A stretch of 64,000 bases of DNA, from the NCBI GenBank assembly GCA_964187785.1, contig OZ076409.1, positions 36,892,001 to 36,956,000 of the forward strand. The letters run 5' to 3'. The DNA is from Amphiscolops sp. MND2022 (Eukaryota). A program made the translations under genes and the position numbers. Under the pieces are notes generated by a model. The model was given only the letters and a program-made list of their open reading frames with translations. It did not search any database and was not told the origin of the DNA. Of this stretch, positions 1 to 64,000 are shown piece after piece. Numbering within the stretch: the first letter of the stretch is position 1; the number at the start of each line of letters is the position of its first letter.

Positions 1-369
1 AAATCTGAGTTAACTCCTGGGCCAAGTGGCAGTTAGATGTTACTAAGTTACCTAAGTATACTCAAGTTAGAAATGCTTATAGAAATGTGAGAATTCGCTG
101 GTCTTAAAAAAATTACAAAGTTCGGGTTTAGCGCAACATTTTTGAACTTCTGCCCTCTCTTTGGTAAAACGCAATTTACTTCGGGAGTAGCGCCAAAGTT
201 CGGATATAGCGTAATATTTTTGTACCTCCACCTCTTTTTTAGTGAAACGACACTTACTTCAGAAATAACGTCAAAATTTTGGATATGACGTGCTTACCAC
301 TAGGCCAAATGGCATTTGGAAGTTACTGTTTTAATTAGTTATGGGATAAATCTGCCACTTCGCGTGTTT

Positions 370-421
370 CAAAAAAGTCACTGCTATAGTCGGCTTTTAC
401 TTCGTAAGCGCCGACTAAAAA
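370..421 (-). mobile_element. 5' end of a Helentron/HINE-like element
   Basis: aaaaaagtcactgctatagtcggc...gcgccgactaaaa, the reverse complement of the termini at 14423 and 25570. Confidence 0.55.
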
Positions 422-1776
422 CAGAGTTATCCCGAAATTGAAGTGCTGATGAACCAAAATCCGAGTCTTCCTGAATTAAAACTCTAGAGTTTTATTTTTT
501 CCCGCAGGTAGCGAACAAGACGAATTTGTGAAACACCATCAAAAATTATTCAAACTTTAAAATCGAGTTCCAGTGGAATATTTTCTTGTAATGTTTGAAG
601 TATTTATACTTCATATATATTTGCTCAAACGAAACAAAACAAGCTTGAGAGTGTGTTAGACGTCTCAGAACATTTTATAGACTTATTTTTGCTCCATCTC
701 AGAACATGAAAAAAAAAACATTGAAACATCATATTTGGGATAATATCTTTTATATTAATTCTAGCTGCAAAATGCTTTTCCTGTTGTCCTTGGTGGCTAC
801 TGAGAAACAACGAGACAAGAAGTAGCTCTAATTTGGCTGCATGAATAATTGAGCTGGCATCGGCCCAATCCAGCTGAACAGGGGAGGGGGAGCTAAAGTG
901 AATGGTGGGCGGGTGGGGGTATTGGTAACAATGTCTCATAATGTAAGTGTTTGATTGGGAAGAAAACACATTCGGAATGTAACGCCCATTGATAATCGTT
1001 ACGCTTTTTATCTGGCAAGCAATAAACGCAGGAAGCGACCACCTGCCGATTGTACTACACTCCAAATGCATGCTTTATTCTTGCCCCCCTCATAATCACC
1101 TTATCGCTTTCTAAGTCTTTTCAAGCTTCAGTTGATTCCTAAATTATTCATGTCATACCATGGCACTATTACCAATGGCAGGTAATGCTTCTGAAAAGTT
1201 ATGGCCTTGTTCGTTCTCAATCGCGATCTCTTTCAATATTGAAGTAATGAAATTTTGGAACACTCCAGACGCAATGTCGACAAAACAATCTTGGATCATT
1301 TCCATGTTGAAATATCGGAAAGAATTCATCAAGCTCAAAAAAGTGAATCATCGGGTAAAAGTAAAAATGAGTTTTTGGAGATACTTATAATTACCAACAT
1401 GTTTTAACTTTGATACCTTTAATTGGCCTTTAATTTGATTTTAATTGGTCTTCCCGGTTATAAGGAGTAGATTTTTGAATTAGAATGACTTGAATAAAAT
1501 TTTTTTATTTAGGACATTCTGATTTAGAAAATGAGGACCTAAAACACAGTTCCTAAAATCAAACTTCTGAATAGTCGCGTCTTTTTATTGCTCGAAGTAT
1601 CTATCACACCTGGGACTTCTGCTCTTTTGCTCCTCAATGAGTTTAAACTGCCCATCCCGTTGGCTGGCTCGTTCTCCTTTTTTCATCTTCTGCAAAGATT
1701 TTTAGAGGTGCTGTTTGTTTGTATAAATTCTGAAACGCAGTTTGAGTTTTGCCAACTTATTTGGGTTTTGTTCCAG

Positions 1777-1929
1777 GGTCTGGTGGTAATGTCCAGTGAT
1801 CTGGAAGAAGTGTTCCAGAGCATGTTGTCTGGAAAGATACCCCGCATGTGGATGGAGAAAAGCTACCCTTCATTGAAACCTCTCGGGGGCTACGTGTCTG
1901 ACTTCTGCGCCCGGCTCGCCTTCCTTGAG
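1777..1929 (+). CDS. DNAH7: Axonemal dynein heavy chain (DNAH7/3/12-type inner arm), third-last exon
   Basis: ttccag|GGT...GAG|gtaatt; 51 codons [51 protein letters not shown], typical dynein heavy chain C-terminal domain. Paralogue assignment is from remembered similarity. Confidence 0.9.
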
Positions 1930-2159
1930 GTAATTTACCTTCAAACTATCATATCATGAATCTTAGTTGCATGTCAATTTTTTCCAATGACTGATTCGTT
2001 TGTCGGTTTTTGGCGATCCTCCTAGTCCAGTTTAATCAAACTGTGTTGCGTATGTGAATGCGACTATTCAATTTTTTATACCGTATAAAGTGGAAATGAA
2101 ACAAGAAATATTATTTCCCCAATTCCGCGGGGTGGACGCCGAATAAGCAGTTCTGCTTT

Positions 2160-2460
2160 TTCAAGTCAGCGCGCTTCTCGGATGCTATCTCCCTATAGCA
2201 ATCCACTGTACCATACTTGCAACCAAGTGGTCAAGCAATGGTGGACTAGAAACTGTAGTTTAAAGTGACTTGCTCAAGGTCACAAAGGTTCAACTATTCA
2301 CGGTTGCTCGTTTTGTTTGCTTTTCTCCGCCAAGTGAGTCATTTTTTGTCATCGACCATACCACTAAGCTAGGGATGAAGGACTTGCTTAAGGCTCAACA
2401 CAGGTGAGCTGAGAGAGATTCGAACCCCGTGCCTCCTAAGCAGAATCCAGAACTTTTGAT
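2160..2460 (-). mobile_element. tRNA-derived SINE (CORE-like), degenerate
   Basis: Minus strand shows a B-box GGTTCGAATC (~2416-2425) followed by CCTTAAGCAAGTC and TGTGACCTTGAGCAAGTCACTT CORE-like motifs; boundaries approximate. Confidence 0.5.
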
Positions 2461-2577
2461 TTCAGAAATTTTGGTACGATACCATAATTTTTTTATCGTC
2501 TTCGTTGTCTCAAACATTTCCCGCTCTGAATTACATCAGCAAATACATATTTTTAGGGCTCGATCTTAGCCGATACA

Positions 2578-5500
2578 TGTAAGATTTTTAATTTTCCAGT
2601 AGCTTTAACTATTTGTTGAGAATAGCTCCACTACAACTCAATTAAACCCGTAGGTACCATGCACGAGACAAGGACTGGCTGAGTATCTACATAAATTTTT
2701 ATTAACTTCAACCGCAAAGAAGAATCAATACAATTGAAGACGGTGGGGGTGAGTGTGACAAGGAAATCACGATCTTTACATCTTTGCTATTTTTCCCTCT
2801 TTCAGGGGTTTGTCTCGCTACTCTTTGGCTGTTTGAAATTATCTTTTCGCTGATGAAAAGAAGCAGGTTGAACTTTAATTACTATACATCAAATAAATAA
2901 GTCGAGTAATAGACACAAATACAATTTCACAACCACGAATAATAGAATGTACTATGAGGTAACATCGATAAATACGGTGAATATTACGGCTAATACTAGA
3001 AGGCATATAACACAGACAATTAATAAGCAGGGTTCTAGCAAGGTGTTGATTTTGGTTATCCGTGAGGATAGGGAGTGATATCAGTAATATATCGAATAAA
3101 GCAACTCGCCGCAAATCTCTATCGGTCTTGGAGTGAAAGCAATTGTATCCTAACGACGGTCTTGGAGTCCAACACCTCACGCACGATTAAGAGTACAAGA
3201 ATGTTCAACGACGGTCTTGGATTCTCACCTCACGCACGATTGAACAGGGTTCGAGAACGGGTGCCACAACGGAGGTCTTGGAGTCACCTCACTCGCGATT
3301 GCAACGGTTTGTTCCAACGACGGTCTTGGAGTCTCACCTCACGCACGATTGGAACGCTTCAACGAAGGTCTTGGCGTTCCACCTCACTCACGATTGAAGC
3401 TAAGGATTTTGAAGAAGGTCTTGGAGTTCCACCTCACTTACGGCAAAATCCTGTTCCGAAGTTATCTCAACACAAGGTCTTGGAGTTCCACCTCACTTGT
3501 AGCTGCAGATAAAAATCGCCGACACAACAATAAGTCAAACTGTTCTCTAGGTTGTAACTCACGGTGTGTGTCTCTGAATTGACACACACTTCGGCCAAAG
3601 TTACTTCTTCGGCACTTTAGTCATTTACGTATCCGTAATTTGTCATCTTTCCTTTTTGGGGGCCTGACTAAGTGTTGAGCAAATCAGTTTTCCTTACTTC
3701 GGGACTGAAGATTCGTCAAAAGTACATTTTCTCATCACGAGTCGGTCCTAATTCCACCTCCTTGTCAATCATGACTGATGGTTTTACTTCGTTTTCAATA
3801 GAATTTAAGGGGTGGTGCTACTGACTCAGTGTTTCCCACTTTTGTAAGCACGACTTGAACTTCGGCTTACTGATTGACATTTGCACTTTTTGCCAGGTCT
3901 CTTTTTCTCACGCGGTTCCTGACAACTCTCTTCAGCTAAAAATGGCTGAAGGAAACAATTTTCTACAATTTACAATGACCTAAAAGGCGATTTTAATTCA
4001 TATCTAAAAAAGTCGATTTTCGTGTTACAACTTCTAAGGGCAAAAACAAGGTGTTTCGATCACGGGGGGCAAAAACCAAGTACACCATTTGAAAGAACAA
4101 ATTGTGGGCTACAAAAATTTACTCCTTGGTTTTCTTTCTATTTCAACTCCTTCATAGTGAAAAACGCCTTTAAAGTTTGGTAGTCAAAAATCACACATCG
4201 GTTTTCACGCAAATCTCAACTTTGGAGTGCTAGTACTCAGTCAATTTGAAAGATACAGGCTGGGGGCTTATATACATCGTTAGCCCAAGCCATTAGGAGT
4301 ATTTTGCACTTTAGATGAGGTCTCTATCTTTTCTCAACAAAATTTGATAGTACTTTTTCTGAAAGTAGTCATTTTCCCAATTTTTATGTCTGGACTTTCA
4401 ACTTTGGAGGCCAATATATCAAAACCAGGTCATTTTTCGGAAAAACGCTTCTGCTAAACGCTGTGCGCCTGGGTCTTGTGCGTCTACCCTGAAAGTTTCA
4501 GTTCGATATCGCCCAAAACGTGCGGCGGGGGGGGGTTAGCATTTTGGTAGGTCGACATCCCTATCGGCAGAGAGAAATCACAACTTTAAATTCTTTGGGG
4601 TTCTTCGCTAGCGCACCGCAGCACTCTATTTATTATTCTATTCACTCCTCCACTTCAATTCTCAAGTACGCTGTGAAGGGGGCGGCTATTGTGCGCTTAC
4701 ACGTTGAGTACTAAGCGATAACATGCGAAAAACGGCTTTTTAGGCCATTTTAGGGCTGTTTTTAACGTTTGCTGGCTCAGTTCTCAAAAACTACTGAATA
4801 TTATTTATTTTCCAATTAACACAAGTTAGGGCATCCATTTATCTTTAATTTAAGCCATATCCGAGCATTTTCTGACAACTGTAGCGATCACACGAAATTT
4901 TTAAACGAAACTCAATTTTGGAAAATCGTCAAAATTTTAAATGCACTTATTTTCAAAGCTTCCCCCCGATAGGTTCCCGGGGTCGCACAACGCTCATATT
5001 CTCAACTTAAGCTCTCCTTCAGATGGGCTTTTGAATGCTGAAAACCGTTTGTTGCTATCTTTTTTCATCTTCGAGAAATCGGGTTTTGATTTTTTATTTC
5101 TATTAAGAGGGGGGATTAATTCAAAGTGTGCGGCGGCCGTTTTCTTATTAGCTACGCGTACAGCCACTCACAGCGCGTTCTAATTTTCATTCCTTTCGCT
5201 TTCTGACACGCTTGGGTGAGTTGCATTCTATGCTGTTCACGCACACGGCGGAGTTTTCACTCTCGCTTACCCTCAAACACATGTATTAACATAGTAATTT
5301 GACTAAATTTCTATTCACAGTATTTTATGACTTCTAATGCTTTTTCTGTGGAAATTCGTTTCTGAAAAGTTCTTAAATGTTTACTCAACACGTAGTCAGG
5401 TCAAAAAGGAGCATTTTGGTGGTTTAATTTTTCTTATATTCGCAATAGGTATTGAGAAATTCAATGTTAAAGTTTCGTTCCGAATAGAATTTTCTTACAT

Positions 5501-5751
5501 AGGTTTAGGTGGTGGCGGCCGTCTCACTGCATTAATACGTTGCGCGGTCGCTTCATAGCAGCTAAGAATGGTTCTTTTAGTAGTCCGCGAGACTAAAGAC
5601 AATATTATTGACATTAAACAATAGTGTGAGGTACTTGAGGTACTTATTGTAATCTTTACTTTTATACGATATCGCCCCGTAAAATCTACCTTGCTGATGA
5701 ACTAAAATTTAATAAACACCAAATCATGAGCGAAAAGTCAAAAATCCTACA
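2578..5751 (-). repeat. 3' LTR (3174 bp)
   Basis: Direct repeat of 7987-11161 with only about 5 differences seen; followed on + by ttccccccc (PPT on minus). Confidence 0.93.
3123..3498. repeat. Array of ~37-bp conserved units with unique spacers (in LTR)
   Basis: 8 GGTCTTGG cores, 7 of them followed by ACCTCAC; consensus CAACGACGGTCTTGGAGTYYCACCTCACKCACGATTG; period about 45-61 bp. Confidence 0.85.
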
Positions 5752-7310
5752 TTCCCCCCCACTTGGACTACTACTCTCCTGAGTAGTTGGCTTATTTAAA
5801 TTTTATTCCCTTAGTAGGAGCGTTCTTATTCGTCAATTCGTAGTCCAGTCAGGTTGTAATGTAGCCTTGTTTCATCAACTTAATCTCTTTTATTTTGTAA
5901 ACAAGTGCTTGAAATACAATGATAACAATATAAAAATCACTTCACACTCTATTAACAATCCTCCTAATTAAATACGAAATCACTCTTTTCTTTAAAATAC
6001 ATTAAATCCATGAAAAATTTTCATTCTTTCTTAAAATTTTCCTCTTTTTCAATCCAATTTAAGATTTTGGAAAATAAAGGGTTGTTTATTAAAAAGAATC
6101 ATTTCTCTATCTTTTTTTTAATTCACATTCTTACAGACTGGATTTCTTAGTTTATTCCCTAGAATTTATTATTTATTTAATTATTTCAATTGTCTGTCCA
6201 AGCGAGGAAAAAATAGTTTTGAGCCTTTCTTTAGGGCAAATAAATACAGGGGGGTTTTAAGGTGCGTGGATTTATTCTGGGTACAATTTATCATTGTGAA
6301 AAGGTTCATCTCACGTGTAGGGTTCTGTACTAGCGCTGATAGGCTTCATCCACCCAGAATTAACATTCGGATCATCTCAGGACACATTGTCGTCTTGTTG
6401 ACAAGGGGAGTGTTGAACTTCGTCGACGGCAACGTTGCTGAAGTCGAAACACACTTCTCTCTCCGAGATCAGCCAAGTTGTTGGTTGTTCTTTCGGTCGG
6501 CATATATAACATCCCAAACAATATTAAGACACCCCAAAATTGTGATACATTACTGAAGATGAATACTTTCACTTTTCTGAATAGTAGTCGTGGAGAATCA
6601 AACTACTTCGCTGAATTTATCTGAGGCAGGTTGCAGAGTCAGTACAGCGGAATAAACTTGCAATCCCCCTTAGCAAATCTTTCGTGTCTGAAACTGTATA
6701 CGAGTGGAACTCGAATATTTTCAGGAAGGGGGGATAGTCTCTCTTCTGGATCTTCTTCAGATAACATACCGAGACTTGGTTAGCGATATTGTTTTGACAT
6801 GTCATTTCTGCGATTTCGTAGTTACGAAAGGTCATTCGCGCAAACCTAGGCGGACAATCCTCATCGCTGGTTCCAAACGAGTTCTTACTTTTCACGCCGG
6901 TACCCGATTACGTCAACACAAATACTACATTTACATAATCTTCCGACTATACTAGCGAGTCGAATTTTTCAAGCATGGAAAAAAAATTTTCCGACAACAC
7001 GAAGCACAGATACATAGAGGTTAAATACGGTAATAATTGTTTTTTTTTGAAAGTCCTTCAAATTGATTGTAGGGGCGATGACTACAATTTTTCAATTCTA
7101 GTAACTGAGGTAATGAGGTTAAGGCAAACTAAATGAAGGAGAGCCGGTAGCGACAGGGATGACACTACTTTTCGAACTCGTCACCTCATGATTGACAGTC
7201 CGAGCTTTCAGTTAATTCAATTAGTCGTGCTCGCGAACGGCTAAACGAATGATGAGCTTCACTACTTCGGATGATTCAACTCACCAGACCATCACCCGAA
7301 GACATTAATG

Positions 7311-7880
7311 TTATTTTGGCTTTACCACGTACTCGTCTATGCCAAAGCGTACTGGCGGTCGACGACTCCGTGTCGTTTCTATTATCAGCGAATCTGATCG
7401 GTCACTTTCGCTGTCTTCCTCATCTGGAGGGGGTGGAGTATTTCTACTCTCGGGTATTTCTTCATAAACGGGACATGATGATTCCTTTGACGGTTCGGGG
7501 ACATCTATATACAAGGGATGATTAATCAGAGAAAACTCTTCGTCGTTTTCGGTGCTTATCACTCGGGGAACGTCATGAAATGACACGTGCGGCCGGTTTT
7601 TATTGGCTTGGATTTCCCTTTCAAAAACCATGGAGTCGTCAGAATCTAGTTCTTCTTCGATTTTAAATCGTTTTATGTCTTTTTCCATTTCTTTCATTCG
7701 CTTATAGGCAGTTTGTTTACGCTCCTTCGCCGCGTCGGCCAATCCTACGAAGGAAAGTTTAGTGGACTTACTAAGGAGTGATTTACTACCACCTGTGACG
7801 GGGGTGTGGGTGCCGTTGGGATCTTCTTCAGTGACGGGGGAAATCTGCTGATCGTTGTCGTCGTCTCCAGACATCGTCAA
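7311..7880 (-). CDS. Only substantial ORF of the LARD-like element (189 aa); probable gag N-terminus fused to a pol C-terminal tail
   Basis: Starts ~90 nt after the PBS, acidic and coiled-coil-like; ends TTRSRRPPVRFG, like the RSxRxxPxR tail of Gypsy integrases. Confidence 0.5.
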   Translation of the reverse strand: MTMSGDDDNDQQISPVTEEDPNGTHTPVTGGSKSLLSKSTKLSFVGLADAAKERKQTAYKRMKEMEKDIKRFKIEEELDSDDSMVFEREIQANKNRPHVSFHDVPRVISTENDEEFSLINHPLYIDVPEPSKESSCPVYEEIPESRNTPPPPDEEDSESDRSDSLIIETTRSRRPPVRFGIDEYVVKPK

Positions 7881-7967
7881 GAAGAGTTCAGCAACTCACA
7901 AGGGGTGAAGGGAAGGTATGGGAAAGAAGTAAGCAAAGAAAGAGGAAATAACAAAGACGCAAAGAAA

Positions 7968-7985
7968 GCCCACCCAGGAGCGCCA
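7968..7985 (-). promoter_or_regulatory. Primer binding site, tRNA-Asn-like
   Basis: Minus strand TGGCGCTCCTGGGTGGGC, 1 nt after the LTR; resembles the complement of the eukaryotic tRNA-Asn 3' end (…GCCCACCCAGGGACGCCA). Confidence 0.75.
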
Positions 7986-7986
7986 A

Positions 7987-10900
7987 TGTAAGATTTTTAA
8001 TTTTCCAGTAGCTTTAACTATTTGTTGAGAATAGCTCCACTACAACTCAATTAAACCCGTAGGTACCATGCACGAGACAAGGACTGGCTGAGTATCTACA
8101 TAAATTTTTATTAACTTCAACCGCAAAGAAGAATCAATACAATTGAAGACGGTGGGGGTAAGTGTGACAAGGAAATCACGATCTTTACATCTTTGCTATT
8201 TTTCCCTCTTTCAGGGGTTTGTCTCGCTACTCTTTGGCTGTTTGAAATTATCTTTTCGCTGATGAAAAGAAGCAGGTTGAACTTTAATTACTATACATCA
8301 AATAAATAAGTCGAGTAATAGACACAAATACAATTTCACAACCACGAATAATAGAATGTACTATGAGGTAACATCGATAAATACGGTGAATATTACGGCT
8401 AATACTAGAAGGCATATAACACAGACAATTAATAAGCAGGGTTCTAGCAAGGTGTTGATTTTGGTTATCCGTGAGGATAGGGAGTGATATCAGTAATATA
8501 TCGAATAAAGCAACTCGCCGCAAATCTCTATCGGTCTTGGAGTGAAAGCAATTGTATCCTAACGACGGTCTTGGAGTCCAACACCTCACGCACGATTAAG
8601 AGTACAAGAATGTTCAACGACGGTCTTGGATTCTCACCTCACGCACGATTGAACAGGGTTCGAGAACGGGTGCCACAACGGAGGTCTTGGAGTCACCTCA
8701 CTCGCGATTGCAACGGTTTGTTCCAACGACGGTCTTGGAGTCTCACCTCACGCACGATTGGAACGCTTCAACGAAGGTCTTGGCGTTCCACCTCACTCAC
8801 GATTGAAGCTAAGGATTTTGAAGAAGGTCTTGGAGTTCCACCTCACTTACGGCAAAATCCTGTTCCGAAGTTATCTCAACACAAGGTCTTGGAGTTCCAC
8901 CTCACTTGTAGCTGCAGATAAAAATCGCCGACACAACAATAAGTCAAACTGTTCTCTAGGTTGTAACTCACGGTGTGTGTCTCTGAATTGACACACACTT
9001 CGGCCAAAGTTACTTCTTCGGCACTTTAGTCATTTACGTATCCGTAATTTGTCATCTTTCCTTTTTGGGGGCCTGACTAAGTGTTGAGCAAATCAGTTTT
9101 CCTTACTTCGGGACTGAAGATTCGTCAAAAGTACATTTTCTCATCACGAGTCGGTCCTAATTCCACCTCCTTGTCAATCATGACTGATGGTTTTACTTCG
9201 TTTTCAATAGAATTTAAGGGGTGGTGCTACTGACTCAGTGTTTCCCACTTTTGTAAGCACGACTTGAACTTCGGCTTACTGATTGACATTTGCACTTTTT
9301 GCCAGGTCTCTTTTTCTCACGCGGTTCCTGACAACTCTCTTCAGCTAAAAATGGCTGAAGGAAACAATTTTCTACAATTTACAATGACCTAAAAGGCGAT
9401 TTTAATTCATATCTAAAAAAGTCGATTTTCGTGTTACAACTTCTAAGGGCAAAAACAAGGTGTTTCGATCACGGGGGGCAAAAACCAAGTACACCATTTG
9501 AAAGAACAAATTGTGGGCTACAAAAATTTACTCCTTGGTTTTCTTTCTATTTCAACTCCTTCATAGTGAAAAACGCCTTTAAAGTTTGGTAGTCAAAAAT
9601 CACACATCGGTTTTCACGCAAATCTCAACTTTGGAGTGCTAGTACTCAGTCAATTTGAAAGATACAGGCTGGGGGCTTATATACATCGTTAGCCCAAGCC
9701 ATTAGGAGTATTTTGCACTTTAGATGAGGTCTCTATCTTTTCTCAACAAAATTTGATAGTACTTTTTCTGAAAGTAGTCATTTTCCCAATTTTTATGTCT
9801 GGACTTTCAACTTTGGAGGCCAATATATCAAAACCAGGTCATTTTTCGGAAAAACGCTTCTGCTAAACGCTGTGCGCCTGGGTCTTGTGCGTCTACCCTG
9901 AAAGTTTCAGTTCGATATCGCCCAAAACGTGCGGCGGGGGGGGGGTTAGCATTTTGGTAGGTCGACATCCCTATCGGCAGAAAGAAATCACAACTTTAAA
10001 TTCTTTGGGGTTCTTCGCTAGCGCACCGCAGCACTCTATTTATTATTCTATTCACTCCTCCACTTCAATTCTCAAGTACGCTGTGAAGGGGGCGGCTATT
10101 GTGCGCTTACACGTTGAGTACTAAGCGATAACATGCGAAAAACGGCTTTTTAGGCCATTTTAGGGCTGTTTTTAACGTTTGCTGGCTCAGTTCTCAAAAA
10201 CTACTGAATATTATTTATTTTCCAATTAACACAAGTTAGGGCATCCATTTATCTTTAATTTAAGCCATATCCGAGCATTTTCTGACAACTGTAGCGATCA
10301 CACGAAATTTTTAAACGAAACTCAATTTTGGAAAATCGTCAAAATTTTAAATGCACTTATTTTCAAAGCTTCCCCCCGATAGGTTCCCGGGGTCGCACAA
10401 CGCTCATATTCTCAACTTAGGCTCTCCTTCAGATGGGCTTTTGAATGCTGAAAACCGTTTGTTGCTATCTTTTTTCATCTTCGAGAAATCGGGTTTTGAT
10501 TTTTTATTTCTATTAAGAGGGGGGATTAATTCAAAGTGTGCGGCGGCCGTTTTCTTATTAGCTACGCGTACAGCCACTCACAGCGCGTTCTAATTTTCAT
10601 TCCTTTCGCTTTCTGACACGCTTGGGTGAGTTGCATTCTATGCTGTTCACGCACACGGCGGAGTTTTCACTCTCGCTTACCCTCAAACACATGTATTAAC
10701 ATAGTAATTTGACTAAATTTCTATTCACAGTATTTTATGACTTCTAATGTTTTTTCTGTGGAAATTCGTTTCTGAAAAGTTCTTAAATGTTTACTCAACA
10801 CGTAGTCAGGTCAAAAAGGAGCATTTTGGTGGTTTAATTTTTCTTATATTCGCAATAGGTATTGAGAAATTCAATGTTAAAGTTTCGTTCCGAATAGAAT

Positions 10901-11161
10901 TTTCTTACATAGGTTTAGGTGGTGGCGGCCGTCTCACTGCATTAATACGTTGCGCGGTCGCTTCATAGCAGCTAAGAATGGTTCTTTTAGTAGTCCGCGA
11001 GACTAAAGACAATATTATTGACATTAAACAATAGTGTGAGGTACTTGAGGTACTTATTGTAATCTTTACTTTTATACGATATCGCCCCGTAAAATCTACC
11101 TTGCTGATGAACTAAAATTTAATAAACACCAAATCATGAGCGAAAAGTCAAAAATCCTACA
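7987..11161 (-). repeat. 5' LTR (3175 bp)
   Basis: TG...CA ends; near-identical to 2578-5751. Confidence 0.93.
8532..8907. repeat. Second copy of the repeat/spacer array (5' LTR)
   Basis: Same sequence as 3123-3498. Confidence 0.85.
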
Positions 11162-11492
11162 ATACACTACAAAACTTTCACAAAATTTAAGAAAACTTAT
11201 CACACTTTTTGTTTTTTTTTGGTTAATTAAGCACTTTGAATGAAAAGTTTTTCGATTTTTAAAAATTAATAAACATGCATAATAGCTGAGTTTTGCTGTC
11301 TTACCCTGAAAGTCACCATTTTGCTATTTTAAGACCTTCAATTTCAGTCGTTTTTTGAACCACCCTTATCTCAAAAATAAAATTATTTATTTCGAAAAAT
11401 TGCAACAGCTTGTTACTTGAGAAATTGCCCTGTATGAATTATTAGTCGTAGAGACGCATCATGAAACTAACACTTGAATTAATTTTTTACAG

Positions 11493-11774
11493 GATTGGTA
11501 TGAGAATGGACCCCCCGTGGTGTACTGGGTGTCTGGGTTCTATTTCACCCAGGCTTTCCTCACAGGGGTTCAACAGAACTACGCCAGGAGATACACAATT
11601 CCCATCGATCACCTCATTTTCGATTTCGAGGTCATGGACGACAAGGAGTACAAGCAGCCCCCGCCAGATGGCGCCTATGTCAAGGGGCTGTTCATGGAGG
11701 GTGCCCGCTGGGACAGAAAAGTGCGCAAGATCAACGAGTCCAATCCCAAACAGTTGCATGACGTCATGCCTGTG
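11493..11774 (+). CDS. DNAH7: Axonemal dynein heavy chain, penultimate exon
   Basis: tttacag|GAT...GTG|gtgagt; [39 protein letters not shown]...[10 protein letters not shown]; phase 0 at both ends, in frame with both neighbours. Confidence 0.92.
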
Positions 11775-11795
11775 GTGAGTCATACTTGGGTTCTT

Positions 11796-12152
11796 CAGGG
11801 TTTTGACATCGCTATTTTATTTCGCTGATTGCTAAACCGATAATTCCGAATTAGCTATTTCGCTGAAATTTTTTTCCAAACTATTGGTGTTTGTTTTTAA
11901 GTATATTTTGAAATTAAATGATAACTTTGCAATTACTTTTGTAAAACCCACGAATTATGAAAAATCAAAACCAAAAGTTGAACTTTTCGAACTTTTTGAA
12001 ATTCATTTGTAACTCCGTGAACGATTCTAAGTTGGTTTTGATTTTGGACAATTTATTTGTTGTCGCAAATTTGAATCGCTGATGAAATCGCTGAAAAATT
12101 CCCGTGAGGTCGCTAATTCGCTAAATCGCTAATAAGCGGTGTCAAAACTCTG
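11796..12152. mobile_element. MITE
   Basis: TIRs CAGGGTTTTGACATCGCT / AGCGGTGTCAAAACTCTG; CTT on both flanks; second copy (left end clipped) at ~17082-17433. Confidence 0.7.
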
Positions 12153-12897
12153 CTTGGATTAAAAGTGAATAACAGAAGATCATGATACTTGTGCCCGGAG
12201 TGTGTTGCGGTTATTGCAACCGAGATCGTTTGAAATAAACACCATTCCACCAATCTTGCTTGGCTTTGGCCGTCCAGGATAATAATGCCGTTGCTTAAAC
12301 CTGAATAAAAACTTTATAGAAAAAAAAACGTTTTCGTAGCCCCGAAAAGTTGAAAAATTGCTGTTTGAAGTTGTATTTTGGCATTTTGAAACGAGCAAAC
12401 GTCTACTTTTTTGAATAGGGAGATTCAATGTACAAAGCAAACAACTAACATCAAAATATTTCTCAACTTGAGTCGGTCGACATACATTTGTTTCTGCACT
12501 TGATATCATCATTCGTTATTGCACAAATTTAACAATTATTTCGAATATGTTGAATAATAATATTTGAATTATGATTTATATATATATTTTAGAAACTGCT
12601 TGGAAGTTTTACAAAATTTTTCCATGCAGGGTCCCTGAATTTTCCATGTTTTATAAAAAATTAGCCTGCATGCATGAATGCAGCTTGAAAAACTTGCCGG
12701 CAGATTCGACTAGGGTACTCATTTTATGATACTAATTCTTTTTAATTTTGCCGCGCCACAGTATTTATGTAGGTCGTAACGTTTACAGTTACACGTGTAG
12801 TTTGGAAGAAAATTTGCCATGAGGTCACCAATTTTTTCTTTTTGCTTATACTTGGAAAGCGGGGAGTCAAAAAGTTGATGCATGTATGTTTTTGAAG

Positions 12898-13104
12898 ATT
12901 CTGCTGAAACCAGTGAAAAAGGACGAACTGGAGGAAAGACTGGCATATGAGGCCCCCGTGTACAAGACCAGTGAGAGAAGGGGCACTCTTTCAACAACCG
13001 GCCACTCAACCAACTTTGTACTGGATATGCGTCTCCCTACCGAGAAGCCCCCATCCCACTGGATTCGACAGGGTGTCGCCTTACTCTGCCAACTGGACAA
13101 CTAA
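12898..13104 (+). CDS. DNAH7: Axonemal dynein heavy chain, terminal coding exon
   Basis: tttgaag|ATT...; [22 protein letters not shown]...[15 protein letters not shown] is the conserved inner-arm dynein C-terminus. Confidence 0.92.
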
Positions 13105-13284
13105 AGCTCCGGACCGTTCCGGTCTTCAATTGTCTCGATGACAATACTCTGTTTCTGAATATCAGCTAAATCTTGTTTAAAGAACGTACCATCAAAGTTA
13201 TGAACAAATAACTTGAATTCATGATAGACTAGGCAAAATACCTCATGAATTAATTTGCGAAGTATAAACAATTACCCAAATATA

Positions 13285-13571
13285 CAGTAGCGTTCTAAAA
13301 CATCGCAACTCCATTTCTTAAACTTGCAAATTTCAAATCCAAATATTTTGAAACCTGTCACAAATACAAAAAATTGTCAGCTAGGAAAGTTTCTTAGCAT
13401 TTTATCTAGTTTACTAAAAAGTTTGGTTGAAATTTCTACCACCCATTCTGAAAAAGTTTAGAAAATGCAAATTTTAGAAAATTTTAATTGAAATTTGAGT
13501 TTTTCGATAATTGATTAGATTAAAATTTTTTGGATTTTTTTTCATTCGGAGACTCCCTTAGAACGCTACTG
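13285..13571. mobile_element. Tc1/mariner-type MITE
   Basis: 14-bp TIR CAGTAGCGTTCTAA/TTAGAACGCTACTG with TA TSD; duplicate at 18440-18726. Confidence 0.8.
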
Positions 13572-14422
13572 TATATACTTAAATGCGCGTTATTGGACAT
13601 ACATGGACTTTTTTGAGAAGGATTAAATCATAAATAGTAGAAACTATTTTTCCAGCACTTCATTTTATAATCATGCAATAAATCAATTATTTCTCCATTT
13701 TAGCAGTAAATTTATTAAACATACCTATATCATAATACTTGAAAACATGATTAAGAATGCGTTTCTGAATGAAAATTTTCATTTTTGCAATTGAAATTTA
13801 ATTCATCTCATTTCTAGCGAAGGATTTTTTCATGTTTTCACAGTATTCATCTCTTCATCGCTACACATATGGAACATTAAACATGCCCCAATTCTATTTA
13901 TTTGATAAAAAATATTTTCGATATTTTCTTTGCAAGAAAAACACAAAATAATAATTACTTCAGCGTCATTGTAGAAAAATCAAGTTAGATAGGCAAGGAA
14001 ATAGCAGTTTAGGTGTGACATGATCACAATTTGCATGAGACGCAACACACACTTATTGCAGCACACTCGTGTTTTTCATAGCAGTTAATGTGAACAAGAA
14101 TTTCGGTGAAAAAGCCTTTAGGTCCAAAAAAGTAAAGCGGTGACAAGACCCGCGGTGACAAGCCATGTGCTTTCATGAACGGTCCATGCATGTTCCATGT
14201 TAATTCCATGCATGGTCCATCTAACTTTTGTCCTACACTCAATTCCAAAAAACCAAGAAGTGAAGAAAAATCTTTAGAAAATGAATAAAAATAAAACAAG
14301 AAGTTGAGTTGGATTGTACTTTGAACGAATTTCTCACTTCAGAAAGTTTTTGAAGCGAGGTTTCATACTATGCGGAGCGCAAAAACTTGACGAGTCTTGA
14401 TTTTTTATGGTTTTCGTGCATA

Positions 14423-16756
14423 TTTTTTAGTCGGCGCGTTTTCCTTTTAAGGAAAAATGCCCGACTATAGCAGTGACTTTTTTTTCTTCAGACTACAATC
14501 CTCACGCTGATCGGTCCACTTTTCTTACAATTCTTACAAATCTTAAAATCTTACAATTCTGACTTAGCAAATTTAAATAAAATACTTTAAAAGCTTGCGA
14601 AGTAGTATTTTTACATCATCTAAGACATTCAAAGGGACCAAAGGGACTTCGAGTATTTTTGGCTCTGTGAGACTTTTTTTCGAAAAATTTTTAATGTCTC
14701 AAAAGGGTTCCCCTTCGAGTTTTCTCATATTTTGCAACTGAATGTATGTTAATCAATCCCAAAGGGTCCCCCTTCTACATTTTTTGGCACTATGCGACTT
14801 TTTTTGATGAAATGTTGTGTGTGGATGAGCAAATAGTACCCACTAAAACCCGCAGAACTACTCTGCGCCAGTACAACCCCAAAAAACCGAAGAAGTGGGG
14901 TTTCAAAATTTTCATGCTTTGTGGTCAAAGTGGGATTGTTCACAATATCGAGTTCTATCTTGGAAAAGACCATAACAGAGAAGAACCGTCAACTCTAAGT
15001 GCATCCAGTGCTGTTGTAGCACGTTTAGCCAGCATTGTGCCGGATCATGGAAATTTCAAGCTTTTTTATGACAACTGGTTCAGTTCTCTCGAACTTCTTG
15101 AGGAATTGTCCAAAAGATCCATCTTCACACTTTCAACCATCAGGCTTCAACGAATTCCTTCCCTGTCGTTTCCATCCGATACCGAGATGCGAAAAACTCT
15201 TGGAAGAGGTGGACACATTGAGAAACAAGCTGATTTTGGAGAATCTGCGGTAATATCTGCAGTGAAATGGTTCGATAACAAAGGTGTTCATTTAATGTCA
15301 AATTTTGTTGGCGCTGAACCAACGACAAAAGTTCAGCGTTATGATCGGAAAACAAAAACCTTTTTGGAGATAGATTGTCCACAAATAGTGCGCACGTACA
15401 ACAAATTTATGGGAGGAATTGATTCTTTCGACGCGTATATAGCTCTCTACCGAATCAAAATAAAAACAACGACCAAATTCCACAAACGCATCTTCTTTCA
15501 TATGTTAGATATGTTCATAGTGAATGCTTGGCTGCTCTATAGAAGAGATTGCTCAGACCTAGGCGTGCCTAAACGGGAATGGCGTTGTCTCTGGGATTTC
15601 AAAGCTGAAGTTACTGATTATTTGAGTCGCGGTGGTACTCTCAAGCGTCAACGATTTTCTGAAGTTTCTCACGGTTATCTTATCAAAATTAAAAGGGGAA
15701 AAGCAGCACCACTGCCTGCTGAGAGCATTAGACGAGATGGTCTAGATCATTTAGTCCGGCGATCTTCGACAAGAGGCATGTGCAAGTACCCGGGTTGTGG
15801 CAGCAAAGTGTACACTATTTGCCACAAATGTTCGAACGAAGACAACGAAATTCACTTGTGTGCTTCACAAAACGATTGTTTCTACACTTTTCATATCAAC
15901 TGACTGTTCAAATCGATGAAAAACATTTTTCATAATTTTTTTCCTGGAAGAAGAAAATTTTGGGAAATAAAGGGTTAAAATACTTGCGAAGTAGTTTTTT
16001 TACATCATCTTAGAAACTCAAAGGGACCAAAGGGTACGCCCTCCTTAGAGTATTTTCGGCTCTGTGAGACTTTTTTTCGAAAAAATTTTTAATGTCTCAA
16101 AAGGGTCCCCCCTTCGAGTTTTCTCATATTTTGCAAATGAATGTATGTTAATCAATCCCAAAGGGTCCCCTCTTCTACATTTTTTGGCAATATGCGACTT
16201 TTTTTGAAAGAATTTTTTTTTCAAAAATTACAAGCTTTTTCCCAAAAAAATGTTTTGCGCTTTTTGAGCCTAAGATATGCGTCTAAAGTCGGCGCCATAT
16301 CTAAGGCTCAAAAAGCGTAAAACGCTTTTTTTGGAAAAAAATTGAAATTTTTGAAAAAAAATTTCTTTCAAAAGAAGTCGCATAGTGCCGAAAAATGTAA
16401 AAGGGGGGACCCTTCTGGATTTCTTAACAAACATTCCGTTGCAAAATATCAAAAAACTCAAGGGGGGCCCTTTGGGGACATTAAAAAAATTTCGAAAAAA
16501 GTCGCACAGTGCCGAAAAAAATCCAAAGGGGGGACCCTTTGGGCACGTCCGGTTTTGTCTGTTTCCTTGAAAAAGTAAAAAATGAAAGGGGGGACCCTTT
16601 GGAGTAAAGTTTGCCTTGGGCGGACTTGGCCTCAGGTGCTCTGCTCAGGATTGTAAAAAGTGGACCGATCAGTGTGAGGATTGTAGTCTGAAGAAAAAAA
16701 AAGGTCACTGCTATAGTCGGGCATTTTTCCCTTAATGGAAAAGCGCCGACTAAAAA
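14423..16756. mobile_element. HINE-like foldback composite carrying a piggyBac 3' portion (copy A)
   Basis: Both ends are HINE 5' termini in inverted orientation (ttttagtcggcgc...gcgccgactaaaa, ~100-bp inverted match); inverted junction at ~16262-16320. Confidence 0.7.
14746..15903 (+). CDS. piggyBac transposase, N-terminally truncated (copy 1)
   Basis: VDEQ / YDNWF / MGGIDSFD catalytic aspartates, KPKKWGFK motif, C-terminal Cys-rich domain; element end GGGAAATAAAGGG|TTAA at 15974. Confidence 0.9.
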   Translation: MLINPKGSPFYIFWHYATFFDEMLCVDEQIVPTKTRRTTLRQYNPKKPKKWGFKIFMLCGQSGIVHNIEFYLGKDHNREEPSTLSASSAVVARLASIVPDHGNFKLFYDNWFSSLELLEELSKRSIFTLSTIRLQRIPSLSFPSDTEMRKTLGRGGHIEKQADFGESAVISAVKWFDNKGVHLMSNFVGAEPTTKVQRYDRKTKTFLEIDCPQIVRTYNKFMGGIDSFDAYIALYRIKIKTTTKFHKRIFFHMLDMFIVNAWLLYRRDCSDLGVPKREWRCLWDFKAEVTDYLSRGGTLKRQRFSEVSHGYLIKIKRGKAAPLPAESIRRDGLDHLVRRSSTRGMCKYPGCGSKVYTICHKCSNEDNEIHLCASQNDCFYTFHIN

Positions 16757-18052
16757 TTAACCTTTGATTGATTTGAATTGTGTACGGTATTTATTTTTTT
16801 CTTCTGATATTGAAATATTAAGCATATCTGCATTTTTTTTGGCATTGTTGAAAATTCGAGTTTCCTCAAAAATACGAAAACTGTGTAACGTCACGCTCTA
16901 AAATGCGATTTTAACATGTTGCAGAAATTGGTGAAAAACTCTATCCGGCGTTTGACGTGGTATTGGGCATGTAATTTTCGCTGTTTCCGTCAATTTGCAT
17001 GTATATTGAAGACAAAGGCAGACCGAGAGCCAAGGACCAAGACCGAGAAAACCTGAAAGAAGCCGAAAACTGAAAAAAACTTTTTGACATCGCTATTTTA
17101 TTTCGCTGATTGCTAAACCGATAATTCCGAATTAGCTATTTCGCTGAATTTTTTTTCCGAACTATTGGTGTTTGTTTTTAAGTATATTTTGAAATTAAAT
17201 GATAACTTTGCAATTACTTTTGTAAAACCCACGAATTATGAAAAATCAAAACCAAAAGTTGAACTTTTTGAACTTTTTGAAATTCATTTGTAACTCCGTG
17301 AACGATTCTAAGTTGGTTTTGATTTTGGACAATTTATTTGTTGTCGCAAATTTGAATCGCTGATGAAATCGCTGAAAAATTCCCGTGAGGTCGCTAATTC
17401 GCTAAATCGCTAATAAGCGGTGTCAAAACTCTGCTTGGATTAAAAGTGAATAACAGAAGATCATGATACTTGTGCCCGGAGTGTGTTGCGGTTATTGCAA
17501 CCGAGATCGTTTGAAATAAACACCATTCCACCAATCTTGCTTGGCTTTGGCCGTATCAATTTGCAGGATAATAATGCCATTGCTTAAACCTGAATAAAAA
17601 CTTTATAGAAAAAAAAACGTTTTCGTAGCCCCGAAAAGTTGAAAAATTGCTGTTTGAAGTTGTATTTTGGCATTTTGAAACGAGCAAACGTCTACTTTTT
17701 TGAATAGGGAGATTCAATGTACAAAGCAAACGACTAACGTCAAACTATTTCTCAACTTGAGTCGGTCGACATACATTTGTTTCTGCACTTGCTATCATCA
17801 TTCGTTATTGCACAAATTTAACAATTATTTCGAATATGTTGAATAATAATATTTGAATTATGATTTATATACCCATTTTATGATACTAATTTTTTTTAAA
17901 TTTTGCCGCGCCACAGTATTTATGTAGGTCGTAACGTTTACAGTTACACGTGTAGTTTGTAAGAAAATTTGCCATGAGGTCACCAATTTTTTCTTTTTGC
18001 TTATACTTGGAAAGCGGGGAGTCAAAAAGTTGATGCATGTATGTTTTTGAAG

Positions 18053-18259
18053 ATTCTGCTGAAACCAGTGAAAAAGGACGAACTGAAGGAAAGACTGGCT
18101 TATGAGGCCCCCGTGTACAAGACCAGTGAGAGAAGGGGCACTCTTTCAACAACCGGCCACTCAACCAACTTTGTACTGGATATGCGTCTCCCAACCGAGA
18201 AGCCCCCATCCCACTGGATTCGACAGGGTGTCGCCTTACTCTGCCAACTGGACAACTAA
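18053..18259 (+). CDS. Duplicated copy of the dynein terminal exon (alternative last exon or orphan)
   Basis: Near-identical to 12898-13104 with the same acceptor and stop; one E>K change; lies in segmental duplicate B. Confidence 0.7.
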
Positions 18260-19752
18260 AGCTCCGGACCGTTCCGGTCTTCAATTGTCTCGATGACAAT
18301 ACTCTGTTTCTGAATATCAGCTAAATCTTGTTTAAAGAACGTACCATCAAAGTTTTGAACAAATAACTTGAATTCATGATAGACTAGGCAAAATACCTCA
18401 TGAATTAATTTGCGAAGTATAAACAATTACCCAAACATACAGTAGCGTTCTAAAACATCGCAACTCCATTTCTTAAACTTGCAAATTTCAAATCCAAATA
18501 TTTTGAAACCTGTCACAAATACAAAAAATTGTCAGCTAGGAAAGTTTCTTAGCATTTTATCTAGTTTACTAAAAAGTTTGTTTGAAATTTCTACCACCCA
18601 TACTGAAAAAGTTTAGAAAATGCAAATTTTAGAAAATTTTAATTGAAATTTGAGTTTTTCGATAATTGAGTAGATTAAAATTTTTTGGATTTTTTTTCAT
18701 TCGGAGACTCCCTTAGAACGCTACTGTATATACTTAAATGCGCGTTATTGGACATACATGGACTTTTTTGAGAAGAATTCAATCATAAGTAGTAAAAACT
18801 ATTTGTTTCAGCACTTCATTTTATAATCATGCAATAAATCAATTATTTCTCCATTTTAGCAGTAAATTTATTAAACATAGCTATAACATAATACTTGAAA
18901 ACATGATTAAGAATGCGTTTCTGAATGAAAATTTTCATTTTTGCAATTGAAATTTAATTCATCTCATTTCTAGCGAAGGATTTTTTCATGTTTTCACAGT
19001 ATTCAGCTCCTCATCGCTACACATATGGAACATTAAACATGCCCCAATTGTATTTGTTTGATAAAAAATATTTTTCGATAGTTTTTTTGCAAGAAAAACA
19101 CAAAATAGTAATTACTTCAGCGTCATTGTAGAAAAATTAGGTTAGATAAGCAAGGAAATAGCAGTTTAGATGTGACATGATCACAATTTGCATGAGACGC
19201 AACACACACTTATTGCAGCACACTTGTGTTTTTCATAGCAGTTAATGTGAACAACAATTTCGGTGAAAAAGCCTTTAGGTCCAAAAAAGTAAAGCGGTGA
19301 CAAGACCGCGGTGACAAGCCATGTGCTTTCATGAACGGTCCATGCATGTTCCATGTTAATTCCATGCATGGTCCATCTAACTTTTGTCCTACACTCAATT
19401 CCAAAAAACCAAGAAGTGAAGAAAAATCTTTAGAAAAAGAATAAAAATAAAACAAGAAGTTGAGTTGGATTGTACTTTGAACGAATTTCTCAATTCAGAA
19501 AGTTTTTGAAGCGAAGTTTCATACTATGCGGAGCGCAAAAACTTGACGAGTCTTGATTTTTTATGGTTTTCGTGCATATTTTTTAGTCGGCGCGTTTTCC
19601 TTTCAAGGAAAAATGCCCGACTATAGCAGTGACCTTTTTTTTTCTTCATACTACAATCCTCACGCTGATCGGTCCATTTTTCTTACAATTCTTACAAATC
19701 TTAAAATCTTACAATTCTGTTTTTGCAAATTTAAATAAAATACTTTAAAAGC

Positions 19753-21063
19753 TTGCGAAGTAGTATTTTTACATCATCTAAGAAATTCAAAGGGACCAAA
19801 GGGACTTCGGGTATTTTTGGCTCTGTGAGACTTTTTTTCGAAAAAATTTTTAATGTCTCAAAAGGGTCCCCCCTTCGAGTTTTCTCATATTTTGCAACTG
19901 AATGTATGTTAATCAATCCCAAAGGGTCCCCCCTTCTACATTTTTTGGCACTATGCGACTTTTTTGATGAAATGTTGTGTGTGGATGAGCAAATAGTACC
20001 CACTAAAACCCGCAGAACTACTCTGCGCCAGTACAACCCCAAAAAACCGAAGAAGTGGGGTTTCAAAATTTTCATGCTTTGTGGTCAAAGTGGGATTGTT
20101 CACAATATCGAGTTCTATCTTGGAAAAGACCATAGCAGAGAAGAACCGTCAACTCTAAGTGCATCCAGTGCTGTTGTAGCACGTTTAGCCAGCATTGTGC
20201 CGGATCATGGAAATTTCAAGCTTTTTTATGACAACTGGTTCAGTTCTCTCGAACTTCTTGAGGAATTGTCCAAAAGATCCATCTTCACACTTTCAACCAT
20301 CAGGCTTCAACGAATTCCTTCCCTGTCGTTTCCATCCGATACCGAGATGCGAAAAACTCTTGGAAGAGGTGGACACATTGAGAAACAAGCTGATTTTGGA
20401 GAATCTGCGGTAATATCTGCAGTGAAATGGTTCGATAACAAAGGTGTTCATTTAATGTCAAATTTTGTTGGCGCTGAACCAACGACAAAAGTTCAGCGTT
20501 ATGATCGGAAAACAAAAACCTTTTTGGAGATAGATTGTCCACAAATAGTGCGCACGTACAACAAATTTATGGGAGGAATTGATTCTTTCGACGCGTATAT
20601 AGCTCTCTACCGAATCAAAATAAAAACAACGACCAAATTCCACAAACGCATCTTCTTTCATATCTTAGATATGTTCATAGTGAATGCTTGGCTGCTCTAT
20701 AGAAGAGATTGCTCAGACCTAGGCGTGCCTAAACGGGAATGGCGTTGTCTCTGGGATTTCAAAGCTGAAGTTACTGATTATTTGAGTCGCGGTGGTACTC
20801 TCAAGCGTAAACGATTTTCTGAAGTTTCTCACGGTTATCTTATCAAAATTAAAAGGGGAAAAGCAGCACCACTGCCTGCTGAGAGCATTAGACGAGATGG
20901 TCTAGATCATTTAGTCCGGCGATTTTCGACAAGAGGCATGTGCAAGTACCCGGGTTGTGGCAGCAAAGTGTACACTATTTGCCACAAATGTTCGAACGAA
21001 GACAACGAAATTCACTTGTGTGCTTCACAAAACGATTGTTTCTACACTTTTCATATCAACTGA
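19753..21063 (+). CDS. piggyBac transposase, N-terminally truncated (copy 2)
   Basis: Same motifs; transposase similarity starts ~19968 and the upstream part is HINE-derived; end AGGG|TTAA at 21134. Confidence 0.88.
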   Translation: MRSSIFTSSKKFKGTKGTSGIFGSVRLFFEKIFNVSKGSPLRVFSYFATECMLINPKGSPLLHFLALCDFFDEMLCVDEQIVPTKTRRTTLRQYNPKKPKKWGFKIFMLCGQSGIVHNIEFYLGKDHSREEPSTLSASSAVVARLASIVPDHGNFKLFYDNWFSSLELLEELSKRSIFTLSTIRLQRIPSLSFPSDTEMRKTLGRGGHIEKQADFGESAVISAVKWFDNKGVHLMSNFVGAEPTTKVQRYDRKTKTFLEIDCPQIVRTYNKFMGGIDSFDAYIALYRIKIKTTTKFHKRIFFHILDMFIVNAWLLYRRDCSDLGVPKREWRCLWDFKAEVTDYLSRGGTLKRKRFSEVSHGYLIKIKRGKAAPLPAESIRRDGLDHLVRRFSTRGMCKYPGCGSKVYTICHKCSNEDNEIHLCASQNDCFYTFHIN

Positions 21064-21223
21064 CTGTTCAAATCGATGAAAAACATTTTTCATAATTTTT
21101 TTCCTGGAAGAAGAAAATTTTGGGAAATAAAGGGTTAAAATACTTGCGAAGTAGTTTTTTTACATCATCTTAGAAACTCAAAGGGACCAAAGGGTACGCC
21201 CTCCTTAGAGTATTTTCGGCTCT

Positions 21224-22462
21224 GTGAGACTTTTTTTCGAAAAATTTTTTAATGTCTCAAAAGGGTCCCCGCTTCGAGTTTTCTCATATTTTGCAACTGA
21301 ATGTATGTTAATCAATCCCAAAGGGTCCCCCCTCTACATTTTTTGGCACTATGCGACTTTTTTTGATGAAATGTTGTGTGTGGATGAGCAAATAGTACCC
21401 ACTAAAACCCGCAGAACTACTCTGCGCCAGTACAACCCCAAAAAACCGAAGAAGTGGGGTTTCAAAATTTTCATGCTTTGTGGTCAAAGTGGGATTGTTC
21501 ACAATATCGAGTTCAATTTTGGAAAAGACCATAACAGAGAAGAACCGTCAACTCTAAGTGCATCCTGTGCTGTTGTAGCACGTTTAGCCAGCATTGTGCC
21601 GGATCATGGAAATTTCAAGCTTTTTTATGACAACTGGTTCAGTTCTCTCGAACTTCTTGAGGAATTGTCCAAAAGATCCATCTTCACACTTTCAACCATC
21701 AGATTTCAACGAATTCCTTCCCTGTCGTTTCCATCCGATACCGAGATGCGAAAAACTCTTGGAAGAGGTGGACACATTGAGAAACAAGCTGATTTTGGAG
21801 AATCTGCGGTAATATCTGCAGTGAAATGGTTCGATAACAAAGGTGTTCATTTAATGTCAAATTTTGTTGGCGCTGAACCAACGACAAAAGTTCAGCGTTA
21901 TGATCGGAAAACAAAAACCTTTTTGGAGATAGATTGTCCACAAATAGTGCGCACGTACAACAAATTTATGGGAGGAATTGATTCTTTCGACGCGTATATA
22001 GCTCTCTACCGAATCAAAATAAAAACAACGACCAAATTCCACAAACGCATCTTCTTTCATATCTTAGATATGTTCATAGTGAATGCTTGGCTGCTCTATA
22101 GAAGAGATTGCTCAGACCTAGGCGTGCCTAAACGGGAATGGCGTTGTCTCTGGGATTTCAAAGCTGAAGTTGCTGAATATTTGAGTCGCGGTGGTTCTCT
22201 CAAGCGTCAACGATTTTCTGAAGTTTCTCACGGTTATCTTATCAAAATTAAAAGGGGAAAAGCAGCACCACTGCCTGCTGAGAGCATTAGACGAGATGGT
22301 CTAGATCATTTAGTCCGGCGATCTTCGACAAGAGGCATGTGCAAGTACCCGGGTTGTGGCAGCAAAGTGTACACTATTTGCCACAAATGTTCGAACGAAG
22401 ACAACGAAATTCACTTGTGTGCTTCACAAAACGATTGTTTCTACACTTTTCATATCAACTGA
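21224..22462 (+). CDS. piggyBac transposase, N-terminally truncated (copy 3)
   Basis: Same motifs; complete 3' subterminal region; end AGGG|TTAA at 22693. Confidence 0.88.
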   Translation: MRLFFEKFFNVSKGSPLRVFSYFATECMLINPKGSPLYIFWHYATFFDEMLCVDEQIVPTKTRRTTLRQYNPKKPKKWGFKIFMLCGQSGIVHNIEFNFGKDHNREEPSTLSASCAVVARLASIVPDHGNFKLFYDNWFSSLELLEELSKRSIFTLSTIRFQRIPSLSFPSDTEMRKTLGRGGHIEKQADFGESAVISAVKWFDNKGVHLMSNFVGAEPTTKVQRYDRKTKTFLEIDCPQIVRTYNKFMGGIDSFDAYIALYRIKIKTTTKFHKRIFFHILDMFIVNAWLLYRRDCSDLGVPKREWRCLWDFKAEVAEYLSRGGSLKRQRFSEVSHGYLIKIKRGKAAPLPAESIRRDGLDHLVRRSSTRGMCKYPGCGSKVYTICHKCSNEDNEIHLCASQNDCFYTFHIN

Positions 22463-22930
22463 CTGTTCAAATCGATGAAAAACATTTTTCATAATTTTTT
22501 TCCTGGAAGAAGAAAATTTCAAGTTAAAGTACAACATCCCAGGTGGACATTAATTTCCGGTACCTGGAACAGTAACTGAGAATCTTCGCTCTTGATGGGA
22601 CCTTGGCAACATTGTTAATCGATCATAATTGTGTTACTCTGACGGAAAAAACTTTAGATATTGCTCGGTTAAGATACTTTGGGAAATAAAGGGTTAAAAT
22701 ACTTGCGAAGTAGTTTTTTTACATCATCTTAGAAACTCAAAGGGACCAAAGGGTACGCCCTCCTTAGAGTATTTTCGGCTCTGTGAGACTTTTTTTCGAA
22801 AAAATTTTTAATGTCTCAAAAGGGTCCCCCCTTCGAGTTTTCTCATATTTTGCAACTGAATGTATGTTAATCAATCCCAAAGGGTCCCCCCTTCTACATT
22901 TTTTGGCACTATGCGACTTTTTTTGATGAA

Positions 22931-24022
22931 ATGTTGTGTGTGGATGAGCAAATAGTACCCACTAAAACCCGCAGAACTACTCTGCGCCAGTACAACCCCA
23001 AAAAACCGAAGAAGTGGGGCTTCAAAATTTTCATGTTTTGTGGTCAAAGTGGGATTGTTCACAATATCGAGTTCTATCTTGGAAAAGACCATAACAGAGA
23101 AGAACCGTCAACTCTAAGTGCATCCTGTGCTGTTGTAGCACGTTTAGCCAGCATTGTGCCGGATCATGGAAATTTCAAGCTTTTTTATGACAACTGGTTC
23201 AGTTCTCTCGAACTTCTTGAGGAATTGTCCAAAATATCCATCTTCACACTTTCAACCATCAGGCTTCAACGAATGCCTTCCCTGTCGTTTCCATCCGATA
23301 CCGAGATGCGAAAAACTCTTGGAAGAGGTGGACACATTGAGAAACAAGCTGATTTTGGAGAATCTGCGGTAATATCTGCAGTGAAATGGTTCGATAACAA
23401 AGGTGTTCATTTAATGTCAAATTTTGTTGGCGCTGAACCAACGACAAAAGTTCAGCGTTATGATCGGAAAACAAAAACCTTTTTGGAGATAGATTGTCCA
23501 CAAATAGTGCGCACGTACAACAAATTTATGGGAGGAATTGATTCTTTCGACGCGTATATAGCTCTCTACCGAATCAAAATAAAAACAACGACCAAATTCC
23601 ACAAACGCATCTTCTTTCATATCTTAGATATGTTCATAGTGAATGCTTGGCTGCTCTATAGAAGAGATTGCTCAGACCTAGGCGTGCCTAAACGGGAATG
23701 GCGTTGTCTCTGGGATTTCAAAGCTGAAGTTACTGATTATTTGAGTCGCGGTGGTACTCTCAAGCGTAAACGATTTTCTGAAGTTTCTCACGGTTATCTT
23801 ATCAAAATTAAAAGGGGAAAAGCAGCACCACTGCCTGCTGAGAGCATTAGACGAGATGGTCTAGATCATTTAGTCCGGCGATTTTCGACAAGAGGCATGT
23901 GCAAGTACCCGGGTTGTGGCAGCAAAGTGTACACTATTTGCCACAAATGTTCGAACGAAGACAACGAAATTCACTTGTGTGCTTCACAAAACGATTGTTT
24001 CTACACTTTTCATATCAACTGA
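22931..24022 (+). CDS. piggyBac transposase, N-terminally truncated (copy 4)
   Basis: Same motifs; subterminal palindrome GGACATTAATGTCC; end AGGG|TTAA at 24253. Confidence 0.88.
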   Translation: MLCVDEQIVPTKTRRTTLRQYNPKKPKKWGFKIFMFCGQSGIVHNIEFYLGKDHNREEPSTLSASCAVVARLASIVPDHGNFKLFYDNWFSSLELLEELSKISIFTLSTIRLQRMPSLSFPSDTEMRKTLGRGGHIEKQADFGESAVISAVKWFDNKGVHLMSNFVGAEPTTKVQRYDRKTKTFLEIDCPQIVRTYNKFMGGIDSFDAYIALYRIKIKTTTKFHKRIFFHILDMFIVNAWLLYRRDCSDLGVPKREWRCLWDFKAEVTDYLSRGGTLKRKRFSEVSHGYLIKIKRGKAAPLPAESIRRDGLDHLVRRFSTRGMCKYPGCGSKVYTICHKCSNEDNEIHLCASQNDCFYTFHIN

Positions 24023-25569
24023 CTGTTCAAATCGATGAAAAACATTTTTCATAATTTTTTTCCTGGAAGAAGAAAATTTCAAGTTAAAGTACAACATCCC
24101 AGGTGGACATTAATGTCCGGTACCTGGAACAGTAACTGTGAATCTTCGCTCTTGATGGGACCTTAGCAACATTGTTATTCGATCATAATTGTGTTACTCT
24201 GACGGAAAAAACTTTAGATATTGCTCGGTTAAGATACTTCGGGAAATAAAGGGTTAAAATACTTGCGAAGTAGTTTTTTTACATCATCTTAGAAACTCAA
24301 AGGGACCAAAGGGTACGCCCTCCTTAGAGTATTTTCGGCTCTGTGAGACTTTTTTTCGAAAAATTTTTTAATGTCTCAAAAGGGTCCCCCCTTCGAGTTT
24401 TCTCATATTTTGCAACTGAATGTATGTTAATCAATCCCAAAGGGTCCCCTCTTCTACATTTTTTGGCAATATGCGACTTTTTTTGAAAGAATTTTTTTTT
24501 TCAAAAAATACAAGTTTTTTCCAAAAAAATGTTTTGCGCTTTTTGAGCCTTAGATATGCGTCTAAAGTCGGCGCCATATCTAAGGCTCAAAAAGCGTAAA
24601 ACGCTTTTTTTGGAAAAAAATTGAAATTTTTGAAAAAAAATTTCTTTCAAAAGAAGTCGCATAGTGCCGAAAAATGTAAAAGGGGGGACCCTTCTGGATT
24701 TATTAACAAACATTCCGTTGCAAAATATCAAAAAACTCAAAGGGGGCCCTTTGGGGACATTAAAAAAATTTCGAAAAAAAGTCGCACAGTGCCGAAAAAA
24801 ATCCAAAGCGGGGACCCTTTGGGCACGTCCGGTTTTGTCTGTTTCCTTGAAAAAGTAAAAAATGAAAGGGGGACCCTTTGGAGTAAAGTTTGCCTTGGGC
24901 GGACTTGGCCTCAGGTGCTCTGCTCAGGATTGTAAAAAGTGGACCGATCAGTGTGAGGATTGTAGTCTGAAGAAAAAAAAAGGTCACTGCTATAGTCGGG
25001 CATTTTTCCCTTAATGGAAAAGCGCCGACTAAAAATCAACCTTTGATTGATTTGAATTGTGTACGGTATTTATTTTTTTCTTCTGATATTGAAATATTAA
25101 GCATATCTGCATATTTTTTTGGCATTGTTGAAAATTCGAGTTTCCTCAAAAATACGAAAACTGTGTAACGTCACGCTCTAAAATGCGATTTTAACATGTT
25201 GCAGAAATTGGTGAAAAACTCTATCCGGCGTTTGACGTGGTATTGGGCATGTAATTTTCGCTGTTTCCGTCAATTTGCATGTATATTGAAGACAAAGGCA
25301 GACCGAGAGCCAAGGACCAAGACCGAGAAAACCTGAAAGAAGCCGAAAACTGAAAAAAAACTTCAAAAGGTTCAATTTAGAGGTGCTAAACATACATTTT
25401 TGGTAATGTAAGTCCCCTCGATTTTTACTGGGAACGAAAAGTTTGCGAGCGTAGAGGACTCCTTACGGTTTTCGGCACCGTTACCCAGTGTTAGTGGTAA
25501 CTGCTGAAAACGTTTAGTCCTGTGGGGCTGATGAGAGTTTTCTAAAAAGTTGTGCAAAAGAAGTACTGC

Positions 25570-26246
25570 TTTTTTAGTCGGCGCTTCATGAAGTGAAACG
25601 CGACTATTATAGTGACTCTTTTTTTCTTTTTTTTTCAGTCCACACGAACTGACCAAAACAGTTCTCAAAAGTTCTACAAAATATTATTGCACCAAATTGC
25701 ACCATTTGGCCTAGCGAACTGAACCAAAAAGGTTTTTCCTGTTTTCCCGCGTAACATGCCATACCGGGCGAGACCAAAGAGTCCCCCCTTTCAATTTTTT
25801 TCGGCACTGCGAGACTTTGTTTCCGAAAATAAAAATTTTCAATCTTCAATTTTTTGATGTTTTGCGACTGAATGGATGTTGAGAAACCCCAAAGGGTCCC
25901 TCCTTTCAGTTTTTCGGCATTGAGACTTTTTTCTAATTTTTTTTCTCTCCAAACGGTCCCCTCTTTAATTTCTTTGATATTTTACAACAGACAAGGTGTT
26001 TAAAAATTTCCAAAGGGTCCCCCCTTTCAATTTTTCGGCATTGTGAGACTTTTTTTTCAAAACTTTGTTTTTTCTCCCCTTCAACTGCGACAAAAATGTT
26101 GACAATTTCGGAAGTGTCCCCTTTTAGCCACTCGGTCCATTTTTTGGTATTTCGATTTTCGAGTACTGCAAATTGACACTTGGAAGTCCTTTTGCTATTT
26201 TTGAGCCTTGGATATGGCGCCGACTTGGGCCGGTCCCGGCTTGTTT
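25570..26246 (+). mobile_element. Helentron-associated interspersed element (HINE/DINE-1-like), apparently complete
   Basis: 5' T-run plus subTIR AGTCGGCGC and nearby inverted repeat; central degenerate repeats (aaagggtcccccctttca...gagactttt); 3' subTIR GCGCCGACT then stem-loop GCCGGTCCCGGC and TTGTTT. Confidence 0.72.
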
Positions 26247-28393
26247 GGCACATTGCGATTTTTTTCGAAACAATCCATTTTCTGAAAAATGCTACCCTTT
26301 CCTTTTTAAGAAAGAAAACGTTTTGCGAAGTTAATGGGTCTCTTTTTGCCTTTTTCGGCGCTATGAGACTGTTTCCGAAAAAAAACAATTTTTTTAAAAA
26401 AATGGGTTTTTGTTATTTTCAGTTGGTGAAAAAGTTGGGTTTCCGATTCTTATGAGCATCCCTTCGGCTTTTTTTTGGAACGGTAAATTTGATGAAATTT
26501 TAACAATTGTATCCTTTTGTTTATTTAAAAACTTAACGAAAGGGATCAAAACCTTGCTGCGAGCTAACGTTGCAGCGAATTATTGCAGCGAGCTCAACTT
26601 TTTTGCCAGAAGTTAACTTCTCATTGTCAAAATAGTTTCTCATAGGTGTTTTAGCGTGGATAAGCATACTTAACTGACAAGTTTGATTTTGGTTTGCAAA
26701 AAAAGTTCATTTAAAAAGTGGACCATGCATTGTGAAGTGTGGACTGATAAATTTGACATTGTATTCCCGCTCACTTTTTCTCAGGAGAAGCGCCGTGCAC
26801 CATACTCCAACCATTAATTTTTTTTCCGGAATGAGCGATTGAATGTAACAATCATCTTTTTGATAGTGGATTCACATGTAAGTTGGCAGAATGATCGATT
26901 GGTGAATTCGGAATAAGAAAAAGATTTGTGGCAAGTTTTCTTTCCTTTAAAGTAGTGTGTTGTTCTAGAAGAGTTGTTTTGAATATGATTTCTGCATATT
27001 TTTTGGATGTGCTATGATAGCCCCATCTCAAGATTTGAGGAGTTCAGAACTACTTAAATTTTGATACACGAAACAGTTTTTTTCTATTAAGGACGATCTG
27101 ATTCGCTGTTCTGTATTTGGCTTTGCTATGTATAAATTCACTTTTTAAAATCAAAAGTTGACGCCACCTTGACAATAGTAGTCTCAAAGTTTCCCTCTTG
27201 CAATTTTTGCGAATTATAACCGTAGCATAATTTTGAATATTGACTATGTCACTAATGTCTATTATACAGCGCGACAGATAGCAAGACAGCTAGCATGGAA
27301 TGCTTCTGATTAACAAAATTCTGAATCAATCGTGTTTTTAATTTGACTTTCAACGCAGATTTCTGCCAATGCAATTCAGAACTCATACAATATAACTAAG
27401 CAGACTGGTTTTGACAGCAGAGTTCTTTTCTCTGGGGGCAGTTTGAATGTGAGTGTTTCAAGGTCTTGTAGTCAAGAGCATGTGTTTGAAATACAGAAAA
27501 TATTGCAGCCAGACATTCAAATTTCAGACCTGTTTGGGAGTTCAATTTTTTTTGTTTCACCAATTTGCACACAGCCAGCTGCTTTACCAATACTGCCGAA
27601 GTTGCAGTATTGCATTTTCCTCTGAAATTGTAACGCTATGGTTGATTTCCGAGTTGGCGATAAGTATTTCAAGTGTTCAAAAAATCCTGAAATTGCCAAC
27701 ATACATGCATGATGTTTTTGCCATCCTTAAACACTACGAGAGATACAGTGACACTAAATGCCCTATGCTGTTACACACTTTAAGAAAAACAGACACTTTT
27801 GAACATCATTTGTTTGAGAAAAGGAACTCGTCGGAATAACTTCAACTAAAAATGCCTCTACATAACTGAAAACCAGTTCGAAAATATATGCATATTGCGT
27901 TTCAAAATTGTTAGTTAGTTGAAAGTTGAAAGATTTATTTTCTTGAACGCATACAAAATACAACATGAAAATGATCAAAAAATAAAGAAAAAAAACGTTC
28001 TAGCAGGACAGAAAAGGAGCATAATCAACTGTTTGAGGTTCTGCCCTGGACACTAGAGAACCAAATTCACACCAACACAAACTGATTTAATTATTATTCA
28101 CAGTCACTAATTTTACACAGTAAAATTTTCGTTATTTATTCTTTAGTTAATGTTAAAGATCGAGCACTACCTTAAGAATGGCGACCAACTTTTATATTGG
28201 AAAAACGATGCAAAAAGGTCACAACTATCTGTTACATAAAGTCTAATTAGGGCTTCCAGGTATCTTTCGAAGAACTATTCTCTCACAAGAACTGGTATGA
28301 TTTGGATAAAAGGTCAATGAAAGAAATATACAGCAATTTTTTGCTTTATACGCTATATCAGAAAGCAGTTTTATAATGTTTCAATTGAACAGG

Positions 28394-29418
28394 TGTCACG
28401 GCCAGCTCCCGGTCGGAATTGCACTTACCATCCATGATTCGGCAGAGGACGAGGCCAAGGATACTATAAGTATTTTTGAACTTAACTTTATTCAATCTAA
28501 TTCTATTTACAGTACAGCTGAATTATTTGTAGATAGTTTCCCAAAATATAAAATTCCAACGTAAGCGTTACAGGATTTTTTGGAAATGATTTAAATTAGC
28601 TAAAAGTTCCGGTATTACGCTTTCACATGTAAATCTACTCTCTATTTCCGGTTTCATCTTTTGAAATTTCCATACCAATCTGAATAACAAAACAGAAACA
28701 TTTTCCAAAATGGAATCATTTCTTTCTTCTCCACACTAAAATGAAAACATTAACAACAACAATTAACTCCGTGATCCCAACGGTGTTCATACAATCTAAA
28801 ATGAAAAGAACATACAAGATAGTATAGAGAAATTGTTCTCCAGTATTAAAGTAGTTGTCAATATCCGTTTAAAACCTCAGTTAAGTGATTTTAAGCAAAT
28901 GTTTACTACGTTATGACAGCGTCACTCAACTAAGCTAGTAACGGGTGTTTCTATTTTTTCGGACCAATAGCGTGGCTCCTTGATTGAATTATTTGAGCTC
29001 AAGCTAATAGAATCAAGCTTGGTTGCCCCTAGCAACGCCAACTAGCTGAGAGAATGAGAATGAAATCAACAAAGCTCTCCGCTTTCTCTCCTTCAGCCAC
29101 CGCTGCTCAGCTATAACTAATTTTCATACGTACGGAGCGACTACTTGTAGCAAGTTCTAGCAAGTCTCCTAGAGCACAATCTGAGAACTTAGACGAGATA
29201 AAAACGTCTTTGAGAAAAGTGATTATGTCTGATTTAGCGACGATGTTAGCCGAAAATCAAAAAGAAATGCTAAAACTCATAGCACCATTGAATAAATAGC
29301 AGCAAGTCTATCTGAACAACCAGGATTCTGATTCTGAGCCTGAGAATATCTCCGCAACTAAAACGTCAACAACTGTTAAAACAACAACTGCGACTAACTC
29401 CGGTGAACAGTCGTAACA
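28394..29418 (+). repeat. Gypsy 5' LTR (internally deleted by ~1.3 kb)
   Basis: Matches 40576-41302 then jumps to ~42603; ends gtcgtaaca|TGG. Confidence 0.88.
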
Positions 29419-30400
29419 TGGTGACAGGTGTCCTCATTGACTCTACAAATCAACCCACAAAACGACCGCAACAACAACGTGTATCTAGCGAACAACCAAA
29501 AGATCGTCCCTCAACATATAAAATACTGTTTGCACCTCAACTGCAGATTTTTCCATTCTCCAATCAACTCCCGATGCCGAAAGCACTCACTGCTTCGCTC
29601 CCCGTTTTCGATGATAAGTCCGAAAACTTTGAATTTTCCGAAATAAACATTTGACCTATTCCGAAATAACATCAAATTGTACCCTTATCTCACTGAAGTA
29701 CAGACAACCAACTACTTTCATTCGCTACTAAGAGGGAACTCACTTCAAGCGTACTACAACCATGAGGATGCTAAAAAAGACAATCTAGAGGAAATTATAA
29801 GCGGTATTTAAACGTCGTTTTGGGGTTTTTCAATCCTCTGCAAAAACTACATGCGTGTGGCATGCATTGCATTTTGACCCCACAAAACAAAAACTCCATG
29901 AATTCCTGGATATCCTACAGAAAACTGCCAAAGAAGCGTTCGGTTCTGAAGCGCAAAAATTCACTGACAAAGCCATATACGCCAAAATGCCGGATCACGT
30001 TAAAAAGATCCTCAACAGGGCATACCTGGAAGACAAGCCCTACAATGACATCGTCCTGCATCTGAACGAGAGATGCGACTAAACGGAATAGGCGCGCCTG
30101 ATGAAACGACCTTAGTCCCACTCAACACAGTGGAGGCAGTAGTGACGGAAGACAAAAAGAAGCAACAGCAGAGATGTTACTGTTTCCACTGTGGCAAATA
30201 TGGCCACTACAAAACACAGTGCCGCCGACTTCGAAAAGAACGCTAGTACGCAACAAAGACGGGCACCGCTGACTCAAATCAAACTGAAGCACCAAAACCC
30301 AATTTCGACACGTGCGGGAAAATGCACGAAACTGAAAGTAGTTGGGACGGAGCCAACGCGGCAAAAGATCCCAGAATAAGAAATTTACCATCCCGACCAA
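29403..30400 (+). pseudogene. Gypsy gag, frameshifted
   Basis: MPKALTASLPVFD.. capsid-like fragments; CCHC knuckle CFHCGKYGHYKTQC at ~30181-30222. Confidence 0.75.
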
Positions 30401-31099
30401 CAAAATCAGCGAACAGCCCGTGCCCACTACGTCCTCTCAGCCGAAAAACTGAAATCGCCGCGCCTACGCTTTGGGGGAAAAGTAGACGCAAGGGCGTACG
30501 CCATCAAGGACCCCCAAATATGTTCGAAGAGGATTTTTTAACTGAATGCAATGAAGATCCAACCCAGGACTGGCAACGTTGCTGGAACGCCTGAATGATA
30601 CTGAGAAAAACGCCCAACATCAAGAAGATCCCAAACCACTACCCGAATGGATAACGGAGTCAACCGACAACTATACGGCACTCAAACGACCTCTGCCAGA
30701 ATCAAAAACTGAACGAATTTATATATATATGACATGGACCATAGATGCGATCCGTGGGATGAACCAACCATATACGATACGAACAAACTCTTTTTCAAAA
30801 GCCAAGTCCCAAACCCACAAGCTCAGCCCAAGGAAACAACAATTTTTCCACCACTTCTGTCACCAATTCTGAAAAAGACAGAACCGTCTCTGGCTGTACC
30901 CGTCACCATTTCGTCGACACCAAAATATGCAGAAAACATCATCTGTATCGAAGACACAACGATATGGTCACGACAAGCAAGACAACAGCGAGAGAACGCT
31001 TCTTCTCCTTCATCACAACCACAAACCGCGCCAGCCACAGCAATGACAGACAACAACGAAGAAACAACGAAATGTCCCCAGCACTACCCGAAGATCTAG

Positions 31100-34000
31100 A
31101 TGTCATCAAAGAGTTCATCCAACATGACGACTACACTCCGTTAATGTCTGCAATTGCGCTTCAAAGAGAAAGCGAATGCTCTTTCTACCAATCGAATTCA
31201 ACACCGTCAAAATCGATGCGTTAGTCGACTCAGGTGCGTACATTAATGCTATTAGTGAAAGGGACGCTGAAAATTTCAGAGAAAATGCCAGCAAATGCAT
31301 CATCAATAAGGGCCCCCACCAAATTTCAAAGTACAGTACGCTAATGCTGAACTAGAGCAACCACTTGCGACGTGCACTCTACGGTTCAAAATTGGGGTAT
31401 TACACTTTTGAAGAAACGTTAATCGTCATGAACCACACGTCATTCCACATAGTAGGACTGGCATTCACTGATGAAATGCAAAAGTGCAACCCAATGCCCA
31501 TCATGATCAAAACGGAAGCAAAGCGCACGATACCTGCACGTTCTACTCATATCATCCACGCATAGCAATAAAGATCGCAACACAACGGATTTTCCTTATA
31601 CAATAGCCACAGACACCAAAGTAGCTGAACTGCAAATCCTTTAACCGGAAGAAACGAAAATGATCCGACCGGTTGACATAGCTGCACTTAACCTCCCAAC
31701 AGAACATGACGACTTTGTAACGTACATCAATGCACTGATGCAAGTGGAGCGACCTGAAGGCAACGAAGAAAAATTCTGCTTCCCAACCCCAGAAAACCCT
31801 GGAAACGAACAGGAACACTCGCCCATCCAGAAGAGAATTTTGAAAGTATTACGTGAACGGGCCGAGCTTGAAAAACTCGATCCGACCGAAAACGCAGAAT
31901 CCCGCAACAAATTTCTCTCGAAGTTCAAATGGACTGATTCACTATTTACAGGAAAAGATCGTGAAAACCTCGAAGCCACAATTGTTGAATTCAATGATAT
32001 CTTTGCTCGCCATAGACTAGATATTGGGATGAATACGCAAATTAAAGTTAGTTTAACCCCACAAGATGACGAACCTGTGTACACGCAAAGCCTACCAGTC
32101 CCGATTATTGTCAAAGAAGACCTTACAGTGGAACTAGCTCTCATGCACCGATACGGCATAATCACGACACTGCCCTTCTCCAAGTATGCCAGCCCTATCT
32201 TTGCACAACGGAAACCCAACGGCAGGGTGAGACTATTGGTGGACCTGCGCAAGATCAACGCTTTCATCGCAGATGACAATATCAACAGCAACCATCCCGT
32301 CAGCACCCTCTCAGACGCGGCGCAACACCTAGCAGGGAAAAAACGGTTCTGCAAGCTCGACTGCTCCCAGGCGTACCACTGCCTCCAAATGGCCGATCAA
32401 AGGTCAGTAGAGTTACTTGCTTTTAACTTTGCTAGTAGGACGTTTGCCTACCGTCGTCTAGCCCAAGGACTAAGCAGAGCCCCGTCAGCCTTCTCAAGCT
32501 TCATGCGGGAGTACCTCGACTCAGTCATCAAAGCAGCAGACCAGTGCGGGCAATATGTTGACGATATTGGTATAGCCGCGAATACAACGGAACAGCTCAT
32601 CAATATAGCAGTCTTCAAATGCATAAGAAAAGCAGGACTAAAACTGACCATCGAAAATTGCCATTTTGGAGTAACACAAGTCGAATTCCTCGGAAGAACC
32701 ATCACCCCAGAAAGAGCCCCGCAGGATCAAAAAGTCAAGAATTTTCTCTCCAAAGTTCGCTTCCCAAAATCCAAAAAACAAGTTCAAAAACATATTGGCT
32801 TTGTAAACTACTACCGAAACTACATACCGCGCCTGTCAGAGAAAATCTTCGGTATGTATGAACTGCTCAAAGCCGAATCCAAAATCGGAATTTCGACAAT
32901 TTCAAAGAAATCAATGCCAGCCAAGCGGAAGACTGCGGACTTGCACTCAGACAACCCATAGCAGGGAAACAAAACGTCCTAATGACAGTCGCAAGCTTCC
33001 GTGCATCAGGCTATGCCCTCATCGTCGAAGAAAATGACGAACGGAAAATACTCTCTAAAAGGAAAACTTTCGCACCAGTAGCGTTTGGATCACGCGTTTT
33101 CTCGCCTGCACAGCTAAAGATGTAAATCTACTGCAAAAAATTTTTGGCTATATACCATGCCTTCCTCGAATATAGTCACATCTTATGGGAAACAACGATA
33201 CCGACACTGGCCCTGACAGACAACTGTTCGGTGACGAGATTTTTCCAAACAAAAACCACACCACATGCACTGTGGTACGCCTGCGACTACGTCCCCTAAT
33301 GTAAATTCAGTATTATTCACGTATCAGGCTCCCAAAATACGGCAGCAGATTTTCTCTCAAGACTCGAACTCACACGACGTACTAACATCACCAAAAGAGG
33401 TCAACATACAATCATTGGATGTCGCTGATGAAGAACAACTTTTCTTCCTACCAGACGAAGAAGAAGAATCCGGAAAAAAAATTTTGCCAGAAAAGGAACT
33501 AAGCAAACAACGTGCTATTGAAAAACACGAAAAAGACCTATCAACAAAGGTGACTGAATTTATCAAAATACCGCTCAACTCAGCAGTTTATTCGTTCGGG
33601 GCAATTAAAGAAAACGCACGAATCAGAAACGAACAAGACTCGGAACCTCTCCTTAAAGCCCTAAAACTTCGAATACTGCACAAGCATCTCCTAAAGACAG
33701 AACCAAGAGGAAGAAAGATGGGGTCCTTATGCGGAAATATTAGGGAGAAGACGGATCGGTTACGCACAATCAAGTCATAATTCCGAAACACCTAGTTCCT
33801 GAAGTGCTGTCTACCCTACATGGAAAAATCGAATAAACACCCAGGAATCACAAAGATGATACGAGATTGCCGAGCGAAGATTTACTTCCCAGGGCTGGCA
33901 CGGAAAATCAGAGCTTGGATAACTAGTTGCCCAGACTGCATTGCCAACAAGAGAATTGACACGAGACAAATACGTCCCAAAATGTTGAGCAGCACTGAAT

Positions 34001-35350
34001 TTACAATGGGACCAGAGGACTGCCTAGAAGTCGATATACTGCCAAATCTACCATCATCCAATGGATACCAACACATCATCACGATGATGGATGTCTTTTC
34101 GCGTTACCTCTTCGCGTACCCAACTCAAGACATGACAGCAAAAACAGAGGCACGTTGCATCATCGATGTAATGACAGGACATTGCTATCTACCGACCGTC
34201 ATGTTAACAGACAAAGGATCACAATTCAGATCAGAGATGATCAATCAGATAGCCCAAACACTTGACATACGGATAAGCCACGCATCAACAAAACATGCCA
34301 AACAATAGGGATACTAGAACGGACTCATGCCTCTCTAAAGACTTCACTAAAAATATCAACAGGAGAGAGACGTTCAATGTGGCAAAAATCCGTCCAAATA
34401 GCAGTCATTAATCACAACACAAGCTATCACGAAAGCTTAAGCTGCGAACCTACGACAGTGTTTCGAGGACGCATTCCGTACAATATTTTGGAAATCAAGC
34501 TTAGACTAAAACCCGAATGGAAGAAAGACAACAACGAAGACCTAACGGATGAACTACAAGAACAAAAAGCAGACACACACACAAAAAGACAACCTAATGC
34601 AGTCCTACCTTCAATACAAACAATATTACGACAAGAAAGCGACTGCTACACCACTCAAAGTCAACGACTACTGCTACGTTCTCAACCGGGAAGCGGACAA
34701 CCAGTCGATGAACTTTGCCTTCAAAGATTGCATCTGGACTGGTCCTTGCATCTGGACTGGTCAAAGTGCTCTCAAACAACAATTACGTCGTACGTCGAAC
34801 GGGTATTAGGTATACGCAAACCCTCCATAGAATTCGCCTAAGGCTATATGCGCCCAATCAGCGAGTACCTGAGGTAACAGTCAGAAGAGAAGGTTATCTT
34901 CCAGACCAAGAGTTAAAAACAAACCACAGTGATTGGTACGCGCAGGCTTGGGAAACCGAATTCGGAGAAGTCCTGTTCTGAACGCATACGGAAAATTCGA
35001 CGGAGGAATCTACAATTACCGAAATCACGGACAAGACAGAAGATGGCCCAACTACAGCGGAAAATGAAGTGGGTCAAACAGTCACAGTTGAAAATTCTGA
35101 TGGGAATAAAACTTCCTCTGATAACGTTACGTCATTCAATCTGGATGTCAGTGACAATCCTTATATTTTGACTCCACCGCCTGAAGTAAGCCCTCCCAAA
35201 ACACCAGAATTACCGCCTTTTGTTGTTGGATACAATCCCAGAAAAGTCGGACGTTGTAACTTGCGACCTAACCCGAGACCTAATGTAAATCCTGACTTCA
35301 GAATGCTCGGCTCACTTACTACGCAAGACCCACGTCCAACTCAAGCTTAG
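31100..35350 (+). pseudogene. Gypsy pol (PR, RT, RNase H, integrase), disrupted
   Basis: ALVDSGA at ~31218; RT ORF 31660-32961 (RLLVDLRKIN, KLDCSQAY, YVDD); integrase HPGITKM..C..C, EVD, TDKGSQF in 33820-34308; multiple stops and frameshifts. Confidence 0.92.
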
Positions 35351-35639
35351 ATTAAAAGGATCAGTATACCAAACCGAACCGGAATGGCTACGTTAAATTT
35401 TGGAACCTTCTAAACTACGTAAATACTGCGGATACTGAATGTACGCCAAAAGGAAAAACGACAAATCATCAAATCATCAGTACAGAATTATTATAACACC
35501 AAAGAGTCGGCATTCAATTCTTATCAATCATCTTCAACTTGTGGACAACACCAGGGTCTTTATCTTTCGTCTGAGGTTTCTTCTTCTTCTCAGGAGTTTC
35601 TTGTGCTTTCCCTATCGAAGAACAACCAACTCCTTCAGT

Positions 35640-38600
35640 TTATTTGGTACTTTGTTTTGCACTCGTGGTACTTGCTACCTCATCTGTTTCCTTTCCAACT
35701 GACGAACTAGAACCGCTCCTCACCACAGAACTGGATCGTGAACCCTGATCCACGCGTGCCAACCAATTGAGCCGAAAACACTCAGCATAATATTCACCAC
35801 TCATCCGTCGTCGCTCCGCCAAGAACTCATTATACAGACGACAAAATGAGTCAATGAAGGAATCCACGCCAGGATCACCCAGGTCTTTCCACACGTTGAA
35901 GTCCGCCCCAACAAAGATTGGCCCAGCATTAGTAATGGCTCTACGAACTAAATCCAACGTATGTTCCGTAAAGAAGGATTGATGACAATAGTCGGCACTC
36001 AACATAGAGGATTGCACAATCCTGAAGCACAACTGTACACACTCTTTTCTGAGTCCACACCCACTCAGATCCACAGAGAAAGACAGATATTCACGTTATG
36101 GCTCCCCAACAATCAAACAACACAATTTAAAAATGCGTAACACATGGCATCGTGATCGGAACGAAAAATCATCCAACAAATAACGGCGCACATCCGGGAT
36201 ATCACTAGCTGAACGCTCCAAACGACAATGCTGTCTCCTTTTCTCAATCACGTAAGAATTACATTCATACTGCGCAGCTTTAACCTCGTCACTTGCAACA
36301 GCTTTACATCTCTCCAAGGCACGACACAGTTCAGAGAACAGCTCAAACGCAGCAATATCGTCACCTTCTAACATCAGTTCCTGACAAAAACTGTACAACC
36401 CCTTCGATACCACAGACTGGCACTAGCACTCTCAACAATCAGAACAACAACGTGATCAATGAATTCCCTACATCGGGTTCGAAACTTTGTCATCCCACTC
36501 GTCTTCACAGACAACAAACTCCTGCCAAAATCGCACTGACCAAGGAAATCCTCAGGAACTGCAGCGGGAAATCTTCTCTACGACCATATACTCTTCCCAC
36601 TCGAGGATGCCGGGAATCCGGACAATTCTCGTGTCTTCATGAGGAGACAGTACATGAAATGGCACATCTCACCGTAAATGTCACGGTGAAATGCGTAATC
36701 GTTGCGCTTCTCTCTCAGCTTGGGCGAATGAATACGAACTGAAACACGAAACAAACAATATCACCTTATATCAAGAAAGGGACAACACAACTACATTACT
36801 ACAAGAACTACACCCATCCCAACCACGTCCAAAACCATCAAAACTATCATACTTACAAGTATCTAGCATCAACTGCAGCAATCAAAACGATACGACAGAA
36901 ATCAAAGTGTAGTCCATCCCCCTTAACTGAAACACAACACAGAGACGTAACCCCAACGGAATCGTCAACCCAGAAACACAGAACCAACAACTTACAATAC
37001 AAATGGTCACAATAGAATAACTACAACTAACACTATCAGGCTGATCTTTTACGTGGGCCAGTCCAATGCAGCAGATGTAGGGACGAATTGATGGCCACAA
37101 GTCTATCAGGTCAGGTATAATTCACGGAGATCTTCAAATGTGACGAAACCTCGAAGGACACACTTGTGAATCAAAATTTTCCCTTCAGTCCAATCTTCGT
37201 AGATGGCACTTTTTAGTCGGATGATGACATAATCCACCAAGCTGGTCACTTCCACCATCCTAAAGACGTCTTTTAGGGCTTGCCTCACACATTGCAGGAA
37301 GACATCCTCCGTAAATTGAAGATGCATAACAAATCGTCTCCCATCATTTCAATTGTCCTCTTTAACCCGAATTAGCGACGGACTTGCACCACCAATGCAC
37401 AAAGACAAACGCGCATTAGGCACACTATGGACAAACTGAGCCAGAGGGACAAATTAAGACCGTGGCATAAGCTGATCCAATGACTCTTGGCTAATGCAGA
37501 TCCTCTTCAGTGAATTGTTGAGCCAGCACAGAACAAAACACCGCTCGACGTCCGTACCCCTCTCATAGCATAGTCCAAATTCGTGGCTTGAACCCACGTC
37601 ACTCAAGACAAGCCGCAATTCCCGTGGTGCAGGCGCTTGACAAGGTATCGCCTGGAATAAACAATCGTAGAAACAAAAACCCTTTTCAAAAGAGGAAAAT
37701 AACAAGAGGCAAAGAACCCCCCACGAGAAAAAAAAACAAAAAAGTCTATGGAAACTTTGAAAATGATGGGCGATACCTACCACAGTCTCAGTACAACCCA
37801 ACTCATTTGGTACTCAGGAGCACTCTCTCCCAGTGAAGCACGGAAGTTAGCACACAATCGTCGCAATAGAGCAAAGTCGCCACCACTCGGGAGCCACTTA
37901 AGGTACACGAGATCAGAGTCAAAAAAGGGCCTTTGACCCCACTTAAGAGTGTTTTGGTATCAAGTCCTCTGGAAAGGAAAACCCTTCCGCCAGTTCAACA
38001 AAAGCCCGTGTTCTGAAATCAACAATCTGACTAGCCGTCGGCTGCAGAGGCTCTAGAAGCCTATTATACACAGGCATCCCCATGTGTACGCGGTAGCTCA
38101 CGTCCCGGTACCAGTGCCCGTCTGAAGAAAAGTGCCTCTTGAACTCGCCGGCATCATGGGCCTGAGACCACATATCCCGCTGACCCACACCACAAAGGAA
38201 GAAAGTCGGCTTGCCGTATTTAGCTCCGCTGATGAAATCGGGATAGGCTGGGTGCAAAGCCAGCATCCGTTTGAGAAGATGCTTGTGGCTCCCATAAGTC
38301 CGCGTCCGCCGCTGATCGCCAATCTTCTCCGAAAGCTGCGAAAAGCCTATAAACAACACAACAAATCTTCAGCTAACTGACAGGAATAACCTTGAAAACA
38401 CCCACCCCAATATCAACGTAAAACGATCGAACAACGTACGAAATACAAACTAAAACAAACCTGTTTCAATGCTCTGCATCGTACGACTCTCCACCTCAGC
38501 GACTATTTGACGTCCAAAACGCGCCAAATCACCAGGACTCAGGGGACTGCCACTAGGGAAAAGAGGAAGATTATCCTCACAACCTGCAACAAAACACACA

Positions 38601-39389
38601 ATTCTTTTAACAAATGACCCAACCAAGCGGGGCAAGAAAACTACATAATACCTAACGAAACACAAAATATTACCTAATTAAAGATACTAACTGCCCAAGC
38701 CTCCATCCAAAAGATCGTGAAGCGTTGGAGTCTCGTTGACTACTTGCTGAACGACCGGCTCTGCAAAATCCACAGTTGCTACCTGTGCCAGGACCGGACT
38801 TTTTGGGAATCTCCGGAACGGCAGCGTCTCCCTCCGCCCCATCGTCCCCGTCTTTTGAGGTGGGCGGATCTGCCTCGGCTCCTCGAGGCTCAATTTCAGC
38901 ATTTTCTTCAAGAAGAGGCTGAATGGTCTCCCCAGATTGCCCAGGAATAACGACTAATGGAGACGACTTGACGACAGTCCCGGGAAAAACGGAAGAAGTA
39001 CCACTTCCAGCCCCAGGAAGTACAGAAGTCAAAGCAGCATTAATAGTCACTGCAGAGAATACCTCAGAGATAACCGGAAGTCCTCCGGGAGCCTCGGGTA
39101 GAACATCACTCGTACCAGTGTTGAACCCGGGAAGAGTAATCGGTTGAGTTACTCAAAATCAAGATTGGGTTCAGACGCGTCAGAGTATTCGGGGAGACTA
39201 CAAAGGCTGATCACCAAAACAAAAGTCCAATCACCCATGAAAGTCAGAAAGATTTTACCAACCCGAAGTAGGACGAGAAACTTCCATTTCCGAGTAAATC
39301 ACATCATCATCGGTGAAATTATATGACGTCTCGTTTCCACTGACAAATCCAGTAGCAGTACCGGGAAGAGGGACAGTATCTCCATCCAT
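35640..39389 (-). pseudogene. Spliced antisense accessory gene of the Gypsy element (Zn-finger protein, unknown function), decayed
   Basis: Series of minus-strand ORF pieces with GT-AG introns (e.g. 37652-37780); alignable with the gene at 56856-61401. Confidence 0.7.
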
Positions 39390-42300
39390 GAATAAAGAAA
39401 GCGACAATGGAAAACCACAAGAAAATCTAAAAGAAAAAGGAAAAATCAGAAAAGGGAAATTAAGTTGTGTGAACGTAACCACCCGAAAGAAATTAACAAC
39501 GTTATTCCTACGTATCTGGAAAAGATATTTATTATTGAACTTCACAGAAAGCCTATTATGGCATTGATGGAACAAAATGTTTCCAAAAACCCTATGGATG
39601 AATCAAAGTTCATCAAGAAGGGCTGAAGAAAAGATTTCAAGGAAAACCATTTTAAAAATTACGTCGCATGGACGTAATCCCTTCAAGGAAAATTGATGAC
39701 GTCATAACGACGTAGCTGAAGAAAAAAGAGATCAAAACCAAATTTTCCTATTTATTTAGTTATTTATTTATTTATGGATCAATCATAGCGAAGATGGAAG
39801 TTTATCACTTTAAAAGGTCAGGGCGGTCCGGAACGAAAGCAGGAAAATTGACTAATGAAACGTCGATGAGAACTACGTTGAAAAGAAAATTGAAACGGTC
39901 ATTTATCGTCCAATTTCACAAGTTGCTTGACCAGCTTATCAGAAAATCACAATCGCCTAACTCTCTCGCAATCCGAACGTCAAAAATCTTTAACAATTTT
40001 TCTAACTTGAAAATGAACGGATACTCGCTCGTTATAGACATCTCCTCTGATGAGGAAAATATAAAAAACAGCACCTCTATCAAAACTCTACGGTTAAACA
40101 TGGTAGGAAGGCTAAATATTACTGATTCTTCCTTTGAAGCCTGGGGGGGCAGTGAGGCTGACCCAAATGCTTCTTACGATTCCGAATGCTCGTAAAAGTC
40201 AGCCGAATCAAAAAGAATAACGCAAAGGTTACGTTCAAGCTGCCACATGTCGATAGAAGTATGGAGCTAGATACCGACGACTACTATGAGGAGCCGGAAA
40301 CAGTCACCGCTGAGGCCCTCACGAACAGTGAACACCCACCCAAGCAAAAGCCAGCCGCAGAGAACCTCAACGATTTGAACGAGCTATCACTGGCGGATTG
40401 GGAGGCGAGTTGATCTACCGAGTTGACCTAGATGAAAAAGAATTATACGTGTCCACTGGGCGCGGACGTGGTTCGCACAAAACAAAGGATTATGCGAGTC
40501 AACCACCAATGAAAATCGTCAAGGAATTGCCGCACTGTCACGGCCTACCCGTTTTCCTGGCTTCAAGAGGGACCCTGTCACGACCCGCTCCCGTTCGGAT
40601 TTGCACTTACCATCCAGGATACTATAAGTATTTTTGAACTTACCTTTATTCAATCTATTACTACTTACAGTACAGCTGAATTATTTGTTGATAATTTCCC
40701 AAAATATGAATTTCCAACGTAAGAGTTACAGGATTTTTTGCAAATGATTCAAGTTAGCTAAAACTTCCGGTCTATTGTTTTCACATGTAAAGTTACCTTT
40801 TTTTCCGGTTTCACATTCTGAAATTTCCATACCAATTTAAATATTCAAAGCCGAAACATTTTCCAAAATGGGATCATTTCTTTCTTCTCCACACTGAAAT
40901 GAAAACAATAACAATAAAAATTAACTCCGTGATCCGAACGGTGTTCATTCAATCTAAAATGAAAAGAACATACAAGATAGTATAGAGAAATTGTTCTCCA
41001 GTATTAAGGTTGTTGTCAATATCCACTTAAAATCTCAGTTAAGTGATTTTAATCAAATGTTTACAACGTTATGACAGCGTCACTCAACTAAGCTGGTAAC
41101 GGGTGTTTCTATTTTTACGGACCAATAGCGTCGCTCCATGACTGAATTATTTGAGCTCAAGAAAATAGAATCATGCTTGGTTGCCCTAAGCCAAGCCAAC
41201 TAGCTGAGAAAATGAGAATGACATCAACTAAGCTCTGCGTTTTCTCTCCGTCAGCCACCGCTGCTCAGCTATAACTAATCTTAAAACGTACGGAGCGACT
41301 ACGTAGCAGTATTTATAATTGTATTCCGCTGAATAGCGATAACTAGTCCTAATACGTACGGAGCGCCTACGGAGCGAATTTTAGGCTTGTAGCTCTAGAG
41401 TACTTATTGAAACGAGTTTCAAACAAGGTTTTTCTTGAATCGACGCACTCAAAAGTATTTTAGAAATAGGTCTTCATACAAGGAAAGCTGTACTGTAAGG
41501 AAAAATTAAAATTTGTGGTTTAAACACCATTGACATCGTGCTACTACATTAATTTCATTGTCAGGTCTACCTTACGTTACACCAGGATTTTTCATTTGTT
41601 TAGTATAAATTGTTCTATCGCAAGATATCCCACAGAACGTAACTTAGGCTCAACGTTAATTTAGAACTAAGCGCTCTATCTCTTTAAGTTGAATTACCAT
41701 GATGGATGAAGTTATCACTCTAGAGCCGTCTCTTATTCATTGTCAACCCCAATCGATATTTGTGTTGAATGTTGTTCTGTTTGTTCGTACTCTAAATAAT
41801 CGATGTTTGTGAAAAATACTGTTCTGCCCATTTGTACCCCAAATTTTGTGCTTTTGTATTTCTTCCGTTGAGGCCACGTATAGGTCAAATTTGCGTTTCG
41901 ATGTAAATGTACTGGTATTATTTATGCAATTAGCAGTTAATCACCATTATGTCTTTCCAGCATCGTTTGTTCCCCTTTAATATCTAGATAATCCCATTTT
42001 CGAATTTTCTTTGTTCCGTTTCGATTCCGTCACAATTTTCGCGAGTCATTTTTTGCTTCGAATCTCAACTTCCTAAGTTAGAAATTGACCAATTGATCAC
42101 GCCGGCGTGGCTACGCTAATGAAAATGTCAACTAGACTTTTGTTTTACCGCAATTTTGAAGCTCAAACAGGAAATGGAATTACCTGAACAAAAATGATTT
42201 CAACAAGATTTTAAGGAATAGCCACGCAACTAGTAATTTGACGCGGGATTGACCTGTTTTTATGACGCGGGATTGAAACAATTTGACATTTAAGCGCTTT

Positions 42301-43769
42301 TTGATGAACAAACCCGATTTTTGTGATACCTAGAAATTTTTAGGTGAGGAACAATTGGTGCTGAAAAGGTATAAATATGAAAAACTTACATGTGAAGTTA
42401 GTTAAACCATTATTGTTCACCACTTAATTGTCCGTTGTTTCAACGAAAAGCTAAAGCTTACTTCGAAGAATTTACCTTTTGCCGAAGATTCTATTTTTTC
42501 AGCTAAAAATGACAACTAGAAGTCAGAAAAGGAAAGCAGTAGCTGAGCTAGCTTCTGGAGATTTTGAGACCTCTATAGCTGAGAATAGTCCTTCTGAAAA
42601 TCTTGTAGCAAGTTCTAGCAAGTCTCCTAGAATACAATCTGAGAACTTAGACGAGATAAAAACGTCTTTGAGAAAAGTGATTATGTCTGATTTAGCAAAG
42701 ATGTTAGCCAAAAACCAAAAAGAAATACTAAAATTCATAGCACCATTGAATAAATAACAGCAAGTCCATCTGAACAACCAGGATTCTGATTCTGAGCCTG
42801 AGACTATCTCCGCAACTAGAACGTCAAGTGTAACGGCTGCTTGCCCTTATCCTGCGCTGAGGCTTGACAAGCTTTACGCCGCCCCGATCCGTTGCTTAGT
42901 GCTGTGGACCGTCACTAAACAAATCCGGGTTTCTTGTTTTAAAGGACTGTATCTTTTGGCTTGATGGGTCCGATGTGACCCGTGGAATCTCCTGCGATTC
43001 CTCTTTGCACTGAGTTGGATCCGATGTGATCCTGCACACACTTCCCTCTCTGTATCTTCACGCGCTCCGGCTCTCCAACTATGAGAGTAGCTACTTAGTC
43101 GCTCTAACTCTAGCGAAAAGTTGTGAAGATTGAGAAGTTGATTAATTAGTCTCTTGGTCCTAAGACCCAACTTGACTATAGCTATTCAGTGGAGAAAATC
43201 TCTATCTAAAAATGGTATAAATGTGGTTTACAATTCTACAGTAAATATAAGCAAATATTAGTTTAAATATTAGCATAAACAAATTAATTGGTGGTTTTGG
43301 CAAGTTGGTTAGGTGGGCTAGAAAGTATGTTTACACAATGTAAACATAAAAATTTCAACAGAGTTACATTTCCTTCAAGGTCGAATGAGAAAATAACATA
43401 ATATTTAACACATCAAAATTGGGTAAATTATGTGGTCTGACATAGGTCATTTTGGGTGTTAATTGCTCGAAACCCAGGGGACATACGGGGTTGGGTGTTC
43501 AGAGTGAAAAGTTTGAAGAACACCACCACTATATATGTGCCAAGTTTCAAGGTGATTGATGAAGTGGTTCACCGGGACGGGGGGGACGGCACATTTTGCA
43601 AAGCCTTATTTCGGGTGAAACTTGTAAATTTCTAACTAAAATCTTGATAAATTTTCGAAGTGTTTTGAGTTATACGTTTCATCAGTCGCGTTCGAATTTG
43701 AGTTTCTGATCTTGCAAGTGACTGGCGCTAACATTGCCGGCTTTGTTTTTCTACTGAAAAACACTTTCG

Positions 43770-46700
43770 TAGAACATGGGTGCCAGTTTCACTACTGGTC
43801 GTTTCAGTTTTCCATCTTCAGTTCTCACCAGCGCTGATCTCACTCGCCCATCGCTTCCATGATAGACTTCTAACACTCTAGCCATTTTTTAGTGAGCTCT
43901 CTTTACGTTTTCATCCACTATCCAAACCAAATCATTGACTCCCAGTTGTCGTACATCTTCTTTATTCCATTTAGATCTCTCATTCCATTGTGGTAAAAAC
44001 TCTTTATTCCATCTGCTCCAGATCATATCGGCATATGCCTGAGATACTCTGAATACTCTTCGCAGATCTGTATATCGCTGAGCGTCGGGAATAAATGGGG
44101 TTGCTGGACTCGCACGTCCTAGCAGGAAGTGGTTAGGAGTTAAAGCTTCCAAATCTTCAGGATCGTCGCTTACACTAGTCAGAGGTCTCGAGTTCAATAT
44201 CGGCTCAACTAGACACATGGTTGTGGATAGTAAATCATCTGTCAGTGTTCTGTTTCCCACTATTGCCATCATAGCTTTCTTGCAGCTTCTAACCATTCGC
44301 TCCCAAACACCTCCAAAATGCGGCGCTCCTGGAGGGTTGAACTTCCATTTTATTTGCTTTTGAGCCAACGACTGCTCAGTGTCTGATTGATTCCAAGCTT
44401 CTATCCATTCTCGCATCTCTCTTGCTGCGCCCACGAAATTTGTTCCGTTGTCACTTAGAATGATATTGGGTTTCCCTCTTCGTGCGATGAATCTCGTTAT
44501 AGCAGCAAGACAAGCGTCGGCTTCCAAGCTGGGCACGACTTCAACATGCACAGCTCTTGTTGTCAAACATGTGAATAGACAACACCAGCGTTTCATTGAT
44601 TTCCTCATGAATCTCACTTCGAATGGTCCAAAGTAATCTACACCAGTGTTGGCAAAAGGGAAAACTCTTTCTTCCAAACTTTCTTCCGGTAGGTCTGCCA
44701 TGAAAGGTTGAACTCCTCCAACTTGTTGCCTTCTGCACTTGACACACTTCATCTTCACATTTCTGAGCGTGTTTCGGAGTCCAATTATCCAGTAATTTTG
44801 CTGCAAAATACTGCGAACATACTCTGTTCCTTCATGATAGTTAATTTCGTGAGCATCCTCAATCAATTTTCTCACTATTGGATGCTTCGCAGATTGCAAA
44901 ATTGGATGTTTCATTTCATAACTCGCAACAGCATGACGTAGTCGTCCTTTCAATCGCATTAGGTTCTGATTGTCCAAAAACGGTGATAGTTTGTTCAAGT
45001 GATCAGATGCTGCCATGGGTTTACCTGCTGCCAATGCTTGGTAAGTAGTACCGAAGCTTTCTATCTGGCTTTTACGCAGTAGCCTTTGGGTCACTTGCTG
45101 CAATTCTTCTCTCATGACTACTTTTCCTTTGATTTTTGATTGAAACCGAAGGCAGTAGGCGAAGATCCGGGTCATTTTTCTAAAAGAACCGAACGTCTCC
45201 CAATCTATGTCCTTTTCTTCCAACACGACTTCAAAGACTTGTTCCATGTCATCTGTTTTTTGTTTAAACAACTGTGGTGAAGTTTGTGGCCAAGCATCTT
45301 CTTTCTCTCGAAGCCATGCCGGCCCTGTGAACCATTCGCTCTTGTCCAGCTCGAGAACCGAGTTTCCTATTGTTCCAATGTCGGCAGGGTTTAATGTTCC
45401 TTCGACATGTCTCCGTTGATCAATAGTTGAGCTGTCAAGAATTTCAGCAACTCTGTTTGCTACAAACACCGGTTGTTTCTTGTCTGCTCCATGCAACCAT
45501 TGTAAAACAGTTGTCGAATCCGTCCAAAAGAATGTTCGTTCAATTTCCACGTCGTGTTCGTCTACGATCAGTTGTTTCAATCGAGTCCCATGCATAGCTG
45601 CTTGTAGTTCTAGTCTTGGTATTGATTGTTGCTTCATTGGCGCTACTCGGCATTTTCCTACTACATAGGCAAGCTCTCCTGTTGATTGTTGATCCCGAAA
45701 GTACGCTACCATGCACATAGCGTCTAAGGATGCATCAGCGAAAACATGCAAGTCTACTACTTCAACATTTTCCGATAAAAAGTTTCTTTTGAGAGTCATC
45801 TCATTCATGTGACTCAACTCCGATGCCCAATCTTTGAAAGCAATCTCGTCTTCTGGAGATACTTGTTCGTCCCACGATTGCCCATGCTTCTTCCAAATTC
45901 TTTTGAGCAACAATCTCATCCTCAATGTGAAAGGGGAAAACAATCCCAACGTGTCAAACACCGAGGGTATTTGGGATAAAACTACTCGCTGAGTAACCTT
46001 CACAGGCACCTCTTTTCCCATACCGCGGCAGATCTCAAGACTGTCCGACTTCACATTCCACTGGAGTCCCAAGATTGAGGGTGCCAAGGGTTCAGCTTCG
46101 AATGTGTTGCTCAGCGCGCTTGATCTACCTTCAGGAGATATTCTTTCCATTACCTTCTCTGAGTTGCAAATCCATTTTGTTAGTTGGAATCCACCAGCGG
46201 CTTAGGACCTTCGCAAGCTTTTGTACATTCCAACGGCTTCTTCCTCTGAAGGTACCGACTTCACAAAATCGTCCATGTAGAAGTTTCTGTTTATCAACTT
46301 TGCAACCATCCCATGGTCATCTCTGCAATCTCTTCCGACTTGTTGCAAAGCATAGTTGACACATGTTGGCGAACTCATAGCTCCGAAAATGTGTCTTCCA
46401 TATTCGTAAGCGGAGATTAGATCAGTGTTGTTTTCTCTCCACAAAAATCTAAGCACTTTGCAATCCGCAGGGGGTACTTTCACTTGGAGAAACATCGCTT
46501 CTACATCTGCGGTCAAAGCAATTTTCTTCTCCCTGAATCTGAAGATAATTAATTCCAATGAGCGACTGTAGGAGGTCTGGACCGGCCATCAAATTGTCGT
46601 TTAGTGAAACGCCTCCGAACTTTGAAGCAGCGTTGCACACTCGTCTCACTTTGTCCGGCTTGTTCGGGTTCAGCACAGAAAGATGGGGAACGTACCACTG

Positions 46701-49700
46701 AAGTTCTGTTTTGGTGTTTTCAATCTCTGCCTCATCCAGAATTCTCACAAACCCCTTTTGTACGTCCACATCAATTGTCTCTTTGTTGCGTTGTTTCAAG
46801 TTCTCATCCTTTTCCAGTCGGCGCTCGAGAGACTTCAATTGACTTACTGCTGAACTGTAGTTATTTGGCAGATGCGGCTTTGCATTTTTCCAGAGTAGTG
46901 CGACCTCATACATCTCTCCATCGAACTTTGTGGTTGCCTTGAGCATTTCGAGGGCCTTGTCGTCCTCCTTGGACCTTCCGTATGCGCTGCAGTTGGACGC
47001 ATACGATTCTATGCTCCACCAAGTTTTAACTTGATCCTCTAATGGATCCACTTCTGCTGCAACTAGACTCTCAGTTGGGAGTTTTGCTGTCTCTTGTTGA
47101 GGCAAGGGTCCACTGAGCATCCATCCCAGTTTGGTTCGCATTGCCCAGGGCTTGGCGTTTCCACATTTTCTATAGTCGATTGCTCTATGCAAGTGGTAAC
47201 AATCTTGTCCCAAGATGACTTTTACCTCTCCCAAGTTGACGGTAGAGTCTTTCAAGACTGACAGGTGAGGATATGTTTCCTTCAATTTCTTGAGGTTGTA
47301 TGTTCGACTTCCTGCTTTCACGTTGGGATGGCTATAAGCCATGATATTTTCATTGATCCTCCCGTCTTGATCTCCAATCTTGACTCGAAGTCGTTTGCTA
47401 CTAATATCTGACGTTCCATGAATCCCTGCAACATTCAAATCCACTGGCTGTCCCGTTAGCTTTAGCATTTTCATCAGGCTCTCGTCCACAAAGGACAGGC
47501 TTGCTCCAGAGTCGCACAAAGCGAACGTTTTCAGAGTTTTGTTCCCACTCCCTAACGTTACTGGAATGACTGGAAGCACTCCACTGCTTTTCATTGATGA
47601 CAATTTGGAGACCTCCTCGACGTTTTCAACATTTTTCTTTTGTTCCACGTTCTTGTATGGTCTGTGTAGCAATCTGTGATGAGGTTTTCCGCAATCACTT
47701 ACGTCGCAGAGTCTACCAGAGCAATTTCTCATCTGATGCGCGTCTGACAAACATTTGAAGCACAATTTCAACTCTTTTGTCCTCTTTCTTCGACGTTCAT
47801 CTTCTTGAACTTCTCACATTTCCATATGGGATGTTTGCCATCTTTCAGCGCACACTCTCGCTGGTATTTCGAGTTGTCACTGGCTGTGTTTGTTGTTGAT
47901 ATGGCAAACGTGGAGCCATTGGCCTTTTCCTTGTAGTTCGACTTCGCGCGATCAGCATTCGGGTTTGAAGACAAAAGCAATCCGTCTTGAACATCTGCTA
48001 TATCATTGAGCCATTCACTGAACACAGCGAGTCCAGGTTGATACAGGTTCATTTGCTTGACATAAAGGAGCCACGTCGTTTTCATGTCCAGTGTTAACTT
48101 CCTTGTGGCACTGCCCAGGACTCCTTCTGTGTTTAGGTCTCCCACGTAGTTGAATTGTGTCAGAACGTTCACACAAGTCGACACTATTCTCGCAAACTTG
48201 ATAAATGCGGCTCCATCATAAGGTTTCATAGTAGGAAAGGAATAGATTCGTTTCAACTTGGGCGTTCACAATCATTTGAGGTTTTCCAAAGTTTCGAACT
48301 AGAACGTTCCACGCCACATTGTACATCTCAGCTGTGTATCCAAAGCCAGCAATCGCCTCTTTGGCTTTGCCCGTGACCATTGTTTTTAGGTGGTTCATCT
48401 TTACACTGTCGTCTATATTTGCTGCGTGGACGGTTGCTTGAAATAGTTGTGACCACTCTGGCCACTCCAATGGGTCACCTGAGAATTCTGCCAACTTCAG
48501 TTTTGGCAAGCTGGATCTAATGAAATAGTCATCTCTTACGTTCGACGCCACGTTTGGCCCTTGACCTGGCAAATACTGTTTTTGTGTGTTCGCAAGCTGT
48601 GGTACTTGAAATGCACCACTCTGGATGCCTCCAAACATAGGCGGTAACCGATTCGTGACTGCACTGAGAGTCATCGACGGCTCCGATGAGGCGAATTACA
48701 CTCCTGGTTGTGCTGTTGCTCTTTGGCTGACAGCATCTATGACAGTCTTTGTTCTGTCCTTTCCAATACCTCGACTAGCGGCTTCGGTGGATATAGTCGG
48801 TTTCACTGAGGGTTTCAAGTCCCTCACTAGCGCGGAGCATTGTCCTTCATGCATCGATTGTACTGTAATCACTGGTGCTGAGACGGACCTTTGCTGGTAT
48901 ACAGATGGCACGTTAATAGTCCATGCCACGTTTTCAGCTTCTTCTGTCTTGTCCATCCATCCTGAGATTTTCGTCAGATCGTCATCTGGAGTCTCGACCG
49001 GTGATATACTTCGTAAACTAGACCCACAACTGCTCGACGCTTGCGCAATTTGTATTTCCTTTTCGGCAATTTTGGCTTTGCGGACCAGCTCTTCTTGCAG
49101 GTCAGCTATTTCCATTTGCTTTAGCTGCGTCAAGCGAGGTTGCAGCTCTCCTTGTTCTTTCAAAGCTTTCAGCTCCGTCTTGCACTTGATGTTTTCGAAA
49201 TCACAGATGTTTTATTGCTTTTGGTTTTGTCACCTTGCGAATCTATACTCACTTCCTCTAGTTGCAGTGATCTAGCTCTATTTCTTGGCTCTCGTCTGTC
49301 ATCCGCGATGTGACCATCATCGTGTCTTTTTTGCTCATCGTCTGGTTGTGTTTCTTTTTGTGACGAGGTACCATTTTTACTGAATTTGTCTGCTGCCGAG
49401 TTTACACGAGCGTCTGCTAGTCTTTGTTCAGCGTCTTCAAGACTTCGCAAAAAGGCTCCCTCGTCTCTTGACTTCAGCAGAGCTTCATTTTTTGTTTTAA
49501 TGTCAGACCTTTTCTGCAGCAATTCTTGACACGCTGCAGCATAATCTTCTTCGTTGGCGTCATTGCCATTTGCGATTGAATCCTCCCGCAACTTTTCGCT
49601 GCTAACCATTAGTTTATCAATAGCACGTTTCTTTTCGTCAAGATCCAAGTAGTTTAGTATCTGATTTTCGTCTTGCAATGCTGACATCAGTATTTTTACC

Positions 49701-50038
49701 CTTCCAATGCTAGAGCATTGATGCTGCAACTCAACCAATCGGCTCTGCATTGCTTTGTTCGCTGCTGAGAATTTTTCGGGTATCTGCGGTTGGTACTTGA
49801 CATTGATTGCATTTTCCACTGCTTTAATGAGCCGATCTCTCCTGTTTATGGCATCTGTTCGTCTTAACAGCAAATCTGCTATCTGCTTGTCGTTGCTAGC
49901 TAGGTTCTCATCAATTTCTTTCACAGCCTTACCGTGTTCGACAGCTGCATTCCAATAACTCAACGTTTGGGCTTTGTCAGCAGAGTTCTTCAGAAAGTTT
50001 TCTATTTTGTTGATATCGAACCGTTTAGGTTCTGACAT
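43770..50038 (-). pseudogene. BEL/Pao gag-pol polyprotein, frameshifted
   Basis: DUF1759-like KLAEFSGDPLEWPEW; CFKCL..H knuckles; protease LCDSGAS; RT FYMDD; Pao RNase H LHVFADAS and SIPRLEL; integrase GVDYFGPF, SDNGTNF, GGVWER. Confidence 0.92.
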
Positions 50039-50074
50039 CTCTTCTCTTGTCGATTGAGTTTTAGTTCCAAATTC

Positions 50075-50389
50075 ACAATAGCCCAATCTCCCAGAGACAC
50101 GATAGCCCAATATCTAAGAGACACAATAGCTCAATCTCCCAGACACACAGTAGCCCAATCTCCCAGAGACACAATAGCCCAATCTCCCAGAGATACAATA
50201 GCCCAATCTCCCAGAGACACAGTAGCCCAATCTCCCAGAGACACAGTAGCCCAATCTCCCAGAGACACAGTAGCCCAATCTCCCAGAGACACAGTAGCCC
50301 AATCTCCCAGAGACACAGTAGCCCAATCTCCCAGAGACACAGAAGCCCAATCTCCCAGAGACACAGTAGCCCAATCTCCCAGAGACACA
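50075..50389. repeat. 24-bp minisatellite, ~13 copies, in the BEL 5' leader
   Basis: Unit GAGACACAGTAGCCCAATCTCCCA. Confidence 0.95.
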
Positions 50390-52085
50390 AAGTCAGAGAC
50401 TCCAAGAATCAGACACTTGTTCTTCTTGGGCAATCTTCTCAGTTGTCCACCAACGAGTCGTCTTCTTCTAGTCCGGGTCGTCCACCAACGAGTTGTCCGG
50501 GTCGGCGGACCAAATGTAACGGCTGCTTGCCTTTATCCTGCGCTGAGGCTTGACAAGCTTTACGCCGCCCTGATCCGTTGCTTAGTGCTGTGGACCGTCA
50601 CTAAACAAATCCTGGTTTCTCGTTTTAAAGGACTGTATCTTTTGGCTTGATGGGTCCGAAGTTATTGACTAAGTAAACAAACTATGTGGTGGTTTTGGCA
50701 TGTTGGTTAGGTGGGCTAGAAAGTATGTTTACACAATGTAAACATAAAAATTTCAACAGAGCTACATTTCCTTCAAGGTCGAATGAGAAAATAACATAAT
50801 ATTTAGCACATCACAATTGGGTAAATTATGTGGTCTGACATAGGTCACTTTGGGTGTTAATTCCTCGAAACCCAGGGGACATACAGGGTTGGCTGTTCAG
50901 AGTGAAAAGTTAGAGGAACACCACCACTATATGTGTGCCAAGTTTCAAGGTGATTGATGGAGTGGTTCACCGGGACGGGGGGGCACATTTTGCAATGCCT
51001 TACTTCTGGTGAAACTTGTAAATTTCTAACTAAAATCTTGATAAATTTTCTAAGTGTTTTGAGTTATAAGTTTCATCAGTCACGTTCAAGTTTGAGTTTC
51101 TGATCTTGCAAGTGACTGGCGCCAATATCAACACCTGTTAAAACAACAACTGCGACTAACTCTAAACAACTCCGGTAAACAGTCGTAACAACAGGTATTG
51201 GAAAAAAAAACATTTTAACCGTCGTACAACATCAAATAAATTAGAAAACAACGTCAATAGAAAACACTATTCCACATTCAAAGTAACTACTTGCCAATAT
51301 TCAAATATTTCCATTTACTCTTGTAAGTCTCGATAATATCTTGTTTATTTTTGCTTCATAGAACCCTTTTGAATTTTTCTACTACGAGTCTGGTTAAGAG
51401 ATTTATCAGGAGTTTCAAGAACCAAGTTGCAAAACTAACAACTATTTTGGTTCCAATTATTTTGCAAATGTTCGCACTACCAGTCAGACTATTGTACTCT
51501 TAAATGTTCGTTACAGGTCAACACGAAGCTGTGAATATCAGGATGTGATCGCTGGATTGGTAGCGTGAACGACTGAAGCATTGAGTTACGCAAATTGAGC
51601 CGCAGATAGGAACGGTTTTTGTTTATTTTCATTCACATTCGTTAGCTTTTCTCTTGAAACTCTTGGCAAGATCTTGCAAGATCGTACACTTTCTTAGCAA
51701 TTTTAATGAGAATTCTGCAAGCTTCCCACCAAGGGTTTCACCAAAATGCAAAAACCTTCCAAAAAAATCTTCTCTGTGGGTACTGCTTTTCAAAAAACTT
51801 ACTTGACTTTTCATCAGAAAACTATTTTCAGCGTTAATTTTGGAACATTACGAACGTTCTGCACTGGATAGATACGAACTCCAGATTATTTCTCGCTTCA
51901 CTAATTCAATGAAAGTCAAGAATGCAGCTAATATCCGAAAATGGCATTGTTATTGCAATGCCAAAAACATGAATTGGGATTTAGGGCCCAACAAAGCTGT
52001 AGAAGTGATAACATCTAAAACGTTGAATCAAAGAACCTTCTCGCAAAAAGTAGGACAGTGCCAAAAACAGGGATTGGGCCTTTTG

Positions 52086-52631
52086 CCCTAGTTGAAGCTG
52101 CAGGAACTTTTTACATGCTGCAGGCATGCATGCAGGGTAATTTTTTTAAAAACCTAGAAAATTCAGTGAACTTCGGTTGGTAATTCATGTACAATTACAC
52201 TGCATTTCCTACTATTGTAATTAGATTTGAAAATAAGATACACTAGATTACCGACACGATCACTTTGTATACACACTTTGTTTTCTCAGCTACTCATCTG
52301 ATGTGATCACCGCTTCTCAAATAGCACACTAGAAATGACGCTAACTTGCATTGTATTATGCGACTGAAGTTATTTTGCATTGATTTAGCGGCAAAAATGA
52401 TAGCGCGTATTTGCTTTCAAAATTAAAAATGCTGCTTAATGAAACCTGCAAAACTTCATGGCTCAAAATTGCCGCCAATGCTTTGATAAATCTTTCAAGC
52501 AACTTGATAAAAGTTAAATACAACAGGGACAAATTCGCATGAAAGTTTCCGTAAGAGTTTTAGAAAATCATAATAAAAATTGCTGGCAGCATTAAAGTAC
52601 ATGCAAAAATTTCAAGCAGTTTCAACAAGGG
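52086..52631. mobile_element. MITE
   Basis: TIRs CCCTAGTTGAAGCTGC / GCAGTTTCAACAAGGG; related short fragment at ~12590-12715. Confidence 0.6.
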
Positions 52632-52683
52632 TGGTCTTTTTTACCGGTTCAAACTTTCATTCCGCGCAACACTCGAACGCACG

Positions 52684-54460
52684 TGTCGAACCCACGCTGT
52701 TGGGGCGGCTTTGAAGGACCTTTCGAACTGGATGGCTGTACTTCGCCATTACTTTTGTTTACAATTGCCATCATCAAGTCCTTCAGTTAACTAAATTCAT
52801 GATGTAACTCACTAATCCTTCGTTCGTAACTTTCTTTTAATTCAGACAACTGGGAAGAGATGTCAGAATCATCGTTGGTATCAGAATCGTTAGAGTTTGC
52901 TTGAGTCATGTTCAAATCCACGGGAGAATCTATTTCTGACGAGGAATCAATAATTCTGCCGCTTCTGAGTACTGTTCCTTGGTTTTGACTCATATAAACA
53001 AATGAAAATGATTTATGAGTGAAGACTGAATTTCTGAGATGTTTTATGGATGTGTTTTGTTATTTTATCGTTGGTTGCAATATCTCGAATTCACTAATCT
53101 TGAATTGAGATGATTTAGAGATGAAGTTTACAAAGGAAATGAGTATCTAATAATGAAGGTAAATCAGAGAAGCAATTTAAAGAAGTTCATCCAAGTTTCA
53201 TCGTAAAAATAGATTCACTGGAAGATTATTCAGAAAAGTCAATTTATCGTTGTTAGAGATGGATTGTAGATGTAATTTTGAAGACTTTATGTAGTTTCTC
53301 AACTGTACGGTAACTAGTCGCAATCTCGGTCTGAGTAATCTCTAATGGCGGCTTAAACTACAGCAGTTCACGTGTCTTTTCAGGCTGGTAAGACGTTAAA
53401 TCTCTTACCAGCCTTCCCTCATTGGTCAATGTCAGTTGGTGCTAATTGGTAAGTCACGTGACCGGTGTTGTGAACTGCCACAGGGTGGCCACACATCATG
53501 ATGAATCTACACACGTGTAAATGGTGGTTAATCATCACTTTTACAGTGTCGCAATTGCCTGCACATATCACAATGGTTTCTATAGCACAGGAGATGAGTT
53601 CAAAGTATTCGATATCACACTAATTTTAAGTCAAATTAAAGTAGGATGCATTCCGAGATGGGAAAACGATGTTTTCCAGCTGATTCTAGCACTAAAATCG
53701 GTGCTTTGCAATTAAGGATGGATATGTGATGAACACATGAGAATATTTGCTGATTTTCAAGTCTAGTTTTGTTTCTGGATGGAAAAGCGATGAAATGTAG
53801 TCTTTCTCACTCGAAAATCAACACTATTCAAAGTAACGATGATCAAAGGATGAATTTCCTCCAAAATTTGTCAATTTCCAGCACAAATAAAAATGACGAT
53901 GAATTTAGGATGAATTCACTCAATAATTCCAATGAAATAGCCAACTCTACTGTAAAATCAAATCAGCGATGAGTTTGGGAAGATCTCCTCTAATAATTCA
54001 GCAAAGTCTGGCACGAATCAAAATCAGGATGGTTTTTAGATGAACTTACTCAACAAAACAGATAATTCAGCACATTCACACTTTTTAGGATGAATTAGAG
54101 ATGTACTTTCTCATTTCTTTCTGTTTACTGTCCATGCGATGAATTAGAGATGAGTTATCGTCTCTAAGAAATGAGGAGCACATTTGGAGTTACTAAATGA
54201 AATACTGCGATGAGTTTAATATAAAAGAATCAAGTCTAGTCCCATGAAATCCGCTGATGGATTTGTGATAAGAATAAAGTATAAAGTCCCATACTTTGTT
54301 CGTTCGCAATTCTTGGGGATGAAACTGCGATGAACTTTCTCATAAAAGCACCGGATGAATCCGCTGATGGACTCAGGTAAATCTCTAACTGAATTTGGTT
54401 CACTACTAAATCCGCCGATGGATCAGCGATGAACTTTGTGAAAACGTCGTCACGACTACA
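52684..54460 (-). repeat. Probable 3' LTR of a second Gypsy-like element (rest extends rightwards)
   Basis: Begins TGTCGA and ends near CACGACTACA next to agccctg; contains a minus-strand coiled-coil ORF running to the LTR edge, as in the first Gypsy LTR; partner LTR not in window. Confidence 0.5.
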
Positions 54461-55394
54461 AGCCCTGAGGCGTGGAGTTAGTAGAAGTTACACATTTTAT
54501 CATTTTTTCAATGTCTCTTGGTCCAGTCTGACCGGAAAACTTCTCTCCTTTGTCGTGACAAACCAATATTTTTTGAAATATAGCAATTCAAGGACATTGG
54601 CAAGATCATTTATGCGGACACCGGAACTAGAGCGCTCAGTATTAAGTAAATATATATAACTCAAACTCATGGGGGAATGGGGATTAAGTACAAGTAAAGT
54701 AGGGTTGCTCACAACCATGGCTTTTATTATATGACATCATATTGCCCATATCTAAGTACATAAGACATAATATTTACATTACAGATATTTAGTAGATTAT
54801 ATTTCCATCATGCTGGCATGACACTCCCCGGGGTGGGATTTGGATTGAGAGTGCAGGGGCCAAATGTGCAGAGGATGGTTGTCTCGGCGTTGGCTTCGAC
54901 TGTTTTCTTCGTTCGGTTGGGGAGAAAATGTCCTTCGTTAGTTCTGAATTGGCATGTCCTTCGTTTGTTCTGTCCCATGTAAATCTTCTCTGAGAAGAGG
55001 ACTTTCGGCAATCGTCATGTCTGGCTTCATTCTGGGTGATTTCGGTTAAAATTTCTCGACGCGGCAGCTCTAGTTCTTGGCCCATCGAATGTCCGCTGAT
55101 CTGCTTTTTATTGGTTGTCATACTTTTTGACGTGAGATCGGTCTGCTGATAGTTTCGGTGAAAATCTCGATTTCCTGGTGAAAAGATTTCTCCAGGCCTC
55201 CTACGCTGAGTAAACACTGCTGCTATTTTCATTGACAATATAGCAGTAAGGTGGCGCTGCCATTTTGTCTACTAAAAGCTTCTCGGGATGAATGAACGAT
55301 GAATTGTTTACTCAGCGAGGCATCGATGTTGACTTAGCAGAGACTGGCGCCGCTGCTCTGTTGTCAAATTTCCGCGATAGGAAAGAGATGAATT

Positions 55395-55475
55395 GTTGTC
55401 ATAGCAACCACCGTTGTCACTTCCGCTGTCTGATTTCTCAGCGATGAGAAAGAGATGAATCGTCGCCATAGCAAC
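55395..55475. promoter_or_regulatory. Two RFX X-box-like motifs
   Basis: GTTGTCATAGCAAC (55395-55408) and GTCGCCATAGCAAC (55462-55475), followed by an ATTGG/CCAAT box. Confidence 0.45.
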
Positions 55476-55480
55476 CGCTG

Positions 55481-57184
55481 CTTATCCTGATTGGCTAAAA
55501 ACTGAATTTTCTGACTGGAGGAAATCCAACCGATTGTCAATAACATTCTCATCCGTGAATCATCTTCCGTTCAGTCGGTTTGAAAATCGCCACGATTTCC
55601 TTTGCGCGTTTCCGTTCAACTTCATCGGCATCGATCTGAGACTGGCAGCTGTCAACAAATCAAATACTTGAAGCTTTTGTAGTCAAGTCCTTAGAGTGGA
55701 CGATCCATTTTCCTGAGAAGTTTTGAACTGGTTGTAACTGGGAAGAAAGAGTGTAGTTAGTCTTTGAAATCGGAGAGTTTTCATCGAGTTTTCATCGTTT
55801 GAATTCAAGTCTTTGATTTACTCTGGCATTCAAGCTGCATTTGTGCTCTTTGATATTTTTCTCGTGAATTTGTTTCCTCGTAATCATGGTTGATCAGGCC
55901 ATTTAATTACTGATCAAATTCCTGTACTGAGTTCTTCGATTTCGTTCCTCCCTTCACTCTCTTCCATTTCAGATTGTTGCTTGCAATTTCCCTCAAATTC
56001 AGTATGTCTGACATCCATTCAGTCCATTCGTTACCAGAGACCGAGGCCACAGAAAGTAAGTGGACTATTTTTCTTTCCTTTTCACAAACGGTTTTGGGGA
56101 AACCGAGTACTGAAGACACATCTTGCTTCAGCGGACTCAGTCCATTCTGTCGGAATTGTGTCTGAACTCACGACACTCGAGACTTTACCGCCTCAAGAGG
56201 CTCCAGCCACTCAGCCAGCGATTGCTGAGCCGCAAATTGACCCCGACCTCCAGATTGGTCAGCCAGTCAACTTCCCGTATCTGCCGCAGTGTAAGTACTG
56301 TCCTTCCAGATTTCCAATTCAGTCCATTATTCCTTATCCTGATTGGCTAAAAACTGAATTTTCTGACTGGAGGAAATCCAACCGATTGTCAATAACATTC
56401 TCATCCGTGAATCATCTTCCGTTCAGTCGGTTTGAAAATCGCCACGATTTCCTTTGCGCGTTTCCGCTCAACTTCATCGGCATCGATCTGAGACTGGCAG
56501 CTGTCAACAAATCAAATACTTGAAGCTTTTGTAGTCAAGTCCTAAGAGTGGACGATCCATTTTCCTGAGAAGTTTTGAACTGGTTGTAACTGGGAAGAAA
56601 GAGTGTAGTTAGTCTTTGAAATCGGAGAGTTTTCATCGAGTTTTCATCGTTTGAATTCAAGTCTTTGATTTACTCTGGCATTCAAGCAGCATTTGTGCTC
56701 TTTGATATTTTTCTCGTGAATTTGTTTCCTCGTAATCATGGTTGATCAGGCCATTTAATTACTGATCAAATTCCTGTACTGAGTTCTTCGATTTCGTTCC
56801 TCCCTTCACTCTCTTCCATTTCAGATTGTTGCTTGCAATTTCCCTCAAATTCAGTATGTCTGACATCCATTCAGTCCATTCGTTACCAGAGACCGAGGCC
56901 ACAGAAAGTAAGTGGACTATTTTTCTTTCCTTTTCACAAACGGTTTTGGGGAAACCGAGTACTGAAGACACATCTTGCTTCAGCGGACTCAGTCCATTCT
57001 GTCGGAATTGTGTCTGAACTCACGACACTCGAGACTGTACCGCCTCAAGAGGCTCCAGCCACTCAGCCAGCGATTGCTGAGCCGCAAATTGACCCCGACC
57101 TCCAGATTGGTCAGCCAGTCAACTTCCCGTATCTGCCGCAGTGTAAGTACTGTCCTTCCAGATTTCCAATTCAGTCCATGATTC
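55481..57184. repeat. 852-bp tandem duplication
   Basis: cttatcctgattggc at 55481 and 56333; near-identical copies. Confidence 0.92.
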
Positions 57185-60100
57185 CTTCATTTCCCATCTC
57201 TAATCCATCCAGACGCTGACTCTTCCCATCTGATGTTTTAGACCACTTCCCTTGGTATTCCTCCCTAGGGAGTATTACCTTCGGGTGGTACGACCGATAC
57301 ATGCGGGACATGCTGCGTGACAGCATCCAACAGTACAGTAAGTTGACAATTTCCATTTTTCTCTTCTCTAGGGCGTCGTCCGGACACTACGATGTAATTC
57401 TGATGTTTCCATCTCATCTTCATGTAGTGTCTTTTGTGGTCGATTAGCCATGTAATTCACTTTTGAGGTGAACTTAAGATGTGTTGTTGACATTCGTAAT
57501 CCCTTGTGACTAATTCATTGCAGGTTCCATTTGAAAATGGATATGAGATGAAATTTTCTTTGATCTTCTTTTCTTCGCGCGGATTACGCGCACTTGCTTC
57601 TCCACTCTTCGTCGTTTGAGTACAGTTTCTATTTTTCAGGTCCTACGCCGATTCACGCTCCCAGACCACGTCCCATCTGATGTTCCATTGGGATTGGGAC
57701 CAGTGATTTCGGCGCAGATCACATCGATGCCAGTACCCAGGGCGGGCCTCCTCCACTGGAGCTGTCATCTTTTTTGCAAGACCTTGCATTGAATGCCACC
57801 AGTTCTCCGGTCTCAATGGTTCCAGTCTCTGTGTTGTCGCCCAACTTCCAAAGGTACTTGGATATTGGACTCACTGCCAGAAGTCCTCCTCCTCCTCCTC
57901 CTCCTCGGGTAAATGTGTGCCACGGTACCTCAACGAGGGATGAGGTGCAGTATGTGGATGTGGCAATCATTGCTGTGCGCGATTCCGCTGATGTAGCAGT
58001 GCAGGCTGTTGTGGAGACCAGTGATTCCTCCACCGTACACGATCCTCCCGTCGTGTCTCCTCCAGTTGCTTTCCCGTTGGCTACTGATGTCCCTGAGGTG
58101 GTGGAGTCAGTTGTCGACCAGCCTGGCCTTCCTTCAACCAGTAGCACTGAGACACAGTTTGACATTCCCGAGGACTTCTCCTTCGGTGGTGCTCCGTCTG
58201 TTGGCCCTGATCCTGACGACGCTGTTCCTGTACCAGACACTGGATCGAGGGAGACTTCGCCGATGGGGCCCAGCCTCATTGACTCTGATGATGAGCCAAT
58301 CGCGTCTCGTCTACCAGGTTACCTAGACAGCTTTAAAACCTGTGAAGTATCTGATCGACTTTTTTCTTTCATTCGTATTTTCCTTTTTCACTTCCATTTT
58401 TTCGCTTGGCAATTCAGATTTTTCTATCTTTTCATCTATTCTTCATCCTTTTAGTTCTTTCCGCCAGTTGGTTTGTTCAAGTTTCACTTCTCGTTGTTTT
58501 ATCATTGTCTAGAGTTTTCAAATGTGGTGTCTTCTCCCTTTTCAGGTTTTAGCCATTTTTACAACTTTTCATCTTTTTTACATCCTCGAAACATTCTCTT
58601 TTGTTTTTAGCTTTTCCTTTATCATTTCTTTTCAGTTTACATCTCTTTTTCATCTTTTCCTTTTTTTCTTCGTTTTTCGCTTATATTTCATTTTTTTGAT
58701 CATTTTTTCACACTCCGGGTGTGTCTTTTGAAGTTTTCGATTGATTTTCTATTTTTCGTTTTTCTAGGATGTGTAGAGGATGGGTTTGACAATTTCGGTG
58801 TTCGTTTTATTTTAGGAAGGAAGATTCTCAAACCTTCGTGGTTTGATCATGCTTATTGCGGATTGGCGCTTGGGTTTGCCAAGGATCATCAAACTCGAGA
58901 TTCGTTTGTGCGGTGCCTGCTATTCAAGCAGGACGTGAGAATAGCGAGCCGCGGGATTACGACATTTTTCGAACACTGTCGTGGACTGAGGCACCATCGG
59001 TTGGACTGCTTGGTGCGCTTGCGACGTGGGTTGGCATTGAGAAGACGCGATGGTACACTGATGTCTGAAAGTGAGTCCGAAGCGTGTGCAGCAATGTTGG
59101 TCAGCGAAACAGTGCCGATAGTGGAGTCATGCCCTAGTGTTACCGTTCTTGAGGCTCTGCAGACTGAGGCGGCTGGCAGGTCCGTGTGGGGCGAATTGCG
59201 TGCAGTGGACGACAATCACCATATCGAGAGTGTGAGATTGTTCGTCTGCCTTGTCGCGGATGCCATCTATCGTGATTGCGATTTCTCAAGCGTGACACAT
59301 CTGCGGGACCTGATGGTGTCCTCAAATTTGCAGCATGCGGTGTTGTTTGGTGCAGCGTGTCGAGAAGCGGACGTAATGGTTATTATATATAATGTGTTGT
59401 ATTTCATATTATATGTTACATGTATATGTGGTCACTAGTAAGCAAAAAGTTGTTTCTCGGTTTCGGGGTTTGCCTGAAAATGTGGGTAATGTATTTCGTG
59501 TAAGTCCTTTTTTTGTGTTTAGAGTTTAGTCCTCATGGGGTTCTGGCCCTATGTTATGCGGCGCGTGCTGAGCTTGTGGGCAGAGACTGAGTTCACTCGT
59601 TTTGGCTTAGCGATTGTGGGCGACAGAGTTGTGGGCACTGTCAACGTATGCACTGCAGAGGGGCTTGCCAGTTATGTGGTTTTGTCCTTTAATTACGCAC
59701 AAGACTGGGAACAGCGTGTGGTCGTGTGGATGGTGAATATGCTCTGTTGCGCTGTGGGGCAGGTTTCCCCTGTCGGGGTCAGTTGCAGTCTTCTACACAG
59801 ATTGGAAGATGTGCTAGTGCGAAATTCTGGGTTAGGAGCTGTATCACTCGTTCCTCTGCGGATTAGTGATTTGAACAAAGTTCTTGTTGACGTGAGTGTG
59901 CGCGTTATGGGTGGAGTTGATGTTCACTCCCTGTTCAATCATTTGCAGACGAGAATGAGAGACTTCGTGCAAGATGACGTTCTATTGGCTTGTCCGAAGT
60001 TATTGCAAGTGAGTATGTGTTATGTGTTGGCTTTCCTAAAGTCGTGCGTGGTTTTTGTTCTCGTGTAGTTAAAGTGTGTGAGTGGAGGGTCTTTGAAGAG

Positions 60101-61401
60101 GATTTTTTATCCATTTTGATGTTTTTCTTTTTTAGTCTGTGCTAGAAGGTGAAGTCACACCTTGGGATGTACCTGAGGTTTTGACGGAGCTCCATACACA
60201 TTGGTCAGACATTGTTGTGCTACTGAGGGTGCCTAGCAGTTCTGGAGTGTCTGACGCGTTAGACTTTGTGTTGAGCGGCGATCCTAGTGTGTCTCTTCGT
60301 CTCCATGCTTTGTCGCTGGTGTTTCGTGCTCGTATGTACATTTTAAGTTTTTTATAGTATGTCATTTGTAGGGGAGGGGAACGTGAATTTACAGTTTAAA
60401 ATCTAGTTGTAGATCGTGGGGGGGGTGAGTGTTATATACACTTCTGTATGAATTTTTGTTTGATTTTAGTCGTCAACTCTTATCGCTGGAGCTTCAGTAG
60501 CTGTGAATTGCGGACTTCACATTGGGCTTATGAGAGTTCATGTTTTGTGCATTCTATCTTGTCGTACTTAGTGGAGGAATCAGAGCTTCCTGATGTGGTG
60601 GATGTACGCGCTAGTCTGTGCATCGATCTTGATGGACTTGTGGTTTCGGAAACCAAATTAAATGCCCTTCGTGAGGAGTTTGTCACGCACATGGACTGTT
60701 TTGAGTGCCCTGATATTTTTGAGGAGAATGTGGCTCTAGTGAAGGACTTCATGCTGATGGTCGTGGCTGAGATTTTGGGCGCACGTGGAATGAGGGAAGA
60801 TGTGACCTTCCATATGAGCGTTTGTTGTCCTGCCTTGCTATTGTTGGGTGATCCTGATGTGCTGTCAGCAGAAGTTAATCTGTTTACGGATCTCTTGGTC
60901 GACTTGTGACTAGTTACCGCGGTGGGGAAGAGGCGGTTGGATAGGAGCTTCCCTGTGTTCCTAGCTAAATTCCGTCAAATTACAATTGATGTGACTTCGG
61001 ACAGTGCGAGCTCTGCGGTCAAGATTCTGCGAGCATGTGATAGTGTGTCTGCACAGCGGTTGTTCAGGTTTCTAATGTGCCTGAACGAGAGTCCGTTATT
61101 TCCACTGAGGACTGTTTGCAATCGCGTGGGCCAATTGCAAAGTGACATCACGACCAGCGTGTGTTCGAGTGTGTTGAGCTTTCTCAAGGCTCATTGTATA
61201 CGGACCTACGAGAGTGTAAGCGGGCCCCTATTGGAAGAATTATCGGAAGCATTTGGGCAATTTACGACCCTGTCTGATGTGTCTGAAGACTTGTTATGGG
61301 ATGATGTCGGTGTTGTGGCTGCAGAAGATTATCGCCAATCTTTATATGAATTAATGGGATTCACCGGAGAGGGAGAACGTGCTCCGAGTCCGGAAATTTG
61401 A
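56856..61401 (+). pseudogene. Multi-exon Zn-finger gene (about 1,000-1,100 aa), antisense to the second LTR element, with premature TGA stops
   Basis: Phase-compatible exons 57640-58317, 58768-59378, 59523-60008, 60136-60331, 60470-61401 plus small upstream exons from ATGTCTGAC; in-frame TGA at 57678 and 60907. Confidence 0.75.
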
Positions 61402-63316
61402 ACATTGTAGCGTGTTGGATTTTTGATTGTTGTTTATTTTCATGTTGTATATTAGAATTAGTGATTGTATTATGCTGTAGTATAACCTGATGGGTGATCA
61501 ATTCAATGTGTCACTGCTAGTGGTGTGGGGGGGGGGAAACTGTTGCGGCGGAAAAGTCGGCGGCAGGTATATTTACAAAAAAACTATTTGGCATCCGTTA
61601 TTGTTTTTCTCTTGAGATACTAGTGATTGATATAATAGGTAGGAGAGTTTTATGATTGAACAAATGCGACTAGTGGGTCACGTCCGTCAGTGTTTTTTAA
61701 ATTGCATTTGTCATCGCTTTTGCATCGCCTTTTCTTTGTCACACTTCTCAGATATGTTGTCTCACGTTGATCATCGTTATGACATCGCGTCTGGTTGTAG
61801 GTAGTTCATCGTTGTTTTCGTTTTTGATTTTTCATCTCATTTTCATCACAATTTCCTCAGTCGACCGAGTGACGTCGCGAAAACTGTTTTCTCATCTTTT
61901 TTACATCGTTCGTTGTATGAAAATAATTGCATGTTGTTACATGTGTTTTTCTACAAAGTTCATCGTTTTTTCATCGCGAGTTTAAATTCTGACATTTTCA
62001 CATGTTCTCTGATATAGGGCATCTTCTTTTCATCTTATTTTGTGAATTTTCGGTGTTTTGCATGTTTCTGTTTTAAGTTTACGGCATCGTGTGTTTTCAT
62101 GTGCGCGTTGTTTCCGTAATTTCATCTTTTAATGGGTTTTCCCCATCAAATTACAATTGATGTGACTTCGGACAGTGCGAGCTCTGCGGTCAAGATTCTG
62201 CGAGCATGTGATAGTGTGTCTGCACAGCGGTTGTTCAGGTTTCTAATGTGCCTGAACGAGAGTCCGTTATTTCCACTGAGGACTGTTTGCAATCGCGTGG
62301 GCCAATTGCAAAGTGACATCACGACCAGCGTGTGTTCGAGTGTGTTGAGCTTTCTCAAGGCTCATTGTATACGGACCTACGAGAGTGTAAGCGGGCCCCT
62401 ATTGGAAGAATTATCGGAAGCATTTGGGCAATTTACGACCCTGTCTGATGTGTCTGAAGACTTGTTATGGGATGATGTCGGTGTTGTGGCTGCAGAAGAT
62501 TATCGCCAATCTTTATATGAATTAATGGGATTCACCGGAGAGGGAGAACGTGCTCCGAGTCCGGAAATTTGAACATTGTAGCGTGTTGGATTTTTGATTG
62601 TTGTTTATTTTCATGTTGTATATTAGAATTAGTGATTGTATTATGCTGTAGTATAACCTGATGGGTGATCAATTCAATGTGTCACTGCTAGTGGTGTGGG
62701 GGGGGGGAAACTGTTGCGGCGGAAAAGTCGGCGGCAGGTATATTTACAAAAAAACTATTTGGCATCCGTTATTGTTTTTCTCTTGAGATACTAGTGATTG
62801 ATATAATAGGTAGGAGAGTTTTATGATTGAACAAATGCGACTAGTGGGTCACGTCCGTCAGTGTTTTTTAAATTGCATTTGTCATCGCTTTTGCATCGCC
62901 TTTTCTTTGTCACACTTCTCAGATATGTTGTCTCACGTTGATCATCGTTATGACATCGCGTCTGGTCGTAGGTAGTTCATCGTTGTTTTCGTTTTTGATT
63001 TTTCATCTCATTTTCATCACAATTTCCTCAGTCGACCGAGTGACGTCGCGAAAACTGTTTTCTCATCTTTTTTACATCGTTCGTTGTGTGAAAATAATTG
63101 CATGTTGTTACATGTGTTTTTCTACAACGTTCATCGTTTTTTCATCGCGAGTTTAAATTCTGACATTTTCACATGTTCTCTGATATAGGGCATCTTCTTT
63201 TCATCTTATTTTGTGAATTTTCGGTGTTTTGCATGTTTCTGTTTTAAGTTTACGGCATCGTGTGTTTTCATGTGCGCGTTGTTTCCGTAATTTCATCTTT
63301 TAATGGGTTTTCCCCA
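60975..63316. repeat. 1171-bp tandem duplication
   Basis: tcaaattacaattg at 60975 and 62146; near-identical copies. Confidence 0.92.
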
Positions 63317-64000
63317 TTATTTTACTTGTCGCGTTGTTTTCGTTGGAACTTCCAATAAGTTCATTTTCGTTCGTTGATTTGGACAGGGCTTTGTCGTCAC
63401 AAAGCCCCTACAAAACTAACTGAGAATCCACTAGCCGCTGGATAACCAACGCAGCTAGCTTCATCCGAAAATGGTTGTGAGCTCCCCGCCTCAACCAACC
63501 AGCACTCTTTTCAGAGAAATGCCAGCCAGCACGAAGAAATGATTTCGGTCTTTTGCGAGGCTATTTTAATTATTCTAATCGGATGTTGTTAGGAGTTGCT
63601 CTTTCCATTGTTTCAATTTGTGTTAATCTTGAAATTCCCACTACGTTGCATGAGTTTTAGTAAGATACATGTTTCTTCGATTGTATGGTTCGATGTGAGT
63701 TTGCATCGGTTATATGTGAATTGCATAAATTATCTCTTTCGTTATAGAAGGATACATGCGTTTTTCATTGATATTATGTTCGTTTAGGTACATGTAATTT
63801 GGAAGTGTCTGTTTACCAACGTTACGTCATTCAGTTGTAAGGCGTGTATGTGTTTACATGTAATGGTCATTTAGCTGATTTGAATGAGTTATGTTGTTAT
63901 CTTGCATGAAAATCATCGCCTGCTCATCCTTTTGTTCGTACCAAGGTGTTGTGGTAGAACGCTGACTTATTAATTATTGTTTGGATGGTGTTTCCCATCA

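Follow-up and report, generated by a model that had tools for sequence, protein, structure and literature searches.

A Ty3/gypsy LTR retrotransposon in the window (the whole stretch of 64 000 nucleotides analysed here) carries, between its integrase and its 3′ LTR and on the strand opposite to gag-pol, a gene of eight predicted coding exons (56856–61401, + strand; 1053 codons) that is under purifying selection. We consider it rather probable that this gene descends from that of a hAT transposase, that its product can no longer cut DNA and that it binds DNA in the nucleus to regulate the element that carries it. Because the gene is antisense to gag-pol, its introns do not act as substrates for splicing of the genomic RNA and are copied as ordinary sequence, so they present no paradox in an element that moves through RNA. 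Such a paradox was implied by the first-pass annotation, which left the strand relation unstated, and it disappears once the orientation is taken into account. The genomic RNA, being of the opposite strand, would almost certainly be reverse transcribed with the introns intact, and another transcript, begun on the side of the LTR, would be spliced and translated.

The element and its antisense gene

The host element is a Ty3/gypsy LTR retrotransposon, complete, with its gag-pol lying beyond the end of the window. Its 3′ LTR (52684–54823, − strand; 2.14 kb, with TG..CA ends) shares 97.3% identity with the 5′ LTR (contig positions about 36962895–36965030). It is bordered on one side by a 5-bp target-site duplication (52679–52683, + strand), of which an identical second copy follows the other LTR outside the window, and on the other by a purine-rich run that is a putative polypurine tract (54824–54840, − strand). 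A stretch beginning with TGG directly after the 5′ LTR is the primer-binding site. The internal spacer at 63326–64000 (− strand) leads to the integrase, pol and gag lying on the − strand past the window: an RNase H–integrase ORF occupies contig positions about 36956620–36959292, and tblastn, queried with RT and integrase from the second element of the window, placed RT (split over two frames in this copy) ahead of integrase. What we take to be gag and RNase H are assigned by position and by motifs. As the LTR pairs of young copies are 98.9–99.7% alike, and given the target duplication, primer site and purine tract, the element appears to move by ordinary LTR retrotransposition. Two tandem duplications, each 99.4% identical, are found in the window's copy: one of 852 bp (55481–57187, + strand) doubles the leader and coding exons 1 and 2, and one of 1171 bp (60972–63325, + strand) takes in the end of exon 8 and the TCATC-rich spacer. 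The second, older Ty3/gypsy element (28394–41308; LTRs 28394–29152 and 40576–41308, 87% alike) has its RT and integrase on the + strand, with Pfam matches to RVT_1, rve and Integrase_H2C2. Rfam gave no matches in 52000–64000, nor did ARAGORN give any. An env-like third ORF of the errantivirus type is ruled out by the antisense position of the gene relative to gag-pol, and a DNA-transposon reading of the element by its orientation and anatomy.

The first-pass annotation had joined five exons across GT..AG introns at 58318–58767, 59379–59522, 60009–60135 and 60332–60469, in phases 1, 0, 0 and 1. These introns are present, their splice sites are conserved in a 30-row alignment, and the exons are real; what had been missed were three further coding exons upstream and a splice acceptor in the 5′ UTR. 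This acceptor (56819–56825, + strand) lies just upstream of the start codon, and a matching one occurs within 60 nt of the start in 19/20, 12/12 and 5/5 copies of three families. All the coding exons lie on the + strand, as do the introns. Coding exon 1 (56856–56907) begins with ATG and ends in a phase-1 donor, and is followed by exon 2 (56984–57142), exon 3 (57242–57337) and intron 3 (57338–57639); on the strand of gag-pol, a conserved block of this intron, near 57370–57460, is predicted to fold into a stem-loop in which some changes are compensatory. Exon 4 (57640–58317) encodes a low-complexity Pro/Ser/acidic linker of variable length. Intron 4 (phase 1) runs to a corrected acceptor (58318–58815): the acceptor originally chosen, at 58767, is in frame, yet the conserved one is at 58815, and 58767 is rejected. 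Exon 5 (58816–59378) carries a BED-like C-x2-C..H-x5-H zinc finger (58914–58994); the window's copy has a substitution at its second ligand position (58923). Beyond intron 5 (59379–59522, phase 0), exon 6 (59523–60008) is predicted, through homology to a modelled exon of another family, to encode an RNase H-like core. Intron 6 (60009–60135, phase 0) separates it from exon 7 (60136–60331), a predicted helical insertion region, and after intron 7 (60332–60469, phase 1), exon 8 (60470–61401) specifies the C-terminal region, which is helical and closes with a conserved SPEI motif.

The evidence for the splice sites and for coding constraint comes from related copies. In a MAFFT alignment of the window with 29 of these (30 rows), which was not built on splice signals, the donors of the four introns are GT in 29/30, 30/30, 27/30 and 28/30 rows, and the acceptors AG in 29/30, 30/30, 29/30 and 29/30. 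The AG at 58814–58815 is found in all 30 close rows and in all 20 of a set of diverged copies, only two of which have an AG 48 nt further upstream. Among 20 diverged copies, the interiors of the three 3′ introns retain invariant dinucleotides at only 2/278, 1/180 and 3/160 columns, and intron lengths fall into all three classes modulo 3. In the exons, mismatches affect 0.41–0.53 of third codon positions vs. 0.12–0.27 of second positions; median dN/dS is 0.12–0.28 per exon group (unsaturated pairs, 16–143 of 190), and raw pN is 0.21 vs. a pS of 0.78 over 136 pairs. The opposite strand of the gene has stops in nearly all frames, so this constraint does not come from an overlapping sense ORF. In the five exons first described, the only breaks are indeed the TGA codons at 57678 (exon 4) and 60907 (exon 8), and the proposed comparison with other copies gives a sense codon in 28/29 and a gap in 1/29 at each site, the stops being private to the window's copy. 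Exons 4–8 are open in nine of the 29 close copies, and interrupted by a stop, frameshift or deletion in the other 20.

Three families and the loss of introns

The antisense gene is present in three deep families, of which family 1 includes the window's gene and family 2 a decayed copy (35522–39380, − strand) with six coding introns and many stops and frameshifts. Identity between families is only 18–32%, and their homology is supported by hhalign probabilities of 97–100%; synonymous sites are near saturation, and reading frames, splice sites and zinc ligands have been kept across all three. An integrase lies antisense to the gene and downstream of it at 20/20, 18/20 and 17/17 loci in the three families (55 of 57 in total, the loci having been selected through the gene itself in searches that scored best candidates only), and LTR sequence is present at the remaining two. 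Pol sequences are 91–99% identical between subfamilies that share about 80% identity in the gene and in the LTR. Beyond this genome, 135 pattern matches in JGI metagenomes yielded none that was confirmed as a relative, protein searches led to entries from ENA wherever a source was given and to one member of a Logan cluster, of which two that were tested proved identical to loci of the same genome and so do not represent independent hosts, and the longer database proteins searched included only ORFs reading through introns, with no annotated spliced protein.

Some intron positions are shared between the families. The phase-0 intron at 59379–59522 had been aligned in the first-pass annotation with one at 37652–37780 in the other element, and profile–profile comparison (P 97%, E 2.8e-11) does put both, in phase 0, in the same column, at a position common to all three families. 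Intron 7 is likewise homologous in the three, and is precisely absent from one family-2 subfamily. Intron 6 (60009–60135) is, as had been noticed, without a counterpart in the other element, or in family 2 as a whole, which has a different phase-0 intron instead; it is present in families 1 and 3. Thus two intron positions differ between families, with no direction that can be polarised. Within families, the last intron is exactly absent from two nested copies and present in four others inspected, the nesting having an SH-aLRT value of 100. Both changes that can be polarised on the tree are losses, one being exact to the base and the other an absence in a nested clade, and no gain has been demonstrated; an absence in four family-2 copies concerns a group at the root of a quick tree, where direction cannot be polarised. 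The earlier suggestion of intron gain or loss within an RNA-transposed element therefore holds, and more widely, for presence and absence; of its two directions, only loss has a demonstrated case, and 60009–60135, on which it was based, is not polarisable (families 1 and 3 vs. family 2). There is about an even chance that single introns were lost either through a template switch of reverse transcriptase onto the spliced antisense mRNA, which would have minus-strand polarity, or through conversion from the cDNA of that mRNA. With more than 100 copies per family and losses polarised on trees, the reverse-transcription model of intron loss becomes testable within a single genome.

The protein and its likely origin

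Three concordant lines of evidence, falling in the same order along the protein as in a transposase, give weak support to hAT descent. In the zinc finger, the C, C, H and H are invariant or nearly so over 29 rows, and zf-BED matches 6 of the 29 exon-5 rows, weakly (best E 0.012). The fold evidence was taken from family 2 and not from the window's own exons: the model of a family-2 exon has RNase H topology (pTM 0.36), and in a Foldseek search among 350 542 chains, those of Hermes ranked 1, 2, 4, 5, 6 and 8, with an alignment spanning about 200 columns and a best E of 0.008 (above 0.001). VIA-align against Hermes gave Z 4.8 over 152 aligned residues (rmsd 17), and by Z-score Prp8, integrases and Argonaute (5.5–6.8) outrank it. 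For the last exon of family 2, clusters of the hAT-dimerisation domain (PF05699) made up 25 of 30 atlas matches, with a top score of 0.92, in a comparison measured on a part, filtered to named clusters and having 147 of 256 features in common. For the RNase H exon of family 2, all atlas matches were unrelated and scored below 0.9. Sequence searches were negative: Pfam found no families, PF05699 included, in six exon pieces from the window, a PDB profile search had no matches, profile HMMs scored 11 host ORFs at shuffle level except for the zinc finger (E 0.033), and hhalign against an alignment of host hATs stayed under 1%. The model of the last exon of family 1 (pLDDT 59) was closest to generic helical bundles (best Z 6.1), with Foldseek E values of at least 0.9.

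The gene would have in common with hAT transposases (Hermes; PDB 4d1q, 8edg, 8sjd) and with their disabled, FAM200/GTF2IRD2-like derivatives the predicted succession of a zinc finger, a core of RNase H-like type, a helical insertion and, at the C-terminus, a hAT-like region. It differs from them in being borne by a retrotransposon rather than by the host or between its own ends, in the lack of any visible terminal inverted repeats (TIRs) or detectable sequence homology, and in not conserving the second catalytic Asp or CxxH. When secondary structure and the Hermes ranges are used to set the catalytic register, 41 family-2 rows show no conserved acidic residue within the fourth strand or immediately beyond it (columns 83–91), where the second catalytic Asp appears to be absent, and no CxxH. 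A Glu near the end of strand 1 is conserved in 34 of 35 filled rows of family 2 and could fill one catalytic position; the third acidic position of the DDE triad was not located in these rows. An active hAT transposase is unlikely, as neither a conserved Asp around strand 4 nor CxxH is found in the family-2 rows and the 25 longest inverted pairs (of 32) around the gene include no TIRs with an 8-bp duplication. We think it likely that an intron-bearing hAT element would have inserted into the retrotransposon and then lost its ends and its catalytic residues.

It is rather unlikely that the same spliced antisense gene was captured from a host gene, such as one encoding an already domesticated ZBED/FAM200-type or other RNase H-fold protein, and not directly from a mobile hAT. 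Such a source would suit the intron-rich structure, the FAM200/GTF2IRD2-like clusters that supply 5 of the 30 atlas matches to the family-2 last exon, the lack of a sequence link to the sampled host hATs, and the absence of a terminal pair with a duplication around the gene when the 25 longest inverted pairs, out of 32 within 54824–64000, were inspected; however, the order of domains is that of a whole transposase, and every one of the 57 loci has integrase or LTR, no free-standing host copy having appeared among the best candidates scored. At the other extreme, a passive, unexpressed relic of a nested DNA transposon, hitch-hiking with the retroelement, might look like the window's copy, with its two stops and substituted zinc ligand, or like the 20 of 29 close copies that are disrupted in exons 4–8. 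This is very improbable, since frames, splice sites and zinc ligands have persisted across three families despite near-saturation of synonymous sites, and the selection signal, which does not come from an overlapping sense ORF, largely refutes it. That splicing removes the introns from the genomic RNA and some unusual route restores or keeps them (Penelope-like retroelements do retain introns), or that the element moves as DNA, is scarcely credible: the introns lie opposite gag-pol at every locus with an integrase, and the young LTR pairs, target duplication, primer site and purine tract speak against movement as DNA.

A different doubt concerns what the protein does. It may act after transcription, as a tether of the integration complex to chromatin or to chosen sites, or in the export or packaging of genomic RNA in the manner of Cer1 CERV or Rev, through RNA structures in the 5′ introns. 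These introns are far more conserved (0.76–0.88) than the 3′ introns (0.52–0.59), the strand of the genomic RNA is the one on which the stem-loop with its compensatory changes is predicted, and proteins with RNase H folds or C2H2 fingers are able to bind RNA. There is a precedent in CERV, a spliced accessory protein needed for export (PMC10309623). Nevertheless, the lineage of the gene tracks the LTR and not the integrase (gene and LTR about 80% vs. pol 91–99%), which argues against a tight partnership with integrase, a pattern that physical linkage alone could explain, and we judge a post-transcriptional role unlikely.

Known accessory genes and a possible regulatory role

The closest parallels to our preferred reading, an antisense regulator of hAT descent, are the aORF-3R, additional ORFs found in antisense orientation, beyond pol and before the 3′ LTR, in maize Grande, rice RIRE2, Silene Retand, bean PvRetro13 and Botrytis Boty (PMC7264820). 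They resemble the present gene in position, orientation, conservation, proposed nuclear regulatory role, presence in most copies (our loci having been chosen through the gene) and an LTR-side promoter (here a putative one), but differ from it in that the latter has seven coding introns and a UTR intron, about 1050 codons and a probable hAT-transposase architecture. For most aORFs the origin was called unknown, a nested-TE origin lacking support from sequence similarity, and spliced antisense transcripts were a matter still to be pursued; a 'transposase 28' domain was noted in Retand ORF4 (PMC7264820). The present gene is an antisense accessory gene of an LTR retrotransposon for which a likely source, a nested DNA transposon, can be named. 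It also indicates that such genes can be intron-rich, and are therefore easily missed by ORF-based TE annotation.

HBZ of HTLV-1, in the accessible text of PMC1459196, is likewise made from a spliced antisense transcript starting in the 3′ LTR, as is predicted here, and regulates transcription of its own element; it is, however, of the bZIP type and belongs to an exogenous retrovirus, its alternative splicing is simple, and that text describes neither a transposase-like fold nor intron turnover across families. Accessory TE proteins reused from other sources include VANC of the Arabidopsis VANDAL/MuDR elements and the PMD and ASY2-like domains of plant Ty3/gypsy elements (PMC13547354, PMC9289625); the fold of VANC is unrelated, and VANC sits in DNA transposons. 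Among animal Ty3/gypsy elements, accessory proteins are known from Cer1 of Caenorhabditis elegans (CERV, made from a spliced mRNA; PMC10309623) and from the giant Burro elements of planarians (polyprotein domains or accessory ORFs; PMC6431247), and in the accessible parts of these reports neither is described as an intron-rich antisense gene. A literature search that covered few subscription journals and excluded Repbase found no published report of such a gene in an animal gypsy element. CERV is spliced from Cer1's own sense RNA.

A candidate target for the zinc finger is the motif GATGA/TCATC, which occurs 11.7–14.5 times per kb in three family-1 LTRs (11.7, and dispersed, in the window's own 3′ LTR), compared with densities of 1.4 for exons, 3.7 for pol and 2.6 for other DNA of the window; in family 2 it is less dense, at 3.1–4.7 per kb. 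The protein might bind GATGA-type repeats in LTR and spacer and so sustain transcription of the element, by trans-activation or by anti-silencing, though we put this forward with some doubt. VANC is sequence-specific and has co-evolved rapidly with arrays of its target motifs, a situation that the motif-rich LTR resembles. That pol is nearly identical while the accessory haplotypes are nearly saturated suggests modular recombination, and perhaps balancing selection acting on a regulator that the TE encodes. Only tentatively, then, might the whole be put together as follows: an animal Ty3/gypsy element domesticated an entire intron-bearing hAT gene, whose introns were kept through antisense placement and lost singly by template switching, whose product, catalytically dead, attaches to repeats of the cognate LTR and so keeps the element active, and whose ancient LTR-plus-regulator haplotypes were shuffled onto a near-uniform pol in something like an arms race with host silencing. 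If the domestication reading is true, this would be a case of one transposon domesticated by another, and its many copies would offer a natural assay of intron loss mediated by reverse transcriptase.

Structure and setting of the accessory gene

The accessory gene (56856-61401, plus strand) lies in a Ty3/gypsy element whose LTRs, at 52684-54823 and, past the window end, at about 70895-73030, are 97.3% identical; a 5-bp target duplication, a primer site starting with TGG and a purine tract are also present (window plus neighbouring 20 kb). Because gag, reverse transcriptase (RT) and integrase are all on the minus strand, the gene, which occupies the stretch from integrase to the 3' LTR, is antisense to them. 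RT and integrase are likewise opposite in strand to the gene in all nine other copies fetched at length, eight of which have paired LTRs (96-99.5% identical). An older element in the window (28394-41308), with LTRs 87% identical, has the same plan. How might introns persist in an RNA-transposed element, as the first-pass annotation had in effect asked? The packaged RNA of LTR elements has gag-pol polarity, so antisense introns would not be splice substrates in it and would be copied intact, and the paradox would therefore disappear.

That annotation had recognized five exons, four introns and two stops (57678 and 60907), at positions that agree with ours to within two bases. Three further coding exons lie upstream, starting from an ATG at 56856 and joined throughout in phase 1, which brings the predicted coding length to 1053 codons. 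A DNA search of the same genome (1.07 Gb in 1929 contigs; 40 of 332 candidates scored) gave 41 matches, of which 29 were aligned with the window copy. In these 30 rows GT and AG are present in 27-30 at each site; the acceptor of the long intron, formerly placed at 58767, had to be moved to a conserved one at 58814-58815 (AG in 30/30 and 20/20 copies). Both stops are private to the window copy, the other 29 rows having at each site 28 sense codons and one gap, and exons 4-8 are open in 9/29 copies. Intron lengths vary freely across the alignment, GC content is 48-57% in exons and 31-37% in the four introns first recognized, and an acceptor in the UTR is conserved in 36 of the 37 copies having an aligned start.

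Searching at the protein level with exon 8 yielded 150 scored matches from 726 candidates; most are free of stops, and identity is as low as 55%. All of the 20 loci sampled from these across the subfamilies of family 1 (the window gene and its kin) have an antisense integrase and six introns at the same position and phase, the seventh having the corrected acceptor in common. The spliced aligner yields GT-AG by construction, so independent support for splicing comes from the 30-row alignment and an interior-column control. Median dN/dS was 0.12-0.28, for unsaturated pairs only (16-143 of 190).

Deep relatives and intron turnover

Two other deep families are homologous to family 1. Identity to it is 20% for family 2 (514 columns, P 97%) and 32% for family 3 (723 columns, P 100%). 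Integrase was found in 18 of 20 fetched family-2 loci, with LTR sequence in the remaining two, and in all 17 loci of family 3. The seven-intron layout is common to families 1 and 3; family 2 has two of these introns in common with them, one in phase 0 that follows the zinc-finger exon (59379-59522 in the window) and one in phase 1 that precedes the last exon. As the first-pass annotation had noticed for the two elements of the window, the former intron is common to both, and intron 60009-60135 has no counterpart in the older one. Family 2 as a whole lacks 60009-60135 and has its own phase-0 intron some 45 codons further on; a two-way family split gives no polarity for either of these two differences.

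The same annotation had proposed intron gain or loss. Losses did occur, two being polarized on a quick tree (22/46 rows, long branches flagged), and no gain was demonstrated among the families or database relatives compared. The last intron is missing, exactly to the base, from two family-2 copies that nest (SH-aLRT 100) within a set of intron-bearing copies; since it is also present in families 1 and 3, its absence is a loss. The phase-1 intron of the family-2 N-terminal linker is missing from a nested clade of four copies plus the older element of the window, a second loss whose precision is uncheckable in low-complexity sequence. A third absence, in four family-2 copies, falls at the root of the tree and hence is without polarity. 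Single introns may go by template switching onto, or conversion by, spliced antisense RNA.

Database relatives on short contigs (P0059, P0064 and P0193/P0195) have best matches in this genome of 29-31%, with none at E 1e-60 (about 50-60%) among the fraction of candidates that was scored. In P0059 the last intron position is read through. In P0195 two positions further upstream seem to be read through and two phase-0 introns are kept, although the N-terminal match there falls short of significance (E 0.16). Such sequences suggest that the gene is present in other hosts, with additional intron differences.

Probable ancestry and possible role of the protein

Exons 1-4 encode short motifs and a low-complexity linker, and exon 5 a C-x2-C..H-x5-H arrangement, which varies little or not at all across 29 rows and has a weak zf-BED match. 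The family-2 counterpart of exon 6 was modelled (pLDDT 66, pTM 0.36) as helix, three strands, helix, strand, helix and then long helices. Several indications of hAT ancestry were obtained, each short of its tool's firm threshold: VIA-align matched this model to RNase H-fold proteins (Z up to 6.6-6.8) and to Hermes (Z 4.8 over 140-152 residues), Foldseek ranked Hermes first (E 0.008), and atlas hits of the family-2 last exon fell in hAT C-terminal clusters in 25/30 cases (0.92). HMM and HH profile comparisons with host hATs gave no signal, a PDB profile search no match, and the family-1 last-exon model no structural match. The second catalytic Asp and the CxxH are not conserved in family-2 rows read against a Hermes alignment, so the protein does not count among the active hAT transposases, while descent from one is probable.

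The likeliest history is that a hAT element with introns entered an ancestral gypsy element in reverse orientation, was stripped of its ends and its catalysis, and then stayed. A transcript from the LTR side (compare the conserved UTR acceptor) would be spliced, giving a nuclear protein whose likeliest job would be to bind dispersed GATGA repeats and sustain element expression. The density of GATGA in family-1 LTRs and spacer exceeds that of exons, pol and the other DNA of the window by a factor of 3-10; in family 2 the motif is weak. It is enriched on the plus strand at 52684-55900, on the LTR side, as is TCATC in the downstream spacer (61400-64000), so the motif points inward from both gene flanks; this layout resembles the subterminal repeats of a DNA transposon, and base composition may contribute. 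Export and the choice of integration sites are serious competing roles, to which two features lend weight. Conservation is much higher in the 5' introns (0.76-0.88) than in the 3' introns (0.52-0.59), and a stem-loop predicted on the genomic (gag-pol) strand of intron 3 (57370-57460) shows compensatory changes in family 1, but the predicted family-2 stem covaries in only 2/25 pairs; a cis-element of genomic RNA is a possible interpretation of the intron-3 structure. Rfam had no match to the conserved block of intron 3. In family 2 the region considered is the first intron (e.g. L103:2399-2510, a locus of this genome).

Antisense ORFs at the same position and in the same orientation occur in plant and fungal elements, where their origin was termed unknown and a search for spliced forms was urged (PMC7264820). 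In a retrovirus, a spliced antisense transcript encodes the regulator HBZ (PMC1459196). A nematode element has CERV, an accessory protein made from a spliced mRNA (PMC10309623), and other accessory domains are described elsewhere (PMC9289625, PMC6431247, PMC13547354). No gypsy element with an antisense gene that is both intron-rich and hAT-like was found in the literature covered, which excludes most subscription journals. Judged by the types of element present, the host would be an animal.

Proposed exchange of pol, and neighbouring repeats

Among 136 family-1 pairs, integrase pS is 0.14 (down to 0.04), against 0.78 for the accessory gene. Two family-1 loci, L051 and L066, are near saturation in the gene (pS 0.82) and nearly identical in integrase (pS 0.05), a contrast that we read as pol being swapped as a module among haplotypes that diverged long ago. 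In two whole-element comparisons between subfamilies, gene and LTR were about 77-88% and pol 91-99% identical; a third, with a close copy, gave flat identity. Old gene-plus-LTR haplotypes are thus carried on a shared pol, which would imply recombination between elements. Distances in the accessory-gene and integrase trees correlate at 0.81 overall, and at -0.22, 0.25 and 0.68 within families (46/57 loci kept).

In the family-2 locus L078, the last exon is broken (3850-4350) by an unrelated insert, probably from another retroelement, in which one frame is rich in Asn/Gln and zinc-knuckle-like. Many tandem or local duplications, 98-100% identical, occur both inside and outside the window element (55481-57187 and 60972-63325; 2577/7986, 4527/9937 and 11801/17082), reflecting real slippage or assembly artefact. 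A BEL/Pao element (43276-51128, minus strand; Peptidase_A17, rve, DUF5641; LTRs 94% alike) contains a 24-nt tandem repeat (50019-50437) and sits within a repeat whose two parts are at 42825-42976 and 50511-50662; a stretch of the older gypsy element (29144-29369) recurs at 42602-42827. Partial copies of a piggyBac-like transposase (14600-25000; DDE_Tnp_1_7, E 2.5e-40), four or five in tandem, are interleaved with 172-nt inverted repeats.
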